Part shown: positions 1 through 64,000 of the stretch, piece by piece
How positions within the stretch are numbered: position 1 is the stretch's first letter
Layout: each line of letters begins with the position of its first letter
Source: Chlamydiota bacterium
Lineage (GTDB): Bacteria; Chlamydiota; Chlamydiia; Chlamydiales; SM23-39
Length of the DNA stretch: 64,000 bases
NCBI GenBank assembly: GCA_048498835.1
Contig: JBEHXF010000003.1
Location: 516 to 64,515 of the forward strand
Reading direction: 5' to 3'
The notes under the pieces: model-generated
Databases searched by the model: none
What the model was told of the DNA's origin: nothing
The model's input: only the letters and a program-made list of their open reading frames with translations
Program-made: the position numbers and the translations under genes

Positions 1-881
1 GCACCTCCCCCTCCTCCAATTCCTCCTTGGGAGTTATTACCAATAAATCCTCCCCCTCCTCCATAAGTGGAAGCCCCAGATCCTGGGGAGGTTCCTCCTC
101 CATCCGCATTTACAGATCCCCCTCCGCCAACCACGTATCCGCTCACTGCAAAACCTGCCGATGAAGAGCCTCCTGTAGCGCCTATCATCGCACCTCCGCC
201 ACCGCCTATACCTGTCCCTCCATCTCCAATAGATCCTCCTCCTCCATAATTATTTCCACCAAGTCCACTATAACCACCACCGCCCCCAATGTTTATTCCC
301 CCATTTCCTCCGATGCCGCCACCCCCGCCTCTTCCGGTGCCCGATCCTCCAAGCCCTGCTCTAGCTTCATTAGATGAAAATAAAACATCACTGATCGTAA
401 CCGTTGCATCATCAATTAAAATGGCGCTGCCGCATCCCAACCCTCCCCCGCCGGCTCCGTTAGTTCCCGCACTACCACCTTGCCCAACACAATTCTGTAT
501 CACCATGTTTTGTATGGTAACTGAGCCTTGTTCTATGAAAAATGGCCTATACGCGGCCAAGCCATCAATAATGGTGGCCGTGCCTCCGCTGTTTCCAATA
601 GTAATGGTATCGGATGAAAAAAGATTAATAGGAGGCATAATCGCGCCGAGCGTCACCTCAGGCACACTAAACGTAATTGTATGGCTACCAGAAGACAAAC
701 CTTGAGCTTGATCATTTAAGATTTGGTTGAGCACATAGCGTAGATCGCCACTTGTGGAACTAGTCATATCTCCACCCGAAATGACCGCAGTATCCGTACC
801 TACGTCAACTACATAATTTAAGCTCCATAAGGGCAAGGCAATTAAGCTACCAAAAATGAACAATCTGCATCGTGTAATCAA
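1..881 (-). CDS. Pmp-like (polymorphic membrane protein / autotransporter passenger) protein, N-terminal part; gene continues past left window edge
   Basis: Absent from ORF track because no stop lies in the window. Reverse translation from TTG (complement 879-881) gives LITRCRLFIFGSLIALPLWS (signal-like), then GSAILIDDATVTISDVLFSSNEA (GGAI/FxxN-type Pmp repeat), then continuous Gly-rich tracts down to base 1. Upstream in-frame stop at complement 939-941. Confidence 0.6.
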   Translation of the reverse strand, partial: MITRCRLFIFGSLIALPLWSLNYVVDVGTDTAVISGGDMTSSTSGDLRYVLNQILNDQAQGLSSGSHTITFSVPEVTLGAIMPPINLFSSDTITIGNSGGTATIIDGLAAYRPFFIEQGSVTIQNMVIQNCVGQGGSAGTNGAGGGGLGCGSAILIDDATVTISDVLFSSNEARAGLGGSGTGRGGGGGIGGNGGINIGGGGGYSGLGGNNYGGGGSIGDGGTGIGGGGGAMIGATGGSSSAGFAVSGYVVGGGGSVNADGGGTSPGSGASTYGGGGGFIGNNSQGGIGGGGG

Positions 882-1333
882 AGAAGTATCCTTTTGCCAC
901 AGGCTTTTAGGTTGACTACACGATAGATAAAAATATATTTAGAAACAAAAAAAACCGAATGGCCTAACGAAAATTCACTGCTCCCTTCGCCCATGAAACT
1001 TGTGAGTGATTTCCATCGAATTGATTCTCCCGTCGGAGAATCAACCTCACTATAGTGGCGACATCAGCTGGCAGCGCCTGGTGTCTTGAAGGGTTATTTT
1101 CTGCAGCGTGCCCCTGCCATAAATATTCAAATTAAAATTTATCATCCCCAGTCTGACGGTTTTCAATAATTAAATTCATATCTTGCTAAGAATTAAAACA
1201 TTAACAACAAAAACATAAATAAATAATTTAACGGGATTGCAATTAATCATTTTACAGTAAAATCAGATCTACATTAAAATTGAAATCATCTATAATAATA
1301 GAAATTAATTTTCGCAAACAAAACAGATTAACC

Positions 1334-2791
1334 ATGGCTTCAATCAACCCCAATCCCACTTTCACCCCTCCGATTTCGGGAAAATCTGCATTTAATGCTA
1401 GTGCCTATCTAGATCGGAAGGACTTGGCGAAAATGCAGTCTGTGTGTAAAGCCTGGCGCACAATAATCGACCAAGAAAACGAAACAAACTATTCCTCCCT
1501 ACTACAGTATTGTAATAGCAATAAATACAGTGAAGCATCTGTAGCAGCCAATAAAATCACCAATAGAAAAATAAGACAATTGGCTTTTCAGCATTTATTA
1601 TCAAAGACACCAGCCTCAGTTACGCGCCAAATTATCAAAAGAACTGATGATTTATTAAGTATTTATATTCCAATAAATATTCGTGAATCATTGAATGAAC
1701 AACAAAAAAAAGAAATTACAGAATTTTTACGTAGAATCGACAAAGCAGAGCTAAACCAATTTTTAGGCGATGATATTTCCTTTCAATTGAGTGAAACTGA
1801 AATCGATGCTTTAAAAAATGCAAAATGGGATCATGAGGTTTACAAAAAACCTAACATCCATTTTGTAGCTCTAAAAGCGTTCGTTTTTGGTTGGATAGAT
1901 CGCCATCAAGTGTCAGCAATTTTAGTGTTTCTCGCATGTAGATCACGCAAAGAGTGTCAATTTCTGCAATTACTTTCAAAAGACGGAACTCCAAACCAGA
2001 AAGCGGTCGATACACTAAAAGCTTCTTTAAACGGTTATTACACTGATGATCAACTGAAAGAATTTCTGCTCAACATCTCGTCTTTAAATCCCCAAAATAC
2101 TCAATTTTATTCAGTTCCGATCATGACCTATGCTCAACTAAACACAGGGAGCGAAAAGATCTATAAATTTAGAAGTGTTGTAGACGTTATTTTAGATATT
2201 AATCATACATTTCTGGTCCAGATCCCAAAAGATCAAGAAACAAGGAGACAAATAGTTCTCCCACCTCATCTGATGATTCCATTGCTACAAGCAAAGTTTG
2301 GCACACAAACAATGATGCCAAATCCAGTTTTAGGATCCTCTGTTGCAGCGGACAATTTTAAAAGAAAAAACGAAAGAGATGTATTGATTCCCTGTCCATT
2401 ATTTCCCAAGTCAACACCCACGAAGGCTGATGAATTCCATGCCCCCGATCTTAAATTTTATCACCACGATATGGCTTATCATGTTGTTTTAGAGTGCGCT
2501 AACCCTCACAGAAGTGAATGGATTGAGCTGGCAAAATTGTGCGATCCTTCCAATCAGCAATCTCCCATCAAGTCAAAGGATTTATATCAAAGATTATTAG
2601 ATCGAGAGTTTCGACCTTATTTACGAAATTTTGGAACTAATCGAGAGAATACTAGCTTAAAAGAAATGCTAAGCGTGTTTGAGTCCTTTTTATTGAACTC
2701 GGCATTCTTAGCTAAAGAGAAATTACCTAGAAACGCAGTTTCCTATTTTCGGTTGGTAGCATCATCAATATTTCAGAAACACTTAGCTTAA
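1334..2791 (+). CDS. F-box-like domain protein (eukaryote-like candidate effector)
   Basis: ORF 1280-2791; ATG 1334 preferred over TTG 1280. SAYLDRKDLAKMQSVCKAWRTII matches the core of the F-box consensus (L..kdL..l..VcK.Wr.li). Gene is visibly AT-rich. Rest of protein has no motif I recognise. Confidence 0.55.
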   Translation: MASINPNPTFTPPISGKSAFNASAYLDRKDLAKMQSVCKAWRTIIDQENETNYSSLLQYCNSNKYSEASVAANKITNRKIRQLAFQHLLSKTPASVTRQIIKRTDDLLSIYIPINIRESLNEQQKKEITEFLRRIDKAELNQFLGDDISFQLSETEIDALKNAKWDHEVYKKPNIHFVALKAFVFGWIDRHQVSAILVFLACRSRKECQFLQLLSKDGTPNQKAVDTLKASLNGYYTDDQLKEFLLNISSLNPQNTQFYSVPIMTYAQLNTGSEKIYKFRSVVDVILDINHTFLVQIPKDQETRRQIVLPPHLMIPLLQAKFGTQTMMPNPVLGSSVAADNFKRKNERDVLIPCPLFPKSTPTKADEFHAPDLKFYHHDMAYHVVLECANPHRSEWIELAKLCDPSNQQSPIKSKDLYQRLLDREFRPYLRNFGTNRENTSLKEMLSVFESFLLNSAFLAKEKLPRNAVSYFRLVASSIFQKHLA

Positions 2792-3074
2792 TTTCAATAT
2801 AGTTTCAGCCATGACCTGATCGGTTTGACGGCAGAAATTACAGGATGAGAAATCGAAAAGATATCGTCTTGCTGGGTGAAAATATCCATTTTTAGAAGAC
2901 CCTCAAATTTAAAGCTGCAACTCCTTTAGAATGAAGATTAAATAGAGATCTCACTAATCAACACCGGATACGCCATCCGAGCTTCCGTAAAAAAATTCTT
3001 TTATTTTAAGAAAAAGTTCTTAAACTTTCCTTCGTCAAATCTTTAACTAGACGGTTACATACACGGAGGAAAGT

Positions 3075-6000
3075 GTGAAATATATAAAAATGAAGTGGTT
3101 GATTCTATCAATCGCTACGATCGGTTTTCTCGGAGCGCAAGAGGTTACTGACCAGCCCACCGAGTCCTATGGCTTGGCTCCATTAAAGGAAGCTGAAAAG
3201 GAAAAAATTCGCCGTCACTCAAAGCGCGTGATCCGTGTAAAGAGAAACCGCCTCGCGCGGCAAAGAGCCCTTTTGTCTGGTGAAGATCAGGCGATTATAG
3301 AAGAAGGTGGCTTACAGAGCGAACCGGGGGAATTCGACTTAATGGAGATTCCCGTTGAGGACGCTGAGCTCATGCTCGGTGCAGAAGAGCCTCTTCCATC
3401 AAGCGTCAACAACTCTCTCTTGCCCAGCTTTCCTCCGATTGGAAACCAGGGAAACCTCGGATCTTGCGTCGCTTGGGCTTCGACCTACTATCAAGCCACG
3501 CATGAAATTGGGCTGTTGAATGGAAATGACAATAAGGCAAGTAATGACCACGTCCTTTCCCCAAAGTGGACCTACGACATCTTAAACGAAGGGAAAAATG
3601 GGGGACTCTCTCCTCTCGATGCTTTCCTCCTCCTCTCATCCAATGGAGCTCCAAGCATTGCAAGATTCCCTTATGATATGAATTACCTTGCCTGGGATTT
3701 GAATAGTCAAGATTGGTTTGATGCCCTTTATAATAGAATGGCCGACTACGTCCTGGTTCCTGGATTAGGGGGAGCCAGTCAAAACTTAACCGCCATCAAA
3801 ACGGCGCTGGCAAATGGTCACGTATTGAGTATTCCGACCTATGCGAGTTCATGGGTCTATTCAACGATTAAGTTTGATCCTGAACAAATCAACAATAAAC
3901 ATATAGGTGACTGGGCGATCACTTACATGAACGGAAAAGAAGGAGGCCACCACATTACGATTGTGGGCTACGACGATACGCTTTGGGTCGATGTAAACGG
4001 AAACGGTTCGGTCGACAGCGGCGAGAGAGGCGCTTTCTTGATCGCCAACTCGTGGGGGCCATCCTGGGGAAATCGTGGATTTGCATGGGTCTCTTACGAT
4101 GCGTTCCTATCCGCTAGCAAAGTCGTACGCGGACCCTCTACAGGAAGAGTTCCATTTTCTGATTACTTATCCAACCAAGCGATCCTCATTCTTCCCAAAG
4201 CACCTCACTACTCTCCAAGCCTTGTGGCTCTGTTCTCTGTGACGGGCTCGCGAAGAGGAGAGTTAGCTTTTCAGGGAGGACTTTCCAATACAGGCAGGGA
4301 TACGCCAAGTCAAATACTATATAACCACGCACTTACTTATAATGGCGGGGCATTGAACTTTACGGGATCGATAACTAGCGTTCCTATGACCGTTGAATTC
4401 GCTATGGATTTTAGCGACTTTTTAAGTTCAGTGGGGACTACAACACAGCGCTTCTATATCACTGCGCTCGATAACCGCAAGGGAAATCCAACAACCGTGA
4501 ACTCGTTTCGATTAAAAGATCTCGTACACGGCACAGAAGTCGCGGCTCTTGGGACTCCAGCTATGATTGATAACAGCTCGGCACTACTCTTCTTAGACTA
4601 TGATTATTCTCGGGGAGTTTCGCCCGCTATAGATACGCCAGTGGTCAACATCACAGCGCCAGCAAGCGGTGCTACCATCAACGGAACTGCGACAGTCTCT
4701 GCAAAAATTACGGGTACTTCGCCTATTACGAGTGTGACTTTGTCTGTCGATTCGGTCCCAATGGGAGCGATGGCCTTCTCGGGAACGACTTACTCTATCG
4801 CCCTCGATACGACTAAAATCTCTAACGGCAACCATACGCTTGTCATTACTGCTACGAATTACGGCGGCAAAGTAGGTACCGCTACGCAAGTGGTAAATGT
4901 ATCAAACGTCGATGTACCTGTGATCTCGGTCGTTTCTCCAACAGGATCCGGCGCGGTTTCGGGAACAGTCCCCCTATCCGTACTCGCAACAAGCTCTTCG
5001 CAGATTACGAGTGTCTCTTTGACAGTCGACTCTATTCCGAAAGGGAATATGACACTCTCAGCAGGTAAGTATGGATTCTCACTCGATACAACAACACTTT
5101 CGAATGGAACCCATACGCTTGTGTTTACTGCGACCAATAGCGGCGGCAAGACAAACACAGCGAAGCTGACAATCGACGTGATGAATGTGCAGCCTCCTGT
5201 CATCACACTGGTTACGCCAACCAATGGCGCTACCGTTCAGGGAAGCATTCCCTTGTCGGTTACTGTGACGAGCGCTTCGCAAGTGACAAGCGTCGCATTG
5301 AGCGTAGATTCTAATCCGGTAGGAAACCTAATCCTATCGAATGGAAACTACAGCACTTCCATCGATACGACGCAGCTTGCGAACGGATCGCATACGTTCC
5401 TATTTACCGCTACGAATGCAGGCGGCAAGGTGTCGACGGCAACATTGAGTGTCAATGTGCAGAATGTCGATGTTCCAGCCATTTCTGTTCTTTCCCCAGA
5501 TGGAGGTTCAACCGTTAGTGGATCTGTTCCTTTGTCTGTAAAAGTAACGGGAAATACACCGATTTCCACGGTCTCTTTGACCATTGATTCTGTTTCGATG
5601 GGAAATTTGACACTGACCAATGGCAACTATGGAATCTCGGTCGATACGACCATGCTTTCTAATGGAAGCCATACGTTCCAAGTGACCGCAAGAAATAGCG
5701 GAGAAAAAACTGCAACCGCAACAGTAACATTGAATGTAGCCAACTTCGATGTTCCTGTAGTCAACGTTCTCACACCCGCAAAGGGCGATACCGTTAAAGG
5801 AATCGTTCCATTGTCCGTGCAAGTTGTCGGCGACACGCCCATTTCAAGCGTTGCGCTCACAGTCGATGCTACGTCGATGGGAAATTTGACCCTATCGAAT
5901 GGAAGCTATGGCGCCTCATTGGACACGACACAACTTTCCGATGGAAGCCATACGCTGAAATTTGTCGCGACGAATATCGGTGGCAAAACAGCTTCAGCTA

Positions 6001-6743
6001 CCCTGACGGTAAACGTATCGAATGTGGACACTCCCACACTCGCTGTTCTGACACCTGCCAATGGCGCTACTTTGAACGGCACAGTTCCGTTCTCTGTGCA
6101 AGTGACAGGAACAACAGCCATTTCAAACGTGGCACTCACAGTTGATTCTACATCAATGGGAAATTTGACTCTGTCAAATGGAACTTATGGGATTTCGCTC
6201 GACACGACAAAGCTCTCAAACGGAAGCCATACGCTGAAATTTGTCGCTACGAATAGCGGCGGCAAAACAGCTTCAGCTACCATGACGGTAAACGTATCGA
6301 ACGTGGTTCAGTCGAATTCCTATTTTGTGAACGTAGGAGGAGATGCACTTACCTCTGGAGGACATGATTGGATCAGTGACGCTGGTCTATTTACAGGGAC
6401 GACAACAACGGAAAGCAGCGACCTCCCCTTCGCCGATCCAATTTATCAAACAGCGCGTTATGGAAATATGAAATATACGTTCAACGTTCCCAACGGAAAA
6501 TATAACGTAAAACTCAAGTTTGCAGAGCTCGTTTACCAAAAAACCGGATCGAGACTATTTTCTGTTTCTATCAATGGAAAAAGCGCCTTCACACTGGTCG
6601 ATTTAGTTAAAAGAGCAGGCTACGGCGTTCCGTATGATGCTTCAACGACAACGACTGTGAGCAATGGCACTTTGACCATTGAACTGAAGGGCAGCGTAAA
6701 CCTACCCGTGCTTAACGGACTAGAAATCGTTCCTGTGAAATAA
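3075..6743 (+). CDS. Secreted papain-family (C1) cysteine peptidase with 6 Ig-like modules and C-terminal malectin-like domain
   Basis: GGAGGA lies 4 nt before GTG 3075 (ATG 3090 is an alternative start). Signal peptide MKWLILSIATIGFLGAQE. Catalytic contexts NQGNLGSCVAWAS (Gln at -6, Cys), GGHHITIVGYDD (His), ANSWGPSWGNRGF (Asn-Ser-Trp). Six 93-aa repeats. C-terminus YFVNVGGD..IYQTARYG..KFAELVYQKTGSRLFSVSING is malectin-like. Confidence 0.9.
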   Translation: MKYIKMKWLILSIATIGFLGAQEVTDQPTESYGLAPLKEAEKEKIRRHSKRVIRVKRNRLARQRALLSGEDQAIIEEGGLQSEPGEFDLMEIPVEDAELMLGAEEPLPSSVNNSLLPSFPPIGNQGNLGSCVAWASTYYQATHEIGLLNGNDNKASNDHVLSPKWTYDILNEGKNGGLSPLDAFLLLSSNGAPSIARFPYDMNYLAWDLNSQDWFDALYNRMADYVLVPGLGGASQNLTAIKTALANGHVLSIPTYASSWVYSTIKFDPEQINNKHIGDWAITYMNGKEGGHHITIVGYDDTLWVDVNGNGSVDSGERGAFLIANSWGPSWGNRGFAWVSYDAFLSASKVVRGPSTGRVPFSDYLSNQAILILPKAPHYSPSLVALFSVTGSRRGELAFQGGLSNTGRDTPSQILYNHALTYNGGALNFTGSITSVPMTVEFAMDFSDFLSSVGTTTQRFYITALDNRKGNPTTVNSFRLKDLVHGTEVAALGTPAMIDNSSALLFLDYDYSRGVSPAIDTPVVNITAPASGATINGTATVSAKITGTSPITSVTLSVDSVPMGAMAFSGTTYSIALDTTKISNGNHTLVITATNYGGKVGTATQVVNVSNVDVPVISVVSPTGSGAVSGTVPLSVLATSSSQITSVSLTVDSIPKGNMTLSAGKYGFSLDTTTLSNGTHTLVFTATNSGGKTNTAKLTIDVMNVQPPVITLVTPTNGATVQGSIPLSVTVTSASQVTSVALSVDSNPVGNLILSNGNYSTSIDTTQLANGSHTFLFTATNAGGKVSTATLSVNVQNVDVPAISVLSPDGGSTVSGSVPLSVKVTGNTPISTVSLTIDSVSMGNLTLTNGNYGISVDTTMLSNGSHTFQVTARNSGEKTATATVTLNVANFDVPVVNVLTPAKGDTVKGIVPLSVQVVGDTPISSVALTVDATSMGNLTLSNGSYGASLDTTQLSDGSHTLKFVATNIGGKTASATLTVNVSNVDTPTLAVLTPANGATLNGTVPFSVQVTGTTAISNVALTVDSTSMGNLTLSNGTYGISLDTTKLSNGSHTLKFVATNSGGKTASATMTVNVSNVVQSNSYFVNVGGDALTSGGHDWISDAGLFTGTTTTESSDLPFADPIYQTARYGNMKYTFNVPNGKYNVKLKFAELVYQKTGSRLFSVSINGKSAFTLVDLVKRAGYGVPYDASTTTTVSNGTLTIELKGSVNLPVLNGLEIVPVK
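4632..6305 (+). repeat. 6 x 279-bp in-frame tandem repeats (93-aa Ig-like modules)
   Basis: Each module reads D(T/V)P..(V/L)..P..G..(V/L).G.(V/A)(P/T)(L/V)S..(V/A)T....I(T/S)SV.L(T/S)VDS...G...LS.G.Y...(L/I)DTT.LSNG.HT(L/F).F.ATN.GGK. Antisense shadow ORFs recur at a 279-bp spacing (5627, 5906). Confidence 0.9.
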
Positions 6744-6753
6744 GTTTGTTGCC

Positions 6754-6783
6754 GCGTGGGGCTATCCGCCCCACGCTTTCTTC
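6754..6783 (+). terminator. Rho-independent terminator
   Basis: gcgtgggg-ctatccg-ccccacgc followed by tttcttc, 10 nt after the stop codon. Confidence 0.75.
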
Positions 6784-6871
6784 AAAAAAAAATTCTTTTA
6801 TTTAAAAAAAAAATTCTTAAACTTTCCCCAGTCAAATCTTTAAATAGGCGTTTGCCTACACGGAGGAAAGT

Positions 6872-9800
6872 GTGAAATATATAAAAATGCAGTGGTTGAT
6901 TTTATCAATCGCTTCGATCGGTTTTCTCGGAGCGCAAGAGGTTACTGAGCAGCCCAGCGAGTCCTATGGCTTAGCTCCATTAAAGGAAGTTGAAAAGGAA
7001 AAAATTCGCCGTCACTCGAAGCGCGTGATCCATGTAAAGAGAAACCGTCTCGCACGGCAAAGAGCCCTTTTGTCTGGTGAAGATCAAGCGATTATAGAAG
7101 AAGGGGGCTTAGAGAGCGAACCAGGAGAATTCTCTTTAATGGAGATCCCTGTTGAAGACGCTGAGCTCATGCTCGGCGCTGAAGATGCTCTTCCATCAAG
7201 CGTCAACAACTCTCTCTTGCCGAGCTTTCCTCCAATTGGAAACCAAGGAAACTTAGGATCTTGCGTCGCATGGGCCTCGACCTACTATCAAGCAACGCAT
7301 GAAATTGGACTACTGAACGGAAATAACAACAAGACAGCTAAAGACCACGTCCTTTCTCCAAAGTGGACCTATGACATTTTAAACGGGGGAAGAGACTCGG
7401 GACTATCTCCTTTAGATGCGTGCGACCTTCTCGCTTCAAACGGAGCTCCAAGCATTCTGAAATTCCCTTACGATACAAATTACCTTGCCTGGTCTTTGAA
7501 TGGGCAAGATTGGTTTGATGCCATCTACAATAGAATGGCAGACTTCGCTTTAATTCCTGGGTTAGGAGGAACGAGTCAAAACTTAACCGCCATCAAAACG
7601 GCCCTTGCCAATGGTCACGTATTGACCATTTCGACCTATGCGAATTCTTGGGTGTATTCAACCATCAAGTCAGATCCTGAAAACCTGAACAATAAATATG
7701 TTGGTCAGCGCGCAATCACCTATATGAACGGAAGAAGCGGAGGTCACCACCTTACGATTGTGGGCTATGACGACACTCTTTGGATCGATGTAAACGGAAA
7801 CGGTTCTGTTGACAGTGGCGAGAGAGGCGCTTTCTTACTCGCTAACTCGTGGGGATCATCCTGGGGAAACCGCGGTTTTGTGTGGGTCTCTTACGATGCG
7901 TTCCTATCGGCTAGTAAAGTTGTAGGTGGACCGTCTACTGGACGAATCTCCTTTTCAGAAAACTTATCCAATCAGGCATTGCTCGTTCTTCCCATTGCAA
8001 CTCACTACTCTCCAAGTCTTGTGGCTGTGTTTTCAGTGACAGGGTCTCGACGATCAGAGTTAGCTTTTAAGGGAGGACTCTCTTCTACTAGCAGCACCAC
8101 GCCCACCTCAATCCTTAACAACCACGCGCTCACTTTTAATGGCGGATCCTTTAACTTTACTGGCACCACATCTACGGTTCCTACAACCATTGAATTCGCT
8201 ATGGATTTTAGCGATTTTTTAGGTTCGGTTGGGACGACAGCGAAACGCTTTTACATCAGTGCGTCAGATACCTACCCGGGAAACCCAACGACGGTTAACT
8301 CCTTTATACTAAAAGACCTAGTGCACGGGAAAGAAATCGCCGCTATAGGGACTCCGGTCACGATCGATAACACCTCGGCACAACTCTTTTTAGACTATGA
8401 CTATTCTCGGGGAGTTATACCAGCTGTAGATACGCCGGTGGTCAATATCTCAGCTCCAGCAAGCGGCGCTACCATCAACGGAACTACGACAGTCTCTGCA
8501 AAAGTAACAGGCACTTCGCCCATTACGAGTGTGACTTTGTCTGTCGATTCCGTCCCCATGGGAGCGATGACCTTATCGGGAACGACTTACTCTATCGCCC
8601 TCGACACGACTAAAATCTCTAACGGCAACCATACGCTTGTCTTTACCGCTACGAATTACGGCGGCAAAATAGGCACTGCTACCCGAGCGGTGAACGTCTC
8701 GAACGTCGATATCCCTGTGATCTCGGTCGTTTCTCCGACAGGATCCGGCGCGGTTTCGGGAACAGTCCCCTTATCCGTCCTCGCAACAAGCAGCTCGCCG
8801 ATTACGAGTGTCTCTTTGACAGTCGACTCTATTCCGAAAGGGAATATGACACTTTCAGCAGGTAAGTATGGACTTTCACTCGATACGACAACACTTTCGA
8901 ATGGAGCTCATACGCTTGTGTTTACTGCAACCAATAGCGGGGGCAAGACAAACACAGCGACGACAACAATCAACGTGATGAATGCGCAGCCTCCAGTCAT
9001 CACACTTGTCACGCCAACCAATGGATCTACAGTTCAAGGAACCATTCCCTTGTCGGTTAAAGTGACAAGCGTATCGCAAATTTCAAGCGTCGCATTGAGC
9101 GTAGATTCTAATCCAATAGGAAACCTAATCCTATCGAATGGAAACTACGGCACTTCCATCGATACGACACTGCTTTCGAACGGATCGCATACGTTTTTGT
9201 TTACTGCGACCAATGTCGACAATAAAATAGCGACAGCTATATTGACTATCAATGTGCAGAATGTCGATGTTCCAGCCATTGCTGTTGTTTCTCCAGATGG
9301 AGGCTCAACCGTTAGCGGATCTGTTCCTTTATCTGTAAAAGTAACAGGAAATACACCGATTTCCACGGTCTCTTTGACCATTGATTCTGTTTCGATGGGA
9401 AATTTGACACTGACCAACGGCAACTACGGAATCACGGTCGATACGACCATGCTTTCTAATGGAAGCCATACATTCCAAGTGACGGCAAGAAATAGCGGAG
9501 GAAAAACTGCAACCGCAACAGTTACATTGAACGTAGCCAACTTCGATGTTCCCATTGTAAACGTTCTTTCACCTGCAAAGGGCGATACCGTTAAAGAAAT
9601 CGTTCCATTGTCCGTGCAAGTTGTCGGCGACACGCCCATTTCAAGCGTCGCGCTCACAGTCGATTCTACGTCGATGGGAAATCTGATCCTATCGAATGGA
9701 AGCTATGTTGCCTCTTTGGATACGACACAACTTTCCGATGGAAGCCATACGCTGAAATTTGTCGCGACCAATGTCGGTGGCAAAACAGCTTCAGCTACCC

Positions 9801-16822: not shown

Positions 16823-16871
16823 GATAATACAGACCTGCACAGCTTAAGTTTGTTTTCACTTAGGAAAAGCT

Positions 16872-17108
16872 GTGAGCGCCGGGCATAATAGAAAACGAAC
16901 TAAAGTTAGAATCGAATTCGGTCAAACCGTTCGTCGAATGAGATATGCTTTGGATCTCTCAATCGAAAAGCTAGCGGAAAAGGCAAAACTTCATCCAAAT
17001 TATTTAGGTTCAGTAGAAAGAGGCGAACGAAACATAAGCCTCGAAAACATCTTGATTTTAGCAAGGGCGTTGGGATGCTCGCCCAAAGATCTAATGCCTA
17101 ATCAATAA
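16872..17108 (+). CDS. XRE-family HTH transcriptional regulator (cI/Cro-like)
   Basis: LSIEKLAEKAKLHPNYLGSVERGERNISLENILILARALGCSPKDL is a classic HTH_3 pattern. Confidence 0.85.
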   Translation: MSAGHNRKRTKVRIEFGQTVRRMRYALDLSIEKLAEKAKLHPNYLGSVERGERNISLENILILARALGCSPKDLMPNQ

Positions 17109-17323
17109 TAATTTCACCAATATTAAAGCCCAACTCTTTTCAGACTAAATTCAATTTAGGCTCGTGCATTTAGACCAGCGTGTGTCAGATCACTTTTTCG
17201 ATATCTGCGAATCGGAGTTATCCCACCTTAGAAAACCTTTTTATATAATATCGAATAACTCTCCCCATCCCTAGTCCCTATACCCCCTACTTTTACCAAA
17301 TTTCTATTAATGACGAAGGAAGA

Positions 17324-18331
17324 CTACAGCTTAGATTCCCAGTATCTCCTTCCTTCCTCAAACCACTGACTAGGGTTAATTCCATCAAGTAGAAACGAGT
17401 CTGCTGGGGACTTTCGGGTATTGGCCGGCCAAGCGCGGAGTTGAGGGAAAGCTTTACGCCACCAGTCATATTGGACTCGGCCGGCTTCATCTGTATCAAG
17501 AGCATAAAGAATCAACTTCCTTTGATCGAGCCATTCACTTGTAAAAGCGTCGGGCTTTTTCCCTGCACCCCCTAAGGCAATAGACGTACAAAACTCACCA
17601 ATTTCCTGAAGTAGGAACATTGCATCAAATTCACTCTCTACTAGAATAGCTACTTGATTCGCTAAGTACCCAAAAAACGGCATCACATTAGAGCTTCCAG
17701 GTATTTGGTTATACTTAGGCCATCTATCCCCTTCTTTCCAGTCATACCTACGAATCTTTATCGCGCTCACCTGTCCTTGATGATACGAAGGAATAACAAT
17801 CCCCCTGGGCAAGCAAAGCTTTGAGCTCCCAATATCTCCATTGAGTCCCCAGTCGGCTCTCATCGGAAACGCATCAACAGGATTGAAGCCTATGCGAAAT
17901 CTTCGTATTGAATACTGCGTAAGCCCCCGACTCTTGCTAATCTGCCTCAGAACCACAGAATCCTTCAAAAGCCTTTCATTTGCAGATTCAACGAAAACCT
18001 CTGCCCTTTTATTCCAAGATTGAGAGGGTGCAAAAGTTTGATTTCTCACTGGATCCCCAACCTGAGCCATTAATTGGGGCTTGCCCGCCTTATTGCATGC
18101 TTCATTGAAGTTGCATCCCATGAACTCCATGCAAAATTTAATCGTATCGCCCTTTCGCCCGCACCGCCGGCACAGATATCTCCCTTTCCCCTGCCAATGA
18201 GGTTGAATTATGAATCTATCTTTCCCTCCACAAGCGGGACAAGGCCCATGCCATTCTCCACCAGCAGCAGAAGATGTCTTTTTGGTCGAACACCCTACAG
18301 CCTCTGCTAGCCCTATTAAACTCATATTCAT
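17324..18331 (-). CDS. DNA primase-like protein (Zn-ribbon + Toprim)
   Basis: GPCPACGGKDRF..LCRRCGRKGD is a zinc ribbon. Toprim Glu (ILVESEFDA) and DxD (LDTDEAG) are present. Confidence 0.75.
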   Translation of the reverse strand: MNMSLIGLAEAVGCSTKKTSSAAGGEWHGPCPACGGKDRFIIQPHWQGKGRYLCRRCGRKGDTIKFCMEFMGCNFNEACNKAGKPQLMAQVGDPVRNQTFAPSQSWNKRAEVFVESANERLLKDSVVLRQISKSRGLTQYSIRRFRIGFNPVDAFPMRADWGLNGDIGSSKLCLPRGIVIPSYHQGQVSAIKIRRYDWKEGDRWPKYNQIPGSSNVMPFFGYLANQVAILVESEFDAMFLLQEIGEFCTSIALGGAGKKPDAFTSEWLDQRKLILYALDTDEAGRVQYDWWRKAFPQLRAWPANTRKSPADSFLLDGINPSQWFEEGRRYWESKL

Positions 18332-18349
18332 TTCGATACCTGAGACATT

Positions 18350-18535
18350 TGCGACTTGCGACAGACGTTTAGTTTTTCATTGAGAAAAGTGTCTTCAGTA
18401 GAAATGCGACACCCCTGCGTCTGTCTGCGACAAAAAATCCAATGTCGCAGTGTTGTCACATGAGTGTCACAATTCTCATTTTATCAATTTGCTATAGTGT
18501 GGTTGCTTTGATTGTCGCATGTCGCAACTGTCACC
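18350..18535. repeat. Array of TGCGAC(A)/TGTC(G/A)CA heptamers (iteron-like)
   Basis: Forward copies at 18350, 18357, 18405, 18426. Inverted copies at 18443, 18454, 18465, 18513, 18520, 18529. Confidence 0.6.
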
Positions 18536-20094
18536 GGCTCCCAGAGATTATTCTTGCCAGGTACTGGCCGAATCCATCCGTGCTCTAAAAGAATTCCCAC
18601 CATTTGTTGGGCTTTCTTTTTGTTGCGAACTCTTGGAGGACCTTCACGGTAGATATCTCGTAAATTAAATGATCTGACTCTTCGCTTCTTTAAGAAGTCA
18701 TATACTTTTTGAGCCAGCTCTAGTTCTTCATCTTGTTCCGCAACACCCAGAATACGAAGAGCTTCATCTAAGTACCAATTTAAGATTGCGATGGCTCTTT
18801 GCATAGTCTCTTTTGCAATTTGAATAGCATTAAGATCGGCGAATGCTTCTAGAATTCCAGCAAGCCTGAGAGCATGCTCCCCTGCTTTTTTGGCGAATGA
18901 ATAGATTGGGTAGTATCGTCCTGTAGCATGCAATTCTGATTCTACTTCACTATAGAACCTTTCCCACTTATTCTGAGCTTCTAAAGAAAGGCCTAAAGGT
19001 CGGGGATGTAGCTCATTTTGAGTTTCTTTTTTAAGAGGAAAAGGCGTGTCTAAGATTTCAGAGGATTTCGACCAAAAAGCCTGTAATGCACGGCTTTGAG
19101 TCAAGTCCTCCTTCTCATAGAAAGGAAGTCCACCAACCTGCTCTGGAAATGCTATCAAGAATCTTGCAAGGATTCCCTGATCTCGAACTATGGGGATCCC
19201 AATAATTTTTCGAAATACCGAAGGCTGTACCATGAAATGGACGGATAACCGCTTTCCATAAAGCTGGATGCGCTCCTCACAACGAATCCGGGTAATAGGC
19301 CCATCGGCATCCCATAACTTCGATAAGCATGCGATTGTTTTAATTGAGTTTTCTTGATTCATCGAGAAGCCACCAAAGAATCTAGCTCCTTCATCGCTAA
19401 AAAGCCCTTGAGAGGCTCGCCCTAAATGAAAAAGCCTCTGCAGCCCCTCAATTGAGGGTTCTTCACATTTGATAACTGGTTCAAGGGGAAGTTTGGGTTC
19501 AGGATCTGAAGTTAGTTGGGATTCCATCTCATCAGAGCACAAACGAAGAATCTGTTTTCTTCTAGCAAGCCAAGCCTGATGGAGATTCCGATATTTGACC
19601 ATCTCAGCATCAAATTCAAGTTTCAGCACTTCCTCCTCGTAAATACGAATAGCTCTTAGCGCTAGTTTATCAACCGAGCTTTTACGGTCTCCACTCACCG
19701 CTACAGATAAAAAATATCCTGAAAGCGGAATTAGACGACTATCGATGGCTACGTTTCGATGCCCTTGGACACAAAGTGCTGCTGAGGCAAGAAATGACCC
19801 AGCGCAAATAGAATCAGGGGCCTTAACTACTTCTATAACTTTTTGAACTGCATCAAACAAGACTGGTCCAAGAGCCCAAACAGGAAAGGGCCTGGGAGGA
19901 AGATTCTCTCGCTGTAAAGGCAAAGGCTCTTCAGTCTGCTGCTTTTCAGCAAATGCCTTCTCAAGCTCGTCAGCTTGTTTTTTTGAATTGTTGAAATTTC
20001 TATCTTGAGCGGTGTAAGATATTAGATCGCTGTTATTTTCTATATTATCAAGCGGAGCCGACCCTAAATCGGCTCCTTTTTTTAGATCAATCAT
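18484..20094 (-). CDS. DUF3987/YfjI-like protein (putative replicative helicase-like protein of integrative elements)
   Basis: 536 aa. Its position between the Xis-like gene and the primase, its size and its general pattern (..FPVWALGPVL..; ..SVAVSGDRKS..; ..LFSDEGARFFGG..) resemble DUF3987 proteins as I remember them. Confidence 0.5.
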   Translation of the reverse strand: MIDLKKGADLGSAPLDNIENNSDLISYTAQDRNFNNSKKQADELEKAFAEKQQTEEPLPLQRENLPPRPFPVWALGPVLFDAVQKVIEVVKAPDSICAGSFLASAALCVQGHRNVAIDSRLIPLSGYFLSVAVSGDRKSSVDKLALRAIRIYEEEVLKLEFDAEMVKYRNLHQAWLARRKQILRLCSDEMESQLTSDPEPKLPLEPVIKCEEPSIEGLQRLFHLGRASQGLFSDEGARFFGGFSMNQENSIKTIACLSKLWDADGPITRIRCEERIQLYGKRLSVHFMVQPSVFRKIIGIPIVRDQGILARFLIAFPEQVGGLPFYEKEDLTQSRALQAFWSKSSEILDTPFPLKKETQNELHPRPLGLSLEAQNKWERFYSEVESELHATGRYYPIYSFAKKAGEHALRLAGILEAFADLNAIQIAKETMQRAIAILNWYLDEALRILGVAEQDEELELAQKVYDFLKKRRVRSFNLRDIYREGPPRVRNKKKAQQMVGILLEHGWIRPVPGKNNLWEPVTVATCDNQSNHTIAN

Positions 20095-20312
20095 TAGTTC
20101 CCCCTCGCAATATTGGTTTCTTTGCTTTTTTCTAAATAAGAGAGAAAGGCCTCTTCATCTAGAAGAATAAGCCGACCTAACTTGCAGACAACCTGCTTTC
20201 TAAAACCTCTTCGGTCTTTAAAAAGTAAGTTTTTCAGCATGTTCTTAGTAAGAAAGGGGTATTTTTCGATCGCTTGCTTTTTTGTGAGGTAAGATTTTGA
20301 ACTACTCTCCAC
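20094..20312 (-). CDS. Excisionase/AlpA-like HTH protein
   Basis: 72 aa. YLTKKQAIEKYPFLTKNMLKNL....KLGRLILLDEEAFLSYLE. The stop overlaps the start of the downstream gene. Confidence 0.6.
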   Translation of the reverse strand: MESSSKSYLTKKQAIEKYPFLTKNMLKNLLFKDRRGFRKQVVCKLGRLILLDEEAFLSYLEKSKETNIARGN

Positions 20313-20436
20313 CAGTCCTCCTGGGTTAGATGGTTTACTGACTTCTCGTGCCGGAGAATTCCTTAAAAAACCAAAACGAACTCAAGATTAATCAGGATTG
20401 CAAAGCGCCAAAACGTCTTTGATTGGGGCAAAATTT

Positions 20437-21390
20437 TTAGGTATAAATACTACCATTAGTCAAGTAAGCCTCTTCAAGCCATTTTCTAGTAACCCACTGC
20501 ATGATTTGACAAAGGACAGGATGGAATGCGAATCTTTGTGTGAAAAGCTTAACAAACTTTGAGTGAATAATTTCATTCAAAGTCCACCCTAAAACCTTTA
20601 GAATTCTCGTTAAACTAGACAGGGCAAATCTAATAGCCAAAAAATTCACTCCTCTTTCAGAAAATATCTCAGGAATCTCTACAGGCTCTCCAAGAGGCAA
20701 GCCTTTTATCAGCCGATGATCGCGCTTCTTCCTTTTTTCGGGCAAAAGCGGGAAAACGGGCCTCACCCAGTTTTGGACATTACGAGTGTTCCTCCCTTGC
20801 AACTCTAAAAGATCAAAGAAAGGAGATCGTTTGCTCAACAACTCTTGCGTCAGATCGGCAATTGTTCTTACACTCTCCCCACGCAAATCGAACAAAACTT
20901 GAGCTGCACATTGTACTGCAATCACATGCTTTTGGGGCAAAGACAACCCTGAGCGATCTCTATGGAGGCCCACTCTCTCAAACACATCTTTCTCATATCC
21001 CTGAAGCGAGACATCCTGTTCTAAAGCAACCTTAAAAAAGCCAAACCAGTCTGATTGTTCATTTATAACTTTTTGTTTTGAGAAGCGCTTTTCACACAAC
21101 ACAAGAGAACGTACAAGAGACTCACTGCTTGTATCCTTTTTTAAGGTCTTTTTTCCCTCAATTTCATATGTTAAACCAAAAAAACTCTTCTCCAGTCCAT
21201 CTAAAACTTCAATCAATTGCTCCATAAACCCATCCGCAGGGTATAGACTTAGAAGCATCTCTGTTGGTGCTGATAAGGACAGTTCTGGGAAATGATTGGT
21301 CGATTTTTCTAATGCAGAAATTGCTTTAATATCTTCCTCGATTTGTTCTTTTAATTCAGACGATATAGCCAAATGCTTTAGATCACTCAT
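20437..21390 (-). CDS. Hypothetical protein (island-encoded)
   Basis: 317-aa ORF whose start overlaps the integrase stop by 8 nt. No motif recognised. Confidence 0.55.
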   Translation of the reverse strand: MSDLKHLAISSELKEQIEEDIKAISALEKSTNHFPELSLSAPTEMLLSLYPADGFMEQLIEVLDGLEKSFFGLTYEIEGKKTLKKDTSSESLVRSLVLCEKRFSKQKVINEQSDWFGFFKVALEQDVSLQGYEKDVFERVGLHRDRSGLSLPQKHVIAVQCAAQVLFDLRGESVRTIADLTQELLSKRSPFFDLLELQGRNTRNVQNWVRPVFPLLPEKRKKRDHRLIKGLPLGEPVEIPEIFSERGVNFLAIRFALSSLTRILKVLGWTLNEIIHSKFVKLFTQRFAFHPVLCQIMQWVTRKWLEEAYLTNGSIYT

Positions 21391-22438
21391 TCTGGACTCC
21401 TTGGAAGATTTGTTCTGACATTTTGGATACTGCGTCTACCGACCGTGATTCAATAAGATGAGCGTACCGCCGTGTCATCGAAACACTCCGATGCCCTAGC
21501 AGATGCCCGATTTCCCCTAAAGAAAGCCCCTGTGCCAGCATTTCGGTAGCGTATGAGTGGCGTGCATCATGTGGTCTAAAATCTATCAATCCAGCACGTT
21601 TAATGGCTGTTTTAAGGGCTCTTCGGAATTCGAGCGGAGAGCCGCTATTTTGGCCTGGGAAGATATAGCCAAGCGAGGTTGCTTGGGATGCGAGAGTCCT
21701 TAAGAGCTCCAGAGCCAGACCTCGGATAGGAACAGAGCGCATATCGGAGTTTTTTGACTTGGTGATGGTAATCTTCCCCTGTGTGAGCTCAACATCTATC
21801 CACTTGAGACAGCGAATTTCGTTATAACGGCAGCCTGTACTTAAGAGAAGTACAACGAAGGTGAAGAGATAGGGATTACTGCTCTCTCGGCAGGCATCAA
21901 GAAAGCGAGAGCGCTCAGTGGGGGTAAGGAAGCGAGTGCGTTCACGAGATTCTTTCTCTCTAGAGATCTTGCGAACAGGATTTTCTACGATCCACTCCCA
22001 TTGCTTAACACAGATGCTCAGGAGGTGACTGAGAGTGGCTAAGAAACGATTACATGTGCTACCTGTACGCACCTTGCCTTTTGAATTGCGTTCAGTGAGA
22101 AGTTTTTGTTTCTTCTCAGCGATAAGGGATGGCCGGACATCTTGGAGATAGAGATTGCCTAGCTCTGCCCGCCACCAGTTTAGGTGGCCTTGTTTGGCGG
22201 TAGTGACCTTCTGCTCTTTGCAATAACGCTCCACAGCATCTTGAAAGGTACGGCGGCGAGCTTCTGGGTAGAGCTGTTGACGACCGCAGCGGATATCGGC
22301 TTCTGTCTTCTGAATCCATGCCTTGGCATCGGTCTTACGGTCAAACATGGCAGTGAGTGTTGGATGGCCTTTGAGGCGAACTTCTGCTTGGTAGCGTGTG
22401 CCACCGTCTTTGAGGGATCTTTCTCTGATATGACCCAT
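21383..22438 (-). CDS. int: Tyrosine recombinase / phage-type integrase
   Basis: Start taken at MGHIRERSLKDGGTRYQAEVRLKG (typical integrase N-terminus). Catalytic region LLSTGCRYNE..HDARHSYATEML..LLGHRSVSMTRRYAHL (R..H.R..Y). The ORF-track extension to 22651 is unlikely. Confidence 0.9.
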   Translation of the reverse strand: MGHIRERSLKDGGTRYQAEVRLKGHPTLTAMFDRKTDAKAWIQKTEADIRCGRQQLYPEARRRTFQDAVERYCKEQKVTTAKQGHLNWWRAELGNLYLQDVRPSLIAEKKQKLLTERNSKGKVRTGSTCNRFLATLSHLLSICVKQWEWIVENPVRKISREKESRERTRFLTPTERSRFLDACRESSNPYLFTFVVLLLSTGCRYNEIRCLKWIDVELTQGKITITKSKNSDMRSVPIRGLALELLRTLASQATSLGYIFPGQNSGSPLEFRRALKTAIKRAGLIDFRPHDARHSYATEMLAQGLSLGEIGHLLGHRSVSMTRRYAHLIESRSVDAVSKMSEQIFQGVQNE

Positions 22439-22659
22439 TTCGACTTCCTTACAAGCGTGACGATAGATGGTCCTTGGATAAGACGATCTTCGCGCTTGAA
22501 TTTCAGTTAGTTGAAAAGGATGTTCACATGATTGCCGTAAAGATAACGGAACCGACATCCTGCTTGGGTAATTTAAGGATTTTCCGTACTCCGGCAAGAT
22601 TACGGCATTTGGAGTTTTGGGGCGGTTTTTTTGAACCATTTTTAACCCCATTTTCTATA

Positions 22660-22710
22660 GAGAAACTCCGGGTGTATGATTCGAACATACGACCAATGGA
22701 TTAACAGTCC
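22660..22710 (-). repeat. att repeat (right end of island) within tRNA-Asn
   Basis: Matches 13842-13892. Covers 6 nt 3' of the tRNA plus tRNA positions 28-72. Confidence 0.9.
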
Positions 22711-22737
22711 ACTGCTCTACCACTGAGCTAACCCGGA
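22666..22737 (-). tRNA. tRNA-Asn (anticodon GUU)
   Basis: The reverse complement folds as UCCGGGU-UA-GCUC-AGUGGUA-GAGC-A-GUGGA-CUGUUAA-UCCAU-UGGUC-GUAUG-UUCGAAU-CAUAC-ACCCGGA-G. 72 nt, CCA not encoded. Confidence 0.9.
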
Positions 22738-22834
22738 ATGAAAACGAAGGATCAGTGTAAAGTACCTAAGGATTAATTGCAAAGAGTTCGTTTCTAGCTT
22801 GGAGAAAATCGGGCTGTGAGGCTACTCTGGAGCC

Positions 22835-25024
22835 ATGTCTGAGCAGCTGAACGGTTTTATCGACTCCATTGTCTATGTACAGCCCGAAAATGGCTTTACG
22901 GTCGCTAGGCTGAAGGAGCCTAAAAAGAAAGATTTAATTGTCATCGTCGGCAAGTTGCCTTCGGTACAACCGGGAGAGACGGTGAGCTGCCAGGGCGTCT
23001 GGAAGACCCATCCCTCTTATGGTCGGCAATTCGAGGTAAGTGAATATGTCGTGGAGAAGCCGACCGATCTGATGGGCATCCAAAGGTATTTGGAATCGGG
23101 CTTTATTAAGGGTATTGGGCCCTCGTATGCAGAGAAAATTGTCGATCGATTTGGGACTGAGACACTGGATGTGCTGGACAATGCGCCTCATAGGCTGGCC
23201 GAGATTGAGGGGTTAGGGACGAAGAAAATCAAAAATATCAAAGAGAGCTGGAAAGCGCAGAAAGCTGTGCGGGAAGTGATCTTGTTTTTACGGACCTATG
23301 GGGTAAGTCCCGCGTTTGCGATGCGGATTTATAAGGCGCTGGGCGAAGCGGCGATCCAGAAAGTGAAGGAAAATCCCTATCGGCTGGCGAAGGATGTGCA
23401 TGGCATTGGGTTTAAGATCGCCGATGCCATTGCTCTTAAGATCGGCTTTCCCCTCCACTCCTCGCCGAGGATTGCGGCGGGGATCGAGCATGTGCTGTTG
23501 GAGCTGAGTGGAGATGGGCATACGTGCTTTCCGATGGTTGACTTCGTCCCGTTGGCTAAAGCGGCTTTAGAGGTCGAAGAACAGCTGATCGAACAAGAGA
23601 TCAAGCGGCTGGTCGAAAACCAGTCGTTGGTGCAGCAAGAGGGCTTTTTATGGCTCGGACCTTTTTGGGGTTATGAGCAGAGCATTGGAAAGGATCTGCA
23701 GCGACTGATTCATAGCCCACAGGCGATCCGGTCGATCGATGCGAAAAAAGCAGCCGATTGGGTGGAAGGGATTTTGCATATCCAATTTGCTGAACAGCAA
23801 AAAGAGGCGGTCATCGCGGCCCTGACAGATAAGGTACATATCATCACGGGCGGTCCTGGCACTGGTAAAAGCACGATCACCAACTCAATTTTGGGGATCA
23901 CATCGAAATTAACCGAGAAAATTTTGCTCGCGGCTCCGACGGGGCGCGCTGCGAAACGGCTCTCGCAAATTACGAAGAAGAAGGCTTTCACCATCCACGC
24001 GATGCTCGAGATGGATTTCGAATCGGGTGGCTTTAAAAGAGGCAAAGACAATCAGCTCGATTGCGATCTGTTGATCATCGATGAGGCGAGTATGATCGAC
24101 ACTCCCCTGCTCTATTATCTTTTAAAGGCGATCCCCAATCGCGCGCGAGTTCTCTTTGTCGGTGACATTGACCAATTGCCGAGTGTTGGGCCGGGCTGCG
24201 TGCTAAAGGACCTCATTGCGTCGGGTTTAATTGGTGTGACCCGGCTGACAGAGATTTTCCGCCAAGCAAAGGGCTCTAAAATCATCACCAATGCTCACAA
24301 AATCAACAACGGTGAGTTCCCCGATCTTTTTACCCATGAAAGAAGCGACTTTCATTTTATTGAAGCCGAGACTCCCGAAGGAATCCAAGAGATCATCTTG
24401 CGTCTCGTATCGACGGAAATACCGAAGACTTGGAATTTTGATCCGATCGAAGATATCCAAGTCCTCTCTCCGATGAAGCGCGGGGCGATTGGGGTCGAAT
24501 TGATGAACGACTCGCTCCAAAATCTGCTCAATCCATCGAAGAATCCCCTTCTTCGCTCAGGGCGAAGGCTGAGTCAGGGGGATAAAGTAATGCAGATCAA
24601 AAACAACTACGACAAGAAAATTTATAACGGCGACATCGGTCGAGTCGAAAAAATTGACCTACACGAGCAGGTCCTCACCGTTCTTTTTGACGATAAACCG
24701 ATTGAATACGAGTTTTCCGAGCTAGAAGAGCTTGTCCTAGCCTACGCTACCTCGATCCATAAGTTTCAAGGAAGCGAGTGCCCTTGTGTGATCATCCCGG
24801 TCCACACTTCCCACTTCAAAATGCTCCATCGCAACCTCCTCTACACCGGAGTGACTCGGGGCAAAAAGCAGGTCTATATTGTGGGAACCAAAAAAGCGAT
24901 TGGAATCGCGATTAATAACGACCAGGTTCAAAAGCGGCACACCGGTCTGATCAAGGCGCTAAAAGCTGCGCCGAAACCAGCGGGTCCTTCAGCGACTCAA
25001 CTCGATTTCAGCTCACTCAAATAG
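22835..25024 (+). CDS. recD: RecD2-type SF1 ATP-dependent DNA helicase
   Basis: ITGGPGTGKST (Walker A), LLIIDEASM, FVGDIDQLPSVGPG, ATSIHKFQGSE, LLYTGVTRGKK. Confidence 0.9.
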   Translation: MSEQLNGFIDSIVYVQPENGFTVARLKEPKKKDLIVIVGKLPSVQPGETVSCQGVWKTHPSYGRQFEVSEYVVEKPTDLMGIQRYLESGFIKGIGPSYAEKIVDRFGTETLDVLDNAPHRLAEIEGLGTKKIKNIKESWKAQKAVREVILFLRTYGVSPAFAMRIYKALGEAAIQKVKENPYRLAKDVHGIGFKIADAIALKIGFPLHSSPRIAAGIEHVLLELSGDGHTCFPMVDFVPLAKAALEVEEQLIEQEIKRLVENQSLVQQEGFLWLGPFWGYEQSIGKDLQRLIHSPQAIRSIDAKKAADWVEGILHIQFAEQQKEAVIAALTDKVHIITGGPGTGKSTITNSILGITSKLTEKILLAAPTGRAAKRLSQITKKKAFTIHAMLEMDFESGGFKRGKDNQLDCDLLIIDEASMIDTPLLYYLLKAIPNRARVLFVGDIDQLPSVGPGCVLKDLIASGLIGVTRLTEIFRQAKGSKIITNAHKINNGEFPDLFTHERSDFHFIEAETPEGIQEIILRLVSTEIPKTWNFDPIEDIQVLSPMKRGAIGVELMNDSLQNLLNPSKNPLLRSGRRLSQGDKVMQIKNNYDKKIYNGDIGRVEKIDLHEQVLTVLFDDKPIEYEFSELEELVLAYATSIHKFQGSECPCVIIPVHTSHFKMLHRNLLYTGVTRGKKQVYIVGTKKAIGIAINNDQVQKRHTGLIKALKAAPKPAGPSATQLDFSSLK
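24959..25017 (+). repeat. recD 3'-end segment, copy 1 (native)
   Basis: ctaaaagctgcgccgaaacc(a/g)gcgggtccttcagcgac(t/c)caactcgatttcagctcact recurs at 26825-26883. Confidence 0.85.
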
Positions 25025-25460
25025 CAGCCTCTTTCATTTCTGCAGCAACTTCATTAGATGGAGAAATAAACTCAATATTACGTGCTCTTGCTATTTCCCT
25101 TGCTTTATCTGAGGCTTTTTGAAGAGTGTCTCCACTACCTAATAATTCTGTTTTAACGGAAACATGATCGGGATTAGAGAGTTGAAAGATATAATAACGA
25201 TCAATAGCAAAAACAGCTGTAAGCACACTGTTACCACGAACAAAAGGGGTGCCATGGAGTTTTGATAAAGATTGAGCATGTTCAATTGCTTTTTTCTTTG
25301 TGACAAAACTTCCTTTGTCATCTCTTTCTACGGAAGATAAGATTACCTTTTTATTTTCAAATTTCGGAAATTTATTTTTCACAACATAGAAATCCCCTAT
25401 ATCTTCATCAACGGTTAAATATTCGACTCTGGAATGCTTTGAGGTTCCTAAAACTGACAT
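25017..25460 (-). CDS. Hypothetical protein, paralogue A (of 28040-28483)
   Basis: Start set at MSVLGTSKHS by alignment with paralogue B (MSVSETSKHP). Shared VILSSVE..KGSF..K.EAI..AQSL.KL.G..(F/Y)(V/I)R..SV.TAVFA(I/L)DRYY(I/V)FQLSNPD and an identical C-terminus SNEVAAEMKEAAI. The stop overlaps the recD stop by 8 nt. Confidence 0.65.
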   Translation of the reverse strand: MSVLGTSKHSRVEYLTVDEDIGDFYVVKNKFPKFENKKVILSSVERDDKGSFVTKKKAIEHAQSLSKLHGTPFVRGNSVLTAVFAIDRYYIFQLSNPDHVSVKTELLGSGDTLQKASDKAREIARARNIEFISPSNEVAAEMKEAAI

Positions 25461-25482
25461 AGATTCTCCGAATTTAAAGTAA

Positions 25483-26331
25483 CTATTTTTCAAGAATTGC
25501 GAGTGTTTCATCAAGGAAATTTTTATGGGCGTAAAATTTTCTGATCTCGTCTCGCTCATTTTTATACTTGCTGACTAGCTGTTCGCTTTCGTTTCTATCA
25601 AACATAACAAAGATGGGGAGGCGGAAAGGAACGTTATTGAGATAATATTCAGCCCTAACTCTCGGATCGTTATTTTCGGAAGCGAGGTATTCCTCTTGGA
25701 GCGTTCCGCTTGCCCTTTCCTTAAATAACTGTTCAAATATTCTTCCGTTTTCAATGCCGTAACCCAAGAGGATTCCCTGGCAAATGAAATCATTGAACAC
25801 CCTTTTCCAAAATTCATGTTTTCCCGTTCGTAGGTGTTCAATTTCCCGAACTGGATCGAAATCTCCTGCGAAAGCAAATTCATGATAGTGGTTCTTCATA
25901 GCTTGTAGGGTCAGTTCGGTATTCAAAAATACTAGCAGACTGTAACTCTCGCAATTTACTTCCGTTAGAATAAACCGTTTAGAGAGAGTAAGAGGCTTTT
26001 GCTTTAGGAGATCCCACCCCTCTTCCAAATATCTTTCTATTTCAATTGTTGAAAGATCAGGATGTGCAGCTAAGTATTCTTGCAACTGTTGGGAATTTTC
26101 AGGAGACATATCGACCAGATCTTCGACAGTAGCCGGTTTTGAACCTAAAAGAGTGTAGGCTCCTCCATGTTCCAACAAAAGCTCCTGAAAAAAGTGGGTA
26201 AGTGTCTCACGCTCTTTTCTACTCAATGCGCTCTTATAGGAACAATTACAGAGAAGAATTGACAAAAACAAAATCGAGATGAGAGAGTATCCACCTTTAA
26301 TCTTTTGAATGGAGAAAAGACGTGAAATCAT
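25483..26331 (-). CDS. Hypothetical protein with N-terminal hydrophobic anchor/signal
   Basis: 282-aa ORF with N-terminus GGYSLISILFLSILLCNCS. No catalytic motif recognised. Confidence 0.55.
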   Translation of the reverse strand: MISRLFSIQKIKGGYSLISILFLSILLCNCSYKSALSRKERETLTHFFQELLLEHGGAYTLLGSKPATVEDLVDMSPENSQQLQEYLAAHPDLSTIEIERYLEEGWDLLKQKPLTLSKRFILTEVNCESYSLLVFLNTELTLQAMKNHYHEFAFAGDFDPVREIEHLRTGKHEFWKRVFNDFICQGILLGYGIENGRIFEQLFKERASGTLQEEYLASENNDPRVRAEYYLNNVPFRLPIFVMFDRNESEQLVSKYKNERDEIRKFYAHKNFLDETLAILEK

Positions 26332-26681
26332 TAGTTTTCATCGCAGCGGGTTTTCTATTTTTATTCCCAGGAAATGGAACGGCTTTCCAAGAAGGGCAAA
26401 ATAATGCCTCTTGGGTCAAGGAATGTCAAGGTGATCGCATCTACATTAATAGCGATAAGTTAGAGATAAAGGGTAATCGTATATTTGTGAAAGATGAGAA
26501 TAATGCGCCTCATCCCCTGAGTCATCTTTTTGTGGATTCGGTCGGAATTTTCACAACAACTGAGACCATGAGCGACACAGAACTTGCAAAAGTGTGGAAC
26601 ATTGTTTGGTGCAAAACCTGCAATGCCTACCGCTCTGTGAATGTTCAGGGATTATGCGTGAAATGCGGCAATCGTCCATAA
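26322..26681 (+). CDS. Small secreted protein with C-terminal CxxC..CxxC zinc ribbon
   Basis: GTG start. Signal-like MKSLVFIAAGFLFLFPGNGTA. CKTCNAYRSVNVQGLCVKCGN. Confidence 0.5.
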   Translation: MKSLVFIAAGFLFLFPGNGTAFQEGQNNASWVKECQGDRIYINSDKLEIKGNRIFVKDENNAPHPLSHLFVDSVGIFTTTETMSDTELAKVWNIVWCKTCNAYRSVNVQGLCVKCGNRP

Positions 26682-26824
26682 GAGACTGTTAACGAATTAA
26701 GTCTCAATATTGAGAGAGGTTGTTTAGGTTACTCGATCCGGCGTCTGATTGGAGCGTTCCAATGAGACTTTGGAGATAGGCAAGTTCGCTTGCTGGCGAA
26801 GAGCTGGGAATAGTCTCCAAAGCT

Positions 26825-26883
26825 CTAAAAGCTGCGCCGAAACCGGCGGGTCCTTCAGCGACCCAACTCGATTTCAGCTCACT
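26825..26883 (+). repeat. recD 3'-end segment, copy 2 (ectopic)
   Basis: 59 bp with two mismatches to 24959-25017. It then diverges (gatacattaa). Confidence 0.85.
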
Positions 26884-27131
26884 GATACATTAAATTTATG
26901 AGATGTTGCTGGATCCAGCGTTCATCTGAAGCATGCCTGCGAATTTTTTAATCTTTGGAACTCCAAGAGAATAAGATCGAAAACGGCGCTCTGAATCTTC
27001 TATCCACAATCTTTTATTTTTCCTAAACAAGAGGTGAGGCTTCTGATAATCAAGAACCGTCGACTTTTCTCGCCGATCGTTGTGCTCGATTTGGCGTGTA
27101 TCGCAAATAGAGACTTTTTCTACACATCGAT

Positions 27132-27752
27132 CTAGAAATTCACGACTTGAGAAAAGCCATTCACCATGATGATAGAGAACAAAATCATCAGCAAGAATTG
27201 CTGCGCGCTGACCGATTGCTCATTTAACTTCCGTTTAGCGACTTCTATGGGTTGCTGAGTGGCATTAATTGTAGGTGCAATATTTGGGGCTAAATCGACT
27301 TCGACAGGGGGCGAGTTCGGATTGCGTCCAAAATGTTGCTTTTCGATACACTCGATTAGCTCGCAAACTTTGTTTGCAGTAAAAAATAAGACTCTAGCGA
27401 GTCTTTTATTTTCATCATCCTCTTGGCGGATTTCTTCTATTGGATCAAACCGGATCTCTTCGAGATTTTGTTGACGAAGATGCCCCCCTATTAATAATTT
27501 GTCATGGAAAATCATTGTCATTTCCTCAATTACCCGCTGATTGGTATCTTGCGATGTAACTGAAATAATTGTCTCACCGGTTTGGGTGTTTGAGCATTCC
27601 AATCTCGAAGCTACGTTTTGTGTAGTTCTTGCAGTTTGGTCAATCATTCGAGGGTTTTCTTGCTGGAATGGAATGTGAGGCTGCCTTAAGAAGTAATCAT
27701 ACAAAGGATTCGGTATGTTATCTCTGGCCAACTGATTGTTCATATCAAACAT
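27132..27752 (-). CDS. Hypothetical tail-anchored membrane protein
   Basis: 206 aa with a single C-terminal hydrophobic segment FLLMILFSIIMVNGFSQVV. Confidence 0.5.
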   Translation of the reverse strand: MFDMNNQLARDNIPNPLYDYFLRQPHIPFQQENPRMIDQTARTTQNVASRLECSNTQTGETIISVTSQDTNQRVIEEMTMIFHDKLLIGGHLRQQNLEEIRFDPIEEIRQEDDENKRLARVLFFTANKVCELIECIEKQHFGRNPNSPPVEVDLAPNIAPTINATQQPIEVAKRKLNEQSVSAQQFLLMILFSIIMVNGFSQVVNF

Positions 27753-27946
27753 GATCGTCTCGCTATTTAGTACAATCTTATTGGGAATTGTCAGGATGAC
27801 GACAATTCACCGTTATTAAAATAAATATTATATCAAAATATTGGTTATTTTTTTATATTTAATAGAATCTAGGGGAGATAATAAATCCCATTAATCGAAA
27901 GAATTATGGAATTAGCAGAATTTAAGAGACTTGCGCGCCAGGAAGA

Positions 27947-28046
27947 AGGTTTTGGATTTGGGGGAGTTCGAAGTCGGGGCCCATGCCGCCGGCGAGGATC
28001 ATCCCCTGGCTGCAGCGACCCAACTTGACCTCAGTTCACTCAAATA
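27947..28046. repeat. Chimeric scar: metG 3' fragment fused to recD 3'-end copy 3
   Basis: 27947-28010 aligns with 28585-28648 (inside metG, about five mismatches). About 28011-28046 aligns with recD 24989-25024 (about seven mismatches). Confidence 0.8.
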
Positions 28047-28483
28047 GCAGCCTCTTTCATTTCTGCAGCAACTTCATTAGATGAAGAAACAAACTCAATT
28101 TTACGTTCTTGTGCTATTTTTTTTGCCTTATCTGAGGCTTTTTGAAGAGTGTCTTCACTGCCTAACAGTTCAGTATTAACGAAAAGATAATCGGGATTAG
28201 AGAGTTGAAAGACATAATAACGATCTAGAGCAAAAACAGCCGTGACAACACTTCCGCTCCTAATATAAGAGATGCCAGTGAGCTTAGCTAAAGATTGAGC
28301 TCTTTTAATTGCCTCTTCTTTTTTTTCAAAGCTTCCTTTATTGACCTTTTCTACAGATGATAGGATAACGCGTTGATTTGCATATGTCGGAAATCGATTT
28401 AGCTCAATCCAGAATTCCTCGCATTCTTCATCGATGGTTAGAAATTGAGTTACAGGATGCTTTGAGGTTTCTGAAACTGACAT
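28040..28483 (-). CDS. Hypothetical protein, paralogue B (of 25017-25460)
   Basis: See paralogue A. GGAGGA-like ggaggat precedes the ATG. Confidence 0.65.
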   Translation of the reverse strand: MSVSETSKHPVTQFLTIDEECEEFWIELNRFPTYANQRVILSSVEKVNKGSFEKKEEAIKRAQSLAKLTGISYIRSGSVVTAVFALDRYYVFQLSNPDYLFVNTELLGSEDTLQKASDKAKKIAQERKIEFVSSSNEVAAEMKEAAI

Positions 28484-28558
28484 GTATCCTCCAAAATTAA
28501 AAGTTTAGAGATGCTACAACTTATAGATTGAATTATCAATCGAATCAGATTTGATCTC

Positions 28559-30598
28559 TTAGGAGACTGTGCTTCCCGGGGGGAGGTTTTGAATTTGGGG
28601 GAGTTCGAGGTCGGTGCCCATACCGCCGGCGAGGATCATCCCCTGGCTCTCGACACCCATGATGGTGGCCGGGGCTAGGTTGGCCAGGAGAAGGAGCTTT
28701 TTACCGATGAGTTGATCGGGTTCATAATGGAGGGCAATGCCGGAGACGACGATTCTTTTTTCAAAGCCGAGGTCAACGGTGAGTTTGAGGAGCTTTTTCG
28801 ATTTGGGGAGCTTGGAGGCTTCGAGGATTTGACAGACGCGGATGTCGAGTTTCTCGAATTGCTCGTATTGGATAGACTCTTTGAGTGGCTCGTAAGTAAG
28901 GGTCGACATGGCTGGTTTTTCCTGAGAGGTTTTTAGAGCGCCGAGTTTAGCGACTTGCTCTTCGATCTCGGAGTCTTCGATTTTGCGGAAGAGTGGAGTC
29001 GATCCGCCGAGGTGTTGATGGGTGGCAAGGGAGGTCTTGTGGATTTGGTTCCAAGAGCCTTTTGCGAGGTCTGTTTTAAAACCGAGAAGTTGCCAGACGG
29101 CTTGAGCTGAGGCGGGGATGATCGGCGAGGCGACGAGGGCGAGATTTTTGATGCACTCGAGGCAAAGAGCCACGGCTGTTTTCATTTTGGAATGGGTCGC
29201 CGGATCTTTGGCGAGGGTCCAAGGTTTTTTGCTATCGAAGTAAGCATTGCCAAGACTTGCGAGCTCCATCAGCGTTTGGGTCGCTTTGCGGAGGCTAAAC
29301 TGTTCGTAGTGTTGAGAAGCCGTATCGACCAGCGCATCGATTTGCTTCAGAAAAGCTTGATCGGCAGAGTCTAGTTCGCCGCGCGGCGGAACGGCTGCGC
29401 CGCAATGTTGTTTGGCGAAGACGAAGACTCGGTGGACAAAGTTGCCGAACTTGCCGAGGAGGTCGGCATTGCAGCGGCTTTGGAAGTCTTTCCAGCTAAA
29501 ATCGGAATCGGAAGTTTCGGGCGCATTCGCGGCAATTGCATAGCGGATCTGATCAGAGGTATAGCGGTTAAAGAAGTCGTCTAAATCGATGGTCCAGCCG
29601 TCTGATTTGGAGAACTGGCGACCTTCGAGCATGTAAAATTCGTTAGCGGGAACTTCATCGGGCAGTTTATAGGGTAGATCTTGTCCCATCAGCATAGCGG
29701 GGAAAAAGACGGTGTGGAATGGGATATTGTCCTTGCCGATGAAGTGGACGAGTTTCGTCTTTGGATCAAGCCAGTAGTCTTTCCACCGTTCTGGATGGCC
29801 GGTTTGCTCAGCCCACTCTTGCGCGGCGGAGACGTAGCCGATGGGAGCGTCGAACCAGACATAGAAAACTTTGTCTGGATAGCCAGGAACAGGGACTCCC
29901 CAATCGGAGTCGCGAGTGATAGCGCGTGCTTTTAGTTCATCGATGTAGCGCATCGCGAAGTGGAGGACATTTTCCTTCCAATGCTTGGAGCGGATCCAAT
30001 CGGCGAGCTGCTGCTTAAAGTGGTCGAAGCGGAGATAGAGGTGGGCGCTGGGACGAAGAACGAGGGGCGAACCAGTGAGTTTAGAACGGGGATTTTTTAG
30101 GTCGGTTGCTTCGTAGGAAGCGGCGCATTTTTGGCATTCATCGCCGCGAGCTTGGTCATACCCGCATTTGGGGCAGGTTCCGACGACATAGCGGTCGGCG
30201 AGGAAGCGCTTTTCTTGCTCAGAATAAAGGTGATTTTCGGTCCGCTCTTCGATTAGACCTTTTTCTTTGAGGGCTTGATAAAAGGCTTGTGTTGTTGGAA
30301 CATGGCCCGGCCAGGTGGTGCGGCTGTAGTGGTCGAAAGAAAAACCGAGCTTGTCAAATAAGCCTTTATTGATCGCGTGGAAAAGATCGACGTGCTGTTT
30401 TGGTGTACGTCCTGCGAGATCCGCGCTGAGCGTAATGGCTACGCCATGCTCATCAGAGCCGCAAAGATAGAGGACATCATTGCCTTGCAGGCGCTGAAAG
30501 CGGGCATAGCAATCTCCTGGCAGATAGGCTCCTGCAATGTGACCGAAATGGAGCGGTCCATTTGCATAGGGCAATGCCGAGGTAATCAGGATTTTCAT
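28559..30598 (-). CDS. metG: Methionyl-tRNA synthetase with C-terminal tRNA-binding domain
   Basis: ALPYANGPLHFGHIAG (HIGH), zinc knuckle CPKCG..CQKC, FSKS (KMSKS-type), C-terminal Trbp111/EMAP-like domain. Confidence 0.95.
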   Translation of the reverse strand: MKILITSALPYANGPLHFGHIAGAYLPGDCYARFQRLQGNDVLYLCGSDEHGVAITLSADLAGRTPKQHVDLFHAINKGLFDKLGFSFDHYSRTTWPGHVPTTQAFYQALKEKGLIEERTENHLYSEQEKRFLADRYVVGTCPKCGYDQARGDECQKCAASYEATDLKNPRSKLTGSPLVLRPSAHLYLRFDHFKQQLADWIRSKHWKENVLHFAMRYIDELKARAITRDSDWGVPVPGYPDKVFYVWFDAPIGYVSAAQEWAEQTGHPERWKDYWLDPKTKLVHFIGKDNIPFHTVFFPAMLMGQDLPYKLPDEVPANEFYMLEGRQFSKSDGWTIDLDDFFNRYTSDQIRYAIAANAPETSDSDFSWKDFQSRCNADLLGKFGNFVHRVFVFAKQHCGAAVPPRGELDSADQAFLKQIDALVDTASQHYEQFSLRKATQTLMELASLGNAYFDSKKPWTLAKDPATHSKMKTAVALCLECIKNLALVASPIIPASAQAVWQLLGFKTDLAKGSWNQIHKTSLATHQHLGGSTPLFRKIEDSEIEEQVAKLGALKTSQEKPAMSTLTYEPLKESIQYEQFEKLDIRVCQILEASKLPKSKKLLKLTVDLGFEKRIVVSGIALHYEPDQLIGKKLLLLANLAPATIMGVESQGMILAGGMGTDLELPQIQNLPPGSTVS

Positions 30599-30786
30599 GC
30601 TTTCAGGGCGTTCTTTGCTTGGTCTTCTGTGGCTCTAGCTTTAATCATTTCAATAATCTCATCTAGCGTTCCTTGCTGGCCGCTCAAAATAATATTACGA
30701 GCGACATTGATGGAGAAATTGCATAGATCGAAATTGTTTTTAAATTTTTTTCTCAACTGTTCTGATGTTAGGGATTCTAGAACCAT
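30595..30786 (-). CDS. Small protein, possible RNA polymerase omega subunit
   Basis: 63 aa. KNNFDLCNFSINVARNIILSG resembles the omega core (N-R-F-D-L-V..A-A-R-R-A-R-Q). ATGA overlap with the metG start, and gmk is nearby. Confidence 0.4.
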   Translation of the reverse strand: MVLESLTSEQLRKKFKNNFDLCNFSINVARNIILSGQQGTLDEIIEMIKARATEDQAKNALKA

Positions 30787-30866
30787 AAGCCTCTCTTATC
30801 AAATCATGTATAAGCATCGGATAAAGAGGGCTTTTAGATCAATGGTTTTTGGTGTAAAGTGAAATT

Positions 30867-31229
30867 ATGAACAAAATCCTTACCCTATTGCTCGCTCCTC
30901 TTGGCCTGATGGCCATGGTCGAGGTTACACAAGAAAACTATCAGACAGATGTTTTGAATTCGAAGAGTCCCGTCGTCCTGGAAGTCTACTCAACCCACTG
31001 CAGCCGCTGCAAGCAGATGAAGCCGATTCTCACCGAACTGGAGGAAGAGTTTGGCAATAAAGTGAAGTTTGCCAAAATCAATGTTGATAAAGAATATACG
31101 ATCTCTGTATCGCTCGGCATTCAAGCAGTGCCGACAACCATCCTGATCAAAAAAGGACAAGTAGTCCAAAAAGAGATTGGGACAATGGATAAAGAGGCGC
31201 TCAAAGAGTTAATTCAGAAAAATCTTTAA
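30867..31229 (+). CDS. Thioredoxin-fold protein with signal peptide (CSRC active site)
   Basis: MNKILTLLLAPLGLMA, VVLEVYSTHCSRCKQMKP, ..GIQAVPTTILIKKG. Confidence 0.8.
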   Translation: MNKILTLLLAPLGLMAMVEVTQENYQTDVLNSKSPVVLEVYSTHCSRCKQMKPILTELEEEFGNKVKFAKINVDKEYTISVSLGIQAVPTTILIKKGQVVQKEIGTMDKEALKELIQKNL

Positions 31230-31819
31230 CGGTTCTTGTGTTCTTCCGCGATCAGGATCGATTTAAGAACGGTGTAGGCAGTTTGCAGATTGTCGTTCAC
31301 GATGTGATAATCGTACTTATTTGAGAGGGAAATCTCATTTTCTGCCCAGGAAAGGCGGTGTTCGATCGCCTCTGGGGTATCTTCTTTGCGAGTGGTGAGG
31401 CGGCTTCTCAATTCTTGGAGGCTGGGCGGACTGATGAAAATGAAGGTAGCTGTGTAAGAGCCCATCAATTGAAGCGCTCCTTGCGTGTCGATCACGAGAA
31501 TGACGTGATGCCCTTTATCTTGCTCTGATTCGACAAATTTTCGCGAGGTGCCATAATAGTGGTTGAAAACTTGAGCGTGCTCGAGAAAGTCCCCTTCGCG
31601 GATCCTCGCTTCAAAGTCTTCAAAGGAGATGAAATGGTAATCTTTACCGTGTATCTCGTTGGAGCGCGGTTTACGAGTGGTGTAAGAGACGCTTTCGACA
31701 ACGCAGTTAAATTCCTGACGGATCATCCGCACAAGGGTTGTTTTTCCTGTGCCGGCGGGGGCGCTGACAACAAAAACCAAACCTCTTTTAAGCCCGCCTA
31801 ACACTGCATTCATAATCAC
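31226..31819 (-). CDS. gmk: Guanylate kinase
   Basis: SAPAGTGKTTL, SYTTRKPR, ..YYGTS. Confidence 0.9.
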   Translation of the reverse strand: MIMNAVLGGLKRGLVFVVSAPAGTGKTTLVRMIRQEFNCVVESVSYTTRKPRSNEIHGKDYHFISFEDFEARIREGDFLEHAQVFNHYYGTSRKFVESEQDKGHHVILVIDTQGALQLMGSYTATFIFISPPSLQELRSRLTTRKEDTPEAIEHRLSWAENEISLSNKYDYHIVNDNLQTAYTVLKSILIAEEHKNR

Positions 31820-32694
31820 TCAATATTTTGGATCTGCTCTCGGATTTTTTCCAGCTCGCTCTTCATCTCTACGACGAGATGTGCGATTTTTGCATCCATC
31901 GATTTAGAACCGATGGTATTCACTTCGCGGCCCATTTCTTGAACAAGAAAGTCCATCTTGCGTCCGCTGCCAGTGGAATGACCTTTAAAAAGTTCACTAT
32001 ACTGAGCGAGATGAGAGCGGAAGCGTGTGATCTCTTCGCTTGTATCAGCCCTTTCAGCAAAAAGCGCCACCTCGCGCAATAATCGATCATCGAGTTCAGC
32101 GCTCGGCTGAAAAATTTCTTCCATTCGCTCTTTGAGTTTTTTTCTCATTTTTCCGGTTGCGTCAGGAGCTTGTCGTTCGATTTCATGAAGCAGCCGAGCG
32201 AGCTCTTTCAAACGGGTTTGGATATCTTGAGCGAGACTGGCACCCTCTTTTACCTTCATCTGTTGCAGGTCTTTGAGAGCTTGTTTTAAACAGTTTTCGA
32301 TGGGTTCAAAATCGGTATCTCGAGCCAGTTCTTGGCGCGAGTTCGCTGTTGCATGCTGGACGAGAAATGAGAAGTCGATCACTTCTTTCTTATATCCGAG
32401 CGATTCAGCGATCCCCTCCCATCCTGTTTTCAGCGCACGGAGAAGTTCCAGGTCGGGTAAATTCTGTTGAACGGCGGAGGGATTGGGCAAAATGTGAATG
32501 CGAACGGAGATTTGCCCCCGCAGAAGATGTTCACTGACGATTTTGCGAATTTCGTTTTCAAATCGGGAGAATTCTTTTGGTAAAGAGACAAAGACTTCGA
32601 GATATTTTCGATTGATTGATTGAATTTCAACAATGACATTGCCGTAAGGGGCTTGAATCATGGACCGGCCAAATCCGGTCATACTTGCGATCAT
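31816..32694 (-). CDS. yicC: YicC-family protein
   Basis: MTGFGR N-terminus, C-terminal E..REVNTIGSK..VEMK.ELEKIREQ.QNIE. Confidence 0.85.
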   Translation of the reverse strand: MIASMTGFGRSMIQAPYGNVIVEIQSINRKYLEVFVSLPKEFSRFENEIRKIVSEHLLRGQISVRIHILPNPSAVQQNLPDLELLRALKTGWEGIAESLGYKKEVIDFSFLVQHATANSRQELARDTDFEPIENCLKQALKDLQQMKVKEGASLAQDIQTRLKELARLLHEIERQAPDATGKMRKKLKERMEEIFQPSAELDDRLLREVALFAERADTSEEITRFRSHLAQYSELFKGHSTGSGRKMDFLVQEMGREVNTIGSKSMDAKIAHLVVEMKSELEKIREQIQNIE

Positions 32695-32728
32695 GTATAC
32701 CTCTCCGTCTTGATTCTAGAGTAACCGT

Positions 32729-33358
32729 TTAATTTAGTAAATCAAGCTGGTCATCTGTTTGATAATAAATTCTCACAGGTTCAAAACTCTTTCGGTGAAT
32801 GGCACAAGGACCATATTGCTTTAAAGCTGCTAAATGTTCGGGTGTTCCGTAACCTTTGTGAATTGCAAATCCATATTGCGGATAGATCTTATCCATTTCG
32901 ACCATGATCCTGTCTCTCGTGACTTTGGCCAAAATAGAGGCTGCTGCGATACAAGCAGATCGACTATCCCCTTTCACAAGTGCTCGAGTTGGAATTCCAA
33001 AAGAGGGGGTCAAACTCCCGTCTACGAGGATGTAGTCGGGTTTTTCTTGGAGCTCAATCAGAGCTCGGTACATAGAGTGGAAGGTTGCTTTGAGAATATT
33101 GACCCGATCGATTTCTGGAGCCTCGGCTTGACCAATTCCAAATTCGATGCCAGGGGTTGAAATAAGAATAGCGAAGAAGCGCTCTCGCTCCTCTTCGCTC
33201 AATTGTTTGCTATCGTTGATCCCATCGAGAATGAGACCCTCAGGTAGAATGCAGCACGCTGAGACAACGGGTCCAGCAAGCGGGCCGCGACCCGCTTCAT
33301 CGATTCCGGCGATCCGTCGGCAGCCTTGCGCCCTTAGGCCCGTCTCAATCTCAAACAC
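32729..33358 (-). CDS. rnhB: Ribonuclease HII
   Basis: GIDEAGRGPLAGPVV, DSK.L, ..AASILAKV.RD. Confidence 0.9.
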   Translation of the reverse strand: MFEIETGLRAQGCRRIAGIDEAGRGPLAGPVVSACCILPEGLILDGINDSKQLSEEERERFFAILISTPGIEFGIGQAEAPEIDRVNILKATFHSMYRALIELQEKPDYILVDGSLTPSFGIPTRALVKGDSRSACIAAASILAKVTRDRIMVEMDKIYPQYGFAIHKGYGTPEHLAALKQYGPCAIHRKSFEPVRIYYQTDDQLDLLN

Positions 33359-33361
33359 AGA

Positions 33362-33754
33362 TTAGCTCTGTGGAGCTTCTTCTGCTTCTTCAACAACGGT
33401 CGCTACGAACTTCTCACGGACTTTCGCACCTTTGCCAGATCGACCGCGGAGGTAGTAGAGTTTCGCGCGGCGAACTTTACCAGGACGAACTACTTCGATA
33501 CCGGAGATACGTGGGCTGTGGAGCAAGAAGACTCTCTCCATGCTCGAACCATAAGCGGTACGATAGAGTGTGAATGTTTCAGAGAGGCCTTGGCCTTTTT
33601 TCGCAACAACAGTACCTAAGAAGGCCTGGAGGCGCTCTTTATCGCCCTCGACGATGCGAGTCTGGACTCGGATAGTGTCGCCGACGTTAAACGCTGGGAC
33701 TTTTTCTTTCAGGTAAGAGGACTCAAGCTCCTCAAGAACGGGTGAGCGGCTCAC
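33362..33754 (-). CDS. rplS: 50S ribosomal protein L19
   Basis: FNVGDTIRVQTRIVEGDKERLQAF.G.V. Confidence 0.95.
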   Translation of the reverse strand: MSRSPVLEELESSYLKEKVPAFNVGDTIRVQTRIVEGDKERLQAFLGTVVAKKGQGLSETFTLYRTAYGSSMERVFLLHSPRISGIEVVRPGKVRRAKLYYLRGRSGKGAKVREKFVATVVEEAEEAPQS

Positions 33755-33756
33755 GA

Positions 33757-34449
33757 TTATCTCCTTTTCAAATCTATATAGCTTTCTGCTAGCTCGGGTC
33801 GTACCCGGCGCGTTTTTTCTAATGCTTTATCCAGGCGCCACTGCCGAATTTTCGCGTGGTTTCCCTCGCGGAGCACTTCTGGCACCGCGATTCCTTCAAA
33901 TTCTTCCGGCCTCGTGTAATGAGGAGCGTCAAAGAGGCCGTTTTGAAACGAGTCCTCATTCACAGCGTCCGGATGGCCAATCACACCGGGCACGAACCGC
34001 ATCACGGCGTCGACTAATACAATGGCTGCAATACAACCATTCGTCAGTACATAATCGCCGATGCTGATCTCTTCATCTACTTCTTTCATCAGCACCCTCT
34101 CATCGACCCCTTCATAGTGGCCGCAGAGAAGGATGAGATGTTCTTTCTTCGCCAGCTCTTCACATTTTTTTGCTGTGAGCGGCGTGCCTTGCGGCGAAAG
34201 AAAAACCACATGGGAGCGTTCGGTTTTCACACTTCGAATCGCTTTGGCAACCGGCTCAGGGGCCATCACCATTCCGGGCCCTCCGCCGAAAGGGCGTTGG
34301 TCGACTCGGCGATGCTTATTCTCAGCAAAATCCCGGATGTCGATTAGGTTTACCCCGATCGCTCCCGATTCTCTCGCCCGTTTGACCATACTTACATCAA
34401 ACGGTCCCGAAAAATACTCCGGAAATAGCGAGAGAATATCGAACTTCAT
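33757..34449 (-). CDS. trmD: tRNA (guanine37-N1)-methyltransferase
   Basis: MKFDILSLFPEYF, FGGGPGMVM, CGHYEGVDERV, GDYVLTNG. Confidence 0.95.
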   Translation of the reverse strand: MKFDILSLFPEYFSGPFDVSMVKRARESGAIGVNLIDIRDFAENKHRRVDQRPFGGGPGMVMAPEPVAKAIRSVKTERSHVVFLSPQGTPLTAKKCEELAKKEHLILLCGHYEGVDERVLMKEVDEEISIGDYVLTNGCIAAIVLVDAVMRFVPGVIGHPDAVNEDSFQNGLFDAPHYTRPEEFEGIAVPEVLREGNHAKIRQWRLDKALEKTRRVRPELAESYIDLKRR

Positions 34450-34456
34450 GTGCGCG

Positions 34457-34777
34457 TTATTTCGCTTTCGCTTTTCGTTTTGCGCGCGCTTTGTTGATCT
34501 TCGCGACTTTCTTCGCGCTCATCTCTTTAACCACTTCTGGTGCGAGTTTTTTCACGAGAGATTTTACGCGGTCGGAGATCTGTGCGCCTTGGTCGATCCA
34601 GAATTGAATGCGTGGAACGTCTAGCTGGTAGTTTTTTCCTTCAGCTGCGAACGGATTGTACCATCCCAATTTCTCGACATACTTGCCGTCGCGCGGATTG
34701 CGCTCATCTGTTACAACAACGCGGAATCTCTGTCTGCTATTCGCGCCTTGCTGTCTCATGCGAATGACTAACGCCAT
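34457..34777 (-). CDS. rpsP: 30S ribosomal protein S16
   Basis: IRMRQQG....FRVVVTDERNPRDGKYVEKLGWYNP. Confidence 0.95.
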   Translation of the reverse strand: MALVIRMRQQGANSRQRFRVVVTDERNPRDGKYVEKLGWYNPFAAEGKNYQLDVPRIQFWIDQGAQISDRVKSLVKKLAPEVVKEMSAKKVAKINKARAKRKAKAK

Positions 34778-36132
34778 GTTTTACCTTCAAATTTAGTTTT
34801 CATCTCTTCCAAATCTGGCAAGCCGAACTTTTTCGCTCCAGCTTTCAGATCGGGCATACTTTTAAATAACTGTTTCACTTTCTTGAAGCCTTTCACCATT
34901 CGATTCACATCGTCTAGTGGAACGCCACTCCCCTTCGCAATTCTCTTGCGCCGGCTGTGCTCCAATTCCACTTTCTCCTGTCGCTCATCGGGCGTCATCG
35001 AAAGGATCGTCGCTTCAAGCCGGTTGAATTCTTGATCGGAAAAGTCGAGATCACCCAACATTCCCATTCCGGGCAACATTTTCAAAAGACTCTTAAAGGA
35101 GCCCATCTTCCGCACCTTGCCCATCTGCTTTAGATAGTCATCGTAGGTGAAAGAGGCTTTCTTCAGCTTCTTTTCTAAATCCAAACTCTCTTGCTCGTCA
35201 AACGCGTCTTGCGCTTTCTTGACGAGATTAATCACATCACCCATGCCGAGAATTCGATCGGCCATTGAGCGAGGATTAAACAACTGCAGATCCGCTACTC
35301 GTTCACCCACCCCTTCAAATTTCAGAGGTTTTTGGGTCACTTCGCGAATCGAAATCGCAGCGCCAGCTCGGGCGTTCGAATCGAGCATCGTCAGAATCGT
35401 ACCGGTGATCTGTACTCGCTTGTCGAACTCTGCCGCCGTTTTCACAGCGTCTTGTCCCGTCGCAGCATTTGCGACAAATAATATCTCTCTGGGCTCTAAC
35501 AACCTCTTCATCTCTGAGAGTTGTTCCATCAACTCTTCGTCGAGGTGGAGCCTTCCTGCTGTATCGAGCAGCAGAACATCATATCCTTCGCGTAGAGCAT
35601 GCTCTTTGGCGAGCTGAGCTACGCGAACCGGATTCTTTTCCCCTTCCGCGGAAAAAACTGACAGTCCATGATCGGCAGCGAGTTTCTTCAACTGCTCAAC
35701 CGCGGCTGGCCGCTGCAAATCGCAAGCTGCCATGAGGACCCGCTTATGCTTCTCGGTCCGTGCAATGTAGGCGGCCAATTTTGCGCAGCTCGTCGTCTTT
35801 CCCGATCCCTGCAAACCGCAGAGCATCACAACCGACAGTTTCCCGTTTAAGTCGAGAGGGACCTCTTCTTGTCCCATCAAAGCGATCAACTCATCGTGCA
35901 CCAGCTTAATAAATTGCTGGCCCGGGTTGACCGACTTGACGACCGATTCGCCGAGCGATTTTTCTTTTACTCGCTTGATGAACTCACTCGTGACCGTATA
36001 GTTCACGTCTGCGTCTAGCAAAGCGAGGCGCACTTGTCGTACTGCATCGGAGATATTCTCTTCCGTCAGTGTCTTTTTTCCAGATAGCCCTGCAAATAAA
36101 TTCTGCAGCTTTTCAGTGAGAGAGCCGAACAT
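34768..36132 (-). CDS. ffh: Signal recognition particle protein Ffh
   Basis: GLQGSGKTT, DTAGR, Met-rich M domain (LKMLPGMGMLG). Confidence 0.95.
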   Translation of the reverse strand: MFGSLTEKLQNLFAGLSGKKTLTEENISDAVRQVRLALLDADVNYTVTSEFIKRVKEKSLGESVVKSVNPGQQFIKLVHDELIALMGQEEVPLDLNGKLSVVMLCGLQGSGKTTSCAKLAAYIARTEKHKRVLMAACDLQRPAAVEQLKKLAADHGLSVFSAEGEKNPVRVAQLAKEHALREGYDVLLLDTAGRLHLDEELMEQLSEMKRLLEPREILFVANAATGQDAVKTAAEFDKRVQITGTILTMLDSNARAGAAISIREVTQKPLKFEGVGERVADLQLFNPRSMADRILGMGDVINLVKKAQDAFDEQESLDLEKKLKKASFTYDDYLKQMGKVRKMGSFKSLLKMLPGMGMLGDLDFSDQEFNRLEATILSMTPDERQEKVELEHSRRKRIAKGSGVPLDDVNRMVKGFKKVKQLFKSMPDLKAGAKKFGLPDLEEMKTKFEGKTWR

Positions 36133-36178
36133 TCGAGTAAAATACTCCCATTATGAGGGCACAGTTTACTCGAGAAAA

Positions 36179-37012
36179 TCATTGCTTTTCAAGGAAAAAG
36201 AAGCGATCGTGTCCCGCCCAGTCTTTCTCCACCTCGGATCGGACCCACGGCCCACCCGCAAAGATTTTCTTGAGAACCTCTCCCTGCCCTGTACCAATTT
36301 CAAAATAGACTCGCCCGCCGGGATTCAATTTGTCGGGCAAATCAACGCTTAATCGCTCATACAATTCAGTCCCCCGCTCACCACCGACGAGCGCCAAGGC
36401 GGGCTCAAAGTCGCGGACCGAGGGGCTCAAATCTAAATATTCTTTACTAGTTATATAGGGAGGATTGGCGACGATTAAGTCTGCTTTTTGGCCCTGAAAA
36501 GGCTCCAACAAGTCCCCTTTTCTCAACTCAACATCGAGCCCATTTCGCTTAGCATTCGCCTCTGCCACCGCCAAAGCCCCCTCCGATAAATCGGATAAAA
36601 CGACCTTCAGCTCCGGAACGGCCTTTTTCAAGCCCAGGCCAATACAACCCGATCCGGTACACAAATCCCAACAAATTCCCGTCGGTTTCTGTTTGACAAT
36701 GAGATCGACCAAAATCTCCGTTTCGGGCCTGGGAATTAATACGCGAGAATCAATCTGTAAGTTACAGCCATAAAAATCAATCTCACCTACAATGTATTCG
36801 ACCGGCTCTCCCTTAGCACACCTCTTTAACCAGTCGCGCAGAGAGGCTAATTCCCGCTCTTCAACAGGTTGGTCAAATTGCATATACAGGTCGATTCGCT
36901 TCATCTTTAAAGCGCCCGCTATCAACTCTTCGGCCAAACGCCGAGCTTTGGGAATTTGTCGCTCTTGCAAAAAGGAGGTGGATAATTGGAGCACTTCGCC
37001 GAGCGATTTCAC
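36179..37012 (-). CDS. prmC: Release-factor glutamine methyltransferase
   Basis: [18 protein letters not shown]. Confidence 0.9.
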
Positions 37013-38073
37013 GAGGTCAGTTGTTCGTTATAAAAGTGATTGACGAGAGGAATGGTGACATCGTCCAAATCCCCTTCCATGATCCGATCCAATTTATAAA
37101 GAGTCAGCTCAATCCGGTGATCTGTCAGGCGGTTTTGAGGAAAATTATAGGTGCGGATTCGCTCGGAGCGGTCACCCGATCCCACTTGACTGGAGCGGAT
37201 TGAGGCCATCTCTTCGTGGGCTTTCCGGCGCATCTCTTCCGCGATTCGAGCTTTCAACATCCGCATCGCCTTATCTTTATTCTTATGTTGGCTTCGCTCG
37301 TCTTGGCAAGCCACCACGGTGCCTGTCGGGATGTGAGTAATGCGGACAGCTGAATCGGTTGTATTGACGTGCTGACCACCAGCGCCAGAAGAGCGGTAAG
37401 TGTCGATTTTTAAATCTTTTTCATCGATTTTGATGTCGTCGTCCTCATTGGGCTCCAACAACACGGCGATGGTAATGGCCGAAGTGTGCACTCGCCCCTG
37501 CGTCTCAGTCGCAGGCACGCGCTGAACGCGATGCGTTCCCGCCTCGAATTGCATCAGACGGAAAACGTTTTGCCCGGACATTGACATCACATATTCTTTC
37601 GCTCCACCAACCTCAGATTCAGCCGCAGACAGAACTTCTACCTTCCAACCCTTGCTCGTCGCGTAGTTGCGGTACATGCGGACGCAATCGCCGACGAAAA
37701 GAGCCGCTTCATCGCCACCCGTACCTGCGCGCAATTCCATGATGATATTGCGGCTGTCGCGTGGATCGGGAGGGACTAAGAGATTTTGAATTCGTTTGAG
37801 AGCTTCAGGCTGCCTGATCTCTAATTGAGCGATCTCTTCTCGGAGCATTTCGACCATTTCAGGGTCTTGCTCGCCAGGGAGAAGAGCGCGATTGTCTTTG
37901 ATTTGTTTTTCGATGGAGCGGAGCTCTTCCCAGGCCTCTTTTAATTCTGATAATTGAGAATGCTCTTGGGCGAGCTCACGAAACCGTTTTTGATCTGTTA
38001 GAATGTCAGGAAGGCCCAGCAACTCTTCGATCTGCTGCAGCTTTTCTAAAAGCTGCTGAACCTTTTGTTCCAT
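37009..38073 (-). CDS. prfA: Peptide chain release factor 1
   Basis: [19 protein letters not shown] and a PxT-type region. Confidence 0.95.
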
Positions 38074-38394
38074 TTACTTTTTCTTCTTAACAGTTTTGGC
38101 TTTTTCTCTGTTCGCTTCTTCTTGCTTCTCTTGAACCTTTTTCACTTCTTCCGTTTTGCGAGCGTATTTCTTCGTGAATTTATCTACGCGGCCTTCGGAG
38201 TCGATGAACTGGTTCGCTTTGGTGAAGAAAGGGTGCGATGCTGAGGAGATCGGCACGCGGACCAAAGGATATTCTTTACCTTCAAAGGAGCCTTTTTCTT
38301 TCGGCTGCAAGGTGCTGCCGATGACGAAGTTGGCGCCGGTGGAGGAGTCGATGAACAGGACATCTTGGTAAGGAGGATGTATTTTCTCTTTCAT
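38074..38394 (-). CDS. rpmE: 50S ribosomal protein L31 (type B, Lys-rich tail)
   Basis: MKEKIHPPYQDVLFIDSSTG.. Confidence 0.9.
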   Translation of the reverse strand: MKEKIHPPYQDVLFIDSSTGANFVIGSTLQPKEKGSFEGKEYPLVRVPISSASHPFFTKANQFIDSEGRVDKFTKKYARKTEEVKKVQEKQEEANREKAKTVKKKK

Positions 38395-38589
38395 AGGAAT
38401 CGATTCTCTTTAATGATGAAATTTCCCAACCAAATTACCCTATCCCCCTCAAAAAAAACAAGCAAAAGAAAAAATTTAAGAAAGGGATCGAGTGTCGAGG
38501 GAGGCCCCCGCCGGCCCCCATCGGGCACGGGCACGGGCACGAAATGGACCGCGCGCTTCGCCGCGGGAAAAGGATTCCCCCGACTTAGT

Positions 38590-38823
38590 CTATTTTCTCT
38601 CATTTTCTAGGGCGAAGATGGCTGATTGGGCGACTTGAAGACCGTCGAGGATCCCCTCTTCGTGGCGGAAATGGGGGTGGAATTCAAGGGCGGGAAAATC
38701 ATTGGGCTGGAGAAGGTCGTCGGGGGTGAGATGAGGGACGATCCGGCGAGCCTCGGCTAGGAGTTTAGACTTTTGCTGATCAATCAGCTGTTGAAGCAAA
38801 TGGAATAGGGGCTCTTTCTCCAT
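38590..38823 (-). CDS. Hypothetical small protein
   Basis: 77-aa ORF whose start overlaps the tadA 3' end by 44 nt. No motif recognised. Confidence 0.4.
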   Translation of the reverse strand: MEKEPLFHLLQQLIDQQKSKLLAEARRIVPHLTPDDLLQPNDFPALEFHPHFRHEEGILDGLQVAQSAIFALENERK

Positions 38824-39289
38824 CTTTTTTCTTCCTTGTTTGTTGGAAAAAATCTCGCATGAGGGCTGCTGCCTCGTCTTTTAAGATGCCAGAGGTCACC
38901 TCAATGGAGTGCATGGGGTGGTTAGCTTTAAAGAGATCGACCCAGGTACCGTTGGCTCCGAGGCGAAGGTCGGGGGCGGCCCAGACGAGCCGTTGGACAC
39001 GGCTCGCGAAGAGCGCGCCGGCACACATCGGACACGGTTCGAGAGTGCAATAGAGGGTCGTTTCGGTCAGGCGCCAATTCTCCAGATGCGTGGTGGCCGA
39101 TGTGATACAGAGCATTTCTGCGTGGGCCGTGGCATCTTGCAGAAGCTCGACCTGGTTGTGACCGCGGGCAATCACCTTATCTTTATGCACGAGGACGGCA
39201 CCAACCGGCACCTCGTCTTTTGCAAAGGCTTTTTTAGCCTCCTTGAGAGCCTCGCGCATAAAGTATAAGTCCCGCTCTTCAGGCGTCAT
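38780..39289 (-). CDS. tadA: tRNA-specific adenosine deaminase
   Basis: HAEMLCI, TLEPCPMCAGAL. Confidence 0.9.
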   Translation of the reverse strand: MTPEERDLYFMREALKEAKKAFAKDEVPVGAVLVHKDKVIARGHNQVELLQDATAHAEMLCITSATTHLENWRLTETTLYCTLEPCPMCAGALFASRVQRLVWAAPDLRLGANGTWVDLFKANHPMHSIEVTSGILKDEAAALMRDFFQQTRKKKDGERAPIPFASTAD

Positions 39290-40086
39290 CGAGAAGCCGA
39301 TTCGTTGAGCTTCTGCTGAAGAGAGCGAACTTGTTTCTTAAGCCCCTCAACATCGGTCGTATATTTTTTGAGAACGCCCGCGAGTTTTTGCTCATATTTT
39401 TCTGTCACGCGAGCCATTTCACGCTCGTGCCGTTCAATCGCCTTCGCGAGATCGTACTCTTTTTGGGAAGCAATGGCTTCTTGTTCTTGGCGAACCTGAG
39501 ACTCTTCCGCCTGTTTGCGGAGACGCTCAAGGATAGCGGGAGGAAAAACTACGCTATTGAGCATAGAGAAAAAATAAATCTTCTTCGGGTCAAATGTCTC
39601 TGAGCCGCCAGCGAGAATTGACTCGCTCTGCTCGATGGTGAGCGATTGAATTGCATCGAAATCGTCGTTGATTTTTGAAAGGCGCTCAGCAAAATGGCGA
39701 TAGAGATCTCCATGCCTAAAAACCCACCGATTCACCACCCATTCAGACATCTCCTCGTTGCCTTGCAGGAGCTCTTTTACAAATGCAGCGTTGATTTCTT
39801 CTGTTGTCAGCCTGTTGATTGGACGGCTGCCAAAATGCGTTTTGTAGAATGGGCCATCTTTTGGGAGATAGTCAGTCTTAATTTCTTTTTTAATCTCGAG
39901 GAGGATTTCATCCATCCAAGGTTGCAAAGCGTGAAATTTAGTTGTCATAGATCTCTTCATTAAAAGGAATTTGAGCATAGCACTCACCCCTCTCAAAATC
40001 AACACCTGACTCAACGGACTTGATCGTATTGTTAAATTCGGGTACAATGTTCCGTAGTTTAAGTCATAAACCATTGAACCAACCAT
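39286..40086 (-). CDS. Hypothetical protein with C-terminal coiled coil (start uncertain: 40086, 39978, 39960 or 39948)
   Basis: Long ORF overlapping the tadA start by 4 nt. The C-terminal heptad-like stretch is rich in Glu, Lys and Gln. Confidence 0.6.
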
Positions 40087-40107
40087 CTAATCGGAGAACT
40101 TCCCCAC

Positions 40108-40377
40108 ATGTCTTTAGATAAAGGTACCAAGGAAGAAATCACCAAAAAATTTCAGTTACACGAAAAGGACACCGGTTCTGCCGACGTTCAAATCGCGATT
40201 TTAACTGAAAGAATTGCTGAATTGACAGAACACCTCAAACTCGCTCCTAAGGACCATAGCTCCCGCTTGGCTCTCTTGAAGCTCGTTGGGCAAAGACGTA
40301 AGTTGCTCGATTACCTTAATTCTACAGACACCAAGCGCTATCAAAACCTGATCGTCCGCTTGAATCTGAGAAAGTAA
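40108..40377 (+). CDS. rpsO: 30S ribosomal protein S15
   Basis: ..[22 protein letters not shown]...[23 protein letters not shown]. Confidence 0.95.
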
Positions 40378-40388
40378 TAGCAACTATT

Positions 40389-40413
40389 TGAAGCGGGTCG
40401 AAGACCCGCTTCA
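40389..40413 (+). terminator. Stem-loop after rpsO (attenuating hairpin / processing site)
   Basis: tgaagcgggtc-gaa-gacccgcttca is an 11-bp perfect stem with no T-run. Confidence 0.5.
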
Positions 40414-40582
40414 TGGAAGGTAGAAAAGCGGGGATAGAGAACAGAAAAAAGCTTTTGACAGTTTGTCAAAAATTTCTTTCTGATTTCTATCCGTTTCCTT
40501 CCGACCCGTTTCCTAAAAAATGTTTAAGTCGGGCGTTTTCTACCTTTAAATCCAAAAAATTTGTGTACAGGAGAAAACCCAC

Positions 40583-42691
40583 ATGACACTAAAAAAAGAA
40601 ATTCTACACATCCCTGTTGGCGATAAAACGATCACCATCGAAACGGGAAAAATCGCCCGCCAAGCCAATGGCGCAGTCCTCCTCCATTGCGGAGAAACAG
40701 TTTTGCTCGGAACTGCTTGCGCAGCACCTACAGCAAGCGCTGAAATCGACTTCTTCCCCTTGCGCGTCGATTACCAGGAAAAATTTTCAGCTGTCGGCCG
40801 CACAGCGGCTGGCTTTATCAAACGCGAAGGCCGCCCCGCTGAACGGGAAATCCTCACCTGCCGCCTCATCGATCGTCCGCTCCGCCCGATGTTCGAAGAT
40901 GGCTACTACAATGAAGTACAGGTCCTCTCCTACGTTTATTCGTACGACACGCTCCACCAACCCGATGTTCTCGCAATCATCGCTTCTTCGGCAGCTCTTG
41001 TTATTTCCGACATTCCTCTCATCAAGCCGATCGGCGCCGTCCGCGTTGGCATGATCGATGGCGCATTTGTCATCAATCCAACGACAGAACAGATGAAACA
41101 ATCGAAACTCGACCTCGTTCTCGCTGGAACAGAAGACGCTGTTCTCATGATCGAGGGCTTCTGCGACTTCCTCACGGAAGAGCAAGTGCTCGAAGCGATT
41201 GAGACGGGCCATAAAGCGATTGCTGTCATCTGCCACCACCTCGCTCAATGGGCGAAAAAAATCGGCAAAGAGAAGAAACGCGATACACTCCGCCCCATTC
41301 CTCAAGAAGTGACGAATGCGGTTCACGCAGCGGCGGCTGACTTGATTGAGGCAGCTCTTCGCATCAGCGCAAAGCTAGAGCGTGAAAAAGCTCTCTCTTC
41401 GATCAAAGAAACGGTGATGGAGAAATTGCTCCCTGAAGATGGAGAAACAAATCCTTCAAAAGCAGATGTAGCTCTCGCCTACAAAAATCTCCAGTCTTCG
41501 ATCATGCGCAAAATGGTCCTGACCGAGAAAAAACGTCTCGATGGTCGCGGCTTAACCGATATCCGCGCAATTGATATCGAACAGTCTATCCTCCCACGCA
41601 CACATGGCAGCTCCCTTTTCACTCGCGGTGAAACACAGAGTATTGCTGTCTGTACACTCGGTGGCGAGACAACGGGCCAGCGCTTTGAAGATCTCCACGG
41701 AGAAGGTTTACAGCGCTTTTATCTCCAATACTCATTCCCACCGTTCTCGGTTGGCGAAGTAGGCCGTATGGGCTCTGCTGGCCGCCGCGAAATCGGTCAC
41801 GGAAAACTCGCTGAACGGGCACTTGCTGCAATCTTGCCAAAACAAGAAGAATTCCCGTACGTCATCCGCCTTGAGTCGAACATCACTGAGTCGAACGGCT
41901 CTTCCTCAATGGCGTCTGTCTGCGGCGGCTGCTTAGCGATGATGGATGCAGGCGTTCCAGTAAAACGTCCCGTTTCCGGTATTGCGATGGGGCTGATCCT
42001 CGAAGGAAAAGAATTCGTCATCCTCTCCGATATTCTCGGTGCGGAAGACGCTCTCGGCGATATGGACTTTAAAGTCACGGGTGACGATGACGGAATCACC
42101 GCATTCCAAATGGACATCAAAGTCGAAGGGATTACGATTGATATCATGAAAGCAGCCCTTGCGCAAGCCAAGAAAGGCCGCTCTCATATCCTTCAGAAAA
42201 TGACCTCGACCTGCCCATCACCCAAACAGGAAATGTCGAAGTACGCTCCTCGCATTGAAACGATGCAGATCAAGCCAAGCAAGATCGGTATTGTCATCGG
42301 CCCAGGCGGAAAGCAGATCCGCTCGATCATCGAAGAGACAGGCGTTCAAATCGATATCAACGACAGCGGCCTTGTCAGCATCGCCTCGACCAATCCCGAT
42401 GCGATGAACAAAGCAAAGCAGATCATCTTCAACCTGACGGCTGAAGTCGAAGTGGGCAAAGTCTACAATGGTCGCATCGTCTCGATGGTACCGTTTGGAT
42501 TCTTTGTTGAAATCTTCGGAAAAGAGGGGCTCTGCCACATTTCTGAAATTTCTCACACTCGCATCGCAAACATCCACGACGCGCCCTTTAAAGAAGGCGA
42601 TCGAATCGATGTAAAAGTGATCGATGTAAACGACCGCGGTCAAATCAAGTTGAGCCACAAAGCTCTTCTAGAGCAAGACGCTCGCAGATAG
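40583..42691 (+). CDS. pnp: Polyribonucleotide nucleotidyltransferase (PNPase)
   Basis: Two RNase PH domains (FPPFSVGE), KH (IGIVIGPGGKQIRSI) and S1 (G.V....FGFFVEI). Confidence 0.95.
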   Translation: MTLKKEILHIPVGDKTITIETGKIARQANGAVLLHCGETVLLGTACAAPTASAEIDFFPLRVDYQEKFSAVGRTAAGFIKREGRPAEREILTCRLIDRPLRPMFEDGYYNEVQVLSYVYSYDTLHQPDVLAIIASSAALVISDIPLIKPIGAVRVGMIDGAFVINPTTEQMKQSKLDLVLAGTEDAVLMIEGFCDFLTEEQVLEAIETGHKAIAVICHHLAQWAKKIGKEKKRDTLRPIPQEVTNAVHAAAADLIEAALRISAKLEREKALSSIKETVMEKLLPEDGETNPSKADVALAYKNLQSSIMRKMVLTEKKRLDGRGLTDIRAIDIEQSILPRTHGSSLFTRGETQSIAVCTLGGETTGQRFEDLHGEGLQRFYLQYSFPPFSVGEVGRMGSAGRREIGHGKLAERALAAILPKQEEFPYVIRLESNITESNGSSSMASVCGGCLAMMDAGVPVKRPVSGIAMGLILEGKEFVILSDILGAEDALGDMDFKVTGDDDGITAFQMDIKVEGITIDIMKAALAQAKKGRSHILQKMTSTCPSPKQEMSKYAPRIETMQIKPSKIGIVIGPGGKQIRSIIEETGVQIDINDSGLVSIASTNPDAMNKAKQIIFNLTAEVEVGKVYNGRIVSMVPFGFFVEIFGKEGLCHISEISHTRIANIHDAPFKEGDRIDVKVIDVNDRGQIKLSHKALLEQDARR

Positions 42692-42698
42692 GAGCTTT

Positions 42699-44507
42699 AT
42701 GGAAAGAGTCCTGGCAAAAGAACTGTCGCAGCACATTGGGAAACCGGTGCTGCTCCGCGGGTGGCTCAACAATACCCGCGCTTTTGGAAAACTCACCTTC
42801 CTCATTCTTCGCGACCGGAGCGGTTTTGCTCAGATCGTCATCGAGAATAGGGAAGAGTCGAAAAAACTAGAAGGTCTTCAGCCAGGCTCGATCTTGACTG
42901 TTCACGGCACAGCCGCCCTCTCACAAGAGGCTCATCTCGGCGCAGAAGTGGCAGATCCTAAAATCACCGTAGAAAATTCGATCCGCGAAGTTCCGCCGAT
43001 TGAGTACTACAAACCCGAGATCAACACCGATCTCGATTTCATTCTCGATCATCGCCCGATCGCTCTTCGTAATCGGCAAATTGCAGCCGTTTTTCGAATT
43101 CAGTCCGATATCGCCCATGCCTATCGGCTCTACATGCACGATCAGGTAAAAGCTTACGAGTATTTCGCCCCGAATATCATCGGCGCCTCTTCGGAAGGAG
43201 GAGCTGAGTTTTTCAATGTCGATTACTTTGGCCATACTGCGACCCTTGCGCAGAGCAGTCAGCTCTACAAGCAAATCATGGTTGGCGTCAATGAGCGGGT
43301 ATTTGCCCTCATGCCTTTTTTCCGAGCAGAACCATCCCACACTTCCCGCCACCTCTCAGAAGGGAAACAGTTCGAGTTCGAGATGGGATTTTTTAAACAC
43401 TGGCATGAAATCCTCGACATCCAAGAAGGATGCATTAAATTTATCGTCCAATACCTTCACCAGCATTGCAAAGCGGAAATCGAAACACTCGGCGGCCGAA
43501 TCATTTCAGCGCCAGCCAACGTCCCTTTCCCTCGCCTCACCTTTAAAGAAGCTCAGCAGCTCTATTTTGAGCGCACTGGAATCGACGAACGGCATGAACC
43601 TGACCTCAGTCCCGCCGCAGAGCGAGATCTCTGCGCCTGGGCCTCAGAAAAGCATGGAACCGATCTCGTCTTCGTCACCGACTGGAAAACGGTCAAGCGC
43701 CCCTTCTATTCTTACGCATCTGATACCAACCCGGATCTGACCAATACCTTTGACCTCATTTGCGCAGGCACGGAAATTACCTCAGGCGGCCAAAGGCGTC
43801 ACACCTATGAGTCGATGCTTGAAGGACTTCGCCTGAAAGAAATGGAACCGGCAAACTTCACCGACTACCTCAGCATTTTTAAATATGGCATGCCACCACA
43901 CGGTGGATTCGGTATGGGTCTGGAGCGACTCACCATGACACTCCTCAAGCTGAAAAATGTCCGCGAGGCGTCTCTTTTCCCCTCAGATACAAAGAGAATC
44001 GCCGGCAACAGGATCAAAGCGAATATCTTCTTCGGAGGCGAAAACATCCGCAATGAGATCATCCGTCAACTCAATCAACATAAATTCGCCTTCACGCATC
44101 TCAAGCATGAGGCGACTCCTACCTCGCAAGATTCGGCTCGCGTTCGCAATACCAAGATGGAAGAGGGTGTTAAGGCTCTCATCGTCCGTGGTAAGTCGAC
44201 CAAAAAGAACTACCAGTTCAATATCCCCTCTCACCTCAAGCTCGATATGAAAGCGGTGCAGGAAGCGGTTGGCGAAAAATGTGAATTCGAAGATCCTCTT
44301 GTCATTCAAGAGCGATTTGGCTTGCCTGTCGGTGGCGTTCCTCCGTTTGGCAATCTGATCAATCTCGACAACTACTTCGATGAGAAAATCTCACATGAAG
44401 AACGGGCTGTATTCAACTGCGGCCTTACGACTGAATCGATCTTAATGAACTCGAAAGATTTGATCCAACTCGCTGAACCAAAATTCGGTCCATTTAGTAA
44501 GACCTAA
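42699..44507 (+). CDS. Archaeal/eukaryote-type aspartyl(asparaginyl)-tRNA synthetase fused to C-terminal YbaK/ProX-like deacylase domain
   Basis: OB domain LLRGWLNNTRAFGKLTFLILRDRSG. SSQLYKQ. Motif 2 FRAEPSHTSRHLSE. GGQRRH. Motif 3 GMPPHGGFGMGLERL. From about residue 445: HEATPTSQDSA..GVKALIV....LDMKAV..AVG.K.EF......ERFGLPVGGVPPFG. Confidence 0.8.
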   Translation: MERVLAKELSQHIGKPVLLRGWLNNTRAFGKLTFLILRDRSGFAQIVIENREESKKLEGLQPGSILTVHGTAALSQEAHLGAEVADPKITVENSIREVPPIEYYKPEINTDLDFILDHRPIALRNRQIAAVFRIQSDIAHAYRLYMHDQVKAYEYFAPNIIGASSEGGAEFFNVDYFGHTATLAQSSQLYKQIMVGVNERVFALMPFFRAEPSHTSRHLSEGKQFEFEMGFFKHWHEILDIQEGCIKFIVQYLHQHCKAEIETLGGRIISAPANVPFPRLTFKEAQQLYFERTGIDERHEPDLSPAAERDLCAWASEKHGTDLVFVTDWKTVKRPFYSYASDTNPDLTNTFDLICAGTEITSGGQRRHTYESMLEGLRLKEMEPANFTDYLSIFKYGMPPHGGFGMGLERLTMTLLKLKNVREASLFPSDTKRIAGNRIKANIFFGGENIRNEIIRQLNQHKFAFTHLKHEATPTSQDSARVRNTKMEEGVKALIVRGKSTKKNYQFNIPSHLKLDMKAVQEAVGEKCEFEDPLVIQERFGLPVGGVPPFGNLINLDNYFDEKISHEERAVFNCGLTTESILMNSKDLIQLAEPKFGPFSKT

Positions 44508-44508
44508 T

Positions 44509-45651
44509 ATGAGTTCCCCCCTTATAATCGATATCGCTCACCCCCTGCCCACCTGGCATTTGGGGGCGAGCCAAACGGTTCGTCACAATAAGATCATTCA
44601 TTCCATCACCGCTTTTTTCCAGGATCTCATCTACAAATCCGATCCAAGAGAATCCTTTCAATCCTTCTACGATTCTCTGCAGCCTCGTTTTCAGATCATT
44701 CACAACAACCTAGCTCAGGGACAAGGGGATTTTGAAGAGATCAAGCGGCTGCTTAAAATCGTCGCTAACATTGAAACGAGCGCCTGGGGTTACGACCTGG
44801 GTTATAAAATTGGCAAAGCCGATCAATCGAGCGCCGATCCCCTCTTCCTGAAATTCCGCGGGCAAGTCAATGCGATCCAAGCTTTGGCCCAAAGACATCT
44901 TCAGCGTTTAGATCGATCCCATCCTGAAACTCATCAACTCGCTCGTTGGATTGAATCCAACGAAGAACAACAGCGCTACGCCGTCTACATCGGACACCAA
45001 GATGTCCCCTACCTCTACTCCGAAATTCCCGCCGGTTCGATCTTACTCGACAACCCCTCTTCTACTCTCTACAGCCATGTGGTCCGAGGCAACTACTATT
45101 CCTATCTCTATACCATCATCAAACTTGTGAAACGCATCCTTGCTTGGTTGTTCACTGGTATGACTTATACTCATGCAGAACTCGCTCTAAGCAATGGCCA
45201 GGTCTTCGACCTACTCAAAGATCGAGATCACTTTCTCGCAGGAAAAGGGCTCATCAAAGATATGGGCAGCCGAGTGTGCTATCGCGATGTTTTAACTCCC
45301 AATCAAGCGAAAATCCTCGCCGCCTACAATGAGAAAAATCCCCCGGTCGCAACCTATCAAGAAGCCTTTTCCATCCTAGAAAATGAAGTGAAATCAAACA
45401 TCGATAAAATCACAGCGTCGCCATGGGATATCGCCAAAACCTGCCTCCCCTTCCGCCGCCACAAAGATTACGACCTCGCCTCTGAATGGAATCCAGGCGT
45501 TGTCCGCCTCGGCTGCTCTCCATACGTTTCGGCTCTCTTCGGCCGCTTTGGTATCGACGTTGGCGCCAAACACAATAAGCTTCATCAATCGATCACTCCC
45601 GCCAATCTCGCTCAATCCGATTTTCACGAACCTTTATACGTGACAACCTAA
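44509..45651 (+). CDS. Hypothetical protein (possible permuted papain-like/YiiX-type C-terminal region)
   Basis: ATG lies 1 nt after the aspS-type stop. TYTHAELAL..GQVFD, then later RLGCSPYVSALF (His-then-Cys order). Confidence 0.55.
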   Translation: MSSPLIIDIAHPLPTWHLGASQTVRHNKIIHSITAFFQDLIYKSDPRESFQSFYDSLQPRFQIIHNNLAQGQGDFEEIKRLLKIVANIETSAWGYDLGYKIGKADQSSADPLFLKFRGQVNAIQALAQRHLQRLDRSHPETHQLARWIESNEEQQRYAVYIGHQDVPYLYSEIPAGSILLDNPSSTLYSHVVRGNYYSYLYTIIKLVKRILAWLFTGMTYTHAELALSNGQVFDLLKDRDHFLAGKGLIKDMGSRVCYRDVLTPNQAKILAAYNEKNPPVATYQEAFSILENEVKSNIDKITASPWDIAKTCLPFRRHKDYDLASEWNPGVVRLGCSPYVSALFGRFGIDVGAKHNKLHQSITPANLAQSDFHEPLYVTT

Positions 45652-46191
45652 AAAAGAATAACGTTTTCCCCAGCAGCCCATCCTACCCGAGGTACTATCT
45701 TTTCCTGTTGCTGAGTAAAGTCGAAAAGAGACAGCTACCGCAGTAGGAAGTTCTGAATCGGAGTCCTTAAAAAATTCCCCTAAAGATTCAAAGCCTTTTT
45801 TTATGGCTGCAGTTACTCTTTCGTTGAATCCCTTTCCATTTTCATTTGTTACACTTTCTTCGTAATCAGGCTTCATAAGCACTGTCGCACTCATATCGAT
45901 TCCAGAACGAAACTCTTCGGCTGTATAGTCGGTTCTTGCAATTAACCAAATTTTCACCTCAAACCGATAGGTCAAATCGCTTAATCTTGGCTCTAACGCC
46001 TTTTCGTACATATCCGCACATTCTAAATAATCGACTGTAAGCTTCTTTAAATTATCCACATATCTCTTGTAGATTTCATCGATTCCCTCTACAGAAGCTT
46101 TTTCCTCCTCTTGTTTGCTCTTTGCATACGCTTCCGCTACAAGAGAAAATCTTTGCTTATTGAGATCGATCATTGATATTGCGCTGGCCAT
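45634..46191 (-). CDS. Divergent fifth member of the ~157-aa paralogue array
   Basis: Start set at MASAISMIDL. LTYRFEVKIWLIARTDYTAEEF and LPTAVAVSFRLYSATG...GRMGCWGK align with the conserved blocks of the four upstream paralogues. Confidence 0.55.
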   Translation of the reverse strand: MASAISMIDLNKQRFSLVAEAYAKSKQEEEKASVEGIDEIYKRYVDNLKKLTVDYLECADMYEKALEPRLSDLTYRFEVKIWLIARTDYTAEEFRSGIDMSATVLMKPDYEESVTNENGKGFNERVTAAIKKGFESLGEFFKDSDSELPTAVAVSFRLYSATGKDSTSGRMGCWGKRYSFLGCHV

Positions 46192-46295
46192 ATGTCCTCG
46201 TATGCTAAAATTTATTTTAGCAATTGAAGATAGGGAATTGTAAAATATTGGTAAAGAAAAAGTGACAGGGAAAACCCCCGCCTTAGCGATAAACA

Positions 46296-46766
46296 TTAAA
46301 CCTGGCCTTGAAGTCTCCAAGCTCCAGCATAAAACGTTCCATAGGAAAGAGGACCTGCCTGCAAATCAATCACAAAGCGAGTCGGCAATAGTTCCTCCTG
46401 AAGACGGGCTCGAAGTAACTCGTCAGCCAGTTCTTTTATTAGAGATATTTGTTTACTTGGAGCTTGCGGGCGTACAGTAAAAGTTTCCAAAGCTTGTTGT
46501 TGCATGATCGCATGAACATCAATCCCATTTGTAATTTCTTCATCAGAAACTTGGCTCTCATGACTAACCCAAATCTTTGCCGTAAGCGATTGGGTAGGAT
46601 CACTCGTTTCAGGATTCAAATTTCGAATAGCAAGATCAAAAATTTTTCCTATATCTGACAGAACTTCTTCCTTTAAGCCTCCATTCCGATAAACCCTCAA
46701 ATTTACTCTAGCGTTGTTGATTATCCGCTGCCGTACTGGGTCAGCTCCTTCCAAAGCCCTTACCAT
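46296..46766 (-). CDS. Paralogue-array protein (unknown family)
   Basis: MVRALEG..YRNGGLKEEVL..SLTAKIWVSHE..LPTRFVIDLQAGPLSYGTFYAGAWR. Confidence 0.7.
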   Translation of the reverse strand: MVRALEGADPVRQRIINNARVNLRVYRNGGLKEEVLSDIGKIFDLAIRNLNPETSDPTQSLTAKIWVSHESQVSDEEITNGIDVHAIMQQQALETFTVRPQAPSKQISLIKELADELLRARLQEELLPTRFVIDLQAGPLSYGTFYAGAWRLQGQV

Positions 46767-46829
46767 AAAAACCTCAAGTTAGTGCTAAAAGTATCAGGAG
46801 AAAACCAATTAATTACAAGCGATGGAAGA

Positions 46830-47303
46830 TTAGATCTCGCCCCACTTACCCCAGGCGCTAGTGTAGTATCTGCCGTAGGAAAGAAGACCTGCTTTTAATT
46901 CGACTACAACGCGAATAGGTAAAGGTTGAAGTTGAAGGAGCGTTCGAAGTGCTGTTACAGTACGAGGCATTACATGCCTAATTTGCATTTCGCAGTTTTG
47001 AGGATCTACCGCAAACGTTTCTAAAGGACGCCCTTCTATTATTGAGCGAGGGTCAACTCTGTTTAAGATTTCATACTCCGTAACATCTTTTTCGTAATCT
47101 ACCCACACCGTGGCTGTCAGCGATAAATTCGGATTATGAGCTATGTAGTCCAATTCACTGATGGCATGTTCAAAAATTCCCTCCACAGAAGCTAAAAATT
47201 CTCGCTTTAACCCCCCATTCAAATAAGTGGCTAAATCGGATCTTGCCTCACGGACAAAACTCGCTTCTCGCTTCACATAGTCCGGGTCCACGGCCTTTAC
47301 CAT
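46830..47303 (-). CDS. Paralogue-array protein (unknown family)
   Basis: MVKAVDP..YLNGGLKREFL..NPNLSLTATVWVDYE..LPIRVVVELKAGLLSYGRYYTSAWGKWG. Confidence 0.7.
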   Translation of the reverse strand: MVKAVDPDYVKREASFVREARSDLATYLNGGLKREFLASVEGIFEHAISELDYIAHNPNLSLTATVWVDYEKDVTEYEILNRVDPRSIIEGRPLETFAVDPQNCEMQIRHVMPRTVTALRTLLQLQPLPIRVVVELKAGLLSYGRYYTSAWGKWGEI

Positions 47304-47366
47304 AAAAACCTCAAGTTAGGGCTAAAAGTATCAGGAAAACTCCGATTCATTACAAGCAATGGAAGA

Positions 47367-47840
47367 TCAGAGAGCGCCATACTTACCCCAGGCGCCAGCG
47401 TAGTATGTGCCATAAGATAGATTGTCTGCTTTTAATTCTACTATAACGCGAATTGGCAGACAGTTAGCTTTAAAAAGCTGTTCAAGTGCTCTTACAGCTA
47501 GAAGCTTTACATTCTTAATTTGCCCTACATAGTCTTGGGGACCTACCGTAAACGTTTTTAAAGGAGGTCTTTCTATTATGGAGCGCGGGTCGACTTTGTG
47601 TAAAATTTCATCTTCCGTAACATCTGTATCACAATCTACCCACATTGTGGCTGTCAGCGATAAATTCGGATTGTGCTGCCTGCAGAACAATTCAGCAAGG
47701 GCACAATCAAATATTTTTTCCACAGTGGCCAAAAATTCTGGTTCAAAGCCACCGCTCAAATAACTAACTACATTTAGTCTTGAGAGATTGAGAATGCTCT
47801 CTTCCGGAAGCTTATAGCCCAGGTTTACAGCCTTAACCAT
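47367..47840 (-). CDS. Paralogue-array protein (unknown family)
   Basis: MVKAVNL..YLSGGFEPEFL..NPNLSLTATMWVDCD..LPIRVIVELKADNLSYGTYYAGAWGKYG. Confidence 0.7.
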   Translation of the reverse strand: MVKAVNLGYKLPEESILNLSRLNVVSYLSGGFEPEFLATVEKIFDCALAELFCRQHNPNLSLTATMWVDCDTDVTEDEILHKVDPRSIIERPPLKTFTVGPQDYVGQIKNVKLLAVRALEQLFKANCLPIRVIVELKADNLSYGTYYAGAWGKYGAL

Positions 47841-47909
47841 AAAAACCTCAAGTTAGGGCTAAAAGCAGCAGGAAAACTCCGATGAATTAGAAGGAATAGG
47901 AGATCAGAT

Positions 47910-48401
47910 TCAGCCAAACGTTCCCCAAGCGCCAGCATAATAAGTTCCGTAAGATAGCTCATCTGCTTTAAACTCAACCAGGAAACGGACCGGCAATGGC
48001 TTTTCATGTAGGAGGGGGGTAACCAATTCTAAAATAGCGTTTTTCGTCATTTTTATCTGGTCTGCAGGACGTGTAGGCATTACTGTAATCGTACTTATGG
48101 GACAATCTCTCATCATCTTTTCAGCGTCAATTTGCTCTAAGATTTCCTCATCTGTGACTTCAGGTTCATAGCTCACCCAAACTTTTGCTGTCAGTGGCAA
48201 ACTAGGATTTGTTTGCTTAAACTGTAAATAATTGATAGCTCGATTAAATATTTGCGACACTAGGTCAAGCGTCTCTGCCTTAAAGCCTCCAGTTAAGTAA
48301 CTATTTAATCTTTTCCTGTGATGTTGAACCACACCCTGAGCTAGGGGATGTATCCCGGTCGATTGCATAGACATTCTCATAACATCCTTGGTTAAAGCCA
48401 A
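47910..48401 (-). CDS. Paralogue-array protein (unknown family)
   Basis: ..YLTGGFKAETL..NPSLPLTAKVWVSYE..LPVRFLVEFKADELSYGTYYAGAWGTFG. Confidence 0.7.
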   Translation of the reverse strand: MALTKDVMRMSMQSTGIHPLAQGVVQHHRKRLNSYLTGGFKAETLDLVSQIFNRAINYLQFKQTNPSLPLTAKVWVSYEPEVTDEEILEQIDAEKMMRDCPISTITVMPTRPADQIKMTKNAILELVTPLLHEKPLPVRFLVEFKADELSYGTYYAGAWGTFG

Positions 48402-48462
48402 AAAGTATCTATTGAAAGCAAAAAAAACGCAAGGGCAGGAAGAATTTCTGCCCTTAGAAGAT

Positions 48463-48846
48463 TTAAGATTTGATTTCGATTTTCATGGGACGGGCGGAGC
48501 GACTTTTTGGAAATTTCACTCGCAAAATCCCATCTTTGCAACTTGCTTCAGGCGAAGCTTGCTCATCGACGCGCGTTGGAATGCCAATGCGGTAAGCGTA
48601 GCGACGAGATGATTTGAGGTGATACTTCACATCGCTTTTCTCTTCATCCTCTTCCGCTTTTATGAGAAGAGATCCCTTTTCATAGGTGAGGTGGATCTTT
48701 TCTTTCTGAATGCCAGGAACTGGCACTTCCACAAAGACCGCTTCATCCGTTTCGCCGATTGAAACGCCTTCATTTTGATTGCAATCTTGGATGCAGCTTA
48801 AGCGATTGAAGAGTTCGTCTAGTTGGGTTGGTAGATACTTTTGCAT
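48463..48846 (-). CDS. Hsp20/alpha-crystallin family small heat-shock protein
   Basis: VEVPVPGIQKEKIHLTYEKGSLLIKAE.....RRYAYRIGIPTRVD...EASCKDGILRVKFPK. Confidence 0.8.
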   Translation of the reverse strand: MQKYLPTQLDELFNRLSCIQDCNQNEGVSIGETDEAVFVEVPVPGIQKEKIHLTYEKGSLLIKAEEDEEKSDVKYHLKSSRRYAYRIGIPTRVDEQASPEASCKDGILRVKFPKSRSARPMKIEIKS

Positions 48847-48932
48847 ACTTCCTCCAGTTGGTTACAACTGATTCAGATTGTATGCAAAAGTCGGATTTAT
48901 GTCTAGCACTCGACAGCGTCGAGTGCTAATTT

Positions 48933-51677
48933 CTAGGTTCCGAGACCAGGTTCTGGATTTTGCATCGGAGGTCGAATGTCCGTTGGCGAAATCTGAGGCG
49001 CTGGCGGAGGAGTCTTGCGCTGGAGCTCATCAGCCACTTTTACGCGACCTCTTTTCGCTTCCGTATCCCAAGTTCCCGCCATGATTTCTTTGATGTCAGT
49101 AGAATCGAGGGTTTCAAATTCCATCAACATATCAGCCATCAGTTGCACCTTATCTCGATTCTGCTCGAGAATCTCAATGGCGCGCTTGTGAGCTTCGTTG
49201 ATGAGCTTTTTGACTTGGGCATCGATTTCTTGAGCGGTTTTATCCGAGTAGTTCTTCTCGTGATAGTTTGACATGCCGAGATACTGACCCGATTCCGTGC
49301 GCTCATCGTAAGTCACCGTGCCGAGTTCATCGCTCATACCCCATTCGCAGACCATGCTGCGGGCGATTTTTGTCGCTTGTGAAATATCGTGCTGAGCTCC
49401 GGAAGAGAGATCTTCAACAAAGATTTCTTCAGCAGCTCGACCACCCATCAAGACAACGAGTTTATCGAGCACTTCTTTGCGCCAGTAGCTGAGGCGGTTT
49501 TTCGTCGGCATAAAGTGGGTCGCGCCGAGCGAGAATCCGCGTGGAATAATGGTCACCTTATCAACTGGATCGCTGTATTTCACGATGAGGCCAGCAATCG
49601 CATGACCCGACTCGTGATAAGCGGTGGTCTTTTTCTCATTCTCATCCATCTCAAGGCTACGTCGCTCTTTTCCATAGCGAACTTTATCAGCAGCTTCTTT
49701 CACTTCAATCGAAGTGACAGCCGAGCGGCCGTTTCGGGCAGCGAGAAGGGCCGCTTCATTGAGGATGTTTTCAAGGTCAGCACCCGACGCGCCTGGCGTT
49801 ACACGTGCGATGTCATTGAGATCAACCGATGCGTCGATTTTAATGCGTCGCGCATGAACCTTTAAGATTTCGAGTCGACCTTTAATATCAGGCAGATCAA
49901 GGGTGACGCGGCGATCGAATCGACCGGGTCTTAAGAGCGCACGGTCGAGAATGTCAGGGCGGTTCGTCGCGGCCATTAAAATGACCCCTTCTTTCGTATC
50001 GAAACCATCCATTTCGACGAGCAACTGGTTCAACGTCTGTTCCCGCTCATCATGTCCGCCGCCGATGCCAGCGCCACGATGGCGACCGACCGCATCGATC
50101 TCGTCCATGAAAATGATGCAAGGAGCGTTTTTCTTAGCAGTATCGAACATATCGCGAATACGACTTGCTCCCACACCGACAAACATCTCGACGAAATCAG
50201 AGCCAGAGATACTGAAGAAAGGACGATCCGCCTCCCCCGCTACCGCTTTCGCAATCAGAGTTTTACCGGTACCTGGCGGCCCTACGAGGAGCACCCCTTT
50301 TGGAATGCGAGCGCCGAGCGCTGTGAATTTTTGCGGATCTTTTAAAAAGTCGACGATTTCTTCCAATTCTTCTTTCGCCTCTTCCGCACCAGCCACATCT
50401 TTAAAGGTGAAGCGGTTTTGCTCTTTTGTCATGAGCTTAGCGGGCGATTTGCCGAAGTTCATGGCCGAGGAGCCAACTCCTTTCATTTGTCGCGAAAAGA
50501 TAAAGTAGAGAAACAAAATCACCATCAAGACTGGCAAGACAGTGAGGAGATAACTAAAGTAGTTCGGAGAGGGCTCTTGGCTTTTAAAGGTCCGCTCCAA
50601 TACGGCGTTGCGCGGCTGATCTGGAGCGCGGTAGACAAGGCCTTTATTGGCTTCAAAGCTGCCCCATTCTTGTTTCGCTTGGGCAAACCAATAGCCATAG
50701 ACTTCTGGGTCTTGCTTTTCGAGCGCGCGAGTTGATAGCTCTTGGTTATTGAAGAACCAGATGACGTTGGCCACTTTTTGGCGCGATTTATCCAAAAGAG
50801 CGTCGTTCTTTTCTAGCTCGACGGTCACTTGACTGTATTGCTGCAACTGCTCAACATAACTTCTAACGCTGCGAAGCTGAGCGAGACGAACACCATCTTG
50901 CTCACGGCCCAAATCGCCGATCAGGGTCGCCACCTGATTCAGACTATTGCGGTAAGTATTGAGTTGCTGGTCGACAGATAGGTCTGCTGCTTGTTGCAAT
51001 TGACTATCTAATGTTTTCAACTCTTGCTTAATCGATTCCGTACCGATTCCAAGAGCAGGCGAGCGGAGAAGCGCAACGAGATTTCTAACTTCATTGCCAG
51101 CTTCTTCAACAGCTTCAACGGAGCGAGAAGATTGAGCCATGCTCACAGCGCGCTGAACCGCAGGCAGACTGATCACTTCGCGATCGGACAGAGAGCGGAT
51201 CACAACCGAGCTTTCTCGATCGGGGGTATCATAGAGCGTCCCAACAACAGTATACCCATTGCGCGGCAGAGTTTGTCCGCTCAAATGCAAATAGAGATCA
51301 GATGAATCTTGCACGTTCTTTTGGAGCGTCGCTAAATCGACATTCATACGCGCTTGATCAGCGACCAAGACGTGGTGTTGATTGAGCAGCTCGAGATAGC
51401 GGTAGCGGTCGCTGCTCTCTTCAGTGATCCGATCGCGGAATTTTCCGCTAAATGTGACGAGATTCTCGTTTTGAGCGATCTTACGATTCTCTTCTGGAAC
51501 GATCAGATTGAGATTGGTCAAATGCTCAGCTTGGTGAGAAAAAGAGACCTTTCCTGCCTGTTCTGACGTGAAGGTCTGGATGCCCAGAATAATCAGGATA
51601 GCGCCCACGAGGAAGAGGAGAAATCCTCCGGGAAACCCTTTTTTTGGTTCCTGCTTTGGTCTCTTGTCATTTAGCAT
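48933..51677 (-). CDS. ftsH: ATP-dependent zinc metalloprotease FtsH (long N-terminal domain)
   Basis: [32 protein letters not shown]. 914 aa. Confidence 0.95.
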
Positions 51678-51806
51678 AAGATTCTTGTTTTGTTTAAGTT
51701 ATAAATTATATGTAACGGGTTCATTAAACCACTGATTCCCGTTTAAGTAAAGGAGAAGGCTCCCGCTCTGAGCGACCCCCAAAAGGGTCCTCATAACAAA
51801 AATGGA

Positions 51807-53069
51807 TTAAATTGTCCTAGAACAAGCGTAAGATACAGATTTTAAACATCTTGCATTTGCATAAAATCGAACCTTCCAGCGACAAGCTTCAAAATTGTAT
51901 CGCTTGCCACTCAAAAATTCAATACGCTTAGTGCCAGTATTTAAAACAGGAACTTGACCTCTTATAAACGCTGGGACTTTTGCTTCATTCCAATCGTGCC
52001 GAAGCGAATCAAATGTACCGGGCATTTCTAAAACTCCGTCGGGAAGGCCCATCTCAAATCGGCCACTCCATACCTGCTTCCAATCTGAACTCCCCGCTTT
52101 TCCCTCTTCAATTTCTACAGTCCAATCTCCCGACTGAAAGCGCCCCGCTCTTAATTCAATCGCTTGCTCAAAGTGGGGAGGATCTTTTAAAACAAAAACC
52201 ATCCCTCGGTCAATGTACAGCCCGTTGCATTGCATGTTGGCTTTTTTCTCACCCAAAACATCGAGTGCCATCTCCAATTCTTCCCGCGAAAATGAACCTA
52301 TTTTTTGAAGAAAATGGCGCGCTTCGATTCGCTCTAAGCCTGTTAGATCATAATAAACGCCCCACGGCCCTTCTTCTCGATTTACCATCGCCACTTTCCG
52401 ATCGAGATATTCCCCTAATTCCCCTGCTCGCTCAGCCAAGAGCCTGAGATTTCCCCCAATTTCTTTCCCAAACTGACGCGCAAGATCTGGCAAAATTTGT
52501 TCCCTGAGTCTCCCTCTTAAAAATTTCTGATCGCGATTGGTCGGATCTAAAATCGGCTGCAAATCCAGCTCTAAAATTTCTTTTTTGGTTGTCCCGAGCA
52601 AGGGGCGCCACACTCTCATTCCAGCCAGTTCAGATTCTCCTGACATCGCGCTGAAAGAAACCAAATGAGCCCCTTCTAACACCCGCTTCAAAACAGTTTC
52701 TGCTTGGTCATCTGCTTGGTGTCCGAGAAGAAGAGCTTGGAAAGGAAATTGTTCGAAGAGCGATTTAAAAAATTTAAGCCGCTCATTTCGAGACCACTCT
52801 TCGAGATTTCCAATGGGTGATCCCTCTAATTTTTTGAGGTGAAAGGGCAAGCCGAGTCTCCCAGCTTCTTCTTCGAGCTGCGCAGCTTCTTCTGCACTCT
52901 CTGATCGCCAACCATGGTCGACATGGGCCAAATGGGGCGAAATACCAGCTTGTCTCAGAGCATAGAGGAGAGCTTTCGAGTCGGGGCCACCCGAATAGCC
53001 GAGGAGCAAAGGGGATTTTCGATCCCACTTCTCGTCGATAAATTTCTTTGTCCTTTTGAGTAGATCCAC
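51807..53069 (-). CDS. tilS: tRNA(Ile)-lysidine synthase
   Basis: LLLGYSGGPDSKALL PP-loop, GHQADDQAETVL. Confidence 0.9.
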   Translation of the reverse strand: MDLLKRTKKFIDEKWDRKSPLLLGYSGGPDSKALLYALRQAGISPHLAHVDHGWRSESAEEAAQLEEEAGRLGLPFHLKKLEGSPIGNLEEWSRNERLKFFKSLFEQFPFQALLLGHQADDQAETVLKRVLEGAHLVSFSAMSGESELAGMRVWRPLLGTTKKEILELDLQPILDPTNRDQKFLRGRLREQILPDLARQFGKEIGGNLRLLAERAGELGEYLDRKVAMVNREEGPWGVYYDLTGLERIEARHFLQKIGSFSREELEMALDVLGEKKANMQCNGLYIDRGMVFVLKDPPHFEQAIELRAGRFQSGDWTVEIEEGKAGSSDWKQVWSGRFEMGLPDGVLEMPGTFDSLRHDWNEAKVPAFIRGQVPVLNTGTKRIEFLSGKRYNFEACRWKVRFYANARCLKSVSYACSRTI

Positions 53070-53084
53070 TACACTTAGCCTTTT

Positions 53085-54176
53085 ATGAAAATCCCAATTG
53101 TCTGGCGCTACGCCATTTTGAGTTATCTGAAAATTTTTTTTCTCTCTGTGGGGACGTTTGTCGCCGTTTTGCTCGTATCTCGCTTTAAAGATATGGCCCG
53201 CTTTGCAGCTCTCAGTTCAGATTGGCTCAAAACCGGACTCTTTACAGTTTACCAGATTCCCTTCATTTTGCCGATGGCGATTCCCCTCTCCGCTCTGATC
53301 GCCTCTCTTCTCCTCTTTCAACGCCTTAGCCGCTCTTATGAGCTCACTGCACTTCGCGCCTCTGGTTTGGGCCTAAAAAATATCATCTCTCCTCTCTGCT
53401 TTATCTCCGCTTTTTTATCCCTCATCAATCTCGTGATCTGCTCTGAGCTCGCCCCGTTTTGTAGGCGCGAATCAAAGACTCTTCTCTACCGAGAAACATC
53501 AGCTAACCCTCTCCTACTCTTACAGCGGCAACAGCTCATTAAAATCAAAGACGCCTATCTCAACATGAACGTCGAAGAAGAGGGAAAGCTCGCCCGCGAT
53601 TTCATCCTCATCACGCATAACGAAAGCAACCAACGGCTCAGCCTCCTCACAGCCCGCAAGCTCCGCGTAGAAGATGAAGAGCTACGCGGCAAAGATGTCG
53701 CTATTCTTTCCCACCTCTACTCCAATCGCACCGACGCTTTTGATCCGCTCATCATCGAAAATCAAGCGACCCTTTCTACTGCAGCCCCGGTTCTCTCTGC
53801 GGCTTTGAAGAAAAACCGCCCGAAAATTGAGAACAACATTCTCGGTCTTCGGATGCTCCGCCTCCGCCTTCTCGCAAAAGGGCGAGTTGTTCGAGCTGCT
53901 CGTGTTGAAATTCTCCGCCGCATTTCCCTTACGTTAGCGACCTTTAGTTTCACGCTCCTCGGCTGCACATTTGGCATTGAACTCGGCCGCAATCCATCTC
54001 GCCGCAGTCTCCTCTATGCAGCTCTTCTCACCCTCGCCGTTTTGATGAGCTATCTCATGGGCAAAGAACTCAAATTTGAGCCTTTGTTTGCGACGATTGC
54101 CTTTCTCGTCCCCCACGCACTGATCTGGATCTCGTGCCTTCATCGACAAAGCCGAATTGAACGAGGGTTGGCATGA
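53085..54176 (+). CDS. LptF/LptG (YjgP/YjgQ) family permease
   Basis: About six TM segments with a large periplasmic loop. The N-terminus WRYAILSYLKIFF is typical of the family. Confidence 0.8.
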   Translation: MKIPIVWRYAILSYLKIFFLSVGTFVAVLLVSRFKDMARFAALSSDWLKTGLFTVYQIPFILPMAIPLSALIASLLLFQRLSRSYELTALRASGLGLKNIISPLCFISAFLSLINLVICSELAPFCRRESKTLLYRETSANPLLLLQRQQLIKIKDAYLNMNVEEEGKLARDFILITHNESNQRLSLLTARKLRVEDEELRGKDVAILSHLYSNRTDAFDPLIIENQATLSTAAPVLSAALKKNRPKIENNILGLRMLRLRLLAKGRVVRAARVEILRRISLTLATFSFTLLGCTFGIELGRNPSRRSLLYAALLTLAVLMSYLMGKELKFEPLFATIAFLVPHALIWISCLHRQSRIERGLA

Positions 54177-55216
54177 AGATTTGGCACCGCTATTTTCTCA
54201 AACAATTCGCCTCTACCTTTTTCTTTCTTCTCTTTTGCATTTTCACTGTTTACGTTCTCGTCGATCTATCGATTCACGGCGTCCGTTTTATCTATAAAAG
54301 TTCCGTCGAAGCGCTCGACCTCTTTCTCTATTATCTCCACCACTTTGCAATGCACCTCGAGCTTTTCCTCCCTCTCACTTTTCTCCTCTCGACGCTCAAG
54401 GTTCTCTTCGACCTCAACAGCCATCTAGAGCTTGTGGCGCTCCAAATGGCCGGTCTATCGCGCAAAAAACTCCTTCTCCCCTTTTTTGCTTTCGCCTCCT
54501 TCCTCTCCCTCGTCTGCTATGTCAATAGCCAATGGTTAGCTCCTTCAGCTACCTTTGCCGCAAAGACATTTGACAGCTCTTACGGAAAGAAAAAAAAGAG
54601 AGGCAAGGGTCAGCACGTTCAGGCGATAGCCCTCTCCGACGATTCGGAACTCGTCTATCAACTCTACGACGAAAAAAAACAAGAGCTTTTCGATGTCTTT
54701 TGGGTTCGCTCTAACTCCGATATTTGGCACATGAAAACGCTTCAAATCAATCCACCTATCGGTTACTTCGTCGACCATTTTCAGCGTAAAAAACTCCTTG
54801 AAAAAACAGAAAGTTTTGACCAAAAAACATTTGACGACTTGCCGCTCACTGTTGAAACAGCGCCCAAGCCCTTCGTCCCTTTTGAAAGTCGCTCGCTCAC
54901 CACGCTTTTGCGCGAGGCGATCTATGACTCTTCGGAAAGAGCGATGGTGCGCACTCATCTGCACTACAAAATCGCCCTCCCACTCCTACCCTTGCTTCTT
55001 CTTTTCACCATTGCCCCTTCCACTCTTCTCTTTTCACGAAATCGCCCGACTTTTCTCATCGTCGCTACAAGTCTTTTCGGCTTTATTTCGCTCATGATCA
55101 TCTACGATAGTCTTCTCATTCTCGGAGAAAACCAAGTTCTCGCCCCTTGGCTGGCCATGTGGCTCCCGTTTGCATTGATCCTTGCCTTTTCCTTAAGAAA
55201 ATTCGCCCGGCTCTAG
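54173..55216 (+). CDS. LptF/LptG (YjgP/YjgQ) family permease
   Basis: N-terminus WHRYFLKQFASTFFF. Same topology as the upstream gene, with a 4-nt overlap. Confidence 0.8.
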   Translation: MKIWHRYFLKQFASTFFFLLFCIFTVYVLVDLSIHGVRFIYKSSVEALDLFLYYLHHFAMHLELFLPLTFLLSTLKVLFDLNSHLELVALQMAGLSRKKLLLPFFAFASFLSLVCYVNSQWLAPSATFAAKTFDSSYGKKKKRGKGQHVQAIALSDDSELVYQLYDEKKQELFDVFWVRSNSDIWHMKTLQINPPIGYFVDHFQRKKLLEKTESFDQKTFDDLPLTVETAPKPFVPFESRSLTTLLREAIYDSSERAMVRTHLHYKIALPLLPLLLLFTIAPSTLLFSRNRPTFLIVATSLFGFISLMIIYDSLLILGENQVLAPWLAMWLPFALILAFSLRKFARL

Positions 55217-55272
55217 CAAAAAATCAAGTCTGAGATTATAAATTCTTCCCCATCCTTTTAACAGGAAGTCAG

Positions 55273-56094
55273 ATGTCAATTAACGCGCTTATAAATAGAT
55301 TAGCTGGTTGGTGCCCTTTTTCCACAGAACCTACCATTCTTCATGATGGCTCAAAAATGGAAGGAAATTTCCAACAAGGAACTGGTGAAGGAACTAGAAC
55401 TTTTAGAGATGGAGAAATCTGGAGTGGCCGTTTTGCTAACTGGGAGCTAGAAGGACAAGGATTCATTATACAAGCAGATGGAAGTGTTTTAGATGGAATT
55501 TTTGCAAATTCTATGCTCACCAGAGGAAAAATCACTTGCACGAATGGAATGATTTTAGAAGGAGAGTTTCTGGAAAATATTTTACATGGAAGAGGAAAGA
55601 TAACGTTCCTCAATGGAACTATTCACGAAGGAAACTTTAACCAGGGAATATTAACTGGAGCCGGGAAAATCACCGAGCCTCATTTTGGAATTCAAGAAGG
55701 CGAATTCTCCGAGAATCTATTGAGACTACAGGGAAAAATGACGGTGCAACAGACTGGAAGAGTCTATGAAGGATGTCTCGTTGATTATAAATTACAAGGT
55801 TGGGGGAAAATAACCGATCGGGATGGAGATATCCGAGAAGGATTTTTTATAGATTCTCATCTAACTAGGGGGAAAATTACTCTAGCAAATCGAACTATTT
55901 ATGAAGGAGAGTTTCTACAAGATACTCTGAATGGATTTGGTAAAATCAAATATCCTGATGGGAGCCTTTACGAAGGAACCTTTATACATGGAAATTTAAA
56001 TGGCTGGGGAAAAATCACTTTTGCCGATGGCACGATTAATGAAGGCAATTTTATTGAGGGTGTACTCCAAAAAAAAGCTACCAAGAGCGGATAA
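55273..56094 (+). CDS. MORN-repeat protein
   Basis: About nine units of (Y/L/I/H)EG.F..(N/G/D).L.G.GKIT..(D/N)G. Confidence 0.85.
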   Translation: MSINALINRLAGWCPFSTEPTILHDGSKMEGNFQQGTGEGTRTFRDGEIWSGRFANWELEGQGFIIQADGSVLDGIFANSMLTRGKITCTNGMILEGEFLENILHGRGKITFLNGTIHEGNFNQGILTGAGKITEPHFGIQEGEFSENLLRLQGKMTVQQTGRVYEGCLVDYKLQGWGKITDRDGDIREGFFIDSHLTRGKITLANRTIYEGEFLQDTLNGFGKIKYPDGSLYEGTFIHGNLNGWGKITFADGTINEGNFIEGVLQKKATKSG

Positions 56095-56203
56095 GTCAAA
56101 AGATTCGCGCTAATTCTGACGAGTCAATTAGCACTCCTATCTAAAGACACTCTTTCCAAATTCAACTGTTTTTTATATGATCTTTATAAAATGAGAGAGT
56201 CAG

Positions 56204-57133
56204 ATGTCTTCACCGATAGCAAATCAAACCCTATATTCAAATCAGTATGGATATTATTCTAACGATGATACTTCATCTGAACATTCAGAAGTTGAGTTAG
56301 AAACAAATGGTGTCTCAACATTCGAAGGCAATCTTGCAGACGGAATAGGAATGGGTATTCGCAAATTTTGCGATGGAACGGTCTGGGCCGGTCTATTTTC
56401 TGGATACTATTTAGAAGGACACGGAAGAATTCAGCTTCCCGATGAAACTGAATATCATGGAAACTTTCATGAATCCAAACTCTGTGGGCAAGGGAAAATC
56501 ATCTTTCCAAACGGAGATATCATGGAAGGGACCTTCAAAAACAACTTACTTCATGGTCAGGGAATATATAAGCAAAAAAGTGGAGCGGTTTATGAAGGTC
56601 AATTTAAATTTGGCCTTTTACATGGTCAGGGGAAAATGATCATTCCCGGAATAGGAGTAGCCCGAGGAGAATTTAAAGAGAATGAATTGCATGGCAACGG
56701 AACCTTTACCCTCCCAAATAGAACGATCATATCCGGTTTTTTTAGAAAATCTCAGCTCTTTGGACAAGGTCAAATTCACTATCCAGACGGACAATACAAA
56801 CAGGGTAATTTTATGAACAATTTGCTCGAGGGCTACGGAGAAATCGGGAATCAAAAAGGAGATAAATTTTGTGGCTACTTTATGCGAGATCGACTGAATT
56901 ACGGAAAAGTTACATTCTGTGATGGAGTCATATGGGAAGGCATCTTTCGTGAAGGCAAGCTCTATGGTGAAGGTAAAATGTTTTATCCGGCTGGCTTGAA
57001 ATACGACAAAGCGGCCACTTTCGAAGGTTATTTTATCGACGGTCTTTTAAGTGGACAGGGCAAAATTATCGTTGGCAATCAGATACAATCAGAAGGGTGT
57101 TTTTTGATGGGAAAGTTGCTTTTTGAAATTTAA
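56204..57133 (+). CDS. MORN-repeat protein
   Basis: Repeated (Y/M)EG.F...LHGQGK...P.G units. Confidence 0.85.
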   Translation: MSSPIANQTLYSNQYGYYSNDDTSSEHSEVELETNGVSTFEGNLADGIGMGIRKFCDGTVWAGLFSGYYLEGHGRIQLPDETEYHGNFHESKLCGQGKIIFPNGDIMEGTFKNNLLHGQGIYKQKSGAVYEGQFKFGLLHGQGKMIIPGIGVARGEFKENELHGNGTFTLPNRTIISGFFRKSQLFGQGQIHYPDGQYKQGNFMNNLLEGYGEIGNQKGDKFCGYFMRDRLNYGKVTFCDGVIWEGIFREGKLYGEGKMFYPAGLKYDKAATFEGYFIDGLLSGQGKIIVGNQIQSEGCFLMGKLLFEI

Positions 57134-57156
57134 CCTTATCTCAAGTATGCTATCAA

Positions 57157-58692
57157 ATGAGTATGACTAAAAAGACGCTTTCTCCTTATACGCAACTTGC
57201 AGAGAAATCAAAATCGATTCATCTGTATAACTCCATCTTGATGCTGTTGCATTGGGACCAAGAGACCTACATGCCTCCCGGTGCAATCGGACCTAGGAGC
57301 GAACAGATCGCTCAGCTCTCCCATCTGGTCCATGAAGAGCGATCTTCTAAAGCTTTTAAAGCGCTTCTCGAAAAACTCGTCCATATGGGCAATGGAAACC
57401 TAAAAGTAAAACATCTGAGCAAAGCGCAGCAAGCCGCCGTACGCGAATGGCGCAAAGAATACATCCGCGCGACAAAACTCCCGGCTACCTTTGTAAAGAA
57501 CTTTTCTCAAGTCACCTCTGAGGCAAGTCAAATTTGGGCGACAGCGAAAAAAGAGAATAACTTTAAACTCTTTGCTCCCTTTTTAAGCAAAATCATCGAG
57601 CTCAATCGAGAAAAGGCTGAAATTTACGGTTTCGAAGAACATCCCTACGATGCTCTCCTCGAAGCGTACGAACCTTGCATGACCTCTTCGAGAATCTCTC
57701 ATCTATTCAATGGTCTACAACAAGAGCTCACTCAACTCTTAAAAAAGATCTCGGCAGCAAAACAAATTGATGCTCGTTTTTTACAAAAAACAGTGAGTGA
57801 AGCAAAACAAAAAGAGATCGGAGAATTTTTCTCGCAGATGATGCCCGTCGACACAGGCTATACGCGTCTCGATCTCTCTTCACATCCTTTTTCGATGGCA
57901 ATGCACCCGAAAGACAGCCGTATCACGACACGAATTCTGCCGAAAGCTTTTGTAAGCAATATTTTCTCTGTGCTTCATGAGGCTGGCCATTCGATGTATG
58001 AAATGGGACTACCTGCAGATACCTGGGGCACTCCCCTCAGCGAAGCAACCTCGCTCAGCGTTCATGAAAGCCAATCGCGCTGGTGGGAAACGCTCATCGG
58101 CCGAAATCTCCCTTTCTGGAAACACGCTTATCCGCTCTTACAAAAAAAATTACCCCAAGTTCTCGGCAAGGTATCACTCGATCGTTTCTACCGCGCCATC
58201 AATCGAGTCTCTCCCTCTTTCATTCGCGTTGAAGCAGATGAAGTGACTTACTGCCTCCATGTGATCCTCCGCTTTGAAATCGAAAAACAACTGATCGAAG
58301 GAACTCTTTCCGTTGCAGATCTTCCTGACGCTTGGAATGAGCGGTTTAAAGAGCTTTTTGGCTTAACACCTCCAACTCACGCCCAAGGATGCCTACAAGA
58401 CATTCACTGGTCGCTTGGCGATTTTGGCTACTTCCCGACCTACGCCCTTGGCAATCTCCTCGCTGCGCAATTTTTCGGCGCTTTTTCAAAAGAGCATCCC
58501 GATTGGGCTGATCAAGTAGCCAAGGGAGAACTCAGCTTCATCCGTGAATGGTTGAAAGAGAATATCCACCGATACGGCAAGCAATACAATACCGATGAGT
58601 TTGCTAAAAGAGTAACCGGCAAGCCGTTATCAGAAGCCGCCTACTGTCATTATTTGAAAAAGAAATATAGCGAAATCTACAACCTAGATTAG
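57157..58692 (+). CDS. Carboxypeptidase Taq-type (M32) metallopeptidase
   Basis: HEAGHSMYE (HExxH), HESQSRWWE, IRVEADEVTY. Confidence 0.9.
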   Translation: MSMTKKTLSPYTQLAEKSKSIHLYNSILMLLHWDQETYMPPGAIGPRSEQIAQLSHLVHEERSSKAFKALLEKLVHMGNGNLKVKHLSKAQQAAVREWRKEYIRATKLPATFVKNFSQVTSEASQIWATAKKENNFKLFAPFLSKIIELNREKAEIYGFEEHPYDALLEAYEPCMTSSRISHLFNGLQQELTQLLKKISAAKQIDARFLQKTVSEAKQKEIGEFFSQMMPVDTGYTRLDLSSHPFSMAMHPKDSRITTRILPKAFVSNIFSVLHEAGHSMYEMGLPADTWGTPLSEATSLSVHESQSRWWETLIGRNLPFWKHAYPLLQKKLPQVLGKVSLDRFYRAINRVSPSFIRVEADEVTYCLHVILRFEIEKQLIEGTLSVADLPDAWNERFKELFGLTPPTHAQGCLQDIHWSLGDFGYFPTYALGNLLAAQFFGAFSKEHPDWADQVAKGELSFIREWLKENIHRYGKQYNTDEFAKRVTGKPLSEAAYCHYLKKKYSEIYNLD

Positions 58693-58714
58693 AGAAGGCA
58701 GATTTCAAGCCCTT

Positions 58715-59185
58715 CTACTTATGTTTGAGGCGAAAGCCTCTGCGACGCTCAGCATCTTCAAAGCGTTTGATCTGAATTTCAGTTTCAGGAATGACCGGCA
58801 CAATTTCGACCGGCTTATGGTCATCATCGACAGCAACAAAAGTGAAATAGGCCGATAATATCTCTTTTTGCTCGAGCGTTCGGAAATCTTCTGCGACCAC
58901 TTTTACGCCCACTTCCATGGAAGTGCGCCAAGCCTTGTTCACGGAGGCCATGCAAACTAAGATGTCGCCCCGACGAGCCGGATTGAGAAAGCGAACTGAA
59001 TCAATTCCGAGTGTGACGCAAACTCGACCCGAGTGACGTTTAGCTACGATGGAAGCGAGAGTATCCACAATTTCCATCACACGACCACCAAAAAGGGTGC
59101 CATGCGGATTCAAATCGTTTGGAAATACCTCAACGACTTGATCAACAATTGCAGATGCAGATACTGGCTTTCCATCTTCGCTCAT
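58715..59185 (-). CDS. Acyl-CoA thioesterase (hotdog fold, YciA-like)
   Basis: NPHGTLFGGRVMEIVD, ..CVTLGIDSVRFLNPARRGD. Confidence 0.85.
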   Translation of the reverse strand: MSEDGKPVSASAIVDQVVEVFPNDLNPHGTLFGGRVMEIVDTLASIVAKRHSGRVCVTLGIDSVRFLNPARRGDILVCMASVNKAWRTSMEVGVKVVAEDFRTLEQKEILSAYFTFVAVDDDHKPVEIVPVIPETEIQIKRFEDAERRRGFRLKHK

Positions 59186-59240
59186 AATTCTTGAAATAAC
59201 AAACGTTAAATAAAAAGGCTAGGAAATTATTAATTAGAAA

Positions 59241-59498
59241 TTAGACAAATGCATATCCACGACCATCAGAAATATCGATCGTAAATTCTATTTTCTCATT
59301 TTTTAGAATAACTTTAGAAACGTTAGCATCCTTATAAAAAATTTTCATCGCATGTCGAGCGACTTCTTCAATCTTGGAATTGCGCATCTCTATCGGTGAA
59401 ACAATGTTCAATCGAGCAGAATGAAATCCAATTGGAATCGTCAACCCATAACGAAAAGTAGGGGACGGTTGTTGATAGCGTTGCAGAGAATTGAGCAT
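59241..59498 (-). CDS. Hypothetical small protein
   Basis: 85-aa ORF downstream of the rpsI terminator. No motif recognised. Confidence 0.4.
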   Translation of the reverse strand: MLNSLQRYQQPSPTFRYGLTIPIGFHSARLNIVSPIEMRNSKIEEVARHAMKIFYKDANVSKVILKNEKIEFTIDISDGRGYAFV

Positions 59499-59501
59499 AA
59501 G

Positions 59502-59530
59502 AAAAAGGGCTTCTTGGTGGAAAGAAGCCC
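59502..59530 (-). terminator. Rho-independent terminator of rplM-rpsI operon
   Basis: On the minus strand, gggcttctt-tccacc-aagaagccc is followed by ttttt. Confidence 0.8.
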
Positions 59531-59539
59531 TGAATAAGA

Positions 59540-59929
59540 TTAACGTTTAGAGAACTGGAAGCGTTTACGTGCGCCCTTACGGCCGTACTTCTTACGCTCT
59601 TTCTTGCGAGGATCGCGAGTCAGATAACCGAGTTCTTTCAAATCACCGCGAATTTCTTCATTGTTGGTGACCAACGCGCGAGAGATGCCGAGGCGTGTCG
59701 CCACAGCTTGAGCTTCAATTCCGCCACCTTTTACGCGGATGATGAGGTCGTACTTCTCTGGGTTGTCGAATTTACGGAGCGGAGCGAGAATGGTCTCGCG
59801 CTGCAATTCGAGTGGAAAATGTTGTTCGAACGAGCGACCGTTCACATCGACAATCCCCGTGCCTCTGCGCATGCGGACTGAGGATACGGCAGATTTTCTG
59901 CGGCCAATTCCAATTGTTTCATCTGACAT
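59540..59929 (-). CDS. rpsI: 30S ribosomal protein S9
   Basis: [12 protein letters not shown]..., C-terminus ..[13 protein letters not shown]. Confidence 0.95.
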
Positions 59930-59941
59930 GAGAGATTTCCT

Positions 59942-60388
59942 TTAGATATTCACAGGAGTGGGGTTTTGTGCTTGCATATCATGCTCGCCGCCCGCGAAAA
60001 TGCGGAGCTTTTTCACTTGTTGACCGCCGAGGCGAGTCTTTGGCATCATACCTTGGATGGCTCGCTCGAGGATGTATTCAGGCTTACGAGCCATCATGAT
60101 CGAGTAAGGCACTTCCCGGAGTCCGCCGACGTGGCCGGTATAGCTGCGGTAGATTTTGCGGGCTTCTTTCATGCCGGTGACCATAATCTTCTCAGCGTTG
60201 ATGATGACGACGCCATCGCCGCAGTCAACGTAAGGAGTGAAGTCAGGGCGGTGTTTGCCGCGCAGGATTTTAGCGACCTCGGAAGCGAAACGTCCGAGCG
60301 TCTTGCCAGACGCATCGAAAAGGTACCACTTGCGCGAATCGATCGCTTCTTTTTTGGTCAATAAAGGGGTCTGCTGTTTGCGATTCAT
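59942..60388 (-). CDS. rplM: 50S ribosomal protein L13
   Basis: Start at MNRKQQT. RKWYLFDASGKTLGRFASEVAKILRGKH. The ORF-track extension to 60439 is unlikely. Confidence 0.95.
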   Translation of the reverse strand: MNRKQQTPLLTKKEAIDSRKWYLFDASGKTLGRFASEVAKILRGKHRPDFTPYVDCGDGVVIINAEKIMVTGMKEARKIYRSYTGHVGGLREVPYSIMMARKPEYILERAIQGMMPKTRLGGQQVKKLRIFAGGEHDMQAQNPTPVNI

Positions 60389-60527
60389 GAATCGTATCCT
60401 AATATCAAAAAAACTGAAGTGATCAGCATATCTCGCCACCCTATTTTATTCCAACATATTTTGAGCTCTTGCAGCTAGATCGCCCCTTATGGTATTCTAA
60501 ATAGTTCAATTAAAATTTACCTTTTCT

Positions 60528-61874
60528 ATGCGACAACTCAATACATACTTCATCAGAACTTACGGCTGCCAGATGAATGAACTCGATACCGAGATCATGG
60601 CCGGCCAACTGCAAAAAAGAAATTTGACTCCCGCGCCGGATGAAGAGTCAGCTGACCTGCTGATCTTTAATACCTGCTCGATCCGCGATCTCGCTGAGCG
60701 TAAAGTCATGGGCAAACTAGGCCAGTTAGGCCGCTCGGGGAAGCAAAATGCCATCATCGGCGTTACCGGCTGTATGGCGATGGCCAAAAAAGACTCCCTG
60801 TTTCGCAAGTTCCCCCACCTCGACTTCGTAGTCGGCACCAATAACATCACCGACCTGGGCAACGTCTTAGATGAGGTCCTTTACACCAACCGCCAAGTCT
60901 ATAAAACAGATGAGCGCTTCGAAGAGAACCTCGACTATCTAGTCGCAAAGCGGGACAACAAAATCAAGGCCCACGTCTCGATCATTCGCGGATGTGACAA
61001 ATTCTGTACCTATTGCGTCGTCCCCTACACCCGCGGCCAAGAGGTCTCTCGCCCCCCCGCCAGCATCGTCGAAGAATGCCGCCTGCTCGTCGATCAAGGC
61101 TACAAAGAAATTACTTTACTCGGGCAAAACGTCAATAGCTACGGCAAAGACCAAGCCTCTTGGAACTGCCTGTTCCACGACCTCCTCTATCAACTCGACG
61201 CCATTCCCGGTATGGAGCGGATCCGCTTCATGACCTCGCACCCCATCGACATCTCCGTCGAGCTGATGCAGGCAATTCGCGACCTCCCCTCTCTCTGTGA
61301 ATTCGTCCATTTCCCCATTCAAGCCGGATCGAGCCGCATCCTCAAAAAAATGCACCGCATCTACACGAAAGAGCAGTACTTTGAAAAAGTTGCCCTCCTT
61401 CGCCAGATCGTTCCCAACGTCTCCCTCGGCACCGATATCATCGTCGGCTTCCCAACCGAAACCGATGCAGAATTCCAAGAAACATACGATGTGCTCGAGC
61501 AACTTCGCTTCTCTGTGGCTTTTCTCTACTCTTACAGCCCGCGTAAAGGAACCCCCGCAATGCGCTGGAAAGACGACGTTCCCCCCGAAGTAAAAGAAGC
61601 CCGCCTCCAGCGTCTCATCGACCTCCAAGCTCGAATTGGCAACGAAGAGCGACAACAAATGCTCGGCCAAACCCTCGAAGTACTCGTCGAGCGCTACAAC
61701 AAAGACGGCCTGACGCTGAAAGGGCGCACCCGTTGCTGGAAAAAAGTGATCTTCCCTGGCGACGCCTCTCTCATTGGCACCCTACAACAAGTCAAAGTGC
61801 ACAGCTACAGCCACCAAACGCTCGTCGGCGAGCTCGTCAAACCCTCAGAAGCACTCCGCCTCCAAGTCATCTAA
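60528..61874 (+). CDS. miaB: tRNA-2-methylthio-N6-dimethylallyladenosine synthase (radical SAM)
   Basis: TYGCQMNE, CDKFCTYCVVPYTRG, C-terminal TRAM domain. Confidence 0.9.
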   Translation: MRQLNTYFIRTYGCQMNELDTEIMAGQLQKRNLTPAPDEESADLLIFNTCSIRDLAERKVMGKLGQLGRSGKQNAIIGVTGCMAMAKKDSLFRKFPHLDFVVGTNNITDLGNVLDEVLYTNRQVYKTDERFEENLDYLVAKRDNKIKAHVSIIRGCDKFCTYCVVPYTRGQEVSRPPASIVEECRLLVDQGYKEITLLGQNVNSYGKDQASWNCLFHDLLYQLDAIPGMERIRFMTSHPIDISVELMQAIRDLPSLCEFVHFPIQAGSSRILKKMHRIYTKEQYFEKVALLRQIVPNVSLGTDIIVGFPTETDAEFQETYDVLEQLRFSVAFLYSYSPRKGTPAMRWKDDVPPEVKEARLQRLIDLQARIGNEERQQMLGQTLEVLVERYNKDGLTLKGRTRCWKKVIFPGDASLIGTLQQVKVHSYSHQTLVGELVKPSEALRLQVI

Positions 61875-61886
61875 CAGGAAAAACCC

Positions 61887-62423
61887 ATGGCCTCTCTTAC
61901 CGTTCTCAACGATTTCCACCGTTCTGTCCATGACGACAAAAAACGCAACGAACGTTTTCAAACAAAAATCGACAACATCACTCCCCAGTATTTCGGCATG
62001 CCAGGTCCAATAAACGACCATCCCCACAAGCTCTTTTCTCCGATCCAAACCACTGACGGATCTTGGCAAGTACAAGGCCAAGGCGTTCTTCAAAACAGAG
62101 TCCAACTAATCAAGGCACCCCACGTTGTCTCCGCTCCAGACGGAAGCGTTGTACCCGTTAAACTGCGCGATGGTTCTGAGATGATGCTCGTTATTGCTCG
62201 TCGGGTAGATAGCAAATCGCTAGGAATTTTTTCACCCGTTGAAATTTGGAGATCCCTGAGCGAAATAGATCGGTTTGGTCTGCTTCAAACCACCTCTTAC
62301 AATTCAGGAGAACAATTCGACTATTCTCTTCACGGTTTTGAAGCTTATCAAGGAAAATTTTGGATTAAACCAAACGATTCCGAATCAATTAAAATGGCAA
62401 ATAATCATATTTTTAATAATTGA
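61887..62423 (+). CDS. Hypothetical protein
   Basis: 178-aa ORF starting 13 nt after miaB. No motif recognised. Confidence 0.5.
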   Translation: MASLTVLNDFHRSVHDDKKRNERFQTKIDNITPQYFGMPGPINDHPHKLFSPIQTTDGSWQVQGQGVLQNRVQLIKAPHVVSAPDGSVVPVKLRDGSEMMLVIARRVDSKSLGIFSPVEIWRSLSEIDRFGLLQTTSYNSGEQFDYSLHGFEAYQGKFWIKPNDSESIKMANNHIFNN

Positions 62424-62457
62424 GATCTATTGAAATTTAAACTATACTAGTGGGCTT

Positions 62458-63297
62458 ATGACTCACTGGATGGACTTGCCTCTACGTTCGATCGGACGGC
62501 TCGCTTGGAGCCGCTCTATCCTGACGCCTCACCCAAGAGCCGTTCAAACCCGCAACGCCATCAGTTTCGCCGCTTTTATCCAGTCCCTAAAAGATCGCCT
62601 CTCTGAAACCATCGCCCGCCCTGTCCCATTAGATACCTCCCGGCCTCGCCTCACTCCGCCAAAACCACCCCGCATAGGCTCCTTCCAGCCGCCCCGCTAC
62701 TTCTTTAAAGGGCCTATTGAATCCGATCGAAAGAAAAACCCAGAACCGATCCGTTATCTCCTCACTGAATCCCTCGAGCTGCCTACTGCCCGTCCCGTCC
62801 CCAATAATTCACTCCTACTCCGGAGCTTATGCCGGGGCAAAGGGCGCCTTTGTCAAAATCAGGAAGGATTGATCTATCTCGATGTCGACAATAAGTTTAT
62901 CTCTGCGATGATGCCCTACCTTCGCCTGCAAGGATTAATCCAGCCCCCTTATGCCAATTACTTCGGCCCCTCTGTTGGCGCCCATATCCCTGTCATTCCC
63001 AAAAGAGAAGCAGACTTTCATTATCTCTCCTCGGTCAAAGAGATCGGCCGTGAATTTTCCTTCGAAATCGAAGGACTCTATTCACTCCAACCCGACAGCT
63101 GGCCGCAGGTTGAAGAAGTTTGGTTTTTTAAAATTCGCTCACCGGAACTCGAAATCCTACGTCAACGACACCAGCTCATCGCCCGTCCCCTAGGCCACAG
63201 CTTCCACATCACCGTTGCTGTCCAACCCCGCAACGCAAAAGATAAGCCCCGCCCCTCGCCTCTCATGCGCATCAACCCCGCCTTCCTCGCCGCTTAG
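62458..63297 (+). CDS. Hypothetical protein (weak 2H-phosphoesterase-like HxT pattern)
   Basis: Pro-rich N-terminal half. GAHIPVIP and SFHITVAV lie about 80 aa apart. Confidence 0.5.
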   Translation: MTHWMDLPLRSIGRLAWSRSILTPHPRAVQTRNAISFAAFIQSLKDRLSETIARPVPLDTSRPRLTPPKPPRIGSFQPPRYFFKGPIESDRKKNPEPIRYLLTESLELPTARPVPNNSLLLRSLCRGKGRLCQNQEGLIYLDVDNKFISAMMPYLRLQGLIQPPYANYFGPSVGAHIPVIPKREADFHYLSSVKEIGREFSFEIEGLYSLQPDSWPQVEEVWFFKIRSPELEILRQRHQLIARPLGHSFHITVAVQPRNAKDKPRPSPLMRINPAFLAA

Positions 63298-63331
63298 AAA
63301 GTATTTCAGAAAACATATTCGATTCAGGTTG

Positions 63332-63489
63332 GAGAGAGGATAAACGAGAAAAATATCAGCTAGAGAGAGCGCGAAACGCGCTGGCAGAGAACGCAGAGGC
63401 GCAGAGAAAAAAAGAAATGATCCTCTTTTCAGTTACACTCTGCGTCTCAGCGCCTCTGCTTTTCCTCTGCGCTGATATTTTCTATCTCT
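63332..63489. other. Long imperfect inverted repeat with nested hairpin (terminator or structured RNA)
   Basis: gaaaaatatcagc / gctgatattttc and gcagagaacgcagaggcgcagag / ctctgcg..gcgcctctgc..ctctgc. Nested hairpin agcgcg-aaa-cgcgct at 63368-82. Confidence 0.5.
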
Positions 63490-63564
63490 AATTATTTAAG
63501 AATGTTATACAGAGCACCCTCTTAATTCTTGATCAAATAGTTCCCATCGCCGATCCTATTCGGC

Positions 63565-64000
63565 ATGCAAATTACAGCGACTCATTCAACCTCCCTTCTT
63601 CCCCCACTTGAGATTTCTCCCGATCTCTCCACAAAAATCCAAAAAATCGCGCTGCCCATTCTTCTGGAGCTCACCGCTTCCCTTGCTATCGGCGCCATTT
63701 GCTCTACTTTTGTCGCTACACCCGCGGGAGCCACGCTGCTTGCAACCGGGATCGTCATTCAACTCATCGTCAATATCACCCTCCGTTTTTTTATCGATGA
63801 TCAAGACAACTGGATCACCCCCTCTGTCTTCGCTTTAGGAACTGCTTTCAATGCGCAAACCCTCATTCACGAAGCAGGTCACGCGCTCGCAATCCAATCG
63901 CTACTCCACAATTCAAAACCAACCATCACACTCCTCCCTTTTCAGAGCGGTCTGACCAAGTTTCGAGTCATTAGCCCAACCGACCTCGGAAAACAACTTG
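63565..64000 (+). CDS. Membrane protein with HExxH motif (partial, continues past right edge)
   Basis: Absent from ORF track because no stop lies in the window. Translation from the ATG: MQITATH...LLELTASLAIGAICSTFVATPAGATLLATGIVIQLIV (hydrophobic) ...LIHEAGHALAIQ. Confidence 0.55.
   Translation, partial: MQITATHSTSLLPPLEISPDLSTKIQKIALPILLELTASLAIGAICSTFVATPAGATLLATGIVIQLIVNITLRFFIDDQDNWITPSVFALGTAFNAQTLIHEAGHALAIQSLLHNSKPTITLLPFQSGLTKFRVISPTDLGKQL

What the first reader, a model, noticed from the sequence alone, without database searches (positions are those of the whole stretch)
45634..48401. Head-to-tail array of five paralogous ~157-aa proteins of unknown family downstream of hsp20-ftsH
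Four clear copies (46296-46766, 46830-47303, 47367-47840, 47910-48401) recur with a 534-543-bp period. Their spacers are also conserved (cataaaaacctcaagttag.gctaaaag...caggaaaac...). They share the blocks Y(L/R).GG(L/F)(K/E).E.L, NP.L(S/P)LTA(T/K).WV...E..VT(D/E)(Y/E)EIL and LP(I/V/T)R(V/F).(V/I)(E/D)(L/F)(K/Q)A..LSYG(T/R)(Y/F)Y(A/T)(G/S)AW. A fifth, divergent copy (45634-46191) keeps the same block order. None has a signal peptide, a TM segment or a motif I recognise. All are co-oriented with, and immediately downstream of, a small heat-shock protein gene and ftsH. The size and the absence of secretion signals would fit chaperone-like or adaptor proteins (type III chaperones are of similar size) or an effector family. 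This looks like a lineage-specific expanded system and deserves structural annotation.
Basis: seen in the sequence. Interest (0 to 1): 0.65.

Follow-up and report, generated by a model that had tools for sequence, protein, structure and literature searches.

The report
Genome-unique tandem family of small proteins
An environmental chlamydial genome carries four (possibly five) tandem copies of a small soluble protein with no detectable relative or matching solved or viral fold; they lie in a variable accessory-gene slot and are not part of the neighbouring heat-shock genes.

Summary
Four co-oriented minus-strand genes of 156-157 aa (38-55% identical) repeat every 534-543 bp. Their 63-69-nt spacers are 75-89% identical, although four-fold degenerate sites are saturated. 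The fifth ORF is only a probable degenerate relative (18-22% identity; 3 of 5000 shuffles score as well). Copy 4 most likely starts at ATG 48380, not TTG 48401.

The family has no relative outside this contig in about 15 billion proteins, GTDB genomes, metagenomes, viral contigs, plasmids or phages. Pfam, NCBIfam, PHROGs, PADLOC and PDB sequences give no match. A confident AlphaFold model (pLDDT 84, pTM 0.78) has no Foldseek match in PDB or BFVD.

The link to hsp20-ftsH is positional only. hsp20 has its own CIRCE operator, promoter-like site and terminator hairpin. Thirteen related genomes keep ftsH and aspS around a slot of 0.1-4.8 kb with different, low-GC contents and never this array. Array GC3 is 0.31-0.41 against 0.53-0.56 in the flanking genes.

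Best reading: a lineage-restricted accessory family under purifying selection, evolving by birth and death, most plausibly host-directed. That function is inferred, not shown. The type III chaperone and stress-adaptor readings are not supported.

The parts
47910..48380 (-). Copy c4, 156 aa. The start is revised from TTG 48401 to ATG 48380.
   Evidence: ORF. Profile match from the MSMQS region. Upstream region aligns with the internal spacers and places the ATG at 48380.
47367..47840 (-). Copy c3, 157 aa.
   Evidence: It is 55% identical to c2, with dN/dS 0.59.
46830..47303 (-). Copy c2, 157 aa. This is the protein modelled with AlphaFold.
   Evidence: Model pLDDT 84.2, pTM 0.78.
46296..46766 (-). 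Copy c1, 156 aa, the last clear copy.
45634..46191 (-). c5, an intact 185-aa ORF. It is a probable degenerate or distant paralogue, and its 3' end overlaps the convergent p380 gene by 18 bp.
   Evidence: No homologue elsewhere. GC3 0.357.
47841..47909 (-). Conserved spacer between c4 and c3 (69 nt), with GAGG followed by 5 nt and the ATG.
47304..47366 (-). Conserved spacer between c3 and c2 (63 nt).
   Evidence: The RNA is not more structured than shuffles.
46767..46829 (-). Conserved spacer between c2 and c1 (63 nt).
48381..48462 (-). Spacer between hsp20 and c4. It is 51-60% identical to the internal spacers in the unit alignment and shares the stretch GATACTTTT..TAAC..AGG..TTATG with them.
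48420..48455 (-). Terminator-like hairpin (AAGGGCAG / CTGCCCTT, 9-nt loop), then GCG and T8, directly after the hsp20 stop. The scanner missed it because its loop limit is 8.
   Evidence: Sequence read. The hairpin is in the MFE and centroid folds of the 102-nt segment 48371-48472, whose energy has z = -1.62.
46254..46282 (-). Terminator-like hairpin and T-rich tail after c1, separating the four clear copies from c5.
48463..48846 (-). hsp20 (small heat-shock protein). This is context, not part of the family.
   Evidence: PF00011 at E 1.1e-13.
48903..48929 (.). CIRCE-type inverted repeat (the HrcA operator consensus, 1 mismatch) upstream of hsp20. It partly overlaps the promoter-like site at 48905-48877.
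   Evidence: The equivalent element lies upstream of hsp20 in L004 and L005.
48933..51677 (-). ftsH (914 aa). Context only.
   Evidence: It is 75-82% identical to the FtsH of the closest MAGs, L001-L021.
44509..45651 (+). p380, a 380-aa protein of a rare chlamydial family, convergent with c5. Context only.
   Evidence: Three homologues at 32-35% identity, in other gene contexts without the array. Invariant THAEL and CS motifs.

Best explanation
This is a genome-restricted, tandemly amplified family of small (about 17.5 kDa), mildly acidic, soluble single-domain alpha/beta proteins. There are four intact paralogues plus one probable degenerate relative.

The array sits in an accessory-gene hot spot between the self-contained, CIRCE-controlled hsp20 unit and aspS. 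That slot is conserved in position but variable in content across the clade.

The genes code for protein and are under purifying selection. The family looks like the product of birth-and-death evolution by unequal recombination between repeat units. Each unit carries a strongly constrained 63-69-nt spacer that gives every copy the same Shine-Dalgarno context and upstream element.

Inferred function (not shown): a small pool of diversified host-directed binding or effector-like proteins. This is the usual role of lineage-specific tandem expansions in environmental Chlamydiota. It is not a component of the Hsp20/FtsH proteostasis machinery.

My confidence by level is about 0.9 that the genes are real and belong to a family with no detectable relatives. 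It is about 0.8 that they are functionally independent of hsp20-ftsH. It is about 0.35-0.4 that they are host-directed. The single confidence figure given for this explanation (0.45) is for the statement as a whole.
For: The genes are real and coding. Four full-length paralogues are 38-55% identical. dN/dS is 0.26-0.37 for the old pairs and 0.59 for c2/c3. Lengths are conserved, and each internal start has GAGG-N5-ATG. The AlphaFold model is confident from only four sequences (pLDDT 84.2, pTM 0.78).

The family is unique. Only the window's own proteins were found in 5.8 billion clusters and in an exhaustive HMMER scan of 1.84 billion representatives. The only other hit in that scan is a 3664-aa Rib-like repeat and SLH surface protein, whose 56 bits are summed over 25 short stretches, so I judge it spurious. 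There are no relatives in GTDB genomes, metagenomes or viral contigs, and none in plasmids or phages. Pfam, NCBIfam, PHROGs, PADLOC and PDB sequences give no match.

The fold is unmatched. The best Foldseek hit is E 0.08 with TM 0.36 or less in PDB, and E 0.035 in BFVD.

The site is a hot spot. Thirteen relatives keep ftsH and aspS around a slot of 0.1-4.8 kb with different contents. None of the 80 loci encodes the array, c5 or p380. The slot has 4-9 points lower GC than its flanks in 10 of the 12 relatives measured.

The composition is atypical. Array GC3 is 0.31-0.41 against 0.53-0.56 in ftsH, pnp and aspS. Other low-GC stretches of the window encode F-box and MORN-repeat proteins.

There is precedent. 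Tandem, species-specific expansions in Parachlamydiaceae carry type III secretion signals (PMC4209131). Conserved intergenic homology blocks drive gain and loss of tandem paralogues such as esaG (PMC9484751).

The array is independent of hsp20. hsp20 has a CIRCE element, a promoter-like site and a terminator hairpin. CIRCE is also found upstream of hsp20 in relatives that lack the array.
Against: There is no expression, secretion or interaction evidence, and no public sequencing run holds the locus. The proteins carry no eukaryote-like domain, unlike the characterised chlamydial expansions. No validated type III secretion predictor was available. The predicted first helix starts at residue 7, which leaves only a short flexible N-terminus. 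Read-through from hsp20 cannot be excluded. 'No fold match' covers PDB and BFVD only, because the AlphaFold DB and ESM Atlas were not available. Family uniqueness could partly reflect poor sampling of this lineage; the closest genome shares only 82% FtsH identity.

Confidence: 0.45

Rival explanations
1. This is an immunity-type (anti-toxin) array. The paralogues would be diversified cytosolic inhibitors, each neutralising a variant of a toxin or effector. It would resemble esaG/tipC strings or orphan poly-immunity loci.
For: The proteins are small, acidic, soluble single-domain proteins. They form tandem non-identical paralogues with conserved-length, highly similar intergenic regions, exactly the pattern described for esaG (one search compared). 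They are lineage-restricted and low in GC. Polymorphic toxin and Imm domains are recorded in chlamydiae (PMC3482391). The neighbour p380 has an invariant His...Cys-Ser pair that could be catalytic.
Against: No toxin gene precedes the array; the upstream gene is hsp20. No Pfam Imm or toxin family matches any copy or p380. Homologues of p380 occur elsewhere without such arrays. p380 has native-like GC3, unlike the array. An obligate intracellular lifestyle lowers the prior for interbacterial antagonism.
Confidence: 0.15
2. This is a stress module. The proteins would be co-chaperones or FtsH adaptors, co-transcribed with hsp20 and ftsH and induced by heat.
For: The genes are co-oriented with and immediately downstream of ftsH and hsp20. 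hsp20 carries a CIRCE operator, so read-through would make the array heat-inducible. The hsp20-c4 spacer is partly homologous to the internal spacers.
Against: A strong hairpin with a T8 run follows the hsp20 stop directly. The sister genome L004 also ends hsp20 with a hairpin terminator and has no array. Ten relatives keep ftsH and hsp20 without any family member. GC3 is far below that of ftsH. There is no similarity to any chaperone or adaptor family by sequence or fold.
Confidence: 0.08
3. These are class I type III secretion chaperones, each for a different effector.
For: The size (156-157 aa) and cytosolic nature fit, and pI is 5.4-6.1. Chlamydiota use type III secretion.
Against: The predicted topology is alpha-alpha-beta-(alpha)-beta-alpha-beta-beta-beta, not the CesT/SycE-type alpha-beta3-alpha-beta2-alpha that I recall for this class. 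No characterised secretion chaperone is among the top 50 listed hits of either library; the nearest, a moumouvirus protein named 'putative secretion chaperone-like', has TM 0.27 and E 0.19. There is no Pfam chaperone match. There is no adjacent effector or T3SS gene among the ORFs scanned.
Confidence: 0.04
4. These are decaying or non-functional remnants of a horizontally acquired cassette, or spurious ORFs.
For: The family is unique to one contig. Composition is atypical. c5 looks degenerate. The c2/c3 pair has a relaxed dN/dS of 0.59.
Against: All four reading frames are intact and of conserved length despite saturated synonymous divergence (dS 1.8-2.2). dN/dS is well below 1. There are 38 invariant residues. 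Ribosome-binding sites and spacers are conserved. The structure prediction is confident.
Confidence: 0.07

Closest known systems
Lineage-specific tandem gene-family expansions of Parachlamydiaceae (the NEX and PEX families; Domman et al. 2014, PMC4209131)
   Same: The host phylum is the same. Both are species-specific tandem arrays of paralogues at 30% identity or more, evolving by birth and death under overall purifying selection. They sit alongside F-box-type genes, and the window has one at 1280-2791.
   Different: Those families carry eukaryote-like domains (F-box, BTB, LRR), have tens to more than a hundred members, and have experimentally shown type III signals. This family has 4-5 members, no recognisable domain, no relatives in any other genome, and no secretion evidence.
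Tandem T7SS immunity gene strings (esaG and tipC; Garrett et al. 2022, PMC9484751)
   Same: Both are strings of non-identical small cytosolic paralogues. Their intergenic regions are of near-constant length and high similarity, forming a homology block with the gene's 3' end (one search compared).
   Different: No toxin gene or secretion locus is adjacent. There is no sequence or fold similarity: the EsaD-EsaG complex entry 8guo_A has TM 0.20 and E 0.55. Here synonymous sites next to the spacers are saturated, so recent recombination alone does not explain the spacer identity.
Class I type III secretion chaperones (CesT/SycE-like)
   Same: Similar size, acidic to neutral pI, and no secretion signal or TM segment.
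   Different: The predicted topology differs, and there is no significant Foldseek or Pfam match.

Membership tests
Any curated protein family (Pfam-A, NCBIfam, PHROGs, PADLOC, PDB sequences) | A profile or sequence match at or above the curated threshold | tested here: not met
   The best Pfam hits have E of 0.098 or higher and lie far below the cut-offs. NCBIfam gives none, PHROGs and PADLOC only noise, and the profile search of PDB sequences gives 0 hits at E up to 10.
Class I type III secretion chaperones | CesT/SycE-type alpha-beta-beta-beta-alpha-beta-beta-alpha fold (the topology is recalled from memory) | tested here: not met
   Model elements are H7-28, H33-53, E62-70, h76-81, h85-89, E95-99, H104-125, E130-138, E141-149 and E152-156. 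No characterised secretion chaperone is among the top 50 listed Foldseek hits of PDB or BFVD; one viral entry named 'putative secretion chaperone-like' has TM 0.27 and E 0.19. The best TM is 0.36.
Class I type III secretion chaperones | Small acidic protein (pI about 4-5) encoded next to its effector or T3SS genes | tested here: not met
   pI is 5.4-6.1. The neighbours are hsp20, c5 and p380. No T3SS or effector family was found among the window ORFs scanned.
Polymorphic-toxin or T7SS-type immunity arrays | Tandem non-identical paralogues with conserved intergenic homology blocks | tested here: met
   Proteins are 38-55% identical. Spacers of 63-69 nt are 75-89% identical. The pattern is as described in PMC9484751.
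Polymorphic-toxin or T7SS-type immunity arrays | Array lies immediately downstream of a toxin gene with a C-terminal toxin domain, or matches a known Imm family | tested here: not met
   The upstream gene is hsp20 (PF00011). No Imm or Tox Pfam family matched at E up to 1. No toxin domain was found in the window ORFs scanned.
Chlamydial expanded effector families (NEX/PEX type) | Eukaryote-like interaction domain (F-box, BTB, LRR and similar) | tested here: not met
   No Pfam domain was found in any copy.
Chlamydial expanded effector families (NEX/PEX type) | Species-specific tandem duplication with paralogues at 30% identity or more over 60% of the length or more | tested here: met
   The criterion is quoted from PMC4209131.
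Chlamydial expanded effector families (NEX/PEX type) | Functional N-terminal type III secretion signal | not testable with these tools
   This needs a reporter assay, such as a fusion of the first 20 codons to Cya in Shigella (method in PMC4209131).
hsp20-ftsH stress operon component | Conserved co-occurrence with hsp20 and ftsH across related genomes | tested here: not met
   Eighty loci carry ftsH and ten of them carry hsp20. None has a family member by tblastn or by hmmsearch with filters off.
hsp20-ftsH stress operon component | Co-transcription with hsp20 | tested here: inconclusive
   A terminator-like hairpin and T8 run lie between hsp20 and c4. CIRCE and a promoter-like site are confined to the region upstream of hsp20. 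No RNA run is available.
Small heat-shock protein (Hsp20/alpha-crystallin), for the neighbour at 48463-48846 only | Alpha-crystallin domain profile match | tested here: met
   PF00011 at E 1.1e-13, 51.6 bits against a cut-off of 20.8.

The most novel reading that the evidence does not exclude
The four proteins represent a previously unseen protein fold and family that arose, or was captured from an unsampled donor, and expanded in a single chlamydial lineage. Each copy would be served by a selectively maintained non-coding spacer element (a shared promoter, translation or processing signal). The family would act as a new class of host-directed effector or of inhibitor (immunity-like) proteins.
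Probability: 0.3. Interest if true: 0.6.

Novelty: new variant of a known kind. Interest (0 to 1): 0.42.

Why it matters
Environmental Chlamydiota adapt to protist hosts largely through lineage-specific accessory genes, most of which have unknown function. This array is a clean example. It is a compact family that can be modelled confidently, has no detectable relatives, and sits at a defined hot spot between conserved housekeeping genes.

If the fold is really new, or the proteins prove to be secreted or inhibitory, the array would add a new effector or immunity class. It would also offer a tractable case of how new gene families are born and amplified in obligate intracellular bacteria.

The spacers are conserved far beyond synonymous sites. 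They are a separate small puzzle about regulatory constraint, or targeted homogenisation, within tandem arrays.

The result also corrects a tempting guilt-by-association inference: the array is not part of the heat-shock/FtsH unit.

Tried and rejected
- **Protein homology searches.** The word-indexed search and the exhaustive HMMER search found only the window's own proteins. The one foreign hit, P0005, is a 3664-aa repeat protein whose 56 bits are summed over 25 short stretches matching profile positions 59-90. I rejected it as a repeat artefact.
- **Back-translated pattern scans.** GTDB genomes, metagenomes and viral contigs gave no relatives.
- **Spacer DNA motif scan of metagenomes.** There was one hit, L087, which is an unrelated repetitive contig and a chance match.
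- **tblastn against plasmids and phages.** No match.
- **Family and structure-sequence libraries.** Pfam, NCBIfam, PHROGs, PADLOC and PDB sequences gave nothing.
- **Foldseek.** PDB and BFVD gave only insignificant partial hits to kinesin, MHC and CheC.
- **c5.** It has no homologues. Its AlphaFold model, built with the family as alignment, had low confidence, so c5 membership stays unresolved.
- **Spacers as structured RNA.** Their folding energy is no better than shuffles, and there is no Rfam match.
- **p380 as partner or toxin.** Its homologues lie in other contexts without arrays. The profile search of PDB was negative. It is unrelated to the ORF in the slot of the sister genome.
- **Sequencing runs.** None holds the locus (look-up of encoding contigs also returned nothing), so no expression test was possible.
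- **CIRCE half-site in spacer S21.** I judged this to be chance, because the full-element search finds only the hsp20 site.

Full report
**1. The observation**

ORF listing shows four co-oriented minus-strand ORFs at 46296-46766 (c1), 46830-47303 (c2), 47367-47840 (c3) and 47910-48401 (c4).

The four clear copies align over their full length at 38-55% identity, with 38 invariant columns. Each matches the family profile end to end at about 253-261 bits.

Aligning the upstream regions shows that the hsp20-c4 spacer is homologous to the internal spacers. This places the c4 start at ATG 48380 (MRMSMQS..., 156 aa), so all four proteins are 156-157 aa. Repeat-finding tools saw only fragments because the nucleotide identity of the coding parts is low.

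c5 is 18-22% identical to the others. The evidence for its membership is as follows:
- hhalign gives P = 0.0023 over 38 columns.
- It is the best non-family ORF of the window against the profile.
- Only 3 of 5000 shuffles of c5 reach its profile score.
- Its AlphaFold model has low confidence (pLDDT 53.6) but the same order of helices and strands, apart from a missing C-terminal hairpin.
- Its GC3 matches the array.

I regard c5 as a probable degenerate paralogue, with a probability of about 0.6-0.7.

**2. These are real genes**

Pairwise Nei-Gojobori estimates give dS 1.8-2.2 (saturated) and dN 0.55-0.66 for the old pairs, a ratio of 0.26-0.37. For the youngest pair, c2/c3, dS is 0.51 and dN/dS is 0.59.

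Reading frames, lengths and a GAGG-N5-ATG start context are all preserved. The proteins have pI 5.4-6.1 and no hydrophobic segment.

AlphaFold2, using only the four paralogues as alignment, gives a confident model (mean pLDDT 84.2, pTM 0.78). The model has an N-terminal helical hairpin (residues 7-28 and 33-53). This is followed by beta (62-70), two short helices, beta (95-99), a long helix (104-125) and a three-stranded C-terminal meander (130-156).

**3. The spacers**

The three internal spacers (63, 63 and 69 nt) are 75-89% identical. The last 30 nt or so before each ATG are 90-97% identical.

Four-fold degenerate sites at identical amino acids are only 30-45% identical between the same genes, and 61% for c2/c3. 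Even inside the conserved C-terminal LSYGTYYAGAWG block, third positions differ freely.

The spacers are therefore conserved far beyond neutral expectation. Recent gene conversion spanning the gene ends does not explain this.

The spacers are not stably folded RNA, match no Rfam family and occur nowhere else in the window.

They contain the Shine-Dalgarno sequence and a GATACT motif about 26 nt upstream of the ATG. That motif, together with TTGTAA 17 nt further upstream, makes an 8-of-12 sigma-70-like match by my own count from the sequence. This is below the scanner's threshold, so it is inference only.

The same phenomenon, intergenic regions of constant length and high similarity between diverged tandem paralogues, is described for esaG immunity genes. 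There it mediates unequal recombination (PMC9484751).

**4. Family assignment**

None could be made.
- Pfam, NCBIfam, PHROGs and PADLOC give nothing near threshold.
- A profile search of all PDB sequences gives no hit at E up to 10.
- Foldseek of the confident model gives a best E of 0.08 with TM 0.36 or less in PDB (partial matches to kinesin motor domains, MHC and CheC) and a best E of 0.035 in BFVD.
- No characterised type III chaperone, immunity protein or stress adaptor stands out.

**5. Distribution**

The profile finds only the window's own four proteins among 5.8 billion clusters. An exhaustive HMMER scan of 1.84 billion representatives also finds only them.

The single foreign hit in that scan is a 3664-aa protein with Rib-like repeats and SLH-type C-terminal repeats. 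Its 56 bits are summed over 25 short repeats, so I reject it as an artefact.

Scans of GTDB species genomes, JGI metagenomes, viral contigs, plasmids and phages find no relative. A scan for the spacer motif found one chance match. c5 likewise has no homologue.

**6. Genomic context**

I used the lineage-specific N-terminal part of FtsH to fetch 80 loci from environmental Chlamydiota MAGs. The best are 70-75% identical in that part and 75-82% over the whole FtsH.

The order tilS, ftsH, (hsp20), slot, then aspS, pnp and rpsO on the opposite strand is conserved in the window's clade. The slot between ftsH or hsp20 and aspS ranges from about 0.1 to 4.8 kb and holds different ORFs in each genome.

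None of the 80 loci encodes anything related to the array, c5 or p380, by tblastn or by hmmsearch and phmmer with filters off.

The closest relative is L004 (FtsH 82%, Hsp20 65%, AspRS 83%). Its slot holds a single unrelated 335-aa ORF.

In 10 of the 12 relatives measured, the slot is 4-9 GC points below its flanks. In the window, the array plus c5 is 41% GC against 50% in the flanks, and array GC3 is 0.31-0.41 against 0.53-0.56 in the flanking genes.

Other low-GC stretches of the window encode an F-box protein and two MORN-repeat proteins. The slot is therefore an accessory-gene hot spot, and the array belongs to the accessory compartment of the genome.

**7. Relation to hsp20 and ftsH**

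hsp20 (PF00011) is preceded by a CIRCE-type inverted repeat with one mismatch to TTAGCACTC-N9-GAGTGCTAA. This is the only such element in the window. It partly overlaps a promoter-like site, TAGACA-17-TACAAT.

hsp20 is followed directly by an 8-bp GC-rich hairpin and a T8 run (sequence, fold).

That CIRCE is the HrcA operator of heat-shock genes is established knowledge, which I cite from memory.

The same element lies between ftsH and hsp20 in L004 and L005. L004's hsp20 also ends in a hairpin terminator.

hsp20 is thus a conserved, self-contained heat-shock unit, and the array begins after its terminator. A second terminator-like site follows c1.

Co-orientation with hsp20-ftsH is therefore positional. 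Read-through cannot be excluded, because no RNA data exist.

**8. The neighbour p380**

The neighbour p380 (44509-45651, plus strand, convergent with c5 and overlapping it by 18 bp) has native-like GC3. It has three homologues at 32-35% identity in chlamydia-like metagenome contigs, none of them next to such an array.

It has invariant THAEL and CS motifs. This suggests, from memory only, a permuted papain-like hydrolase.

**9. Interpretation**

Shown:
- a real, selected, genome-unique tandem family with a confidently predicted alpha/beta fold that has no match in PDB or BFVD;
- constrained spacers;
- a location in a variable accessory slot;
- no conserved association with hsp20 or ftsH.

Inferred:
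- birth-and-death evolution by unequal recombination at the spacer and 3'-end homology blocks, by analogy;
- a host-directed role, by analogy with the lineage-specific tandem expansions of Parachlamydiaceae, which carry type III signals, and from the company of F-box and MORN genes.

The main rival is an immunity-like array. It shares the architecture but lacks a toxin gene and any Imm or Tox match. The stress-adaptor and type III chaperone readings are disfavoured by the tests above. Decay is disfavoured by the intact frames and dN/dS below 1.

**10. Verdict**

The finding is real and was correctly flagged as an unknown, lineage-specific family. Its association with heat-shock genes is incidental.

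It is a new protein family within a known kind of phenomenon. It is of moderate interest because the fold may be new, the spacer conservation is unexplained, and the function is open. The interest is limited because gene families without relatives are common in environmental chlamydial genomes and no experimental handle is available yet.

Noticed in passing
window 48903-48929: A CIRCE-type inverted repeat (the HrcA operator consensus, 1 mismatch) lies between ftsH and hsp20 and partly overlaps a promoter-like site. It is the only one in the window. The equivalent elements are in L004 at 12778-12804 and in L005 at 12724-12750. hsp20 therefore appears to be a conserved HrcA-regulated single-gene unit in this clade.
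   Followed up: partly
window 11000-22738: A low-GC block (0.31-0.39 over 11-17 kb) ends at tRNA-Asn (22665-22738, minus strand). It contains a tyrosine integrase (21383-22651), a DUF3987 protein (18484-20094), a primase zinc-ribbon protein (17324-18331) and RtcB (12010-13197). This is probably an integrated mobile element.
   Followed up: no
window 3075-6743 and 6872-10819: Two adjacent large paralogous proteins (1222 and 1315 aa) each carry 6-7 Big_7 Ig-like repeats and a C-terminal malectin domain. The first also has a papain-family C1 peptidase domain.
   Followed up: no
window 1280-2791; 55273-56094; 56204-57133: Genes with eukaryote-like domains lie in low-GC stretches: one F-box protein and two tandem MORN-repeat proteins. 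These are typical effector candidates of environmental chlamydiae.
   Followed up: no
window 44509-45651 (+): p380 belongs to a rare family, with only three homologues in the protein database, all in other gene contexts. It has invariant THAEL (His222) and Cys336-Ser337 motifs. A permuted papain-like hydrolase is a lead from memory only, and Pfam and the PDB profile search are negative. Its 3' end overlaps c5 by 18 bp in convergent orientation.
   Followed up: partly
window 42699-44507 (+): This class II Asp/Asn/Lys-type aminoacyl-tRNA synthetase is fused to a C-terminal YbaK-type aminoacyl-tRNA editing domain. The full-length fusion is present at 67-83% identity in 13 related MAG loci.
   Followed up: no
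L003, L005, L010, L012, L018, L020, L021, L079 (slot next to aspS): A small membrane protein of about 110-128 aa, with a motif of the form ...GI.LI.IGA.MLLFS.YIA.QV..G, recurs next to aspS or in the slot of many relatives. It has no detectable counterpart in the window (best tblastn E 0.26).
   Followed up: partly
window 46767-46829, 47304-47366, 47841-47909: The array spacers are 75-89% identical, while four-fold degenerate sites of the flanking genes are saturated at 30-45% identity. The constraint is unexplained. It could be a promoter or translation signal in every unit, or homogenisation targeted at the spacers.
   Followed up: partly
window 62458-63297 (+): This 279-aa protein has a 2H phosphoesterase 'Swiss Army Knife' domain (PF22547, E 3.2e-08).
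   Followed up: no
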